DNA from: Malacoraja senta
Lineage: Eukaryota
Assembly: GCA_038087875.1 (NCBI GenBank)
Contig: CM075993.1
Span: 9,612,001 to 9,676,000, forward strand
Direction: 5' to 3'
DNA length: 64,000 nt
Notes under the pieces: generated by a model
Databases searched by the model: none
Seen by the model: only the letters and a program-made list of their open reading frames with translations
Told to the model about the DNA's origin: nothing
Position numbers and translations under genes: made by a program
In this document: positions 1 to 64,000 of the stretch, one piece after another
How positions within the stretch are numbered: the stretch's first letter is position 1
Layout of the letters: the number at the start of each line of letters is the position of its first letter

Positions 1-634
1 AAACATTGTAATTGTACTGACCTGTACAGCTTCCTTGGCAGCTCCTTCCATAGACCCTCTGTGTGAAGTTGCCCCTTAGATCCCTTTAAATCTTTCCCCT
101 CTGTGGCAATCTCAGGATTACCCGAGCAGCTCAATCTATGCCTCTGTGTGTGGCTGCAGTCCCTCATGTCCATGGGCTGGAAGAAGCTCCGGCCACTCAG
201 TCTTAGCCTGAGACTACTTGATTAGTGCGGGTGTCAAGGGTCATGGGGCGAAGGCAGGAGAATGGGGTTAGGAGGGAGAGATAGATCAGCCACGATACAG
301 AACAGAACAGCCATAGACTTGATGGGCCAAATGGCCTAATTCTGCTCCAATTACTTATGACCTTATGACACGTCTGTTAAATTCCATCAGGTGAGGTATA
401 ATAAATATTAAAATGATATTTTAAAGCAGTCAGTGGGAAAATGTTACAGTCTTTAGCATGAAATTACCACTCTTGCCGATAAATAGGAACTAGTGAGAAA
501 TGAGAAGTGACCAGTTGAATATCAAAGGGGATGTATAACTCCTGTAAAGTAGCCCCGTGGTGATTAGTATTGTAATAACTATTTTTTCCCTCTCGTGTAT
601 GAATCATGTCAATTTTCTTCTAAACCATTTATAG

Positions 635-973
635 CAGAAAAACAGAATGAGGTTGGACTGCGCCGTAGTTGGAGGAAAGCAGGACAAAACACTCCACAAT
701 GGAACGAGTGCCTGTGTTCTGATCGTGATGGCGGTACATCACCACCATGCTGCTGTGTGTCAACATCAGAAAGCTCAGAAAATCAGGCTGGCTCAGCCGA
801 GCAGAACGAAAATTCTTGCCACTTGGACAAGCTGGAGGATGTCCATTGTGATAGCCAATACCGTAAGCTTTTAAAAACTGTAGCATGCAACTCCCTTATC
901 CGGCTGCAGCAAGGTGGAGAACCTACGTCCAACTCCGGATCAACACCTGCAACAACAAGTCCAACAAATGGCG
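635..973 (+). CDS. Putative extracellular/stalk exon (Cys-rich, then Ser/Thr/Pro-rich) of an unnamed type I membrane protein
   Basis: Acceptor ttttcttctaaaccatttatag at 634; donor gtaagc at 974 (alternative gtaagc at 863). Open in the frame of ORF 595..987, phase 1-1, compatible with the next exon. Ends in PTSNSGSTPATTSPTNG. Boundaries uncertain. Confidence 0.45.
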
Positions 974-1547
974 GTAAGCATGAATAAAAGATTCAATCAC
1001 AGAGTGAGCAGTTGCATCCATTATAATTTGATTCAATATCCTTCACTCTTGTCCCATTCCAGATTCCAACTTGCCCAGAGACCAGGGACTATAAATATTT
1101 ATTTAAGTTTATTTTGTCACGTGTACCAAAGTACAGTGAAGAGCTTTTGTTTGCGTGCTATCCCGTCAAAGATACATGATTACAATCAAGCCGTCCACAG
1201 TTCACAAATAAAGGGAACTGTAGCGGCTCCTAGTACTTGGTTCTTGGTTTCTTGGTCCTCCAAAATATTCCAAATGGAATTTAAACTGGAGGTGGCCTGG
1301 GTAATGTCAAACCCTCGCTATTGGCTGGCGCGGTCACGTGAGCGCGGGAGCGTTTTTCACGTTTTTTTTGGCAAACCATTCATTCGAGCTCCACGCGGTT
1401 CGAGTGAGCTTCGTTAATTTTGGCTGTGTTATATCGACTCGGGTAATCGCTTTATTTTCGTTTAAAAATAAAGAACTTTGTTATACCCGACTGTCTCGAT
1501 TCGCCAAAGTACAGCATTTAGTTCAAAGACGTTGAAATCTGATAAAG

Positions 1548-1825
1548 TTTAGTTTAGTTTAGAGATACAGCGTAGAAGCAGGCCCTTCGGCCCACCAAGT
1601 CCACACTGGCTAACGGTCAACCATTCACACTAGGTCTATCCTACACACTGGGGACAATTTACAGAGGCCAATTAACCTACAAACCCACACGTGTTTGGAA
1701 TGTGGGAGGAAACCGGAGCACGGCCACAGGGAGAACGTACAAACTTTGTACAGACAGCACCCGCAGTCAGAATCGAACCTGGGTCCGAGGTGTTGTAAGG
1801 CAGCAACTCTACTGCTGCACCACTG
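1548..1825 (-). mobile_element. tRNA-derived V-SINE (HE1-like)
   Basis: tRNA-like head, V-domain (gtacgttctccc…ccggtttcctcccaca) and (taaac)n tail on the minus strand. Many similar copies in the window. Confidence 0.75.
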
Positions 1826-1994
1826 AGTCGCTCCAAGCATGACTAAAGATAGTTTAACGGTCTCCAATGAGGTAGAGAGGTTGTCAGGACTGTACTCTAG
1901 CCGATGGGAGGATTTATGTAGTTGCCTGATTACAGCTGTGAAGAAAGGCTCGGAGGTGTTGTGAACTGAACCTGACATTAACTCTGTTCTGCAG

Positions 1995-2129
1995 AATGGA
2001 AAAAATCATCTCACAGGATCATTCTAATCTGTGTGGTTGTGCCAATTTGCATTATTGGGCTGATTTGCATTGTCGCTAGAATTTGCAAAGTTAAAAGGAA
2101 AAGAAATAGGAAATCGAAAGAAACCAAAG
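1995..2129 (+). CDS. Transmembrane exon of the unnamed membrane protein
   Basis: ctgttctgcag acceptor, gtaagg donor, 135 nt, phase 1-1. Translates EWKKSSHR-IILICVVVPICIIGLICIVA-RICKVKRKRNRKSKETK: a hydrophobic helix followed by a basic stop-transfer. Confidence 0.75.
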
Positions 2130-2236
2130 GTAAGGAAGAGTGTAGCATTTTTGCTTTATTTTTAGAAAATTGTGTTTAAGGGCAGGTTCCTTACAAAGAT
2201 TTCAAAATGCATCTCTCCTATCTCATTGCATGCATG

Positions 2237-2264
2237 GTGATGGACTCAAAGCACCGGACCCAAG
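2237..2264 (+). CDS. Small cytoplasmic exon (GDGLKAPDP), 5' boundary uncertain
   Basis: Donor caag|gtaggg at 2265. This exon is required to convert phase 1 to phase 2. The acceptor is either non-canonical catg at 2236 or cag at 2185 (both in frame). Confidence 0.5.
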
Positions 2265-2355
2265 GTAGGGATGGACTTCATTCACTTTTGCGCAGTTTTT
2301 GTCTGCTTTTGCTCATTTTGATAAATGTTCACAAGTTGCATTCCTTCAACTCCAG

Positions 2356-2390
2356 GGCTGCTGATGTCCCAGTGATGGCAGAGACTGAGG
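2356..2390 (+). CDS. Small cytoplasmic exon (RAADVPVMAETE)
   Basis: ttccttcaactccag acceptor, gtaagt donor, 35 nt, phase 2-1. Confidence 0.65.
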
Positions 2391-2478
2391 GTAAGTCACA
2401 AACATTTCGACCTGCTTTTCTGAGTTGATCTAGTAATTTGAAGCTAAACGCACATTGTCCTCTCGGCTCTCGGTCTAG

Positions 2479-2638
2479 GTGCCCTGCATAATGCGGTACC
2501 CAGGAGGAAAGAGGAAGACAACGGCCAAGTGGCATACTCAGTGACAAAGGTTCAGGTAGAAAGGTCTGGCGAAGGGAGAGTCAGCATTTATTCTGCGGAG
2601 CATGTGTACTGCTACATCAAAGATCCAGTGGCAACAGG
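2479..2638 (+). CDS. Cytoplasmic exon with Tyr motifs (…QVAYSVTK…SIYSAEHVYCYIKDP…)
   Basis: ctctcggtctag acceptor, gtaagg donor, 160 nt, open, phase 1-2. Confidence 0.7.
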
Positions 2639-3539
2639 GTAAGGAGCAAGGCAGTGTTCACGGCCAAAAAAACCTCAACTCTAACGCTTCTTTTTGACAT
2701 AGAGTATTATAAAGTTATTAATGGGATGGAGATTATCGGTATCTCAATCGTAGGTTCTCCAAAGTAGAAGGCAACTCGGGTTTCTACTTTGGCTATCAGA
2801 TCATGGAGGTTGAAGGGAGACCAAAGAAGAGTATATGACATTATGAGAAATATAGATAGGATAGACAGTCAGAACCTTTTTCCCAAGGTGGAAACATCAC
2901 AGACTGGAGGGTAAGGCTTTAAAGTAGGAGCAGCAAAGTTTAAAGGCGATGGACAAGGCAAGTTTTTTTGCAGGGAGTGGAGGATGTCCAGAACATGCTG
3001 CCAGGAATGGTGATGGAGGCAGATATGATAGAGGCATTTAAGGGGCTTTCAGATAGGCACATGGATATGCAGGGAAAGGAGGGATATAGATCATGTGCAG
3101 GCAGAACAGGTTAGTTTAAATGTTTCATGTTCGGCACTGACAATGTGCAACAAAGAACCTGTTGCTGTGTTGTACTATTCTGTGCCCTACGTTCTATGGC
3201 CATCCTCTAGAGGGTTGTAGAGCTGTACAACAAGATGGCAATCTCCTTGCACCACTTCATCCATGCCAACCAAGTGCCCAATGGGTGAGTCCCCATAGTC
3301 TACACCTGGCCCAAAACCCTCCTCTACATGTCATTATTGTACCCACCTCTACTACTTTCTCTGGAGGGCCATTCCATAGATGCACCATCTTCTGTGTAAA
3401 AATATAATAGCCCTCTGGACCTTTTAAATCTTTCTCCACTCATCTTAAACCTATGCTCTATAGTTTTAGGTCTTGTCGGACAGAGAGATCAGTGTGGAGA
3501 ATACAAACATGCTCGGGTAGTTTGAGCTTGAGAGGTTTG

Positions 3540-4330
3540 AGGTTGGTAGTTTGAGCTTTGTACGCGGCATGTCATGTCTTACTAATGTGATTGAGTTTTT
3601 TGAGGAAGTGACAAATGAGATTGATCAGGGAAGGGCAGTGGATGTTGTATACATGGATCTTAATAAGGCTTTTAATAAGGTCCGTCATATAATACATATA
3701 TTAAGATGTATGAGACTCATGATGACTTGATCTTATGGATTCTGAACTGGCCTCTTCATAGAAGACAGAGGATTGTAGTGGAAGATAGATATTCTGGCTG
3801 GAGGTCTGTGACCAGTGGAGTATCGCGAGAATCTGTGCTGGGACCTCTACTGTCCGTGATATATATCACTGACCTGGACATAAGTGTAGATTACGTGGTA
3901 AATGTAGATTATGCACGTTGGTGAGTAAATTTTCTGATGAACCCAAAATTGTAAGAGTTGCAAACAGTGAGGATGTCAGAAGATACAGCAGGATATAGAT
4001 CAGCAGCAGAAATGGGCAGAGAAATGGCAGATGAAGTCTAATGGGCGGATGAAACTGCAGATGAGGTGTGGCACTTTGGGAGGTAGAATTTAAGGGGAAA
4101 ATATAATTATTGTCAAGATCCATAAAAGCATTGAAGTGCAGAGGGATCTTCGAATCCAAGTTCATAGCTCACTGAAGGTGGCAGCACAAGTAGATAGGGA
4201 GTTAACGACATACAGTATGGTATGCTTGGCTTCATTGCGAGAGGCATTGAATATAAGAGTCAGGAAGTCATGATATACAGTAGGTCTAAATGACTTTGGT
4301 TAGGGGTATTTGAAGTATTGTGTGTAATTC
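3540..4330 (+). mobile_element. CR1-type LINE RT fragment, degenerate
   Basis: Translates to WRSVTSGVSRESVLGPLL, a CR1 RT-like segment, with many stops. Confidence 0.7.
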
Positions 4331-5041
4331 ACCAAAATCACCAATTTTAGTGTTGTCTGAAAATGTACTAACCATGCAAATTACATTCACATCCAAATCA
4401 TTGACATAAATAACAACAGTGGAACCACCACCGATTCTGGTGGCACACCATTTATTCCAGGCCTCCAGTCTGAAAAGTAATTCGCTACCCCCACCTGTCA
4501 CCTATCCAAGACAGTTTTGTATCCCATTTAGTAGCTCATCATGGATCTCGTGTGATCTAACCTTCCAGACTAGTCTTCCATTTGGCACTTGTCAAAAGGC
4601 CTTGCTAGAGTATCTGGGGATTATGTTTACTGTGCTGCCCTCAGAGGGAGAGAGGGAGAGAGACAGAGAAAGACAGAAAGTGACAATGCTCGAGGTAGGA
4701 AAGACAAGAGAGGAGAAAAAGTGAGAGCAGGTACAAAGAGAAAGGAGAGACAATTAGTGAATGAGAAATTGAGCGAATGAGAGATAGAGGCAACAAGAGA
4801 TAGGAACAGAGGGGGAGAAGGGAGTATCAGAAGTGAAAGAGAGCAAAATCACACACATGAGAGAGACGGAAGGCAAACAGGGCTACGAAGAGTGGGTGAC
4901 AGAGAAAGCTACGTCGGAAGTGAATGTGAGAACTTCACTCTGTATTGGATCAAAATCTAGATCTGGAAAAAAAAAAGACATAATTAAGTCTCCACGTTTA
5001 ATGTAATTGGAATGTCACTTAATTTATTTTCTGTTTCCTAG

Positions 5042-5076
5042 TGATGGAGCCAAAACAGAAATCCAGGGAGAAGGAA
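5042..5076 (+). CDS. Small cytoplasmic exon (GDGAKTEIQGEG)
   Basis: ttttctgtttcctag acceptor, gtaagt donor, 35 nt, phase 2-1. Confidence 0.7.
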
Positions 5077-5315
5077 GTAAGTATGGTGGCTCATTGTGTC
5101 TGTGTGTGTGTGTGTGTGTGTCTGTCTGTCTCCCTTCATGTTTGTCTCTCCCTATCTGCATCCATCTTGTGTTCTTCTGTTATTCTTTCCTGTTTAATAT
5201 AATCCCCATTGGCCAACCCTATGTCCTAAAGCTCTCCCACTTAGACCGTGCCTGTGGCCAGTCTCCTTCGCTTTCTCCAACCAGCTGGAAGTGATCTTCA
5301 TATCTTCATATCCAG

Positions 5316-5533
5316 GCAGAGACCCGGTGGATGCAGGTCAACAACCCAAAGCTTCTTCAGCAGTGGAGGAGACCCCGCATGGTCAGCAGCAGCCTGAGGA
5401 ACCTGCAGCCACGCCTGCTGACCAGGGGTATTCTGTGATCGGCCCCCAAGCTACAGGGACAGCGCACTCCCACCCGCGGGCAGAGCCCAGAGGTGGCTCT
5501 TTAGAGGACGAAGAAAATCCTGATCAGCCATAA
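5316..5533 (+). CDS. Terminal coding exon of the unnamed membrane protein (SRDPVDAGQ…QGYSVIGP…EDEENPDQP*)
   Basis: cttcatatccag acceptor, phase 1 matching the previous exon, TAA at 5531-5533, AATAAA at 5647. Confidence 0.7.
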
Positions 5534-5646
5534 GACGAGGATTCCTACACGTGACACCCAACAGAAGAGAGAAGATGGATAACCTGTGGGGTACAATTAC
5601 TTTGAATGTGCCCCACAGAAGCACAATGGTACCAGGTGTTTATTAC

Positions 5647-5652
5647 AATAAA
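5647..5652 (+). terminator. Putative polyadenylation signal of the unnamed gene
   Basis: AATAAA 114 nt after the stop codon. Confidence 0.5.
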
Positions 5653-5715
5653 AAAAGTGGGTTAGAAATTGAATTGTTGCATAGGATGAAGTGGTCTTAC
5701 AAGACTTTTATGTGA

Positions 5716-7630
5716 TATAGGAGCAGAATTAGGCCATTCGGCCTATCAAGTATACTCCGCCATTCAATCATGGCTAATCTATCTTTCCCTCCCAACCCCA
5801 TTCTCCTGCCATCTCCCCATAACTCCTGACACCCGTATTAATCAAGAATCTATCTATCTCTGCCTTAAAAATATCCATTGACTTGGCCTCCACAGCCTTT
5901 CACAGATTCACCACCCTCTGACTAAAGAAATTCCTCCTCATCTGCCTCCTAAAGGAACGTCCTTTAATTTTGAGGCTATGACCTCTGGTCCAAGATTCTC
6001 CCATTTGTGGAAACATCATCTCCACATCCACTATTCGGTAAATCTCAATGAGGTCACCCCTCATCCTTCTAAACTCCAGCAAGAAAAGGCCCAGTGCCTT
6101 CAAACACTCATCATATGTTAACCTACTCATTCCTGGGATCATTCTCGTAAACCTGGACCCTCTCCAGAGCCAGCACATCCTTCCTCGGATATGGAGCCCA
6201 AAATTGCTCACAATACTCCAAATGCGGCCTGATCAGTGCCTTATAGAGCCTCAGCATTACATCCCTCTTTGTGTATTCTTGTCCTCTTAAAATAATTGCT
6301 AGCACTGCGTTTAGCTTCCTTACTACCGATTTGACATTTTGGGAATCCTGCACCACATTCCCAAGTCCCTTGGCACGTCCTATTTCTGGATTCTCTCCCC
6401 ATTTAGAAAAATGTCTATGTTTTTATTCCTACCTCCAAAATGCATGACTCCACACTTTGCCACACTGTATTCCATCTTCCACTTCTCCGCCCACTCTCCC
6501 AACCTGTCCCAGTCCTTCTGCAGAGTCCCCACTTTCTCTACACTACCTGCCCCTCACCTATTTTCGTATTATCAGCAAACTTGGCCACAAAGCCTTCAAT
6601 CCCCTCATCCAAATCATTAATATACAGCGTGAAGAGTAGCGGCCCCAGCACCGACCCCTGCGGAACTCCGCTAGTCACTGGCAGCCAGCCCGGCAAAGCC
6701 TCCTTTATTGCCACACTTTGCCTTCTGCCATCCAGCCAACCTGCTATCCATGCTACTCTCTCCCCTTTGATACCGTGGGCTCTCATCTTCATTAGCAGCC
6801 TCACGTGCAGCACCTTATCAAATGCTTTCTGAAAATCTCGGTAAACATCTACTGACTCTCTTTTGTCTACCCTGCTATTTATTTCTTCAAAGAATTCCAG
6901 CAGATTCGCCAGGCAAGACGTCCCCTTTCAAAATTCCAGCAGATTCGCCAGGCAAGACCTCCCCTTTCCAAAGCCATGCTGACATTGGCCTGTTTTATCA
7001 TGAACTTCTAAGTGCTCCGTTTCCTCATCCTTTTTTATGGACTCTAAAATCTTACCAACCACCGCAGTCAGACTAGAGTTTCCACTCTTCTGCTTTGCTC
7101 CCTCCTTGTACAGCGAGGTAATATTTGCACTTTTCCAATCGTCTGGGACCTCTTCTGTCTCTAGTGATTCGTGAAATGTTACCATTAATGCCTCCACAAT
7201 CTCTAAAGCTGCCTCTTTCAGAACCCTGGGGCGCAGTCCATCCGGTCCAGGTGACTTATCTATCGTCAGATCTTTCAGTTTCCCAAGCACCTTCTCCTTA
7301 GTAATAGCCACTCCACTAACTTCCACCCCTGACTCTCTTGAACTTTAGGCACGTTGCAGGTGTCTTCCATCGTGAAGACTGATGCAAAAAAAATTATTCA
7401 CCTCCTCTGCCATTTCTTTATTCCCCATCACTTCTCCTGCATCAATTTCCAGCGGCCCAACGTCCACTCTTGCCTCTTTCTTGCTCTTTATATAACTGAA
7501 GAAACTCTTGCTATCCGCTTTTATATTATTGGCTAGCCTTACCTTCACATTTCATCTTTTCTCTCCGCATTGCCTTTTTAGTTACCTTCTGTTATTCTTT
7601 ACAAGCTTCCCAATCCTCCGGCTTCCCAGG
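5716..7630 (-). mobile_element. CR1-type LINE, 5'-truncated
   Basis: ORFs [40 protein letters not shown]…KFADNTK and RGHSLKI…FFSQRVVNL, plus a CR1 3' UTR. Confidence 0.85.
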
Positions 7631-8058
7631 TTTTCTGTGCCACTTTTGTACAAAGCCCTTGACAGTCTTTCTGTCACATTGTGTGTGTTTGTGTGTGTGT
7701 GCGTGCGTGTGTGTGTTGGCTTTCCTCACCCAAATCCACATTCCCCCCCCCTCCCCCGACCACCTGCCCCCCCCCCCCCTCCCCATTAGAGACACAAGGC
7801 AAGCTCCTACACACTTGGAGAGATAATCTTGCAGCTGGGGACGAGAGGGAGATAATAGATCTGCAGTGGTCGACCAGGCTGGATGGGCCAGATTGCTCTC
7901 TCCTGCTCCGAGCGTGATAAGACACAGGGAGACAATCTAGTCCACCCTTGTCCATGTTCTCCATAGCATCCTTGCTGAGATTGTGATGACCAGATTTGGA
8001 TGCAATAATCCAGGGATGTCCAAACCAGAACTTTACAAAAGTTCACTATTACATCTTT

Positions 8059-8368
8059 AGTTTAGATTAGTTTTGAGATACAGCGAGGAAACAGGCCCTT
8101 TGGCCCACTGGGTCCATGCCGACCAGAGTTCCCCACATATTAACACCATCTTACACACACTAAAGACAAGTTTTACATTTACCAAGCCAATTTACTTACA
8201 TACCTGTACTTCTTTGGTGTGTGGGCGGAACCCAAAGATCTTGGAGAAAACCAACGTGTCACGGGGAATACGTAAAACTCCGTACAGACAGCACCCGTGG
8301 TCGGGATCGAACCTGGGTCTCTGACGCTACAAGCGCTGTAAGGCAGCAACTCTACCGCTGCGCCACCT
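8059..8368 (-). mobile_element. V-SINE (HE1-like)
   Basis: Same head, V-domain and tail as the other copies. Confidence 0.75.
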
Positions 8369-8379
8369 CGATTGGACTG

Positions 8380-9150
8380 TAGATTCTGCCTGCTCTTGCG
8401 CCACTGCACTTATCTCCTTATACCTCAATTCTATCATGTCCCCTTGTCCAGTCGCTTTACATCTTGCAAGCCCTCCACCAGTGAGGGCCAACTTCCGATC
8501 CCTGGTCCCCACTGCCTCATCTTCACCATCATATACTCCTCCATCCCACAACAGGAAGGTCTTGGAGCCCTCCACTTCTTTCAGGAACAAAGATCCAACC
8601 ACTTCTGCACCAACACTCAGCCACCTTGCAGAACTAACCTGAACAACTCCTCTCACTTCCTGCAAATTAAAGATGCAGCCGTGGGCAAACTTGTGCCCGG
8701 AAATACCAGCTTTTTTTTACTGACAACATCGGACAGTACAGCTCATGAACAAGCCCTTAGGCCCACAATGTCTGTGTTGAACATGTTGCCATAACAAACG
8801 CTTATTTGCCTGCATATTATAAATCTTATCCCTCCATTCCCTGCATATCCATATGACTATCCAACATAGAACAGTCTTCGCTCTAAACTTACACTGGCAC
8901 CTCGCCCAATTCTTTCTCCATTACATTGCCAACTACATTAGTGCTGCCTCTTGCACCTGTGCAGAACTCATCATTTTTTTAACTTCCACCCTGCTCCAAA
9001 TTCACTTGGATCATTTCAGGCTGCTTATTCCCTTTTTGCGATCTCTCGGTCTCCATCTCAGTAGACATTCTATCCACTGAATTTATTGTAATCCCAGTGA
9101 ATTCCACAGCTACCTCAACGACACCTCCTCCCCGCTGTCTCCCACACCAT
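8380..9150 (+). mobile_element. Penelope-like element RT fragment, degenerate
   Basis: LYSSIPQQEGLGALHFFQEQRSN…NNSSHFLQIK resembles the PLE RT region (L(Y)TSIPHxxGLxALxxFL…FLQxxGxAMG). Confidence 0.6.
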
Positions 9151-9366
9151 CACACATTTCATCACATCAAATCTCCTAACGAGGCCTCCAACCTGATAGT
9201 GCCCAAACCCCGCACTTAAGAAACAAAATGCTGGAGTGACTCAGCGGGACAGGCAGCATCTCTGGAGAAAAGGAATGGGTGACGTTTCAGGTCGAGACCC
9301 CTGCCACCACTGCCGTGGTTGGACCGGTTTCTGTCTTCCTTTCTCCCAATTTTCCATCTCTCCCAC

Positions 9367-11275
9367 ATAGTCATAGAGTGATACAGTGTGGAATCAGGCC
9401 CTTCGGCCCAACTTACCCACACCGGCCAACAATGTCCCAGCTACACTAGTCCCACTTGCCTGTGTTTGGTCCATATCCCTCCAAACCTGTCCTATCCATG
9501 TACCTGTCTAACTGTTTCTTAAACGATGGGATAGTCCCAGCCTCAACTACCTCCTCTGGCAGCTTGTTCCATACACCCACCACCCTTTGTGTGAAAAAGT
9601 TACCTCTTGGATTCCTATTAAATCATTTCCCCTTCACCTTGAACCTATGTCCTCTGGTCCTCGATTCCCCTCTTGGCAAGAGACTCTGTGCATCTATCCG
9701 ATCTATTCCTCTCATGATTTTATACACCTCCATAAGATCTTCCCTCATCCTCCTGCGCTCCATGGAATAGAGACCCAGCCTACTCAACCTCTCCCTGTAG
9801 CTCACACCCTCTAGTCCTGGTAACATCCTTGTAAATCTTTTCTGAACCCTTTCAAGCTTGACAATATCTTTCCTGTAAAATGATGCCCTAGAACTGAACC
9901 CAATATTCTAAATGCGGTCTCACCAACGCCTTATGCAACTGCAACATGACCCCCCAACTTCTATACTCTGACTGATGAAGGCCAATATGCCAAAAGCTTT
10001 TATCTGACTTATCTGACTGCGACTCGACCTTCAAGGAACCATGCACCTGTACTCCTAAATCCCTCTGCTTTACAACACTACCCAGAGGCCTACCATTTAC
10101 TATGTGGACGTCCTGCCCTTGTTCGACGCCCCAAAATGCAACACCTCACACTTCTCTGCATTAAATTGCATCAACCATTCCTCCGCCCACCTGGCCAATT
10201 GATCCAGATCCTGCTGCAATCTTTCACAACCATCTTCACTATCTGCAAAACCACTCATTTTTGTATCATCAGCAAATTGCCCTATATGTTCTCATCCAAA
10301 TCATTGATGCAGATGACAAACAGTAACGGGCCTTGCAACGAACCTTGAGGCACACCACTAGTCACAGGCCTCCAGTCTGAGAAGCAACCTTCCACCATCA
10401 CCCTCTGCTTCCTTCCATGGAGCCAATTTGCTATCTGTAGATTGGTTATTTCCTACTTGTAGTGCCAATTGTAGTGCTTGTTAGTAGTGGCTTTGCCTAA
10501 TATGTGTTTTATATTAACAAGAGCTTGCCTACACCATTCAGTATGAGTAGCTGCTAGGAACTGTAATGTCCTGCAGATCGATGCTGTAAGTAGATTTAAT
10601 AAACATGTGTTGTAGTTTGATATGTGTTTGACTCGACTCATTACACTATCCATTCAGTTATCTCTCCTTGGATCCCATGCCATCTAACAGAGCAGCCTAC
10701 CATGAGGAACCTTGGCGAATGCCTTACTAAAATCCATGTACACTTCTAGAACTCTGCCCTCATCGACCTTTTTGGTCACGTCTTCAAAAAAATTCAATCA
10801 GATTTGTGAGACACGACCTCCCTCGTACAAAACCATGCTGACAATCCCTAATCAGCCCTTGCCCATCCAAATGCCTGTATAACCTATCCCTCAAAATACT
10901 CTCCAGTAACTTTCCAACTACAGATGCTAAGCTCACCGGCCTATAGTTCCCAGCATTTTCCCCGCAGCCCTTCTTGAAAAAAGGCACAACATTTGCCACC
11001 CTCCAGTCTTCCGGCACCTCTCCTGTATTTAAGGACGACTCGTAAATTTCAACCAGTGCTCCCGCAATTTCCTCTCTAGTTTCCCGCAATGTCCTCGGAT
11101 ATATCTGATCAGGCGCTGGAGATTTGTCTACCTTCATACACGACAGTACCTTCAGTACTTCTTCAACGGTAACACTGACTGCTCTTCCATTGACTGCCCC
11201 AAAGTTCCACCAACCTACTGTCTTTCTCCTCTGTAAATGCAGAGGAGAAATACTCATTGAGGACCTTGCCCATTT
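9367..11275 (-). mobile_element. CR1-type LINE fragment with a nested solo LTR
   Basis: KSPAPDQIYPRTL…NYRPVSL…HGFVRGRSCLTNLIEFF and a CR1 3' end. Confidence 0.85.
10436..10645 (+). mobile_element. Solo LTR, 210 bp
   Basis: Starts TGTA, ends TACA, flanked by CTATC on both sides (10431-10435, 10646-10650), internal AATAAA at 10598. It interrupts a CR1. Confidence 0.75.
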
Positions 11276-11309
11276 GCTCTCTATAGGAAGTTTTCCATTC
11301 CCGGTCATC

Positions 11310-12065
11310 CAAAATGTCCTTTTTCTGAAAATGTGGCTTCCGCTCTACTGTGCTTATCGGGACATGGTCTCACATCTCCTCTATTTTCAGGACGTCTGCT
11401 CTTACCCTACCTCCCTTCAGACAGAATAGATTTCTCCAAGGCCATACCTTTAATCCCACCAGCCTGCACATTCCTTTCTACAATGAGACCACACCAGCCA
11501 CATCTTTCGTCCTTTCACAGGGTCCAGCCCCCACCCCCCCATGACGACCTGGTCTATTCATCCCTCTCCTCCCACCCCTCCTTGACCGCTGGCACTTTCC
11601 CCTGCCAACTGCAAGACTTAGTTACACTTCCTCCTTCAAATCCATCCAGAGACTCAGCCCTTCTAGTGAGGCCAAGATTTACGTGCACCTTCTCCAACCT
11701 CATTTACTGCATTTGTTGTTCCCGATGTGACCTCTTCATTGAGGACTCAAAGTACAGACGGGGTCTAATTTGCTGTGCTCCTGGGCTCTGTCCTCAGAAA
11801 CCATCCTGAACTCCCGGAGGCATGCCACCATCTCCCCATCCCATTCTAGCACCGGCCTGTCCAGCCTTCTCCACTGCCAGGGCACAATATATAGAACATT
11901 GCCCTCACAATCCACCTATTTCTGTCCTTCTGACTCACACCCTTCAGATGCACCTCCAGTTTCTGTCCCTGCTTATTACTCTCTTCACTGCCCTGAAACA
12001 TCACTTATCCATGTTCTCAGGAGATGCTGCCTGACCTGCTGAGTGACTCCAGCATTTTGTGTCAT
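11310..12065 (+). mobile_element. Penelope-like element 3' fragment (GIY-YIG endonuclease region plus terminal repeat)
   Basis: VRPRFTCTFSNLIYCICCSRCDLFIEDSKYRRG matches the PLE GIY-YIG pattern (FTCxSxNxIYxIxCxxC..YIGET.R.L). It is followed by the gatgctgcctgacctgctgag repeat. Confidence 0.7.
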
Positions 12066-12488
12066 TCACCCTCCCTTCTCCTCATGTCCTTCCACTTACC
12101 ACCCATTTGCCTATCTCCCAACTCCTTTGCCTATCCTTCACCCCCACAAGGCAGCCCTGTCTCACCACTCCTCCTCTACCTGCCCTCCGCACTCTCTATC
12201 ATTTGCAGCCTCAGAATGTTGACAATTCCTTCCCTTCCGGTGGATGCTGCTCGACCCAGAGTTCCCCCAGCAGATTGTTTGTTCCTCCAGATTCCTTGAA
12301 GCCACATCGGGAGCACCAATGAAGTAAATGGAGAAGGTGCGCGCAAATCTTTGCCTCACTTAGGAAGAGGCTGTTTAGACCCCTTAGGGCTGCCTAGATT
12401 CATCAAGCTTCCATGTTAACTGGGTGTATTCAGCAACAAATATATATTCTGAAATAAATACATTCCAAACAAAATGTTGCCTTTGTTA

Positions 12489-12494
12489 TTTATT
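12489..12494 (-). terminator. Putative PSMA4 polyadenylation signal
   Basis: AATAAA on the minus strand about 165 nt after the stop. Confidence 0.55.
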
Positions 12495-12659
12495 TAAAAA
12501 CCATTTGTCAATTACAAGTCCATATATAACAGTTATGAAAGTGTACAAGTGGCTTGGGATACCTGACGTGTCCACGTCTCTATAGAAGAACCAGCAGACA
12601 ACTAGATTTTCAATAAACTCCCCTTCGGTGCTGGCATCAGCCTTGATTAAATTGCAGTT

Positions 12660-12814
12660 CTACTTTTCCTTCTCTTTTTGGTCCTTTTCCTTTTTCTCAC
12701 GTTCCGACTTTGCTTCCTCTTCCTCATGCCGCTTAATCAAAACCTCTACTTCCTTCTGCTTCAGCACCTTTATCCGCGTTTTGCCATTTTCTCGGGTTAG
12801 TGTTGCAAGTTCCA
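12660..12814 (-). CDS. PSMA4: Proteasome subunit alpha type-4, last coding exon
   Basis: cag acceptor; [51 protein letters not shown]. Confidence 0.97.
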
Positions 12815-13491
12815 CTGCACCAGAGGGAGATGAAATGATACGTTCAAATACCCAATTTCACACGACTTCCGTTCAGAGGAAAATATCTTAAACAATCTAA
12901 CGCCATCTTAAACAATGCAGTTTCTCTTGCCCAGAGTAGGCGAATCGAGGACTAGAGGACATGGGTTTAAGGTGAAGTGGAGTAACTTTTTCACACAAAG
13001 GGTGGTGGGTGTATGGAACAAGCTGCCAGAGGAGGTAGTTCAGGCAGGGACTATCCCAACATTTAAGAAACAGTCAGACAGGGACATGGATAGGACAGAT
13101 TTGGTGGGATATGGACCAAATGCGAACAGGTGGGACATGTTGGCCGGTGTGGGCAAGTTGGGCCGAGGTGCCTACTTCCACATGGTATCACTCTCTGACT
13201 CTAATCGCGGTAGACATGTAGACCTGTGCACTTTCACTCGGGAGGGATAAATGAATACGTCAGAAAGGGCAACTATTCCAGAGGTTCCATGAATCTATCA
13301 AATAAGCATGTCTAAGTGGACTGGAATTACACTCTAAATACTCATCAAAATATTATTGTTATATATCCATGACATTGCTATTCTCAATGTAATAACTGGT
13401 CTCAGGCTAACTGTGGATGTGAATGGTCGGATGTTTCTGTGGGGAGGGATGAAAAGTGGCTGCCATTCAGGCACTGGGATCTCAGTAGTCG

Positions 13492-13785
13492 GGTGGTGCA
13501 GAGGTAGAATTGCTGCCTCACAGCACCAGAGAGCCGGGTTTCTATCCTGATTATATGGATGCTGTCTGTATGGAGTTTGTACCTTCTCCCTGCATGTGTT
13601 TTCCCTGGGTGCTCCGGTTTCCTCCCACACCCCAAAGACGTGCAGGTTTGTAAGTTAATTGGCTTCGGTAAAAATGTAAATTGTCCCTAATGTGTGTAGG
13701 TTAGTGTTTGTGTGCGGGGATCGCTGGTCGACGCGAACTCTGTGGGCTGAAGGGCCTGTTTCCACGCTGTATCTCAAACTAAATG
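13492..13785 (+). mobile_element. V-SINE (HE1-like)
   Basis: tRNA-like head, V-domain and tail. Confidence 0.7.
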
Positions 13786-13896
13786 GTTCCTCACTCCCTC
13801 AGTCTGCAGCTGGCCAACTACAGCCACACACAAGGCACGTACCAGAGAAATAAACTTTTACTTCCTGCCGTGAGTTTTGAAGATTGAGGGGGGATC

Positions 13897-14283
13897 TAGA
13901 AGATTGAGGGGGGATCTTATAGAAACGTACAAAATTCTTAAGGGGTTGGACAGGCTAGATGCAGGAAGATTGTTCCCGATGTTGGGGAAGTCCAGAACAA
14001 GGGGTCACAGTTTAAGGATAAGGAGGAAGTCTTTTAGGACCGAGATGAGAAAAACATTTTTCACACAGAGAGTGGTCAATCTCTGGAATTCTCTGCCACA
14101 GAAGGTAGTTGAGGCCAGTTCATTGGCTATATTTAAGAGGGAGTTAGATGTGGCCCTTGTGGCTAAAGGGATCAGGGGGAGGCAGGTACAGGATACTGAG
14201 TTGGATGATCAGCCATGATCATATTGAATGGCTGTGCAGGCTCGAAGGGCCGAATGGCCTACTCCTGCACCTATTTTCTATGT
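13897..14283 (+). mobile_element. CR1 3' fragment
   Basis: RRLRGDLIETYKI…RGHSLRI…FFTQRVVNLWNSLP plus 3' UTR. Confidence 0.8.
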
Positions 14284-14324
14284 GAATTTTGACTTGATCC
14301 AATGGTTCTGGCAAAAGCAGCTCA

Positions 14325-14525
<201 letters not shown>

Positions 14526-14779
14526 CTAAATGATTCAGCCGCCGGCTTTATAACATCACCAACCACGTTGAGATGACTCTGACTTCTGAGCAATGCTTTG
14601 GCCCTGTCACACGAGCCAAACAGTTTCCAAGTAGCCACACAATTAACTTTAAACACATTAGTTCTGACCTGAGATGTAGACCAAGAGGAAGTGTATAAAA
14701 AACAGGACTCTGATAGGATGATAACTATCACAGCAAAGTGCTGTGTTTATCCACTTCTGGCTGGAAGGGCATCACAAAC

Positions 14780-16680
14780 ATCACAAAGATGGGCTGGTTT
14801 CAGAACAATGGGAAGAGCTCGCATCAATCTCAATGAGGGATGACATATTGGGAAATCTGAAGGGGTTTAAAGGCTGTCAAGTCAGAGGGATTTGATGGCC
14901 TGTAGCCGAGGGGTTTAAACACACTGGCTAAACTCACAAAGTCCTGAGGGCACAAGGGATTGGACAACCATGTATGTAACATTCATTGAGAAAACAAGTG
15001 GGAAACTATACACCAGTTACTTCAACATCTGTTCTTGGGAAGATACTGGAGTCCATAATTAAGTGTGTCATTTAGAAAAGTTTAACACAATCAAACTAGA
15101 TTTTATGAAATTACGTTTGACAAATTAGCTAGAGTTCTTTGAGAGTAGATAGCGGGGAAGCTGCTGATGTTATGTAGCTGGATTTCCAGAAGGTGATAAG
15201 GAGCTGTTTTAGAAGCCTGGTGCATGTTACATTGTTGTTTGTGTGTGTTAGCACAGATTGAACACTAGGTAACTGGAAGACAGTTAGAATAAATGAGTCG
15301 TTATCAGGCTGGAAAGATGTAACTAACGGAGTATCTCAAAGATTAGTCCTTAGCCCTCCATCTATATTAATGATGATCAAGAGGAGGGAGCAGCATGTGA
15401 AGTAGCCACATTGGCTGATGACATGAAAATAGACACCAGGGCATGTTGCGATGAGGATGTATGAACTTTGCATTTTGGATCTGGATAGATTTAGCAAGTG
15501 AGCAAAAATTGGGCAAATGGAGTTGGGCAAGTACTGTACTCCAGTAGGCAGTCTGGAGAATGGGGTGAGGATGGAGGGGGTGCAATGGGCGGTGTGGACA
15601 TGGCGGGCCAAAGGGCCTGTTTCTGGACCGTACAACTCAATGAGAAAGTGCAAATGAGAGGAATGTTCAGTGATAAACCACAAAATGTTAGCTCGCTGAT
15701 GTGGCAAATAATTAAAAGGAAAATGGCATGTTGGCTTTTGTTGTGAGGGGATGGGTTTAAAGACAGAATTTTTCTACAATTATACAGGATGAAGGTGAGG
15801 TGACACCTCAAATACTGTGACCAGTTTTGGTTCATTATTTAAGAAAGGATTTAAGACTAATTGCTGGTTATCCTATGATGAACAGCTAAACGAGTTTGAC
15901 CTGTATTCTTTGGCTTTTTGAAGAATATTGGGCAATCTTATTGAGATATGCAGAATCCCAATGCAGCGTGACAGGGTAGACGTTGAGATGTTTCAACTAG
16001 TGGAAGAATCTTGAACAAGGGCACATTGTTATAAGGGAGCCATAGTTCAATACGCAAATTTAATTTATTTCAAGAGGGCAGGAATACAAAAACAGGAATG
16101 GAATGCTGAGGCTCTGTAAGGCGCTGTTCAGGCGGCATTTGTAGTATTGTGAGCAATTCTGGGCACCATATCTGAGGAAGGATGTGCTGGCTCTGGAGAG
16201 GGTCCAGAGGTTTACAAGAATGATCCCAGGAATGGGTTAACCTATGATGAGCGTTTGACGGCAATATGCCTGTACTTGCTGGAGTTTAGAAGGATGAGCG
16301 GGGGACCTCATTGAAACTTACCGAATATTGAAAGGCTTGGATAGTGTGGATGTGGGGAGGATGTTTCCACTAGTGGGAGTCTAGGACCAGAGGTCATAGC
16401 CTCAGAATTAAAGGACATTCCTTTAGGAAGGCGATGAGGAGGAATTTCTTTAGTCAGAGGGTGGTGAATCTGTGGAATTCTTTGACTTGGCCTCCACAGT
16501 AAGCTGTGGAGGCCAAGTCAATGGATATTTTTAAGGTGGATAGATTCTTAGTATGGGTGTCGAGGGTTATGCGGAGAAGGCAGGAGAATGGGGTTAGGAG
16601 ATGGATCAGCCATGATTGAATGGCGGAGTAGACTTGATGGGCCAAATGACCTAATTCTGCTCCTATCACTTATGACATAA
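14780..16680 (+). mobile_element. Degenerate CR1 LINE fragments in a PSMA4 intron
   Basis: RT-like nucleotide stretches and CR1 3' ends. Confidence 0.65.
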
Positions 16681-16726
16681 TACAAAGGAGCATAGGGATT
16701 GGACAGGCTTTGCTTCAGATACTCAC

Positions 16727-17141
<415 letters not shown>

Positions 17142-17703
17142 TTACAACAGAGATTGGTTGAGGCATAGTGTAAAGGCATGCTTAAGGAGAGGTTGTTCGG
17201 AACTGAAGGGGAAGGGAATCTAAGGTAACGCTAACACATTTAGACAAGGATAATGTGTGGAGGCTTACGGGAAACGTTGAAGATGGCACAGAATGGTTGA
17301 GCCACATGACGTATCTTGCATAATGTAAATAATCCTTGTTGTCTGTGTAAAACCCTTTGAGGTACAGCAACAACCAATTTTCAATGTGAAATGTAAAGAC
17401 ATATCCAATCGAAGTTTAGAAGGGAAACGTTTGGTGATTGACATGTGCATTCTGTGTTAAACCACGCAGATTAGTTTAATCGTTAATTAATAGTCGTGAT
17501 AATTTCTACCACTAATAACACAATTGCATTGATAACAACAATTCATTTGAAATCTGCAAATGTTTTTCATTGTTATAGAATATTAACGAAACTAGGTTGT
17601 GTAATTAAGACAAGATTTTTAAAAACTAAGCTGCATTTGTGATTCAATGTTGCAGAAAGTTCATGATCTTTTACCAAGCAGTTTTGATTCCACTTTGTCT
17701 TAC

Positions 17704-17792
17704 CTCCAAACTGTGTGTAAGCCTGCTTGATATCGCAGAGTGTGGTGACCAGCTGCTCACAAGGGATGGGTTCTTGGTACTGAAGGAGATAC
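17704..17792 (-). CDS. PSMA4: PSMA4 coding exon (89 nt)
   Basis: [33 protein letters not shown] boundaries. Confidence 0.97.
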
Positions 17793-18433
17793 CTGAAGGA
17801 GATACAAGGCACCATTACTGCACGCTGCCCGTGGTCAATCACACCCCAGGGCAAAGTGCAAAGAAAACGTATTTTTACAAGAACTGTTGAATATTCTGTA
17901 CAATTTTCTGATTTAAAGAGGAAGACATTTGCATTGAGGTGGAACTGTGGAGCCACACGAGCTGCTGTGTATTCTCATCCCTGGGAACCAACACGTGTGA
18001 GTCTGGGAGAGCGGTTCCTGCGTTGAGGTGAAGCTTTGTTCCTTATTCATACTTGGGATGTGGGTGATGCTGCCGGCCGTTCACTGACCACCACTATTCA
18101 CCCTCAGGAAGAGGCTGGGACACTGCAATCGGAGTGCTGAAGGTATTCTCAGCAACGTTAGAAGGGAGGCAAGGATCTCGTTGCAGTAACAATGATTAAT
18201 AGCACCACAGGGCCAGGTCAGGAATGGGGAGCAATGCTGGGAGATTTCAGTCTTGCGGTTGTCCGAGTGTGCATGGTTAGCACGGTAGTTGGTTAGCTTG
18301 TAACAACAACTTTTCACTGTACTCGGTACATGTGATAATAAACTAAACTGAACTGAAAAATTTGGGGAGCACAATCACTTGTACAAACTGCAGTCTCAGT
18401 ACGTTGTCTCTACCCATCCCCACAGTTTAGGTT

Positions 18434-18645
18434 GTGTAGGAAGGAACTGCAGATGCTGGTTTAAACCAAAGATAGACACAAAAAGCTGGAGTAATACAGG
18501 TCAGACAGCATCTCTTGAAAAAAGGAATGTGATATTTCGGGTCGACACTGGTGGGTCTGAAGAAGGGTCTCAACCCAAAAAGTCATTCATTCTTTTCTCC
18601 AGAGATACTGTCTGTCTACTGAATTACTCCAGCTTTTTGTGACAA
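18434..18645. mobile_element. Fold-back short element with a degenerate hammerhead core
   Basis: Inverted arms; CTGAAGA at 18557; flanking direct repeat cccacagtt(t/c)aggtt at 18419-18433 and 18646-18660. Confidence 0.65.
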
Positions 18646-19260
18646 CCCACAGTTCAGGTTAATGTACAGCCCAGAGACCGAAACAATAGCTATCAACATT
18701 ACTTCTGATGCTGTCGTTCATTACCATGGTTCAATAGGAATTGGCATCTAAATGTAGTCATGCAAGACTTGTATGTGCTACAACTAAAACTCAGTGCAAC
18801 AAAATCCCCGGGACCAATAACCCTTACATGAACAAAGAGGGATCCGTGTGGGTGGGTGGGGGGGGGGGGGTGGGGGGGGGGGGGGGGGGGGGGGGGTGGG
18901 GGGGGGGGGGGAGAGGTGCTGCCGAGGGCAAAGAGGGACCATCGGGGCTGCTTTGCTACTTTGTTGGTGCCCTATAGATGCCGACTCTTTGCATACTTTG
19001 TGTATGGTTTGCAAAAACAAAGAATTTCACTGTGACATGTCACACGTGGTAACAAAGTATCAATCAATCGATGAAGAAACATAAAATATCCAGTAGACTG
19101 GATTGAGGCTTCTTGTACATAAGTTTTGTACTAACATTTTTCCTGTGGGGCAGCCAGGTTACTACAGATACAGCAGCAGTAAGGATCAGCAAGTGGAGTT
19201 AGGGCAGCTGTATCAGAGGGCAGGTTCTCACGATTCATTCAACACTAACACCTCGGCTTA

Positions 19261-19380
<120 letters not shown>

Positions 19381-20011
19381 TCAACATACATGTACAAACA
19401 TCAACAACAAAATAATAATTTGAGACTATTTTCCTCAAATTACTTAAAATGAACACCTTTTCTGGTCAACTTCGGTAAGATTGTCTTTAGATTGTGCCTA
19501 ATGTATAATAGCATTGTCCACTGATCAGAAAATGTAATTCGCAAAAAAACAGAATTTCACTGTACTTAGGTACATGTGACAATACAGTGCCACTGAGCTC
19601 TCTGGTGGCTGCTTGGCTGCACTAATTTCAGGTTCCCCTTTTCTACATTACCAATCACCCCACACCCACCGTGTCATTTTGAACACCTCCACGTCATTCC
19701 ATTTACAATCCATGGAATACAGACCAGTTGATGGAATTTCAGAGGGTGGTGGGTTATATGGAACAAGCTGCCAGAGGAGGGAGTCGAGGCAGGTACTATA
19801 GCAATTTTTAACGGATATTTGGACAGGTGCAGGGATAGGAAAGTTTACGCTGTATGCGGAGTCAAATGCGGGCAAATGGGACTAGCTTAGATGGGGCATC
19901 TTGGTCAGCATGGATGAGTTGGGCTGAAGGGCTAGTTCCAATCTGTATGATTCTATTTAGGATAATAGACTGTCTCAAGACAAGCGAACACATTTGTTGT
20001 GTCCGAGTTCA

Positions 20012-20191
<180 letters not shown>

Positions 20192-20284
20192 TTAAATGTA
20201 ACGTTTTAAATCAGTTGCCGCACCAATATATTAAATCAGTTCAGACCTTTCATTTTCCCAGAAAACGTTTACTCAGATACTCAC

Positions 20285-20327
20285 CTTCAGGTGAAAAGAT
20301 GGTCGTCCGTGAGTCATATCGTCGAGA
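20285..20327 (-). CDS. PSMA4: PSMA4 coding exon (43 nt), first visible; ATG exon not located
   Basis: SRRYDSRTTIFSPE; cag acceptor, gtgagt donor. Confidence 0.97.
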
Positions 20328-20382
20328 CTGTGGAGGCAAACAAAATAATCAGCCTTATTGTATTGAATTTATTGTCATTATC

Positions 20383-20582
20383 NNNNNNNNNNNNNNNNNN
20401 NNNNNNNNNNNNNNNNNNNNNNNNNNNNNNNNNNNNNNNNNNNNNNNNNNNNNNNNNNNNNNNNNNNNNNNNNNNNNNNNNNNNNNNNNNNNNNNNNNNN
20501 NNNNNNNNNNNNNNNNNNNNNNNNNNNNNNNNNNNNNNNNNNNNNNNNNNNNNNNNNNNNNNNNNNNNNNNNNNNNNNNNNN
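20383..20582. other. Assembly gap (200 N)
   Basis: Run of N. Confidence 1.
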
Positions 20583-20606
20583 AGAATTCACCCCCCCAAG
20601 CGTTGA

Positions 20607-20788
20607 TAGACAAAAGTGCTGGAGAAACTCAGCGGGTGCAGCAGCATCTATGGGGCGAAGGAAATAGGCAACGTTTCGTCCCGAAACGTTGCCTATTTCC
20701 TTCGCTCCATAGATGCTGCTGCACCTGCTGAATTTCTCCAGCACTTTTGTCTACCTTCGATTTTCCAGCATCTGCAGTTCCTTCTTAA
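20607..20788. mobile_element. Palindromic short element (72-bp arms, 3-nt loop)
   Basis: 20607-20678 is the reverse complement of 20682-20753 with 3 mismatches. Sister copies at about 30530 and 55482. Confidence 0.8.
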
Positions 20789-21419
20789 TCACCAAGCATT
20801 GGATTGTTCACCCACAAACAGGGAAGGTCAGCTGGAGTTAGACCGGGGTGAGACAGGGTTAGTTTTACCCCAGGGTAAATGGAGGGAGATGAGTCATGTA
20901 CGGACAGGCAAGTGATGGTCTTGGCATCATGTGTTGAACACAGGCACGGAAATCAGGAGTAGGAAAGCGGGAGCTCGCGGGTCCGGGTGGGAGACCGCTT
21001 TTCGGAGGCTCCAACTTTGTGACATTTAGACCTGGAGCGGGGCCGTACATCGCCCGGCGCGGCCTTAAATGGCCGTGGGACTTACCATCGCCCGCCTGGG
21101 GCTTCAACATCGGGAGAAAAATGGTGCAGGGGAGGGAAAAGACTTGCCTTCCATCACAGTGAGGAGGAGATTCACTGTGATGGCCGTGGGATGGATTCAC
21201 TGTGAGGAGGAGATTCACTGTGATGGATGTTTGTGTGAATTGAATTGTTTGTGTGTTTTGTAGGAATTGTTTTGTTTGTATGGCTGTAGAAACAGAGTTC
21301 CGTTTTGAGCCTCATTGAGATTCAAATGACATGGAATAAATATTGAATTGTATTGTATTGAACTCAGCGGGTCGGGCAGCATCTCTCAGAGAAGGAGTAG
21401 AAGGGTCGAAACCGAAACC

Positions 21420-22270
21420 CAGCCGGCATGAGGGGGAAGGGGAAGGGGAAGGAGGGGTTGACCGGTAGATTCAGCTCCGCGTCCCCGCCGGTGCCGGTGC
21501 CGGCTCCCCTCTCGGTCCCGCTCCAGCCGCCGGACCCTCGGACACGTCCACCCCCTCCCCCTTCCCCCTCCTCTCCATCCGCCGGCCGGGATGAAGCAGC
21601 AACTTTGAGGCTGCCCGGCCGACTAGGCCGCAGCCTCCGGGACCGGTCGCGGGACTCGGTGCGGTGGGTGGGGGGCGGCCCTGGCTCCGGTCCGGTCCCT
21701 CTCCCCGGTGCCTCTCTCTCTCTCTCTCTCTCCCTCTCTCTCCCTCCCTCTCCCTGCCCTCTGGCAGCCCGCGGCCCCGCTCCCGCCGCCTCTACCTGTC
21801 CTGTCCCGCCGCCGCCGCTCCTTCCCTGCACCGACCAGGCACTGCACCCGCCACACAGCGCCCCCTGTCGCCCAGGAGGAGTCCCCGCCACACAGCGCCC
21901 CCTGTCGCCCGGGAGGAGTCCCCGCCGCACAGCGCCCCCTGTCGCCCGGGAGAAGTCCCCGCCGCACAGCGCCCCCTGTCGCCCGGGTGGAGTCCCCGCC
22001 ACAGCGCTCCCTGTCGCCCCGGTGGAGTCCCCGCCACACAGCGCTCCCTGTTGCCCGGGAGGAGTCCCCGCCACACAGCGCCCCCTGTTGCCCGGGAGGA
22101 GTCCCCGCCGCACAGCGCCCCCTGTCGCCCGGGAGGAGTCCCCGCCACACAGCGCCCCCTGTTGCCCGGGAGGAGTCCCCGCCACACAGCGCTCCCTGTT
22201 GCCCGGGAGGAGTCCCCGCCACACAGCGCCCCCTGTCGCCCGGGAGGAGCCGACGGCCCAGCGGGGCATT
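21420..22270. promoter_or_regulatory. GC/CpG-rich island, candidate PSMA4 promoter region
   Basis: Sharp rise in GC and CpG about 1-2 kb upstream of the first visible PSMA4 exon, across a gap of unknown true size. Confidence 0.45.
21848..22250. repeat. 37-bp GC-rich minisatellite, about 11 units
   Basis: Unit ccacacagcgccccctgtcgcccgggaggagtccccg repeated with few variants. Confidence 0.95.
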
Positions 22271-24381
22271 TTCAGCTCCATATTCCCACCACTCCAGAAA
22301 CATAACCAGGTCACCATTATACCCAAGGTAGACACAAAGTGCTGGAGTAACTCCTCCACACTGCGCAATCTCCTCAAGTTATCCCTACTTTGAAAATGTT
22401 CTCCTATCAACGGCGAGCACCCTTCCATATCTCTCGTCTCCCTCTCCCCTAACTCTCAGTTTGAAGAAGGGTCTGGACCAGAAACGTCACCCATTCCTTC
22501 TCTCCACAGATGCTGCCTGTCCCGCTGAGTTACTCCAGCATTTTGTGTCTACCTTCTGAGTACACCAGCATCTGCAGTTCCTTTAGACACATTTTGTCTG
22601 CTCCACTGCAAAATCTCCTCATGGTATGCCTACTTTGAAGAAGTTCTCCGACGAACACACCATTATACCCAAGATAGACACAAAAGCTGGTCCACTCAGT
22701 ACATGCTGGCCATCGCTCAGCTGTTCACACTAGTTCTATGTTATCCCACTTTCTCATCCACTCCCTACACACGAGGGGCAATTTGCAGAGACAAATTAAC
22801 TTAAAAACCCGCATGTCTTTGGGCTGTGGGGGGAAACTGGAGCACCCGGAGGAAACCCAGGCAGTCACAGGGTGAATGTACAAACTCCACGTAGACAACA
22901 CCTGAGGTCATGATCGAACCAGAGTCTCTGGTGCTGAGCAGAAAATTTACTGCGCACAATATGTTGCCTGAGATGCATCTGTCTCCCTCTCTCATCAGTA
23001 AGTAGTTCCATCTTGATTAAAACTTTTATTAAACTATAGATTTCTTTTAGTATTCAGGCTGTAACAAAGTTTTCTCCACAGGAGCCTATTTACATCTTCA
23101 TTCCCTCCTTTCTCTCTTTCAATTTCAATTTCAATCACTCCTCCCAATGTTCCATCCGACGAGCATCTCTCCCTTTCACAGTTCTGACAAATAGTCACAT
23201 ATCCAAATTGTTGGCTTTTAAGATGATGTTGCATGTGGGAGGAAATTATCGGTATTATTTGGCCACATGTAATACACCGTGCCCAAGTATTGATAGTGTT
23301 CACCACCATGCATCGTAAACATGCAAACCCAACGAGTTATTGTCACACAGCATGGAAACAGGCCCTTCGGCCCAACTTGTTCATGCGGACCAAGATGCCC
23401 CGTCTAAGCTAGTACCCATATTTGTTTGGCCCATATTCTCTAAGACTGAGAGTCAGGGGAGAGGGAAACGAGAGATATAGACAGCGATGTAGGGAGATAT
23501 AGAGCAAATGAATGAAAGATGTGCAAAAAAGTAATGATGATCAAGGAATTGGTCGATTGTTGGCTGTGCTGGGTGTAAAACACATATGGCTGTGGTAACG
23601 AGTCTGGGTTAAAACGTGGTGGTGGAGCCGGAGAGATTTATATAACGGTGTAAGTGTCTTTTAAAAGCTGTAATAGTACCTGCCTCAACCACTGTACCTC
23701 TTCTGGCAGCTCGTTCCATGTACCACCTGCCTCTGAGTGAAAGAATTACCCCTCAGTTTCAAATTAAATCTTGTCCCTCTAAACTTCAACATATCTCCTC
23801 TGGCTTTTGATTTCCATACCCAGGAAAAAGACTCTGTATTCATCCTATCTATTCCTCTCAAGATTTTACACACCTTTATAGGATGCCCCTTCAATCTCCT
23901 CCGCTGCAAGGAATAAAGTCCTGCCTAACGTGCCTAACCTCTCCCCCTATTGAGACCCTCAAATCCTGGCAACATCCTTGTAAATCTTCTCTGCACTTTC
24001 CAGCTTAACAGTATCCTTCCTAGAGCAAGGTGAACAAAACCAAACACAATGCTTCAAAAGTGGCCTCACCAATGTCTAGTACAACTATCACATAACGCTC
24101 CAACTTCTATACTCAATACCCTAATTGATAAAAGCCAATGTACCGAAAGCCTTCTTGGCCACCCTATCTACCTGTGATGCCACTTTCAGGGAACCATGTA
24201 CCTGTCTCCAACTTGACATTACTTCTTTTTTTATTGCCCAATCTGAATTTCGACTCAGGTTAAAGAAAGATAGGCTCTTGCATTACTGAAACCTGCTGAG
24301 ATTTGCAAGTATCTTTTCCTTAAATCGACCTATAATTTGTTCCAGCGGGTCAGGCAGCATCGCTGGAGAACACTGATAGGT

Positions 24382-24409
24382 GACGTTTCGGGTCAGAACC
24401 CTTCTTCAG
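24382..24409 (-). ncRNA. Minimal hammerhead ribozyme-like motif
   Basis: Minus strand CTGAAGA-AGGGTTCTGACCC-GAAACGTC. Confidence 0.55.
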
Positions 24410-24619
24410 ATGCTGCCTGACACTGAATTACTCCTGCACATTGTCTTTTTTTGTAAATCAGCATCTGCACTTTAGACTTTACTTTAGAGATACAGCGTGG
24501 AAACAGGCCCTTCGGTCCACCGAGTCCACGTTGACTATCGATCACCCCATACACCAGCACTATCGTTCACACTAGGGACAATTTATAATTTACAGAAGCC
24601 TATTATCCTCCATTGTCTT

Positions 24620-25020
24620 TAGTCCTAGGTCTCCTCTATTGTCAGAGTGAGGCTGAAAGCAAATTGGAGGAACAGCGAATGAATATTGATTTCTCTCACT
24701 TCAGGTAATCCCGGCATTCCCTCTCTATTGTCCCCCGCCCAAGTCACACCAACTTCTTGTTTTCACCCAACAAACATCTAACAATAGCCTGTTTCCTTTA
24801 TCATCACTACCTCTTTGCATATCTTTCATTCATTGTTCTTTATCTCTCCACATCATCGTCTATATCTCTTGTTTCCCTTTTCCCTAACTAGTCTGAAGAA
24901 GGGTCTAAACCCGAAATGTCACCCATACCTTCTCTCCAGAGATGCTGCCTGTCCCGCTGCGACTCCAGCTTTTTGTGTTGATCTTCATTTTAAACCAGCA
25001 TCTGCAGTTCCTTCCTACAC
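24620..25020 (+). mobile_element. Penelope-like 3' end with terminal repeat
   Basis: GLLYCQSEAESKLEEQ-like C-terminus, a pyrimidine-rich 3' region, then CTGAAGA (24893)…GAAATGTC (24913). Confidence 0.55.
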
Positions 25021-26574
25021 AACCTACAAACATGTATGCCTTTGGACTGTGAGAGGAAACCGGAGCACCTGGTGGAAACCCATGCAGTCATAGAGTCACA
25101 GTCATCTCATGATATCAGTATGAAAACAGGCCCTTCAGCCTAACTTGCCCACCAGCCAACATGTCCCAGCTACACTAGTCCTACCTGCCTGCGTTTGGTC
25201 CATATCCCTCTAAACATGTCCCATCCATGTACCTGTCTAACAGTTTCTTAAACTGGGATAGTCCCAGCCTCAACTACCTCCTTTGGCAGCTTGTTCCATA
25301 TACCCACCACCATTTGTGTGAAAAAGTTACCCCTCAGATTCCTATTCAATCTTTTCCCCTTCACCTTGAACCTCTGGTCCTCAATTCCCCTACTCTGGGC
25401 AAGTAATTCTGTGCATCTACCCGATCTATTCCTCTCATGATTTTACACACCTCTATAAGATCACCCCTCATCCTCCTGTGCTCCAAGGAATAGAGACCCA
25501 GCCTACTCAACCTCTCCCTTTCGCTCAGACCCTCGAGTCCTGGCAACATCCTCGTAAATCTTCTCTGAACCCTTTCAAGCTTGACAAGACAGTCACAGGG
25601 AGGATGTACAAACTCTGCAGTTCTGTGTCGATGAAATGAGCAAACATTTAAAGTTTCAGCAATTGTTGATAGTAAACTTTTATAATCGGAGTCACTGTCT
25701 ATGTGCTATAATGAGGAGGGATTTTTTAACAAATTCTACCAAAATATTTTCTGATTGTTTCAGAACTAAAGATGACCCGACGTAGTTCCAATCTGTTACC
25801 AGAGGAGGGCGCCTAGATCTGAACCACTAGATTGGATCACAGCACTGATCCTTGGGGCATCTTATATGGACCTATTCACAAAGCCTTGTAAATCTGAGCA
25901 AGAATTCAGCCAACTTCGTACAAGATCCGTGAGCTGCAGGGATTTCATTCAGTGGAGTTCCCGTCAGGTAGGTCAACATATGGACACGTGGTTCTTATAT
26001 TGTTGACCACAACCTGGGGCAGTTTTCTTGTTCAGTAATCAGCCTATTTGCATCTAAGATGCAAAAATAGAACATAAAAATATTTCTAGCTCTGCCTGAA
26101 AAGAGTCTATTTGGCCAAAGTAAAAGATTTATATTCTTGTCAAAATGTCTGAAACATTCAGCTCCCTGTGAAGGAGTATTAAGAAATTGATAAGGAAAGG
26201 GATAGGAGAATTAACGAGAAACAAGAAAACGCAATGTAATCACTTCCTTAGGTATGTGGAAAGAAAACAAGATGGCAACGGTTTTATTGCACCTGAAATG
26301 TTAACTATTTTTCTTTCTGTAGATGGTGCCTAACATGCTGAGTGTTTCTGGTATTTTGGGGTTTAATTATGGCATGATGACTTGGAATCTTCCACAGTGT
26401 CATTTGTTAACATCAATGGGCGGTTCATGTGTTGTAGGAATGGAGGTGAATGGGGCACGGTTGGCAGAATGCAGGGAAAGCAGCAACAAAGATAAAAAGA
26501 TTCCAACCTCCTCATGTTCCTTCTCACCTTAATCTCTAAATCCCAGAAGATAGACTCAAAATGCTGGAGTAACT

Positions 26575-27015
26575 TCGAGCCAGCACCGCCATTCATTGTG
26601 ATCACGGCTGATCGTCCCCAATCAATAACCCATGCCTGCCTTCTCCCCATATCCCTTGATTCCACTAGCCCCAAGAGCTCTATCTAACTCTCTCTTAAAT
26701 CCACCCAGTGACTTGGCCTCCACTGCCCTCTGTGGCAGGGAATTCCATAAATTCACAACTCTCTGGGTGAAAAAGTTTTTTCTCACCTCAGTCTTAAATG
26801 GCCTCCCCTTTATTCTAAGACTGGCTCCTGGTTCTGGACTCGCCCAACATTGGGAACATTTTACCTGCATCTAGCTTGTCCAGTCCTTTTATAATTTTAT
26901 ATGTTTGTATAAGATGACCCCTCATCCTTCTGAACTCCAGTGAATACAAGCCTAGTCTTTTCAATCTTTCCTCATGTGACAGTCCCGCCATCCCAGGGAT
27001 CAATCTCGTGAACCC
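26575..27015 (-). mobile_element. CR1 3' fragment
   Basis: LGLYSLEFRRMRG…FFTQRVVNLWNSLP. Confidence 0.8.
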
Positions 27016-28359
27016 ACGCTGCACTGGGCAGAGATTTGATGCGATACGATACGATAAACTTTCCCTCATCCCCGGAGGGAGATTGGTCGACCAACAGTCA
27101 TCACACACAAGGTACACACAAAACTTGAAATTAAAAGTGAAAACAAAAGAAAAGGACAAGCGATTGTTGTGTGGCTGCCGTGTGCACAGCGCCTTCACCG
27201 GAACAAACAAACAAACACAGACTTATCCCCTGAGCAGAGGATTCTAAAACTAAAGAGCCTCCCCCACACCGGGCCCCCCTTTGTTCTCCCACAGTCCGTC
27301 ACGGTGGTCCCCCTATGTCGGGACCTCCACTGTTCTTCACGACTGCCCCAACATGCTGGGTCCCCATTGTCTTCCCCTACCCCCCTACCACCCCTCCTCC
27401 CCCTCCATCACCACTGAGTATCCCGCCAATGCTCCGTTCCTGCCGAATCCCAACCACCGCCAAGGACTCCGTTGCCGTCGATGCTCAAGCTACCGCTGAG
27501 GCTCCTTCGGCCCAGACAGGCCTCGCCACCTGGCTGCTCCGCAGTTCTCTGGGAGGCCTGAGGGGCGAGTTCCAGTCGTCGGCGCCGGGGTTGTTCGGCG
27601 GGTGGATCAAGCCCACGCAGCTCCCCGGGACACTGAATGAGCAGGGGTGGAATTAATGCAGGCAAGTGGAATTAGTGCACATAGGCATGATGGTCACCAT
27701 TTACGTGATGGGCCAAGGGCCTGTTTCAATGCTGTAACATTCCATGACTCTGATATCAGAAGCCAGAGTGTCCAAATACAAGACCACAACGATATTTAGT
27801 GTACTCTTTATTGGTTAGAAATTGAATTATTAATGCTGGTTAAATCAATTTTGAATTGCATTGTGTTGAAAAGCACAAAGAGTAAATCAGATTCACAATC
27901 ATTTCAGCTAAAATCACACCCGTCGTAACATTGAGCTGGGCTTGATTGTTCTTTAGTACAGGTGTAGACTGATCTAGATCTCTATCAAAGTGTCAGCTTT
28001 GATGTAGTCCTGGACCTCCGCTGCTGCTGTGGGAACAAACTGGCATCCAGCCTCTCACGCGTGTTTGTCCATTCAATGATACCAGTGGTGATGGGCGACC
28101 TTACTCCATTGTGGTGGTGCCAGGCTGCAGCAGGTAGTGCTGCTGCCACACAGATCCAACTTCAGTCCCGACTTCCGATGCTACCCATTTAGTTCTCCTC
28201 GCGCGGGCTTCCTCTGGGTGCTCTGGTATCGGCCCACATCCAAGCTGTGCTGATTGTTAGGTTCATTGGCTCCTGTAAACTTCCTCCAGTGTGGGTGTAT
28301 CAGTGGCTTGACAATGGGCATGTGAGTGAGAATAGGTTCATTTTTTATTTTTTCTATTT

Positions 28360-29325
28360 ATTTATTTATTTATTTATTTATTATTATTATTTTTTTAATT
28401 TGTATTTTATTAGAAGTACATTACATTACAACCACATACATTAGTACTTGTCATTTATATCTTCTTACAATTAATGTACTCCATTTATTTTTTACACTAG
28501 AAAAGGAAAAGATTGAAAGAAAGAAGAAAGTGAAGGAAAAAGTGAAAGTGTAGGAAATGTGACAACAAAAAAGGACAAAGACCCTATAAGAGCAAAATTA
28601 AAAACAAAAGACAAAGAGTTAAGAAATAGACCCTAGGAAAGAAAGAAAGAGAGAAAGAGGAAAAAGAGAGAAACAAATATTTTTATGAGCATTACGTAAA
28701 TGGGACATACCAACTCTTCAACTATCATCCCCCCTTACCTGACCTCAATTTTTTTTTTAAAGTACTTTTGCACCCTATGTTTGTAATAATTCTATAAATA
28801 CAGACCACGTCAGGTGGAAGTGATCTGGTTTACCTGCTAGGAGGAGTCTTATCTCTTCTAGGTGTAATGTTTCAAACATATTTGAAATCCACATATTTAT
28901 AGTTGGTATTGGAGCCTTCTTCCAAAATTTTAGAATTAGCTTTTTTCCAGTTATTAACCCATAGTCCATTAGTTTCTTTTGAAACACATTTAGATCTGGA
29001 CCATCTTCCGTTATACCGAAGATAATCCATTCTGCTTTGGGTATCAGTCTTGTTTTAAATAACTTTGTAAAGATTTCAAAAATTTCATTCCAAAATTTTT
29101 GAATTTTTGTACAAGAAACGAATGAGTGCGTTATGGTAGCTTCTTGGGATTGACATTTATCACAAATAGATGATACATTTGGGAAAATGTTATGAATTTT
29201 AGTTTTCGAATAATATAATCTATGTAAAATTTTAAATTGTATTCAAGTGTGTCTTACATTAATCGAGCATTTATGCACGTTTAATAAGTATTCATTCCAA
29301 CTTTCCTTTGAAATTTTAATAGCTA
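28360..29325 (-). mobile_element. L1-clade LINE 3' fragment
   Basis: ORF2 C-terminus (CTKIQKFWNEIFEI…LILKFWK) and an A/T-rich tail. Near-identical copy at 54200-54900. Confidence 0.75.
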
Positions 29326-29391
29326 ACTCTTGTGTGAGAATAGGTTCAATGATGCTTTATCTACAGGAGATACAAGGAGGAATGAGCAGTA

Positions 29392-29705
29392 TGGTGGCAC
29401 AGCAGTAGAATTGCTGCCTTACAGCGCCAGAGACCTGGATTCGATCCTCACTACGGGTGCTGTCTGTACAGAGTTTGTATGTTCTCCCTGTGACCTGTAT
29501 GGGTTGTCTCCGGGTACTCCAGCTTCCTCCTACATCCCAAAGACGTGCGGGTTTGTAGGTTAATCAGCTTCTGTAAATTGTCCCTGGTGTGTTGGATGCA
29601 AAACTGGAATAACATGGAACTAGTGTGAACTAGTGATCGATAGCCAACGAGGACGCAGTGGGCCGAAGGGCCTATTGCCATGCTGGACCTCTAAACTAAA
29701 CTAAA
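29392..29705 (+). mobile_element. V-SINE (HE1-like)
   Basis: Head, V-domain and (taaac)n tail. Confidence 0.75.
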
Positions 29706-30316
29706 CGTGGCAATATTGGAATTGCTCGGAGATCCATCAGTGAGTCAAGAACCGAGTTATAAGGTCATAAAATATAAGTGATAGGAGCAGAATTCGGCCA
29801 TTCGGCCTGTGGCGCCTTCACGCCCACGTTGGATTTGCGTACAGTCTGTCACCGTTGGCAACTCGCCAGCAGCCTCACGAGAAGGTCCAGCCACAAGAGC
29901 TCAATAACAACTCCAAGGTCAGACGCATTATTGGCCTTATCTGCACACTGGTTATGATTGGTGAGAATGTAGGTAAAAGGGGCTTCTGGAATAAACGTGA
30001 CACAAGGTGTCTGGCTCAGCTAAGTGTCGTTTGTTCTTTGCTTTTGTCGTGGGATTCAGTAGGTCCTACGGGACCATCAAGTCTACTCCGCCATCCCATC
30101 ATGGCTGATCTATCTCTCCCTGCTGGCCCCATTTCCTGCCTTCTCCTCTGTCGCACTTCCTTGTCTGGAAGTGTTCTAAATTCCTACCATCCCAGAAGCA
30201 CTGTAGTCCCGAATATCATTCCTGAAGGGTTGGCTCGGTTTGTGTTGTCCCATTAATGGACACAAAAAGCTGGAGTAACTCAGCGGGACAGGCAGCATCT
30301 CTGGAGAGAAGGAATG

Positions 30317-30350
30317 GGTGACGTTTCGGGTCGAGACCCTTCTTCAGACC
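30317..30350 (-). ncRNA. Minimal type I hammerhead ribozyme-like motif, intact core
   Basis: Minus strand GGT-CTGAAGA-A-GGGTC-TC-GACCC-GAAACGTC-ACC. Confidence 0.65.
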
Positions 30351-30529
30351 TCGTTAATGTTCCCTGTGCCTCTCTCTTGCTTTGCCCCCTGCTCCTCCAG
30401 CTGCAACCTAAGGGGGGGGGGGGTGGGGTGACGTCCCGGTTGGGTGGTCAGCTGACAGACGGCAACACACTAACCTCTGTGTCAGTGCCATAGATCAACA
30501 GCTTCAAACCAGAGCCTTGAGCTCTAGTG

Positions 30530-30713
30530 TTTAAGAAGGAACTGCAGATGCTGGAAAATCGAAGGTAGACAAAAGTGCTGGAGAAACTCAGCGGGTGCAG
30601 CAGCATCTATGGGGCGAAGGAAATAGGCAACGTTTCGTGCCGAAACGTTGCCTATTTCCTTCGCTCCATAGATGCTGCTGCACCTGCTGAGTTTCTCCAG
30701 CACTTTTGTCGAC
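30530..30713. mobile_element. Palindromic short element with a 15-bp TSD
   Basis: ccttgagctctagtg at 30515-30529 and 30714-30728; fold-back centred on acgtttcg-tgc-cgaaacgt. Confidence 0.8.
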
Positions 30714-33621
30714 CCTTGAGCTCTAGTGCACATTGGCCTGCCAGCACTACAGTGTGCTGTGTGCCAGATGTACGGACATACAAATGAGAGACTGTACTCA
30801 CCCCATCGGTGCCAAAAAAAACCCAAAGAGCAGTAACTTCCAGCTGGCAACCTCTCCAATACCCCTCCCTCCACCAGCACCACTGAAACAGACTGACTGC
30901 TGATTACAGAATAATTTTACTTGCAGTGTTTCTCTGTGTAATGACTGGAGTCATTGTCCATATTTCTTCTGGCGGTCCTATGAAACATCCTTCTTATAAT
31001 CCTGCCCACCTGAAAAGAATCATTTTCCTATATCAACGTCACCCACTGTAGGACGTGACTGCTGAGACAGCGTCCATCACCCTTGTGTAGGAAGGAACTG
31101 CAGATGCTGGTTTTACACCGAAGGTAGACACAAAATGCGGGGGATAACTCAGCGGGACAGGCAGCATCTCTGGAGAGAAGGAATGGGTGACGTTTCGTGT
31201 CGAGACTGCTTCTTCATCCATTCCTTCTCTCCAGAGATGCTGCCTGTCCCGCTGAGCTACCCCAGCATTTTGTGTCCTGCGGTGTAAACCAGCATCTGCA
31301 AACGCACACAGGTCTTGTACTGAAATACCAGTCACCTGGCCAGGCTCAATACAAGGTCATTGTGACCCCTCCTTGAGTTGGAGTATCTGCATGATCTTTC
31401 AGGAAATTCTTTTGTAGACATCTAATAAATTCTGCCTCGTCTACGCCTTTTACACCGAGTAAGTCCTGGTCAATATTGCAGAAGTTAAAGTCACCCATTA
31501 GACATTGTTGCATTACTATATTGTGTCCATATATTTGTTCCTCTATCTCCCACTGGCTACTGGGAGGTCTATAGTATAGTATAAGAGAGGATAAGTTGCT
31601 CTCTCTCTGGTTTTGTCAGTTACAGAGTGGCGATTCACGGAAATGTGCGTGCGCACTCTTCCTCAGATGGTAATAAGGTCACAAGTGATAGGAGCAGAAT
31701 TAGGCCATTCGGCCTATCAAGTCTATGCCATTCAATCATGGCTGATTTATATCTCCTCCTAACCCCATTCTCTTGCCTTCTTCCCATAACCTCAGACACC
31801 CGTACTAATCAAGAATCTATCTATCTCTGCCTTAAAAATATCCATTGACTAGGCCTCCACAGCCTTCTGTAGCAAAGAATTCCACCGATTCTCCACCCTC
31901 TGACCAAAGAAATTCCTCTTCATCTCCTTCCTAAAAGAACGTCCTTTAATTCTGAGGCAATGACCTCTGGGGAAGGAGGTGCCTGATGGAATGGGCAAGG
32001 TGTATACTCTGTGAGATGGTGTGCTCCTTCCATCTCTTACATAGACAGACTGTTTGACCCCCACCCCACCCCTCATGGCCATGAGCGTCTCAATACCATT
32101 CCAAATGCTCCTTCTCCACATTGGTCTGCCCTGGGTCAGAGATTCCCAGGAAAGTGGAGATACTGCATTTCTTTGAGGAGGCTTGATGCACATCCCAGAA
32201 CCTTTACCACTTGGTTGTATCTTCCCACAATGGAGCTCAGAACAAACTGAGTCAAGAGTCTTGGATTGGGATCACTTACTCAAACCCTTAGAAGGTGGGT
32301 TCAGCACAAGAGGTGAATGAGAAGGTTTAGGATGACACTGATGAGTGTTACACTGTCAGGGTGCTGTACTGTTGACAGATTAGCTCTGTGGATGAGGAGA
32401 GAAATATTCTGATAGGTAAACGATTGGGTCTTAGACATCGTTTAGTCCCCCAGGCATTTTCTTATTTCCCTATCTGAATTGGAGTTCCCTTTGCTCCTGA
32501 AAAACAAACATTTCCTTTGTTTAGTTTAGTTTAGTTTAGAGATACAGTGCGGAAACAGGCCCTTCGGCCCACCGAGTCCGCACCGATCAGCGATCCCCAC
32601 ACATTAACAGGGGTGGGAGATTGCAACCTTCACGTGGTCCACCTTGTTTCGACGAATGCAATTAACCCGGCGTGCACAATCAAATAAGATCAAATAGAAC
32701 AAGTTGTCTTACAACTTTAGGCTGTGCATGCCATATGCAAGAAGAACAACAGGAATGAGTGGGTTAGCGACTGATGAGCATTTGGCATCACTGGGCCTCT
32801 ACACGCTGGAGTTTAGAAGGTTGAAGGGGGACCTCATTGAAACTTTCAGAATAATGAAAGGCATAGATAGAGTGGATGTGCAAAGGATGTATCCACTGGT
32901 GGGAGAGTCTAGGACCAGAGGGCATAGCCTCAGAATTAAAGGACACTCATTTAAAAAGGAGGTGAGGAGGAACCTCTTTAGTCAGTGGATATAGGTAGTT
33001 AATCTGTGGAACTCATTGCCACAGAGGGCGGTGGAAGCCAAGTCAGTGGATAGATTTAAGGCGGAGATAGACAAATTCTTGATTAGAACGGGTATCAAGG
33101 GTAATGGGAAGAAGGCAGGAAAATGGGGTTAGGAGGCAAAGATCAGCCATGATTGAATGACGGAGTAGACTTGATTGGCCGAATGGCCTAATTCTACTCC
33201 TATAACTTGTGAACGTGAACATGTTGGCCGGAATGGGCAAGTTGGGCCGAAAGGCCTGTTTCCACACTGTATCACTCTATGACTCTAAATATATAATATA
33301 ATGATAATAGATCTCTCTGCCCAGAGAAGCATCTACTATCACCCTAATCTTTTACATCTCATTTTTATAAATCTAGTGTCATTCTTAACTATATTCTGCA
33401 CTGTCTAATCCTTTGCTCACCCTGTTGTACTTGGTTTTGATTGTAATTATGTGTAGTATTATCTGGCTTGATTGGATAACATGCAAAACTAAACTTTCCA
33501 CTGTACCTCAGTACATGTGACAATAGTAAACCTCAACCTAGATCTAAATTCAGCAGGTCCAGAGGGCATTTACCACTAAGAACAGACCACAGTTTGAGCG
33601 TTGGCATGACCTGCATCCTCG

Positions 33622-34103
33622 TCATTGTAGATAGGACTTGGCCGTATCAAACCAAACCTTCTCCACCGCCTCTTTACCCGCTTGCCATAATTGGTGCAGG
33701 CATTTGCTGCCCACCTTCATTGAGACGTTGAGGTACTCCTCGTTGTCTGGGTCCAGGAGCATGTTGTGCCTGGCCATAACCATGGACTGAGAGAACCTGC
33801 AGAAAACCAGCAGGTAGATGGAGTCCCGCTCCTCCTCCGTCAGTGGCATCACGCTCTCAAAGCCCGCGATCACGTGGCCACCAACGCCAACCGGATCCTG
33901 GCTTACGATGGTGAGATACATGATGGTTATCGCCAGATCTTGCACAAAACACCCGAAGCTCATGTCCCCAAAGTCCAGGATGCCCGAAATCCGTAATGCT
34001 GATCTCGGACAATTCTTTCCTGTTCTCTCCACTGGTTGCTCAGTTGGTGAATCCAAGGGCTCCAGCAGAATGTTGTACTCATTGCAGTCACCGTAAATTA
34101 AGC
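33622..34103 (-). CDS. HYKK: Hydroxylysine kinase, last coding exon
   Basis: GLIYGDCNEYNILL…ISGILDFGDMSFG…VGGHVIAGFESVMPLT…VEKVWFDTAKSYLQ*; APH-family motifs; aag acceptor. Confidence 0.93.
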
Positions 34104-34229
34104 CTTCAAAACAAGTCACAATAAGTTCATAATTTTTTGGAGCAGAATTAGGCTAATTGGCTGATCCAGTGTACTCTGTCGTTCAATGATGGCTGATCTA
34201 TTTTTCCCTCTCAACACCATTCTCCATTT

Positions 34230-34680
34230 TACGAGGATGTGGCCAGGGCTAGAGGGTGTGAGCTATAGGGAGAGGTTGAGCAGGCTGTGACTCTATTCCT
34301 TGGAGCGGAGGTTGAGGGGTGATCTTATAAAATCAAGAGGAATAGATTGGGTAGATGCACAGAGCCTCTTGCCCAGAGTAGGTGAATCGAGGACCAGAGG
34401 ACATGAGTTTACGGTGAAGGGGAAAAGATTTAATAGGAATCTAAGGGATAACTTTTTCACACAAAGGATGATGGGTGTACGGAACAAGCTACCAGAGGAG
34501 GTAGTTGAGGCTGGGACTATCCCAATGTTTAAGAAACAATTAGCTAGGTACATGGATAGGACAAGTTTGGAAGGATATGGATCCAACGCAGGCAGGTGGG
34601 ACGTAGGTAGCTGGGGCATGTTGGCCAGTGTGGGCAAGTTGGGCCAAAGTGCTGTTTCCATGCTGTATCACTCTATGACT
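34230..34680 (+). mobile_element. CR1 3' fragment
   Basis: LERRLRGDLI…RGHEFTVKG…NFFTQR. Confidence 0.8.
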
Positions 34681-34834
34681 CCTGCCTTCTCCCCATAACC
34701 CCAGACACCCATACTAATCAAGAATCTGTCAATCTCCGCCTTTAGTTAAGCAAATTTGAAGAAAGACCTTGGTTGGCTGGAAGGAGGATTTATTCAAATG
34801 GCCTCTGGATTTTTTTCTTTCAGAATTGGGTATG

Positions 34835-35118
34835 TTTAATTTAGTTTAGAGATACAGCGCGGAAACTGGCCCTTCGGCGCTGAGTCCGTGACGACCAGCG
34901 ATCACCCCGTACACTAGCACTATCCTACACACTCGGGACAATTTATAATTTTTACCAAAGCCAATTAACCTACAAAACTGCATATCTTTGAAGCGTAAGC
35001 GGAAACCAGTCACAGGGAGAACGTACAAACTCCACACAGACAGCACCTGTAGTCAGGATCGAACCCGGGTCTCAGGCGCTGTAAGGCAGCGACTCTACCG
35101 CTGCGCCAACGTGCCGCC
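34835..35118 (-). mobile_element. V-SINE (HE1-like)
   Basis: Head and tail as in the other copies. Confidence 0.7.
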
Positions 35119-36589
35119 CCTTTTGTTGCGCAAATGTGAAGAGAGACATTGGTTGGCAAGAGAAGGATTTAATTTATTCAACTTATTGGGACAGAATATC
35201 TGGTGTGTGTGGCAGTGAGGTTGGTGAGTTGGAGGAGGATGGGAAGAACAGATTACCAGAGATACCTCAAGCTCTCCATCATTGTTTGTCTCACCTCATG
35301 CCTAGGTCTGGCTGATCGCTGCAATAAGCCAACAGGCCCATTGTCCCTCTATCACAATCCCAGAATGATCGATAAAGATTTCTTGATTCTTAAAATACCT
35401 TTTAAGTTCGAAATTCCTAGGAGCGCAGGAGGATGAGGAGTGATCTTATAGAGGTGTATAAAATCATGAGAGGATTAGATTGGGTACATACACAGAGTCT
35501 CTTGCCCAGAGTAGGGTAATCGAGAACAGAGGTGAAGAGGAAAAGATTTAATAGGAATCTGAGGGGTAACTTTTTCACACAAAGAGTGGTGGGGTTATGC
35601 AACAAGCTGCCAGAGGAGGTAGTTGAGGTTGGGAGGTAGGTACTATCCCAACCTTTAAGAAACAGTTAGACAGGTACATGGATAGGACAGGTTGGAGGGA
35701 TCTGGGCCAAATGCGGGCAAGTGGGACTAGTGTAGCTGGGACATGTTGGCCGGTGTGGGCAAGTTGTGCTGAAGGGCCTGTTGCCACTCTATGACTATGA
35801 AATACCAACATGCAGTTGAGCATAGAAGTTGTGAGGTTGAACAAGACATTTGTGAGGCCACATTTGGAGTATTATGTTCCGTTTTGGTCACCCTTTTATA
35901 GGATAGGTTGTTAAGCAGGAAAAGATCTCCTTCCATCCCAAACCACTCCCTCCCCAGGTACTTTTCCCTACAGCTGGTAGAAATGTACACCTGTCCCTAT
36001 ACCTCCTCCCTCGACTCCATCCAGGGACCCTGGCTGTCCTTTCAGGTGAGACAGCAGTTCACTCCTCTTCTCCTCTTATCTGATACCAATTTGCCAGCTG
36101 GCAATGCAGGGTATGGGCCTATTTTATTCCACTCAGCTGTGGTAACGTAGCAAGGCAGCATTCTCCAGCCGCTGGTAGATGGAGCAGGGTGACGCTCCCT
36201 CTCAGCGGCTGCAACCCCACATTGACCAGAACGACTCCAAAACTGGTTGTCGGAAGGGGAAGTGAACAGAACCCTGGGTCTGGACCAGGCACGTCGTGTG
36301 GAGATGGACCTCAGGAGAAGCTGCTTCTCGGATGGAACACCACGACTCCTCAGGAACTTTCCAAAAAATGTAGCCACAAATCTCAGGGGTAACTTTTTCA
36401 CACAAAGAGTGGTGGAGTTATGGAACAAGCTGCCAGAGGAGGTAGTTGAGGCAGCTACTATCCCAACCTTTAAAAGACAGTTAGACAGGTACATGGATAG
36501 AACAGGTTTGGAGGGATCTGGGCCAAACACGGGCAAGTGGGACCACTGTAGCTGGGACATGTTGGCCGGTTCAGACTGACATGTTCAGA

Positions 36590-36617
36590 CTGAAGAAGGG
36601 TCTCGACCTGAAACGTC
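36590..36617 (+). ncRNA. Minimal hammerhead ribozyme-like motif
   Basis: CTGAAGA-AGGGTCTCGACCT-GAAACGTC, antisense to HYKK in its last intron. Confidence 0.55.
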
Positions 36618-36742
36618 ACCCATTCCTTCTCTCCAGAGATGTTGCCTGTCCCACTGATTTACTCCAGCGTTTTGTGTCTATATTTGATTTAAACCAGCAT
36701 CAGCAGTTCCTTCCGACACATTCCCAAGAAAGATGATCTTAC

Positions 36743-36926
36743 CTTTATGAAACTTGTCCAGGTTGGGACGGATCTTTTCCTTGAACTGTTGGATAACTTG
36801 CTCTATTATTGAGAGCAATTCACCCTCCTCCATTTCATGCAGGTGCCTTTCCAGCAAGTGCGTGTTTGAAAGGCTCCACATAAACCCATCTCGATGAAGA
36901 CTCTTCACGGTTGGGTGATAGAATTC
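36743..36926 (-). CDS. HYKK: HYKK coding exon (184 nt)
   Basis: EFYHPTVKSLHRDGFMWSLSNTHLLE…FHK; AG/GT boundaries. Confidence 0.93.
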
Positions 36927-37956
36927 CTAATGGTCGCAAAATGCGTTATTGTCTCAATGAGTGTACGTTGGTGGGAGTGAGCAAATGAGAACATAGAACA
37001 GTATAACACAGGAACAGGCCCTTCGGCCCACAATGTCCGTGCCGAACATGTTGCCAAGACCAAGTTTTATCTGCCTTCATATAATCCACTTCTCTCCAAT
37101 TCATGTGCCTATCCAATAGGCTCTTACCACTGAATGAAAGATATACAAAAACGTAACAATGAAAAAGGAAACAGGGCATTGTTAGCTATTTACTAGGTGA
37201 AAACAAAAAGCTGGTGCGATTTGGGTGGGGGAGGGATGGAGAGAGTGGGAAAGCAGGGTTACTTGATGTTGGAGAAATCAATACTCACTGGGCTGTAAGA
37301 TGCACAGTCTCTTGCCCTGAGTAGGGGAATCGAGGACCAGAGGACATAGCTTCAAGGTGATGGGGAAAAGATTTAATAGGAATCTGAGGGATAACTTTTT
37401 CGCACAAAGGGTGGTGGGTGTATGGCACAAGCTGCCAGGGGAGGTAGTTGAGGCTGGGACTATCCCAATGTTTAAGAAATAGTTAGACAGGTACATGGAC
37501 AAGACAGGTTTGGAGGGATATGGACCAAGCGCTAGCAGGTGGGATTTGATGTAGCTGGGACATGTTGGCCAGTGTGGGCAAGTTGGGCTGAAGGGCCTGT
37601 TTCCACACTCTATCACTCTATAACTCTAATGTGACTGTGCTGACAGTGTTTACACCTCTGGATGTAAGCACACCAACCAGTAGCGCTGCAAAGGCATAAA
37701 ATGACCTCGGAGATGATAATTTCTAACACAGAAGGATGACATTCCACCCATGGATACTGAAGCAGTTAATATTCTCTTGCCCGAGAAGGAGAGATGACAA
37801 TGGACTGTGTGGTATTCAGAGGAGAATGTGGCAGTATAAACCAGCAAAGCCGGGTCACACAAACGTTTAGTAGCTCAGTGAAGGCCTCCACTGTTGCAGT
37901 CCTGAGTATACAGTATGTCGACAAATATAATACAGGTGAGGAATATAATACAATAC

Positions 37957-38099
37957 CTCATGCAGCGCCTTGTCCATTTGGGCAATGGTTCTGCCCAATT
38001 TGTAGCAAATCTGATGATCCAATGTGAACTTTGCCATGGGTACTCCGGGCAGGTACGTCAGCAGTCTGATCATGAACTGTTTGTAGTCACTACCCTGCT
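37957..38099 (-). CDS. HYKK: HYKK coding exon (143 nt)
   Basis: KQGSDYKQFMIRLLTYLPGVPMAK…MDKALHE; AG/GT boundaries. Confidence 0.93.
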
Positions 38100-40963
38100 C
38101 TGCAATAGAGTTTCATTTTTGATTGATTGAAAGACACAGCTTAGAAACAGGCCCTTCGTCCCACGCTGACCATTGATCACCCGTTCAAACTGGTTCTGTT
38201 ATTCCACTTTCTAATCCACTCCCTACACATTAGAGGCAATTTTACAGAGGCCAATGAACCTACAAACCTGCATGTCTTTGGGATGTGGGAGGAAACAGGA
38301 GTACCCGGAGGAAACCCAAGCGGTCACAGGAAGAATGTAGAAATTCCACAAGGACAACACCAGAGGTCAGGATGGAACCCGGTACTCTGGCACTGCGAGG
38401 CAGACAATACGACCATAAGACATTGAAATAAAATTAGGCCATTTGGCCCATAGAGTCTGCTCCACCGTTCGATCATGTCTGATCATTTTTTCCCCCTCAA
38501 CCCCATTCTGCCTTCTCCCTGCGATGTTTGACGTCCTTACTAATCAAGAACTTAGCAATCTCTGCTTTAAAAATACCCATTGACTTGGCCTCCACAGCCG
38601 TCTGTGGCAATGCATTCCATAGATTCACCACCCTCTGACTAAAGAACTTGCTCTTCATCTCCACTCCTATCTGTTCTAGGTAATGTCACAAGTTGAAACA
38701 CAATTGGTTTAAATGCCTGTGACCCCATTAAAACATCTACAGCAACAAATAAGATGTTGAAGGGAAATTGGGCCATGCACAGTCAGACCTTGCCCAGAAT
38801 GTGTTCCACTCGGAGCAGTACACGTTGGCAAGAATATATGGACTATGCAGAGGCCAAACACAAACGTGTTGTCAGCAATGTAATTATAATGGTGATTGAT
38901 TTTAGAAAGTTAGAGAAACTGCCTTGATAGTATTAGTGTGTTCTGAGGGAGAATAACTGTTAAAGTGCCACGCGGGAGTGGATGGAGGGGAAGGGAATGA
39001 AGTTCCTGAAGTGTCTCAATGGACCTCAGGACTGGGATTAAATGATCTATTGGTAAATCCATCGTGGGAATGGAGTCAAGGTGGGTAAATTAAGAATGTG
39101 CCAGCTCCCTAGCCAGAAACTAAACATTTCCCAGATTCAATTTGCCTCAATAGACAATAGACAATAGGTGCAGGATCAGGCCATTCGGCCCTTCGAGCCA
39201 GCACCGCCATTCAATGTGATCATGGCTGACCATCCCCAATCAGTACCCCGTTCCTGCCTTCTCCCCATATCCCCTGACTCCGCTATTTATAAGAGCCCTA
39301 TCTAGCTCTCTTGAAAGCATCCAGAGAACCTGCCTCCACCGCCCTCTGAGGCAGAGAATTCCACAGACTCACCACTCTCTGTGAGAAAAAGTGTTTCCTC
39401 GTCTCCGTTCCAAATGGCCTCCTGATGCTGCAAGATCTCACTATACTATTAACCAGTGCTTTTTAGTGATGATACCGACATTATATAGTGCTGGCTCCTC
39501 TACAAAGTTAAACATCATTATTTCATTTTCCGGCCACTTGACACGCAAGTTTATTACTTGTGCGTACTGGCACCTTTTTATTTGCAAAAAAAAGTATTGT
39601 TATTAACATATTGTAGTGAAGTTTCGCTAGGTGTTGCCATGTATCCTCCTGCAATTATGCTGGGGAATGTGACTATTATACCCGTGCCAGTTAGAAATGG
39701 CATGAAGTCTCGGGACTGGGCGAGGGATGGTCAAGAGTATAAATAATGATCTCCTTATTTCTTTTTTTTCCTTCTTTTTTTACTCTCTTTTCCCCATTTT
39801 CTTTTCTTTAACTTTCTTCTTTCATTCTTTTTTCTTCTTCTTCACACACTATATATCTCACGTTTTTCTATACTTTATTATCTAATTTATTTTTCTTATT
39901 CTTCTTTATTATAATAAATAAATAAGAAGCTGTACATAAAATGTATTAAGAAAATATATATTAGGCACTTTGGTGCCATACGATTGTACTTACTTCTAAT
40001 AAAATAAAAAAAAATAATTAAAAAAAAAAAAAGGCAGTGGACCATTCATTTAAATGGTGAAGAACTACTATGATGGGGGGAAGAGTAAATATTGGATATT
40101 TAACATGCTTTTGAAATAATTATCTAATTTATTTTATTTATTTATTTTATTATTATTATTTTTATTTTTTTTATTTTTATTTATTTATTTATTAGAAGTA
40201 CATTACATTACAACCAATTACATTAGTACTCATCACGTATATCTTATTACAATTAATGTACTCCATCATTTTTTACACTGATAAAAAGGAAAGGTTGAGA
40301 TTAAGAAAAAAGAGAAAGTGAAGGAAAATAGTGAAGGTGTAAAAACGTGACAACAAGAAAGAACAGGGACCCTGTAGAAAAGAAATTAAAAAGAAAGGAT
40401 TAAGAGATAGACCCTAAAGAAGAAAAAAAAGAGAGAGAGGAAAAAAGAGAAAAACAAATACTTTGTTATAAGCATCACGCAAATGGGACATACCAACTCT
40501 CCAGCTTTCATCCCCCTTTACCTGACGTCAGGTTTTTTTTAAAGTACTTTTGCACCCTATACTTGTAATAATTCTATAAATGCAGACCACGTCAGGTGGA
40601 AGTGATCTGGTTTACCTGCCAGGAGGTAATTTCTTATTGTTGGATTTGAGTATTCTTGACTCGAGTAGTCATTTAGAGAGGTTCAAAGGGTTTTTACAGC
40701 TTTGACAGCCAGCAAAGCGTAGACTTGGCTATTCCGACTGCTGAAGTTTCTTCAGTTCATCAGTGAGTTAGGGAACAAATAGGTTCATGAATGATAGGAG
40801 CTAAATTAAGTCATTTGGCCCATCAAGTCTACTCCGCCATTCAATCATGGTTGATCTATCTTTCCCTCTTAACCCCATTCTCCTGCCTTCTCTCTATCTC
40901 TGCCTTAAAAATATCCATTGACTTGGCCTCCACAGCCGTCTGTAGCAAATTAATAAAACTCAC

Positions 40964-41300
40964 TGATTGTCTCCAGGGACATAATCTTGCCATCAATGGT
41001 TGTGATTGGTGTGTTTGTAGGAAAACCTTTCTGGTTTAGGAACATCATGACTCGCGTTTGTGCTTCCACCAAATCAGCGTCTTGGCTCTCGGCAGTGTTC
41101 AGAACCTTGAGGACGTAGCTCTTCCCGTGATCTCCACCATCCTGGGTCTCGCACACCAGGACGTGGAAGTTCTGGTCTATGTAACTGGGCAGTGGTTGGA
41201 CTTTTGAAACCTTCAGACTGTACAACCGTCCGACCAACTCCACCACCTGGGCCTCACTCAGTGAGGGTCTGATTACAGCAGCTTTCTCCGAGTCAGACAT
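40964..41300 (-). CDS. HYKK: HYKK first coding exon (337 nt)
   Basis: MSDSEKAAVIRPSLSE…PLPSYIDQNFHV…YVLKVLN. The ATG directly follows a tttcctag acceptor, implying an upstream non-coding exon that was not located. The spliced CDS is 1146 nt and open. Confidence 0.93.
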
Positions 41301-41564
41301 CTAGGAAACAATAAATTATTGGAAGAAATAAAACTTCTTCCACAAGTGCCATAGTCTTGATAAAATGTCCTTAAAGTGGACCATTCATTTCAATGGAGAA
41401 GAACTACTGTGAGTCATACAACACAGATCACGCTGTTCGGCCCAACTTGTCCATGCTTACCAATATGTCCGACTGAGCGAGTTCCATTTGCCTATGTTTG
41501 GCTCATATGCCTATAAACCCTTTCTATTTATGTACCTGTTCAAATCTCTTTTAAATGTTGTATT

Positions 41565-42220
41565 TAATCTCCAAGGACCTTAAGTGGGGGGCTCCCATCG
41601 ACTCCACAGTCAAAAAGGCACAACAGAGGATGTACTTCCTACGGCAGCTGAGGAAGCACAATCTGTCACAGGCAATGATGGTCCAATTCTACACGGCCAT
41701 CGTAGAGTCTGTTCTCACCTTCTCCATCATTGTCTGGTTTGGCTCAGCCATGAAGCTCGACACCTGGAGGCTGCAGCGAATCGTCCAATCAGCAGAGAAG
41801 GTTATTGGCTGCAACCTTCCCTCCATTGATGAACTGTACCCTGCAAGGGCCAGGAAGTGAGCGGGCAAGATCATCTCTGACCCCTCTCACCCTGGCCACA
41901 AACTCTTTGAATCACTTCCCTCTGGAAGGCGACTCCGGACTGTCAAAGCTGCCACAGCCAGACATAAAAACAGTTTTTATCCACGAGTAGTTGCTCTAAT
42001 CAACAGCCACAAATCTGTAGCCTCCCTTTGATCTGGTATTTTGTTGGTTCACATGCTTGATCAATGGTGTTTTATCATTAATGTTTTATTATTATTAATG
42101 TTTAGTGTTTTCTGAGGCATTCGTAACTGTCACTGTATGTCATGTTGTTACTTGTGGGCGGAGCACCAAGCCAAATTCCTTGTATGTGAATATTTGGCCA
42201 ATAAACTTACTTACTTATTT
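41565..42220 (+). mobile_element. Rex1/Babar-like LINE 3' fragment
   Basis: KKAQQRMYFLRQLRK…FYTAIVESVLTFSIIVWFG and a (ttac)n tail after AATAAA. Confidence 0.75.
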
Positions 42221-43757
42221 ACACCCACTTTTATACCTTTCTCTGGCAGCTCGTTCCATATACCCACCACCCTTTGGATGAAAATGTTGCCCCTCAAGTC
42301 CCGTTTAAATGTTTCCCCTTTCACTTTATACATGTATCCTTCTGTTTTAGAGATCCTTACCCTGGGAAACTGTGACCATTCACCTTAACTATGTCTCTCC
42401 TGATATTATATACCTCAATGAGGTCACCCCTTAACCACCAATGCTCTAGAGAAACAAATCCCAGCTTATCCAATCTCTCCTTTCAATTCACGCCATCCAG
42501 TCCCAGTATATTTTCCACACCTTTTCCAGCTTATTGACATAGAATGATTGTGGCAAGGCTTGTCAGCTTTAGTGGGCTGCAGAGCAAAGTCGGGCAGTGT
42601 CACTGGAAACGTTGCATCCATCCCCAATAAGCTCAATGCATTCTGTGCCAGCTTTGTACAGAACGGTGGCATCAACCACCCACCGGCGTGCCTATACCCA
42701 CAGTTACTGTCGCAGATGCCAGATCGGTGTCGCCGAACGTGGAGAGCAGCTGGCCCAGATGGAGTCCCCAGCCGCCTCCTCTGCACCTGAATATACCAGC
42801 TGGCAAGAGTGTTCACAGACTATTATATATCTCCCCCACCAGCTTCTCGTTCTCACCCAGCCAACAGCCAACAATGTTTCTTTTATCATCGTTACTTTTT
42901 TGCATATCTTTCATTCATTGTTTTTTTATCTCTCTACATCATCGTCTATGTCTCTCGTTTCCCTTTCCTGTGACTTTCAGTCTGAAGAAGGATCTCGACG
43001 CGAAACGTCACCCATTCCTTTCAAGATACAAGATTCAAGAGAGTTTATTGTCATGTGTCTCAGATAGGACAATGAAATTCTTGCTTTGCTTCAGCACAAC
43101 AGAATATAGTAGGCATGAATACAGAACAGATCAGTGTGTCCATATACCATTATATAAATATATACACACATGAATAAATAAACAGATAAAGTGTAAATAA
43201 ACAGATAATGGGCTATTAATGTTCAGAGTTTTGTTTGAGTTGAGTGTAATAGCCTGATGGCTGTAGGAAAGTAGCTATTCCTGAACCTGGACGTTCCTTC
43301 TCTCCAGAGGAACAGCCTGTCCCGCTGAGATACTCCAGCATTTTGTGTCTATCTTCGGTTTAAACCAGCATCTGCAGTTCCTTCCTACATATATACAGAC
43401 AATAGTCTTTAACCTCTCATTCCTCCATTCTGAGGTTCCCACCTGTTTTAAGAAGACTACTATCATCCTGGTGCCAAAGACAAGCAAGGGAGATGCCTGA
43501 ATGACTACAATCCGATGTCTCAGACATCCAATACCTTTGAGAGGCTGGTCATGGTGCACGTGAAGTGCAGCCTCCCAGACAGCCTTGATCCACTGCTATT
43601 CACCTAGCGTCACAACAGGTCCATGGCAGACATCATCTTCCTGGCCCTATGGTCATCCCTGGAACATCTGGATAACAGGACACCCACATCAGACTCCTAT
43701 TTGTTGACTATAACAGTTCTTTCAACACCATCATTCAACTGAACCCATCTCCAAGCT

Positions 43758-43955
43758 GCGTAGGAAGAAACTGCAGATGCTGGTTTAAACCAAAGGTAGG
43801 CATAAAATGCTGGAGTAACTCAGCGGGACAGGCAGCATCTCTGGAGCGAAGGAATGGGTGACGTTTCGGGTCTGAAGAAGGGACTTGACACGAAACGTCA
43901 CCTATTCTCTCCAGAGATGCTGCCTGTCCCGCTGAGTTACTCCAGCATTTTGTGT
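43758..43955. mobile_element. Fold-back short element with a hammerhead core and a 13-bp TSD
   Basis: CTGAAGA at 43872 and GAAACGTC at 43892; ccatctccaagct at 43745-43757 and 43956-43968. Confidence 0.7.
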
Positions 43956-44121
43956 CCATCTCCAAGCTCCTGGACCTGGGAGTCAGCACCCCATCTGCAA
44001 CTGGATCCTTGCCTTTCTAATCCAGACAACAATGAGCAACTAAATGTGACAAAACATGCTCAGTGATAATTCCGGTTCTTCAAGGATGTGTTCTCAGCCT
44101 CTCACTATACTCCCTAAACAC

Positions 44122-45170
44122 CAGAGCTGCCAAGTTTTGTCAGAGCATTTCAGTATTCTAGCTAGTACCTGAAAATCAGTATTTTGCTGAGGAAATCAGT
44201 ATTTTTACGCGGACCCATTTTGCTGAAAAAATGTTTTTTTTTATGTGAGGTCATACCCATTTTAGAGTACAAGAATGCATAACTTTGCTACCAATTGACA
44301 TGTCTTCTATGCATTCATTGCCATCTCTTTGTATAATAAGAGGGAGTTAGATGTGGCCCTTTTGGCTAAAGGGATCAGGGGGTATGGAGAGAAGGCAGGT
44401 ACAGGATACTGAGTTGGATGATCAGCCATGATCATATTGAATGGCAGTGCAGGCTCAAAGGGCCGAATGGCCTACTCCTGCACCTATTTTCTATGTTTCT
44501 ATGTAATGCTGTTTGAACTTAACTGCTGCTTCCTGCTTTTAGCACCAGATGATGATGTAGAAGCCATTTTGGAAGCCTCCCTCACCCTCTCTTGCTCTCT
44601 CTCCCACCTTCCTCTCTTTCCCTCCCTCTCCCTCTCTCCGTCTCTCCCTCCCTCTCCCTCCCCCTCCCTCTTTCCCTCCCTCTATCCTTCCTTTTTTTCC
44701 CCCTCCCTCTCTTATTCCCTCCCTCCCTCTCACTCCCTCTCTCCTGCTCCCTCTCTCCCTCCCTCCTTCTCCCTCTCTCCCTCCGCGAACAGTCTATGAC
44801 CCATAGCGCTATGTTTAAAGCCCTGAGCGCTCCAGCCGATAGCGCTATATTTAGAACCCATAGTGCTGCAGCCGACAGCTCTTCGTTTAAATTCCCACGC
44901 GCTAAATTGACAGCGCTGTTTAAACCTGGAGCGGGACAGGCAGATCAAAGCTTACAAAAATAATCATCCAGATCTTGAATTTAAAAATGCTATAATTTTT
45001 AGAGGTACAGTAGGACTTTTTATATCCTTGCATTTTTTAAGCAGCAAGATGAAACAGGAAGTTGGGCCGAGTTAAAAAAAATCCGTATTTAATAAAGCGA
45101 AATCGTACATCAGTATTCTTATCGCATTTCCGTACAAAATACGGAAAATCCGTACTACTTGGCAGCTCTG
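44122..45170. mobile_element. Non-autonomous DNA transposon with 14-bp TIRs
   Basis: CAGAGCTGCCAAGT at 44122 and its reverse complement at 45157-45170, flanked by AAACAC on both sides. Confidence 0.75.
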
Positions 45171-45259
45171 AAACACACACACAACTGTGCGGCCAAATTC
45201 TGCTCCACCTACACCTGCAAGTTTTCAGAAGACAACACTGTGGTGGGTGGGATCTCGAA

Positions 45260-48200
45260 CAATAATAATAATAATAATAATAGATTTTATTTATATAGCG
45301 CTTTTCAGGACTCAAAGTCGCTTTACAATTGAGAGTCAGGAATAAACAAAACAAAATAGAGCAGTAAGACAGAGGGGAGGGGAACATGGGACTAAGGGTA
45401 TGCAGAGGTGAAGAGATGGGTCTTGAGGCGGGTCTGGAAGATGGTGAGGGACTCAGATATTCGGACCGGTTGTGGGAGGGAATTCCAGAGCCTGGGAGCT
45501 GCCCTGGAGAAGGCTCTGCCTCCAAAAGTGCAGAGGTTTGATTTCAGAGTGGAGAGGAGACCAGCTGATGTGGATCTGAGGGACCGTGAGGGTTGGTAGG
45601 GGAGAGGAGGTCAATGAGATAAGGGGGGGGGGGGGCCAGGTTGTTGAGGGCTTTGTAGGTGAGGACCAGGATTTTGTAGGTAATCCGGTGGGAAATGGGA
45701 AGCCAGTGAAGTTCTTTGAGAACTGGTGATGTGGTGCCAGGATTTGGTGTGGGTGACGAGTCGAGCGGCTGCATTTTGGACCAGTTGGAGTCAGTTGATG
45801 CTGCTGGAATTGATCCGAAAAAGAAGAGTTACAGTAGTTCAGTTGGGAGGAGATGAAGGCATGGATGAGTCTTTCAGCAGCGGGGGTGTGAGAGAGGATC
45901 TGATTTTTGCAATGTTGCGGAGGTGAAAAAATGATGTTTTGACAACATGGCGGATGTGAGGCTCAAGGAGAGGGTTGAATAAAAGATCACGCCAAAGTTG
46001 CGGGCCTGAGAGATGGGGAGACAGTGGTGCCGTCAATAGTGAGAGTGGGGTTGTTAATTTTAGTGAGTGTTGATTTGGAGCCAATGAGGAGAAATTCTGT
46101 TTTGCTACTGTTTAATTTAAGGAAGTTGAGTTGCATCCAAGATTGATGGCTGATAGGCAGGAGTTGATATGGGAGAGAGGGGGTGGTGGGGGGACTTGGT
46201 GCTGAGATAGATCTGGGTGTCATCAGCATAGCAGTGGAAGTCCAGGTTGAAGTGACGGAGTATATGACCAAGGGGGAGGATGTAGATGATGAAGAGGAGG
46301 GGACCAAGAACGGAGCCTTGGGGAACGCCTTGAGTGACAGTGGCTGTGGCAGAGGTGTGGTTATGGAGAGAGATGAAGTGGGATCGGTTGGAAAGGTAGG
46401 AACGGAACCAGCTGAGTGCAGAACCTTCAATGCCAAGGTCCCTAAGTCTGGTGAGCAGGATGTTGTGGTTGACGGTATCGAAGGCTGCACTCAGGTCGAG
46501 GAGGATGAGGATATTGAGGAGCCAGTGTCAGCAGAGGTAAGGAGGTCATTGAGGACTTTGAGGAGAGCAGTTTCTGTGCTATGGAGGGGGCGAAAGCCAG
46601 ATTGGAGGGGTTCGAATAGGTTATACGCGAGGAGGTGGGAATGAAGTTGTGACGCGACGATGCGCTCCAGGGTTTTTGAAAGAAAGGGGAGGTTTGAGAT
46701 CGGGCGGTAGTTAATGAGAGAGGAGGGATCAAGACCAGGTTTCTTTAAGATTGGTGTGACAGCAGCAGTTTTGAAAGCAGAGGGGACAATTCCTTGGGAC
46801 AATGAGGAGTTGAAAAGATTAGTGAGGTAGGGGCAGAGAGCAGGGAGGCAGGACTTCAGCAGGGGAGTGGGGAGAGGGTCAAGGAGCAGGTAGTGGGTTT
46901 GGAAGAGCTGATGAGTTTGGAGATTTCAGTAGGGTGACCGGGTCAAACTGGGAGAGGAAGCAGTGAGGGGGAGGGGTATGGAGATCAGCGGAGATGTTGA
47001 AAGGAGGGGCCTTGGTAGGTGGTGGAGTAGATGCTGGGGAGTCGGGTACAGGGGATAGGGATTGATAGATGGTGCTAATTTTATCAGCAAAAAAGTGGAG
47101 GAATGAGTTGCAGAGATCCGGAGTGGAGGTAGGGAGAGTGATGGCTCGAGGCTTGAGGAGGTTGCAGACTGTGGAGAAGAGGGTTCTGTGGTTTAGGCAG
47201 GGGTCAGTGAATATGGAGGAGAGGTATGCAGATTTAGCAGCAATGAGGGCATCTTTGTAGGCAGTGAGGTGGAGTTTGTAAGCTTCATGGTGGACTGTGA
47301 GAGGTGATTTCTTTATGAGTCGTTCAATTCGGCGACCAATCTGTTTCAGCTTACGAAGTGCAGGTGTGTACCAGGGTGAAGATTTATTAAAAGTTACAGT
47401 TCTTGTTTTGAGGGGAGCCAGAGTGTTAAGGCTCTGTCTTACCTGTTTGCGGTCATCGGCCGTGAAGCGCGGCGTCGCCGGTAGCGAGGACCGCGCGGCA
47501 ACGGCGAGAGCGTCGAGCCTATCCACCGGAGCGCCGCACGGATGCTGCGCGGGGGCCGAGTTAATTCAAACACGGCGGGTCCCACGTGCTTGCGGTAAGT
47601 AAAAAAAGGGCGGGCCGACTGCGATGACGTCGGCCCGCCGCACGTGACTCACCAGCGGCGGCTGTGGTGGCGGCCATCCTGATCGCGGCGCTGTAGCGGT
47701 GGCTGTGCCTGCGGCCGTGCAGCACACGTGCCTCACTGGCGGCGGCACGTGCGTCACTGGCGGAGGCTGTGGCAGTGGAGGTTTGACGCACGGCGCTCGA
47801 GCCATACTGGCGGCGGCCCGTGCGAGCGGCCGTGCCGCACTTGTGCATCACTGGTGGAGGTTGTGCGGTGAGTATTTAGTTTTGGACATTGTCGATTTTA
47901 TTTTAGCACCGCGCGGTGTTGGGAACACCGCCGCACGGCCCGGGAATTGTACTTTCTCACGAGTGCGCGGTCTATGGCGACGGATTCCTCCCGTTTCGCC
48001 GCCATAGACCGCAGACTCGTGAGACAGGCCTTTCAAGGGAGGTAGACAAGGTGGAATTGAGATGGTTTGTGAGATCATCAGGTGAGATGTGGGTTGAGTC
48101 CAGGGGGAGAGTGGTGGAGAGCAGGTCAGAGAGATGGTGAGGGTCGATGGATTTTAGATTACGGAAGGTGATTTCTCGGAGGAAGCGGGGGCGAGGTGTC

Positions 48201-48750
48201 GGAGAAGGGATGGTGAACCGAATGAGCTTATGATCAGAGAGGGGGAAGAGGCATGGATGGAGGTCGAGTACCGGTTGATTTGTGGAGCAGACCAGGTCAA
48301 GGATGTGACCTTTGTCATGAGTGGGAAAGGTGACGCGCTGAGTGAGAGAGAAGTTGTCAAGTAGAAAAGAGAATTCAGATGCGAACTTACAGGTGGGGGA
48401 GTCCATATGAATATTTAAGTCACCAAGTAGCAGCAGACATGGGGTGAGAGATGAGACAAGTGTGAGGAGTTCAGTGAAGTCAGATAGGAAGGAGGGGTTT
48501 GGTTTAGGTGGCCGGTAAATGAGGATGACTGTCATGGAGGAAAGGGCTTTGAAGGCGAGGAATTCAAATGATGCTACTGGTGGGAGGGTGAGTTCAACAA
48601 TCGGAAAGTTCTGGTTGAAAATAACAGCGAGGCCGCCTCCATGGCGGGAAGGGCGGGGTTTGGAAATATAATTAAACCCAGATGGGGATGCTTGGTTGAG
48701 GGAGAAGAAGACATTGGGTTGTTGCCAGGTTTCAGTGAGCAGAAGGAAGT
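45260..48750 (-). mobile_element. L2-clade LINE (APE endonuclease plus RT), frameshifted
   Basis: LLGDLNIH, HDKGHILDLV, YRPISNLPFLSK, QSGFRPLHSTETALL, FHCYADDTQIY and an (ATT)n tail. Confidence 0.85.
47428..48033. mobile_element. GC-rich MITE-like insertion within the L2
   Basis: Imperfect terminal inverted repeats aaggctctgtcttac / gtgagacaggcctt. It interrupts L2 coding sequence. Confidence 0.55.
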
Positions 48751-51729
48751 CAAGACAAGATGGAGTACAGGAAGGAGGTAGTGAGCTTAAGAGGGGGTTG
48801 TCAAGACAACAACTTCTCCCTCAATGTCAGCAAAACAAAGGAGCTGGTCACTGACTTCAGGAAGCCTGGTGGAATACATGTCCCAATCAGCATCACTGCT
48901 ACTGAAGTGGGAAAGATCGAGAGCTTCATATTACCAGTTTAACCGAAGATAGGCACAAAAAGCTGGAGCAACTCAGCAGGCAGACAGCATCTTTGGTGAG
49001 AAGGAATGGATGACGTTTCAGGACGAGCGGTGTGGATGTGATTAAGGCTTTCAAAAGACATTTGGACAGAGACTTGGCGAGGAAGGGTTCAGAGGAATAC
49101 AGGCCACATGCATGCAAATGGAACAAGCCCAGAATGGCAACATGGTCAGTACGGACAATATGACCTGATCAGGTTACATTGAATGGATCAGAGCCAGTTA
49201 TAGGATCAGTCAGAACCGTTCGCGGAGCTCGGATGCGGCCGCTGGACTTACCATCACCCGGCGGGGTCCCAACATTGGAAGCCTGGATCGCCACAACGCA
49301 GAGGGAGAATAAGGAGGGAAGAGACAAGGACTTTAAGACTTTTGCCTTCCATCACAGTGAGGAGGTGCCTGGTAGACTCACTGTGGTGGATGTTAAACTG
49401 TTTCATTGTGTGTTTTCTTATTTTATTCTATGTTATAACTGCAAGGTTTACAATTTCGTTCAGACTGAAATGTCTGAATGACAATAAAGGATACTTTACT
49501 TTTACTTTACTTCATTTGAGGTCCAAATGATAATAAACGGTATTGTATTGTATTGTATTGTATAGTGGAGCGATGGGAATGTGAGTGGGAAGAGTGGGAG
49601 ACGCAGCAATAAACATTCTCTGAACCACTACAGTTTATTATGGTTGATCATGTTTCACTCCTCAAAGGCAACTTCACTCCAACTTTTGTGCCTTTCTAGC
49701 TTCTTCATCCAGGACATCATCTTAAGTTCCATCACATTCTATCTGCTGCAGATAGACACAAAAAGCTGGAGTAACTCAGCGGGTCAGGCAGCATCTCTGG
49801 AGAAAAGGAATAGGTGATGTTTTGGGTCGAGTTCCTTCTTCAGACATTCTATCTGCTGTTTGTGTTCATTGTTGGATTACTGATCAATGACATTTGTGTC
49901 TCAATATGTAACTGGTCCCAAAGGACTGAAGAATCTCTCTAAATTTGTACTTGACTTTGTTTCCACAGACTGTGTGAAAATTAAAGTCTTCATAGAGTAG
50001 TCACAGTGAATTTCAAATAACGTTCTCCGATTCCCAGCGTGTGTTCTTCAACCGCTTGCACAGAGGATCCAAATCTTCAAAGTTATGCTTCTTTTCTCAT
50101 TCCTCGCTATCACCCAGAGTTTCATTTTCCTGCTTCCCCCTTACGACAGTTTACAGAACGTTCAACTGATGTAGATTTGTTTAGTTTAGAGATACAGCGC
50201 GGAAACAGGCCCTTCGGCCCACCGAGTTACAGAAGCCTATTAACCCACAAACCCACTCGTCTTTGGAATGTGGGAGGAGACCGGAGCAGCGGGAGAAAAC
50301 TCACAAAGTCACAGGATGAATATGCAAACTCCACACAGTCAGTACCCGTAGTCAGGATCAAACCCGGATCCCTGGCGCTGTAAATATCTTCAAAAATATG
50401 GCCTGTCTTTTATTTAATCAATCCTGTCATATTTTAATGAGTGGTCTTGTTATAATTTCATGTATTGTTTTCTGAATCTGGTGAATTTAGCACCATTGCA
50501 ATTTACATCTTGCTTGTATTGCTGCTTTTGTCATCGGTATTGTTTCTGTCGGACTTCCCTTCCTGTTCAGAGCCCTTTCCATAGTTCTGTTTGTCCTGAC
50601 CAGGCCGGAATCAAAGCTAGTCCCACACGTCATGCCTTCCCGTGGCAGAAAAATGAATTCCACTTATCTAAAAATAAATCCTTCTGGAAGCTGTTTGCTT
50701 TCCTCATTTGCTAAGTCACTCTGCGCGATTGTTTAGGAGGGCTGGCCTCTCAGTTCATTCCTATCTCTTCACTTTCTCTCAGTGGCACATCCCCACACCA
50801 GTGATCCCAGCGTGGACTGTAACAACCCATTTGCTCCGTTCTTTTGTGGAACGCCACTTTGAGGTATTATGCCATGTGTACCCAGATAGACATCACACCT
50901 TTCAGGACTTCATAAGATCATAAGTGATAGGAGCAGAATTAGGCCATTCGACCCATCAAGTTTACGCCATTCAATCGTGGCTGATCTATCTCTCGCTCCC
51001 AACCCCATTCTCCTGCCTTCTCCCCATAACCTCCGACACCAGTACTAATCAACAATCTATCTATCTCTGCCTTAAATATATCCACTGACGGCCTCCACAG
51101 CCTTCTGGGGCAAAGAATTACACAGAGTCACCACCCTCTGACTAAAGAAATTCCTCCTCATCTCCTTCCTAAAAGAACGTCATTTAATTCTGAGACTTGA
51201 ACTCTTCCCCTTGTGGAAACATCAACTCCACATCCACTCTATCCAAGCCTTTTACTATTCTGTACATTTCAATGAGGTCCCGCTCATTCATCTAAACTCC
51301 AGCGAGTACAGGCCCAGTGCCGTCAAATGCTCATCATATGTTAACCTACTCATTCCTGGGCTCATTCTTGTAAATCTCCTCTGGACCCTCTCCAGAGCCA
51401 GAAAATCCTTCAATACCTTCTGACCTTCTGGACCTTCTGAATTTTGTAGGTGGCAGGGCAGTACTCTGCATATCGCCATCTTGGACAATTTTAACATTTT
51501 TTTCAAGCCAATCTAATTAACCTACAAGCTAATTAACCTACAAACCTGTACGTCTTTGGAGTGTGGGAGGAAACCGAAGTTCTTGGTGAAAACCCACGCA
51601 GATCACGGGGAGAACGTACAAACTCCATACAGACAGCACCCGTAGTCAGGATCGAACCTGGATCTCTGGCGCTGCATTTTGCAGTAAGGCAGCAACTCTA
51701 CCGCTGTGCCACCGTGACTGCCCTATATT

Positions 51730-52217
51730 GACAATAGACAATAGATAATAGACAATAGGTGCAGGAGTAGGCCATTCAGCCCTTCGAGCCAGCACCGCCA
51801 TTCAATGTGATCATGGCTGATCAACCCCAATCAGTACCCCGTTCCTGCGTTTTCCCCATATCCCCTGACTCCGCTATCTTTAAGAGCCCTATCCAGCTCT
51901 CTCTTGAAAGCATCCAGAGAACCTGCCTCCACTGCCCTCTGAGGCAGAGAATTCCACAGACTCACCACTCTCTGTGAGAAAAAGTGTTTCCTCGTCTCCG
52001 TTCTAAATGGCCTACCTCTTATTCTTAAACTGTGGCCCCTGGTTCTGGACTCCCCCAACATCAGGAACATGTTTCCTGCCTCCAGCGTGTCCAAACCCTT
52101 AACAACCTTATATGTTTCAATAAGATTCCCTCTCATCCTTCTAAACTCCAGAGTGTACAAGCCCAGCTGCTTCATTTTCTCAGCATATGACAGTCCCGCC
52201 ATCCCGGGAATTAACCT
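51730..52217 (-). mobile_element. CR1 3' fragment with a (caataga)n tail
   Basis: ORF 51831..52262 is a CR1 C-terminus; an opposite-orientation sister lies at 53455-53922. Confidence 0.8.
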
Positions 52218-52586
52218 TCCTCCAGGATTTCTCAACAAGAGTTCCTCACGAATTATCAACACTGATCCACTTTCAACTCATTCATTGCTCTAAGTAACTA
52301 AAGTGGAAAAGGGACCTCCTATACCTGATTAGCTTCACCATCTTGAGCCTCTGGGTTGCAGAGACGATGGCCAAAGGAATCACTGTTCTTGTAACGCAGA
52401 GCTATAAAAGGATGCACCCAATGTTCACGGCATTTGTATCTCTACCTTGGTCTTCAATCTCATTGAGTTCCCCTTTTGTGTCATCTGTAACAGGTGATGG
52501 ATACTGAAATAATGGTTGAACAAATCGATAAAATGCACCTTTTCAATAAACGCTCGCCCTATTTTCTCATGAAAAATTGAAAAGTG

Positions 52587-52885
52587 TGGCACGGTGGCGC
52601 AGCGGTAGAGTTGCTGCCTCACAGCGCCAGAGACCCGGGTTCAATCCTAACTATGGGTGCTGTCTGTAGTGAGTTTGTACGTTCTGCCCGTGACCTGTGT
52701 GGGTTTTCTCTGAGATCTCTGGTTTCCTCCCACACTCCAAAGACGTGCAGGTTTGTAGGATAATTGTAAATTGTCCCGAGTATGTGTAGGATAGCGCTAA
52801 TATGCGGGCATCCCGGGTCGACGCGGACTCAGTGGGCCGAGGGGCCTGTCTCCACACTGTATCTCTAAACTAAACTAATCTAAAC
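52587..52885 (+). mobile_element. V-SINE (HE1-like)
   Basis: ggcacggtggcgcagcggtagag head (A box), ggttcaatcc (B box), V-domain and tail. Confidence 0.8.
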
Positions 52886-53454
52886 CAATGCGTTTTGGTG
52901 ACGTTTCTGCTCCACAGAAACAGAGTCAGACCCAGGCATCCTCCAGGCAGCTCTTGGTTTCAGGCAGTATTGACAGAAGCTCCTTTTGGAAGCAAGATTC
53001 ATCTCAACAAAACAGGGTAGGCACTATCACAACGTTTAAGAAACATGTAGACAGCTACATGGATATCTGGTTCTGTATTTATTTATGCCTACGATATTCT
53101 ATTGTGCTGAAGCAAAGCAAGAATTTCATTGTCCTATCTGGGACACATGACAATAAACTCTCTTGAATCTCTTGAATCTAGGAAAGGTTTAGAGGGATGT
53201 GGACCAAATGCAGGCAGGCGTGACTAGTGTAGATGGGACATGGTGGCCAGGATGGACAAGTTGGGCCGAAAGGCCTGTTTCCACACTATATGACTCTATG
53301 ACTCCTGTACAGCACTGGAACAGTCCCTTTGGCCCATAAAGTCCATGCTCACACGATGCCAAATTAAACTAATCTCCTTTGCCTGCACGTATCCCTCCAT
53401 TCCCTGCATACCCATCTGCCTATCTAAAAGCCTCCTAAACACCACTGCTGGCAA

Positions 53455-53922
53455 CACAAGGTTAATTCCCGGGATGGCGGGACTGTCATATGCTGAGAGA
53501 ATGGAGCAGCTGGGCTTGTACACTCTGGAGTTTAGAAGGATGAGAGGGTATCTCATTGAAACATATAAGATTGTTAAGGGCTTGGACACGCTAGAGGCAG
53601 GAAACATGTTGGGGGAGTCCAGAACCAGGGGCCACAGTTTAAGAATAAGGAGTAAGCTATTTAGAACGGAGACGAGGAAACACTTTTTCACACAGAGAGT
53701 GGTGAGTCTGTGGAATTCTCTGCCTCAGAGGGCGGAGGAGGCAGGTTCTCTGGATGCTTTCAAGAGAGAGCTAGATCGGGCTCTTAAAAATAGCAGAGTC
53801 AGGGGATATGGGGAGAAGGCAGGAACGGGGTACTGATTGGGGATGATCAGCCATGATCACATGGAATCATGTGCTGGCTTGAAGGGCCGAATGGCCTACT
53901 CCTGCACCTATTGTCTATTGTC
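53455..53922 (+). mobile_element. CR1 3' fragment
   Basis: ORF 53345..53836 C-terminal CR1 motifs. Confidence 0.8.
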
Positions 53923-54199
53923 TAACACGTTGTAGGCACTCACAATCCTTTGTGAAAAACTAACTTGCCCCGCTCATTTCCTTTAAACTTTGCCCCCTTT
54001 ACCTTAAAGCTACGCTCTCTAGTCTTTGACATTTCCACCCTGGAGAACAGGTTCTGACAGTCTACCATATCTATGTCTCTCATAATTGTATATACTTCCA
54101 TTCCAGAAAAAATAATCCAGGTTTATCCCACATCTCCTTGTAGCTAATACTCCTTAATCCAGGCAGCATTCTGGTAAACCTCTTCTGCACCCTCTTCTT

Positions 54200-54900
54200 T
54201 TTTTTTTAATTTTTATTTATTAGAAGTACATTACATTACACAGTACTCGTCATTTATATCTTCTTACAATTAATGTACTCCATTTATTTTTTACACTAGA
54301 AAAGGAAAAGATTGAAAGAAAGAAGAAAGTGAAGGAAAAAGTGAGTGTAGGAAATATAAGAGCAAAATTAAAAACAAAAGAAAAAGAGTTAAGAAATAGA
54401 CCCTAGGAAAGAAAGAGAGAGAGAAAGAGGAAAAAGAGAGAAACAAATATTTTTATGAGCATTACGTAAATGGGACATACCAACTCTTCAACTATCATCC
54501 CCCCTTACCTGACCTCAATTTTTTTTTTAAAGTACTTTTGCACCCTATGTTTGTAATAATTCTATAAATGCAAATCACGTCAGGTGGAAGTGATCTGGTT
54601 TACCTGCTAGGAGGAGTCTTATCTCTTCTAGGTGTAATGTTTCAAACATATTTGAAATCCACATATTTATAGTTGGTATTGGAGCCTTCTTCCAAAATTT
54701 TAGAATTAGCTTTTTTCCAGTTATTAACCCATAGTCCATTAGTTTATTTTGAAACACATTTAGTTCTGGACCCTCTTCCGTTATACCGAAGATAATCCAT
54801 TCTGCTTTGGGTATCAGTCTTGTTTTAAATAACTTTGTAAAGATTTCAAAAATTTCATTCCAAAATTTTTGAATTTTTGTACAAAAAACGAATGAGTGCG
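54200..54900 (-). mobile_element. L1-clade LINE 3' fragment
   Basis: Near-identical to 28390-29130. Confidence 0.75.
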
Positions 54901-56217
54901 CTTTCTGCACCCTCTTCAAAACCTCCATATCCTTTCGGTAATAGGGCAGCCAGAACTGCACTTAATAACTAAACTACTCCAAATACAGCTGAACCAAATA
55001 CCTATATAGCTGCAATGTGACGATCCAATGTTCCTACTGATGAAGGCAAGTATAGCATATGTCTTCTTTCCCACTATCTAATTATGTTGCCACTTTCAAG
55101 GAGCTATGGTCTTGGACCTCGATAACCCTCTGCACTTCAATGCTGTTAGGAGGACTTGCCATTAACTGTAAACTTTCCACTTACATTGACTTCCCAAAGC
55201 GCAACAACTCACACTTACTAGGATGAGACCCCATCTGCCATATCTCACCCATTTCTGTAGCTGAGCTATATCCCGTTGTATACTTTGGCATCCTTCCTCA
55301 TAATCCTCAACTCCACCAATTATAATGTTGTCTGCAAATTTATTAACTAACCCATCTACATTTAAGTCCAAGGTAGACAAAAATGCTGGAGAAACTCAGC
55401 GGGTGAGGCAGCATCTATGGAGCGAAGGAATAGGTGACGTTTTGGGTTGAGACCCTTCTTCAGACTACATTTAAGTTCAAGGTAGACAAAAGTGCTGGAG
55501 AAACTCAGCGGGTGCAGCAGCATCTATGGAGCGAAGGAAATAGGCAACGTTGCCTATTTCCTTCGCTCCATAGATGCTGCTGCACCCGCTGAGTTTCTCC
55601 AGCACTTTTGTCTACATTCGATTTTCCAGCATCTGCAGTTCCTTCTTAAACATTTAAGTCCAAGTCATATATCCTGCTTGGAGTGCATACTGTCGTTGTG
55701 TCCTTGGGCAAGACACTTCACCCACCTTTGCCTGCGTGTGAATGTTGATATGTTGATATCAACATATGGATATGGATAATTCTCTGTAAAGCACTTTGGT
55801 TTCAAGTGATTTGATTGAAAAGTGCTATATAAATACAAATATTATTATTATATATAAGTCACAAGCAACAGAGGTCCCAGCTTAGATCTCTAGTCACAGA
55901 CCACCAGTTAGAATAACACCCTTTCATTACAACCCTCTGTCATTTATGGGCAAGCCAGTTCTGACTCCAAACTATCACCTCACCATGGATCCCATGCATG
56001 TTAATCTACTGTAGCAACCTACCATGAGAGACTTTAATAAATGCCTTGTTAAAATCTATGCAGATCACATCCTCATCGATCACCTGCATCACCACTTTCA
56101 AATAAAATCAATCAAATCTGTAAGACATGACCTGCCATGGACAAAGCCATGCTGATTGTCCCTCGTTGTCCCATTCTCCCCCAAATGGGAATAAATCCTA
56201 TCCTGAAGAATCCTCTC

Positions 56218-56679
56218 TGTGAGGGACAAGATGATTAAACCTCTTGTAAGGCACTGCTAACATTGCACTAAAACAGAGATAAGTTGTACAAACAGCTGTA
56301 ACCGCAAGAAACTGCCTATGCGGCAAGAAAGGGTTAACTGTGTCATGTAAATAGCTACTGCGCTTGCTTAATGAATTAAATGAATATTACATATACGCCC
56401 CTGATCGGGAAACTGCTAATTACCATGCACATGCGATGTATGATCTGGGAGGTTCATGGGCGAAACGGGAAGATTGTGCACCTCGGCGCTCTAATTGGAA
56501 GGAGCCAGAAGGACAGGATGATTCAGCAAATTGTGTGTTATAAAGAGAGGGGATTTTCCTTGTCTCGGTGTGTCTCGGTTTGGAGAGGCACCCGGCTCTG
56601 CAGACTCGTAATAAATGAATTCTTGTTTCGCGACTTTGTCTCTGGCATCGTGATTGTGAGCACCGAAATACATCTCACA
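56218..56679 (+). mobile_element. Solo LTR, 462 bp
   Basis: TGTGAG…CTCACA termini, CTCTC TSD (56213-56217, 56680-56684), TATAAA at 56539 and AATAAA at 56610. It is inserted in a CR1. Confidence 0.8.
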
Positions 56680-57777
56680 CTCTCCAACAGCTTCCCAACT
56701 ACGGGTCTCACCAGCCACAATCTTCCTGGATTCTCTCAACTTCCCTCCTTAAGCAAAGGAGCAACATTAGCTACACCCAAGTCCTCTGGGACCTCACCCG
56801 TTGCTGGAGAAGATGCTATAATCTTAGTCAAGGCTCCCTCTCAATAACCTGCGATAGATCCCATCAGGTCACAGGGAGTTATCCACCTTGATGCTCTTCA
56901 GGAGCCCAAACACAACCTCCTTCTGATCTCAAACTCCCCTTCTCCACAATGATCTCACTGTCCTCCATGTCCTGCTCCTTAATGAATACAGATGCACAGT
57001 CCTTATCTAGGACTTCACCTACATCCTCTGACTCCAAACATAGATTCCCTCCTTTATCCTCGAGTGGTCCTTCTCCCTCCTTGTTTACCCTTTCGTTTTT
57101 AATGGATGACCAAAGAGGTTGAAAATTGGTCGTTGGAATTTTCTTTAATCCTGCTCGCCAATTACATTTCATAGCTGCTTTTGGCCCTTCTAATTGCCCG
57201 CGTAAGTTCTTTCTTGCTTGATTTATATTCCTCAAAGCCCTGTCAGATTTTATTTTTCTGCCGTAAATACGGTTTTTTTTTACCAATTTTACAACCTCTT
57301 TGGGTCATCCAAGGTTCCCTTAACCTGCTGTCCTTATCCTTCCTACCTACAGGAACATGCCAGTCCTGTACTTTGATTAGCTGGTGTTTAAACAACTCCC
57401 AGGTTAGATGTGGACTTACCATTAACAACTGCTTCCCATTTACTCCTCCTGGCTGTTATCAGCCTTACCCCAATTTAGCACTCCCCCAATGTCCAGCCTT
57501 ACCCTTATTCGTAACTATCTTCAAACATATGGAGGAGTGATCACTGTTCCCAAAATACTCTTCCACTGAAACACCAAACACATTTCCAGACCTATTTCCC
57601 AACAGAAGGTGCAGTACAGTACGTCCTGTGTTCGAGTTTCAGGAAACTCTCTTGGATACAACTAAAATAATTCTGGCCTGTCCAAATCGTTTCCACCGAA
57701 CAAATCCCAGTCAGTGTTGGGGAAGTTTAAGTCGCCCACTACAACAACCCTGTTGTCTTTGCATCAATGTACGTCGT

Positions 57778-57805
57778 CTGAAGAAGGGTCTCGACCCGAA
57801 ACGTC
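57778..57805 (+). ncRNA. Minimal hammerhead ribozyme-like motif, intact core
   Basis: CTGAAGA-A-GGGTC-TC-GACCC-GAAACGTC. Confidence 0.6.
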
Positions 57806-59919
57806 ACCCATTCCTTCTATCCAGAGATGCTGCCTGTCCCACTAAATTACTCCAGCATTTTGTGTCTTTCTACATATCAGTCCCTCTATTTAGTTTAGAG
57901 ATACAGCACGCCGACCAGGATACAATAATAATAATAATAATAATACATTTTATTTATGGGCGCCTTTCAAAAGTCTCAAGGACACCTTACAAAGTTTAAC
58001 AAATAGTAGAAACATGTAAGCGGAATGAAATAAATAGTAAAGACATCATGAGTACACAAATTAAAGAGAGAATTCAATCCAAAAACAAAAATCAAAAACA
58101 CAATAACACCATGCTACACCCACTAGGGACAATTTACATGTATACCAAGTCAATTAACCTATAAACCTGTACGTCTTTGGAGTGTGGGAGGAAACCGAAG
58201 ATCTCGGAGAAAACACACGCAGGTCACGGGGAGAATATACAAGCTCCTTACAGACAGCACCCGTAGTCAGGATCGAACCCGGCACTCCGGCGTTACATTC
58301 GCTGTAAGGCAGCAACTCTACTGCTGCACCACCATCATCTTTTAATATTGTTCTCCTCTGACTGCACTTTGGAATAAATCCTTTCCCTTCGCTCAAGGCG
58401 ACGCTAACTTGCAAAGAATTTGAACTGGAATAAAGAACGCCAAGGTGACTTTGAGGAACCCAGGGCTCCATGGCACACAGACCCTCGCCTGCACCGTTAC
58501 TGTTAAATATAATTGCAAAACAACTGTAAACAAAACCCAGGTAACAACCCATAATCACCCCACTGATCAAGTCATGAAAATAAACGTACCCGTTTAGATT
58601 TGTGATTCTCGCCTCGGACTTCTTTAAATTAGCAGTCACTTTGGAAAAGATCCACAATTTAGCTTACATGGCTTCTGTCCAATACAAACGCAGATTTCAA
58701 CTTATTAAATTTAACTCTTTGTGAACCAACTAGAAGTATTTGTTTAGCACGGTTTGACCCGGGTTCAATTCTGTCTACGGGTGCGGTCTGGAAGGACAGT
58801 TCTCCCTGTGACCGCGTGGGTTGTCTCCGGGTGCTCCGGTTTCCTCCCACACTGTTAGAGCATGGAGCAACATTTTCGTGGATATTCCCCACCCCCTTCA
58901 GGAACGATCCAGATCATCTCATTCTTCATCTCTTTTCCCATGGTTGTTAAATAATTTCTCCCGCAAATATCAATCACACTGAAAACGTTGAATGAATCAG
59001 CATTCATCTCACCCTCTGGCCATGAGTTAGTTCTAGATCATGACTGCCTGCAATGTTCCTTTTATTCAAATCAAGCCCCAGCCGCACCCTTCTGCCAACA
59101 AACTCAATTCCTATCCTCTGGTTCTTGGGCTCTGTATTGTTTTTCACTTCCTTTAGATCCGCTAAACACTTCTAACAAATCCTCTCTTACCCTTCCCAGT
59201 TAGCTGATAGGAAGATGTAAACTATGAGAGGCATAGATAGGGAACACTGTCAGAACCATTTTCTCAGCGTGTAAATGGCAAAGACTAGGGGGCAAAGTTG
59301 AGGTGAGAGGGGCAAAGTTTGAAGGAGATGTGCGGGGCAAGTTCTCTTTACACAGAAGGTGATGGGTACTTGGATCGAGCTGCTGGAGGTAGTCGTTCAG
59401 GCAGATAGGTTAGTGGTGATTAAGAGACATGAATAGGCACAAGGATATGCAGGGAATGGAGGGAAATGGATTATGTGCAGGCAAATAAACATTGGTCATG
59501 GGACATGGTCATGAAGCGCACCTGGAGCGGGGCTTTATCCCCCCGCGCGGCTTGGAATGGCCACCGGACTTTGCGGGCGCGCGCCGGGGCTCTAACACCA
59601 AGACCCGGTGCGCGACCTTGCATCACCCGGCGTGGCTTTAATGGCTGCGGGACAATCACCATCGCCCGCCGGGGGCTTTGACTTTGACTCTGACATCGGG
59701 GGGGGGGGGGGAGTGCAGTGGAGAGATACGTTTTTTTGCCTTCCATCACAGCGCTGTGATGGATGTATGTGTAAATTGTGTTGTGTCTCGGGTCTTCTTC
59801 GTTTTGTATTGTATGGCTGCAGAAACGACATTTCGTTTGGACCTCAAGGGGTCCAAATGACAAATTTGTCCAAAAGACAAATAAAATTGAATTGAATTGA
59901 ATTGAATTGAACCAACCTG

Positions 59920-60120
59920 CATTTACACGGATTCCCCCAATTGACTGACCACACGTCACCTGGGAACCTACAAACCGCCAGCTGTCTGCCCTCCACAGCC
60001 TTCAACCTTATCTTTCCCCAGCCCAGCATGGCCTGGTTTTACCTTCTCCTCAAAATCCATAAACAGAACTGTCCTGGCAGACCCATTGTTTCTGCCTCAT
60101 CTGTCCCACTGAATTCATTT
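59920..60120 (+). mobile_element. Penelope-like RT fragment
   Basis: FYLLLKIHKQNCPGRPIVSA matches the PLE RT N-terminal motif (FYxLPKIHK…RPIVS). Confidence 0.65.
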
Positions 60121-60124
60121 CCTC

Positions 60125-63100
60125 TTTAAATCTTTTTATTTGAATTTCACAGCAATTTGCATACATACTATGATAACAGACAGTGACAGTCAAGGCATAA
60201 TTGTGCAACAGTATGTAAGCGACCCTCAAAATCCTTACCCTTACCCACCTTCAACCCACCCGAATCAGGTCGGAACCACACGGGGACAAACAACACTCAC
60301 ATACGTACACATCCATACACATATGGTAAGGTAAACGAAACTAAAAGTACTAAAAAAAAATTTAAATTAAAATTTAAAAAAAATTGGGGTCACTAATAAC
60401 AGTAAATAAGTAAGTAATTAAATAAATAATTGTGGGGGGGGGGGTTTAGGGGAAAGCAGCTGCTGTAGAGCAAAACAATGGTGGAGAACACTCAGTCCTC
60501 TTCCGAGTCCGGGGACAAGTTGAGAGAGTTAACAAGTTCCAAGAAAGGGTTCCATGTATCTAGGAATGTCTTGGTAGAGCCTTTAAGAGAGAACCTAAGT
60601 TTTTCAAGCTTTAAATTGTAAAGCACCTCCTTAATCCAACGGGCGTGTGTCGGGGGACAGGTGAGCCTCCAGTTAAGCAAGATCAGTCTCCGGGCTAACA
60701 AGGTTGTAAAAGCTAGGACCCGTTTCACCGCAACAGAGAGGTTGGTGTTGGGAGGGGTACCGAAAATGGCTGACATTGGGTTTGGAGGAATAGTCTGGTC
60801 GTAGGCTCTGCTTATCAATTCGAAAGCACTCCTCCAAAAGGCTGCTAGCTTAGGGCAAGACCAAAACATATGGCTATGGTTGACAGGGGGTTGATTACAT
60901 TTATTGCAGGTGTCCCTAACAGCGGGGTACATTCTAGATAATCTTGCATTTGTGTAGTGGACTTTGTGAAGGACTTTGCATTGGATTAGGCCATGACGGG
61001 CACATATGGAGGAAGAATGGATCAAATCCAGGGCAGAGTCCCATTGCTGGTCTGTTAGTTTTGTATTCAGCTCTCCTTCCCACGCAGCTTTTAATAAGGT
61101 ATGAGGTTTCAATATAACCGACCCTAGCAAATTATACAAAATAGAGATGCATTTCTTCCGGTTGGGATCTAGAGCTAAGATGGTATCGGTCAGGGTTTCA
61201 GGGGGGCGATTTGGGAAATAGGGGAATGTCTTCTTCACAAAATCCCTAATCTGGAAAAACCGAAAAAGGTGGGAGTTTGGGAGGCTGTAGTTGGACGAGA
61301 GCTCCGCGAAGGACGAAAAGATGCCATCCTTGTATAGGTTTTTGATACTACTGATACCGTTGCTATGCCAGGTTTTGAATGCGTGGTCTGTACTTGAAGG
61401 TTTAAAGATGTGATTTTTAAGCAGTGGGGTTAAGATGGAAGGGCCTTGTAAACCGAAGTTTTTCCTGAGTTGACTCCATATCTTGAGCGAGAGGGACGCA
61501 ATTGGGCCTGCACCCACAGATGTTATAGAAAGGGGGAGTTGGGAGCATTGGACAGACCGCAACGGGAGACGTGAACTCGCCTTTTCCATGTATACCCAGG
61601 TCGGTAGGTGGTCGCAATCATCATTCATCCAATACAGGAGTTTTTGCAAGTTAGCTGCCCAATAGTATCGCCTAAAGTCAGGAAGTGCCAAACCGCCGTC
61701 ACTCTTAGGAGACTGCAGTATCGCCTTTCGGATTCTAGCCGGTTTGCTACCCCATAAAAATTTAGATATTGTCCTTTCTAATTTATCAAAAAAAGATTTA
61801 GTGATAAGTATAGGGACGTGCTGGAAAAGATACAGGAATTTGGGTAGGACGACCATCTTGACCAGATTTATCCGGCCCACAAGGGATAGCGGTAAAACTG
61901 TCCAGCGGTCAAAATCTCTTTCGGCTTTCTCAACCAGAGGCAGAAAGTTTGTGCGGAACATATCAGATAAGGGTGTTGTGATAAAACGCCGAGATAGCAA
62001 AACCCGTCCTCTGCCCATTTGAATGAGGTTAAAGAGCGAGGGAGCTGCTTAGCCAATGAGTTAATCGGTAATAGCTCACTCTTTTGGTAGTTAAGTTTAT
62101 AACCAGAATACGCTCCAAACCGTTCTAAAATATTCGTAATCACAGGGAGAGAACTGACTGGGTTCGAGATGTACAGGAGCAGGTCATCCGCATACAATGA
62201 GACTTTATGAGTTGTGTCGAACCGTGTAATACCTTTAAAGCCCTTCTCTGAGCGTAACCAGACCGCCAAGGGTTCTATCGCGACAGCAAACAGGAGTGGT
62301 GATAACGGGCAACGCTGTCTGGTACCTCTCTGAAGGGTGAAGTGGGGCGACAGTGTGTCGTTTGTTTGTACTGAGGCCACCGGGGACGAATATAATAGAC
62401 TGACCCAAAGAATAAAACTGTTACCAAGGCCAAACCTGTCCATCGCCTCATATAGGTACCTCCACTCGACCCTGTCGAAAGCTTTTTCGGCGTCGAGGGA
62501 GACCACTATCTCCGGGGTCTCACTACTCGGAGAATGGATGATGTTAAGGAGACGCCTAGTATTGTGGGAAGACTGTCGGCCTGGTATGAACCGTGTTTGA
62601 TCTAATGAGATAATAGAGGGCATCACTCGTTGAAGACGGAGCGCAAGGGCTTTAGAGAGGATTTTGAGGTCCACATTCAGGAGTGAAATTGGTCTATAGC
62701 TACTACAAAGCAGGGGATCTTTCTCCTTTTTAAGAATTCGGGAGATAGTAGTCCACGACAAGGTGGGCGGTAGGCGACGATGTAAAAACGCCTCATTGTA
62801 CATATCTCTCAGGACTGGTGCGAGGAGATCAGAGAAAGCTTTGTAATATTCTACAGTGAAGCCGTCAGGGCCGGGTGACTTTCCGCTTTGCAGCGATGTG
62901 ATGGTTGCTTGAACCTCAGCAACAGTTATGGGACCACCCAAGTCTCTCGTGGCTTCATCGTCAATTCGGGGAAACGTCATACTACTGAACATGTCACCTG
63001 CAGTGGGAGGACAATCGGAATCGTATAGTTCAGCGTAGAATTTAGCTAATGCTTCATTCATTCTAAGAGGATCAGTATGAATCTCCCCTAAGCTGGATCT

Positions 63101-64000
63101 AATGGCTGGAATTAGCCGTGAAGTCGCCTCTGTTCTGGCCTGATGGGCCAAAAGCTTCCCAGCTTTATCCCCGGATTCAAAAAAGTGTTGCCTAGATTTA
63201 AGCAGTCGTAGCTTGGCTTTATTAGTAGACGTGAGGTCAAAGTCTGTTTGTAACCTAAGGCGTTCTCTATAAAGGTTAGGGTTTGGGTCAAATGCATATT
63301 TGTCATCAATGTCCTTTATTTTTTGTAACAGGTCTGCCGTTTGGGACGTCTCGGTTCTTTTCAGGTTGGAGACAAAAGAGATAAGTTGGCCCCTAATATA
63401 GGCTTTTGAAGCTTCCCAGAGTATACCTCTTTCTATGTCCGGCGAGTCATTCAGCTCAAAATATAAGGTGATTTGGGAGTGCAAGAATTGCATGTAGTGA
63501 GCCTCTGCTAATAATGAGGAGTTGAACCTCCACTTAGAGGGGTTAGTTCGTTTACGAAAATGGAGATCGAGGGAGGTCGCAGCGTGATCTGATATTACGA
63601 TGCTATGATACTCGCTGGATTTGATTTTGGAGAGCAGTCTGTTATCTAAGAGAAAGAAGTCTATACGGGTATAGGTACGGTGCACGTGGGAAAAAAATGA
63701 AAATAATTTAGTCGTGGGGAATGTAAATCTCCATGGGTCTGTGAGCCCAAGTTGTTTGGCAAAAGCATGCAGAGTCTTACCTGATTTAGTTAAAGTAGAG
63801 GCTTTGTTCGAAGATCTGTCCAGTATAGGGTCTTGGACCAGATTAAAATCTCCACCCACAATGACGTGGTGATTTTCAATATTTGACAAAGCGGCCAGCA
63901 GGATCCTCCACAGTTTTCTGTGGTTCGAACATAACGTTCTTACGAATCAGGATAGCAGTACCCCTAGCCCTATCATTAAATTTCGAGTGAAATAAGTGGC
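60125..64000 (-). mobile_element. L1-clade LINE ORF2 (APE endonuclease, RT with YADD, Cys-rich end) plus 3' UTR, running off the window
   Basis: ORFs 61868..63889 and 60492..62018: VGGDFN, SDHA, KSPGPDGF, DAEKAFDRVEW, VSLYADDLL, HMFWSCP. One frameshift near 61985 and a deletion near 63890. Confidence 0.92.

Follow-up and report, generated by a model that had tools for sequence, protein, structure and literature searches.

Short hammerhead-bearing repeats in Malacoraja senta are probably terminal pieces of a Penelope-like element

In a 64,000-nucleotide stretch of the Malacoraja senta genome (the window), a dispersed repeat contains the core of a hammerhead ribozyme. We consider it probable that this repeat is the hammerhead-bearing terminal segment of a Penelope-like element, likely of the Neptune type, and that its short copies are decaying insertions that likely derive from the 5' end of uncleaved RNA. 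The first-pass annotation had taken the short units for a family of self-cleaving retroelements in their own right; they are actually pieces of an autonomous Penelope-like element with a reverse transcriptase (RT) and a GIY-YIG endonuclease.

The hammerhead motif, its fold and its conservation

Sequence inspection showed that all 12 positions at which the repeat had been placed do contain it. The motif as originally spelled out, however, omits the A that follows CTGAAGA, and in that form it has no matches at up to 3 mismatches. The true sequence is CTGAAGA-A-GGGT-CTCG-ACCC-GAAACGTC-ACC. The original count of at least 12 repeats was too low: searching with the sequence downstream of the motif (the tail) found 27 arms in the window, 3 of which are short weak matches. 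The expectation of a high copy number was borne out, as the exact 31-base motif is present 13,276 times in the 1.94-Gb genome (6,560 + 6,716), while the reversed control has 0 matches. The same tail-anchored search found 296 arms in a 664-kb sample, which comprises the window and 60 fixed-coordinate stretches of 10 kb; small contigs and the ends of contigs are overrepresented in this sample, which prevents a genome-wide estimate. A family-independent hammerhead descriptor had 118 distinct matches in 1.16 Mb (a set that includes loci picked because the motif was present) and 0 in the reversed sequence. The repeat is thus far more abundant than expected by chance.

A relaxed hammerhead pattern had 890 matches, against 9 in the control. 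No divergent hammerhead families surfaced among the first 100 of these matches listed, nearly all of which look like mutated members of one lineage. Rfam searches (E up to 10) returned 25 weak matches, none of them at the gathering score and none to a hammerhead. Among the sub-threshold matches were microRNA and plastid families at the fold-backs 20627-20734, 30586-30693, 31148-31258, 43821-43936 and 55498-55599.

The focal motif was described as follows.

30347-30320, minus strand: focal hammerhead motif, with predicted cleavage between 30320 and 30319
30320..30347, minus strand: minimal hammerhead as read from the sequence, with CUGAAGA, A, stem II GGGU/ACCC, a CUCG loop, GAAA, loopless C15.2-G16.2, U16.1, C17 and stem I GU/AC

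The first proposal, a minimal type I hammerhead like those in Penelope-like elements, is right, and the motif fits the consensus line in supplement file 2 of PMC4209133. All 118 descriptor matches satisfy the core (CUGANGA, GAAA and UH), and 109 of them have an unpaired A between positions 9 and 10.1, before stem II. The G10.1-C11.1 pair at the base of stem II is present. The proposal that stem III is the loopless palindrome ACGU also held up: CG occurs at 15.2/16.2 in 118/118 matches, with a descriptor that permitted any complementary pair there. The proposed cleavage triplet, GUC, is found in many copies, but a second form has GUU (position 17 is C in 81 and U in 37 of the 118 matches). Two of the stems needed to be redrawn. 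Stem II had been given as 5 pairs on a 2-base loop (GGGTC-TC-GACCC) and is better described as 4 pairs, GGGU/ACCC, closing the 4-base loop CUCG. Stem I had been given as GGU/ACC and is actually 2 pairs, either GU/AC or GU/GC. (Positions relative to C3 of the core are given with a sign.) Where a copy retains upstream sequence of its own (109 copies), the base at -3 is mostly A (100 copies) and sometimes G (4 copies), and the GGT at 30348-30350 is junction or flank sequence. Across the descriptor matches, the number of contiguous stem I pairs is exactly 2 in 88, 3-4 in 7 and fewer than 2 in 23.

Between the two main forms of the motif, U-A becomes U-G in stems I and II, and position 17 changes from C to U. 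All of the stem changes between subfamilies are one-sided (U-A to U-G), and we saw no two-sided pair change, so these differences fit the fold but fall short of two-sided covariation.

Folding predictions do not favor the hammerhead. The best folds of the monomer pair the 5' arm with the tail instead, with a probability of at most 0.01 for stem II. When we looked in the monomer folds for a longer or alternative stem I, this pairing with the tail again came out best (z-scores of 0.79 to -1.76). For two molecules, the double hammerhead at one site is predicted at -9.4 to -12.7 kcal/mol, versus -29.9 to -37.4 kcal/mol for the best co-fold, which places it 17-27 kcal/mol above the optimum. Because these energies disfavor the hammerhead fold, activity is uncertain even in the source element. 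A competing hairpin is predicted between GAAGAAGGGU and the bases past the cleavage site. In the window (30316-30347) and at another locus (L106:838-870), the four bases after the cleavage site duplicate the sequence of stem II's 3' strand, and between subfamilies the initial base changes in both of them together. The 5' strand of stem II therefore has two possible partners, which could reflect a switch or chance.

The core differs less among copies than the tail does. In 114 copies of the main subfamilies, GAAA and U16.1 differ at 11/449 sites, as compared to 190/2217 A/T sites in the tail, or 142/2106 if subfamily-diagnostic sites are left out (p 3e-4). Similarly, CUGAnGA differs at 8/168 sites versus 112/1122 in 28 long copies (p 0.03). 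In two smaller subfamilies with diagnostic sites dropped, the lower divergence of the core was not significant (p 0.24 and 0.15). None of the 12 non-CpG sites with a shared alternative base falls within the core: 11 are tail sites and one is a loop 2 site. G12, which lies within a CpG, is changed in 32/112 copies, and other CpG sites are changed in 151/770. The entire core is retained by 26/87 near-full copies. This pattern suggests that the source elements are under constraint and that inserted copies decay neutrally, but mutation context or alignment bias could also explain it. The short copies likely do not cut RNA at their present locations.

Could the hammerhead be vestigial even in the source element, and be retained as a promoter or priming signal rather than as a catalyst? 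Stem I has just two pairs, GAAGAAGGGU can pair with the post-cleavage bases, and the templates of the short copies appear to have been uncleaved (see below). In addition, PMC4209133 describes low in vitro activity and no cleavage of the monomer, and Naiad elements spread without hammerheads (PMC8557442). But every subfamily retains all of the core bases, the unpaired A, G10.1-C11.1, the CG palindrome and H at position 17, even though 3' UTRs and tails differ between the subfamilies that retain the core. Also, helix I has two pairs in published examples from D. virilis, Culex and Oikopleura (PMC4209133). On balance, we think that a vestigial hammerhead is unlikely.

The parent element

Two of the copies in the window reach into other parts of the element.

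24622..25021, plus strand: long 3' fragment with an internally deleted GIY-YIG end, 3' UTR, the degenerate hammerhead at 24893 and tail to +130; 82% identity to locus L002 over 443 columns
22421..22649, plus strand: 40 bases of 3' UTR, the degenerate hammerhead at 22461, and tail into the start of the open reading frame (ATG at 22626)
22317-22405: short inverted pieces beside the copy at 22421..22649

The copy at 24622-25021 extends upstream into a reading frame, and 19 other long loci share an upstream stretch of a few hundred, at most about 1,200, bases. The upstream frame of the long copies ends in a GIY-YIG domain (PF01541, 22.7 bits, with a cut-off of 22.6). A protein search with the adjacent piece yielded 150 scored matches from 24,448 candidates, and we chose 20 loci with long open frames. 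One of these (L081) has a frame of 782 amino acids with RVT_1 (E 3.5e-6) and GIY-YIG (E 4.4e-4) domains, both slightly under the curated cut-offs; in another (L082), RVT_1 is above the curated cut-off. L081 also has a DKGG motif and a C-x4-C-x2-C linker, and the hammerhead motif lies about 120 bases past its frame.

The motif is found at the other end of the element as well. Among 22 loci with the 5' part of the open reading frame, 9 have the motif upstream of the ATG, at 163 bases in 6 cases and at 126 bases in 3 cases, and the shorter spacings are due to internal deletions. (Among the rest, 4 are truncated below the motif, and the ATG region is missing from 9.) Most of the loci with the motif before the ATG are preceded by a variably truncated upstream copy. 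At one locus (L103), the frame continues from the ATG into the reverse transcriptase with one stop. In full-length partial tandems, the motif follows the stop codon of the upstream copy and precedes the ATG of the downstream open reading frame by 163 bases. This arrangement identifies the "tail" sequence in short copies as the 5' UTR of the element.

We found a reverse transcriptase together with a GIY-YIG at the C terminus in one open reading frame, partial tandems (pseudo-LTRs) with the hammerhead at both ends, inverted 5'-truncated partners, and target-site duplications, which are the features of endonuclease-containing (EN+) Penelope-like elements. The source is likely a Penelope-like element of the Neptune type, as judged by the cysteine-rich linker. 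A cysteine-rich linker between the RT and the endonuclease is the criterion for Neptune, and the Nematis clade has it too (PMC8557442, PMC3846280).

We also considered whether the ribozyme might lie inside a coding exon, with a start codon before an intron. We discarded this idea because in the second subfamily that frame contains a stop, because the start codon only comes 163 bases downstream, and because the predicted spliced junction has 0 genomic matches.

The window contains other remnants of mobile elements. An older, divergent Penelope-like copy (8295-9105, 11257-11764 and 11992-12063, plus strand) has 39-44% protein identity to L081; it is split by later insertions and ends in a degenerate tail. 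Further internal fragments of the parent element itself, without the motif, lie at 35929-36075, 37128-37306, 23457-23582 and 59986-60122. The minus strand at 60492-63946 carries a LINE, apparently frameshifted, whose two long frames (692 and 518 residues) contain endonuclease and RVT_1 domains.

The short copies and how they may have arisen

Most copies are solitary or head-to-head, and the short copies consist of the motif and about 60-105 bases of the 5' UTR. Other copies in the window are as follows.

30256..30349, minus strand: focal short copy, which begins 2 bases before C3 and has about 64 bases of 5' UTR; 95-98% identical to long copies
57776..57871, plus strand: short copy with an intact core (57778-57805), which starts 2 bases before C3
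24343..24410, minus strand: short copy with intact core bases, a short tail, and an inverted tail piece upstream
36586..36722, plus strand: intronic short copy with intact core bases and no stem I, antisense to the APH/hydroxylysine-kinase-like gene
42837..43392, plus strand: 3' UTR and a hammerhead whose stem II is broken (42837-43020), plus a tail piece (43294-43392); likely a single copy that was split by a later insertion
43757..43961: head-to-head pair; the minus arm (43872-43757) lacks CUGAAGA and the plus arm (43870-43961) has a broken stem II
18433..18641: head-to-head pair in an intron of the proteasome alpha-subunit gene; the gene-sense arm lacks CUGAAGA and the other arm has G12 changed
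30526..30709: fold-back pair of the second (GUU-type) subfamily, joined within stem II; both arms lack CUGAAGA
20605-20792: fold-back pair nearly identical to the pair at 30526-30709
31084..31300: head-to-head pair with a damaged core
49750..49845, minus strand: short copy with G12 changed; its target-site duplication has 15 bases and overlaps the first bases of the element
55361..55655: short copy (55466-55361, minus strand) with G12 changed, adjoining a fold-back pair (55479-55655)
9219..9300, minus strand: copy truncated inside the motif, which starts at +8 and lacks CUGAAGA
48934..49027, minus strand: copy truncated within stem II

The core is intact at 30320-30347 (minus strand) and 57778-57805 (plus strand), as originally reported. 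Four other copies had been called near-intact. At 24382-24409 (minus strand) and 36590-36617 (plus strand), the core bases are indeed intact, but stem I has one pair or none; at 42982 and 43872, stem II is broken. The six copies that had been described as degenerate deserve the name, as each either lacks CUGAAGA or is changed at C3, G12 or C15.2. The focal copy has no target-site duplication of 8 or more bases (the best is 6). The fold-back pairs at 20605-20792 and 30526-30709 are 96% alike over 184 bases and lie 10 kb apart in opposite orientation. Since the pair at 20605-20792 is near a run of 200 Ns, a local duplication or an assembly artefact is possible.

Copies had also been reported within introns, and this is correct for 36586-36722 (in the kinase-like gene) and 18433-18641 (in the proteasome gene). 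Both the proteasome alpha-subunit gene, which was identified from weak Pfam matches in 4/79 frames, and the APH/hydroxylysine-kinase-like gene are on the minus strand. None of the 5 intron-mapped arms has an intact core in the sense of the host gene: the arms are antisense or lack CUGAAGA. The copy at 36586-36722 ends about 20 bases from a splice donor. Neither the pair at 18433-18641 nor the pair at 20605-20792, which is upstream of the first coding exon that we found for the proteasome gene, contains an intact core. (Also upstream of the proteasome-subunit exons is a GC-rich 37-base tandem repeat at 21773-22305, with about 11 copies.) The focal copy is in the sense direction, about 3.3 kb beyond the stop codon of the kinase-like gene.

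To locate the ends of the copies, we used the 664-kb tail-anchored sample, with 293 copies after 3 at the ends of stretches were dropped. The 5' ends are at -5..-1 in 78 copies, at -10..-6 in 21 copies and beyond -10 in 46 copies. Just 7/293 begin at +26..+30, around the predicted cleavage site, and there is no peak there. Of the 92 copies that start at -10..0 and have a recognizable core, 47 have unique flanks, 32 have an inverted partner, and 13 share upstream sequence (some of these 13 belong to a subfamily that is absent from the references we used). Similarity among the copies with unique flanks fades from -1 to -6, so the start point is blurred, also by microhomology. The 3' ends (n = 283) fall mostly in two places, at +85..+99 in 120 copies and at +120..+134 in 105 copies. 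Target-site duplications of at least 8 bases flank 16/62 simple copies, versus 1.1% of shuffled pairs, although one or two of the 16 are doubtful. Many copies start at the edge of the motif, there is no peak at the cleavage site, and many copies have duplications. They were likely copied from uncleaved RNA to its start.

A transcript that starts at the edge of the motif would be the simplest reading of the fixed 5' end. YYANWYY is the consensus of the Initiator and YAG is the consensus of the 3' splice site. An Initiator-like YYANWYY is present at the start in 93/109 long copies, and the same number have YAG at -4..-2, after a pyrimidine-rich stretch, which makes a 3' splice site just as good a reading of these bases. 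We looked for an untemplated G derived from a cap and did not find a significant excess (7/14, p 0.07; 8/16, p 0.29). Contigs of four runs from three organisms, which we can only guess to be RNA, contain relatives of the repeat. Measured on L106, in which C3 is base 838, their loose ends fall at 832-837, 922-928 and 966-968; they mirror the DNA boundaries and show no transcript end.

We propose that the endonuclease would nick the target DNA and that reverse transcription would then be primed about 90 or 130 bases downstream of C3. It would reach the 5' end of the RNA at the Initiator-like YYAGTCT just before the core. Joining at the RNA 5' end would yield a stub, and a jump to the RNA 3' end, which bears the same motif, would yield the longer copies. 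In the source element, a single tandem transcript would contain two motifs, and these would pair with each other through ACGU and give weak dimer cleavage, as the literature suggests. Solitary stubs would have no pairing partner and would not be maintained.

In LTR retroelements, minus-strand strong-stop DNA is a short cDNA copied from the 5' end of the RNA, and the terminal repeat that it contains could direct a jump between templates. The stubs might be integrated products of this kind, with an Initiator at the 5' edge of the ribozyme, two fixed priming sites in the uncleaved 5' UTR, and the hammerhead of about 31 bases as the terminal redundancy for the jump to the cleaved 3' end of the RNA. 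In contrast to the strong-stop DNA of LTR elements, the stubs would be primed at a nick in the target DNA and would themselves be integrated. We put this forward tentatively, and would not be surprised if it were wrong.

The same element could instead acquire its sharp 5' edge from structure or splicing: on full-length or circular RNA, the RT might drop off or switch to target DNA where the ribozyme fold has its far edge, or where a spliceosome occupies the 3' splice site. The YAG and the pyrimidine-rich stretch before it are as expected for a splice site, and in D. virilis the Penelope intron ends at the 5' end of helix I (PMC4209133) and the element starts 46 bases upstream of its intron (PMC2377424). 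If the short copies arose from spliced RNA with a common first exon, then their 5' flanks should share it, but the flanks match no shared segment of the element. The junction from the one candidate donor that we tested has 0 genomic matches, and no GT..AG skip ending at the YAG appeared among the run-contig joints listed. As for structure, an RT stalled by the fold should stop on the 3' side of the fold, at about +20..+30, and no peak lies there; nor is the hammerhead fold predicted to be stable. We doubt that structure or splicing accounts for the edge.

Finally, the short units could be an active non-autonomous family, similar to retrozymes or SINEs, that is transcribed, cleaves itself as dimers, and is copied from its own RNA. 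The copy number is very high, and the copies have defined ends and target-site duplications. Short direct tandems do occur: one local two-unit duplication (L050) among 30 loci, and, at L044 and L137:7058-7250, tandems of a 66-base tail unit that begins with GAAACGTC and lacks CUGAAGA. Retrozymes have also been reported as derivatives of Penelope, including in one cartilaginous fish (10.64898/2026.07.22.740005). However, there is no tandem array of the unit in the window, the subfamilies of the stubs parallel those of the autonomous elements, and the core decays at the rate of CpG sites. Nor do the copies start at the cleavage site, as would be expected for cleaved or circular monomers. We consider a non-autonomous family to be very improbable.

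Related elements and implications

The closest parallels are the minimal hammerheads of metazoan Penelope-like elements (Cervera and De la Pena 2014, PMC4209133), which have the same CUGANGA-H, G10.1-C11.1, GAAA, loopless C15.2/G16.2 and UH. The layout CUGAAGAA...C G U C is common to our motif and to the Takifugu, cichlid and Xenopus rows of that study. As in those elements, the motif is in both terminal repeats and occurs mostly as dispersed singles from truncated elements. In contrast, stem I has 2 pairs here versus 3-6 in most of the published rows, and stem II, with 4 pairs, is shorter than most. The 13,276 exact matches compare to about 4,000 motifs in the coelacanth and about 9,000 in Xenopus (PMC4209133), and we found no row for a cartilaginous fish in supplement file 2 of that paper. 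Minimal hammerheads are described there as showing no cleavage as monomers and low cleavage as dimers, and a review relays the dimer cleavage (PMC6765202).

Like the Neptune EN+ elements described by Craig et al. 2021 (PMC8557442), the parent element has a single open reading frame with RT, a CX2-5CxxC linker and C-terminal GIY-YIG, as well as pseudo-LTRs in partial tandem, an adjacent inverted 5'-truncated copy, and a tail past the motif. Unlike those elements, it continues for 60-105 bases beyond the motif rather than having a tail of 30-40 bases, its open reading frame has a long proline-rich N-terminal part, and no preference for (TA)n targets is apparent in the flanks that we viewed (uncounted). 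For Penelope-like elements, self-priming has been proposed for head-to-head junctions, and solo pseudo-LTRs and an Initiator-like site have been noted (PMC3846280). Non-LTR retrozymes are also non-coding, hammerhead-bearing derivatives of Penelope pseudo-LTRs, but they form tandem repeats with the hammerhead in at least 2 consecutive units (10.64898/2026.07.22.740005), while the copies in M. senta are solitary or head-to-head and about 95-135 bases long.

Minimal hammerheads in the terminal repeats of Penelope elements, and dispersed single truncated motifs, have been known since 2014 (PMC4209133), so as a ribozyme finding the repeat adds little. The family may already be catalogued in repeat databases; literature searches on Penelope and Neptune elements in skates, and on a strong-stop or template-jump mechanism for them, returned no papers. 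As these repeats give rise to spurious matches to microRNA families, they should be classed as Penelope fragments.

The replication of Penelope-like elements has been described as unresolved (PMC8557442, PMC3846280). Models of how these elements are copied are limited by three features: a fixed start at the edge of the ribozyme, 3' ends at two fixed places, and an absence of ends at the cleavage site. If the short copies are indeed integrated strong-stop products, this would account for the partial tandems, the tails and the retention of the ribozyme, and the stubs, in their tens of thousands, would preserve an intermediate in the replication of a Penelope element.
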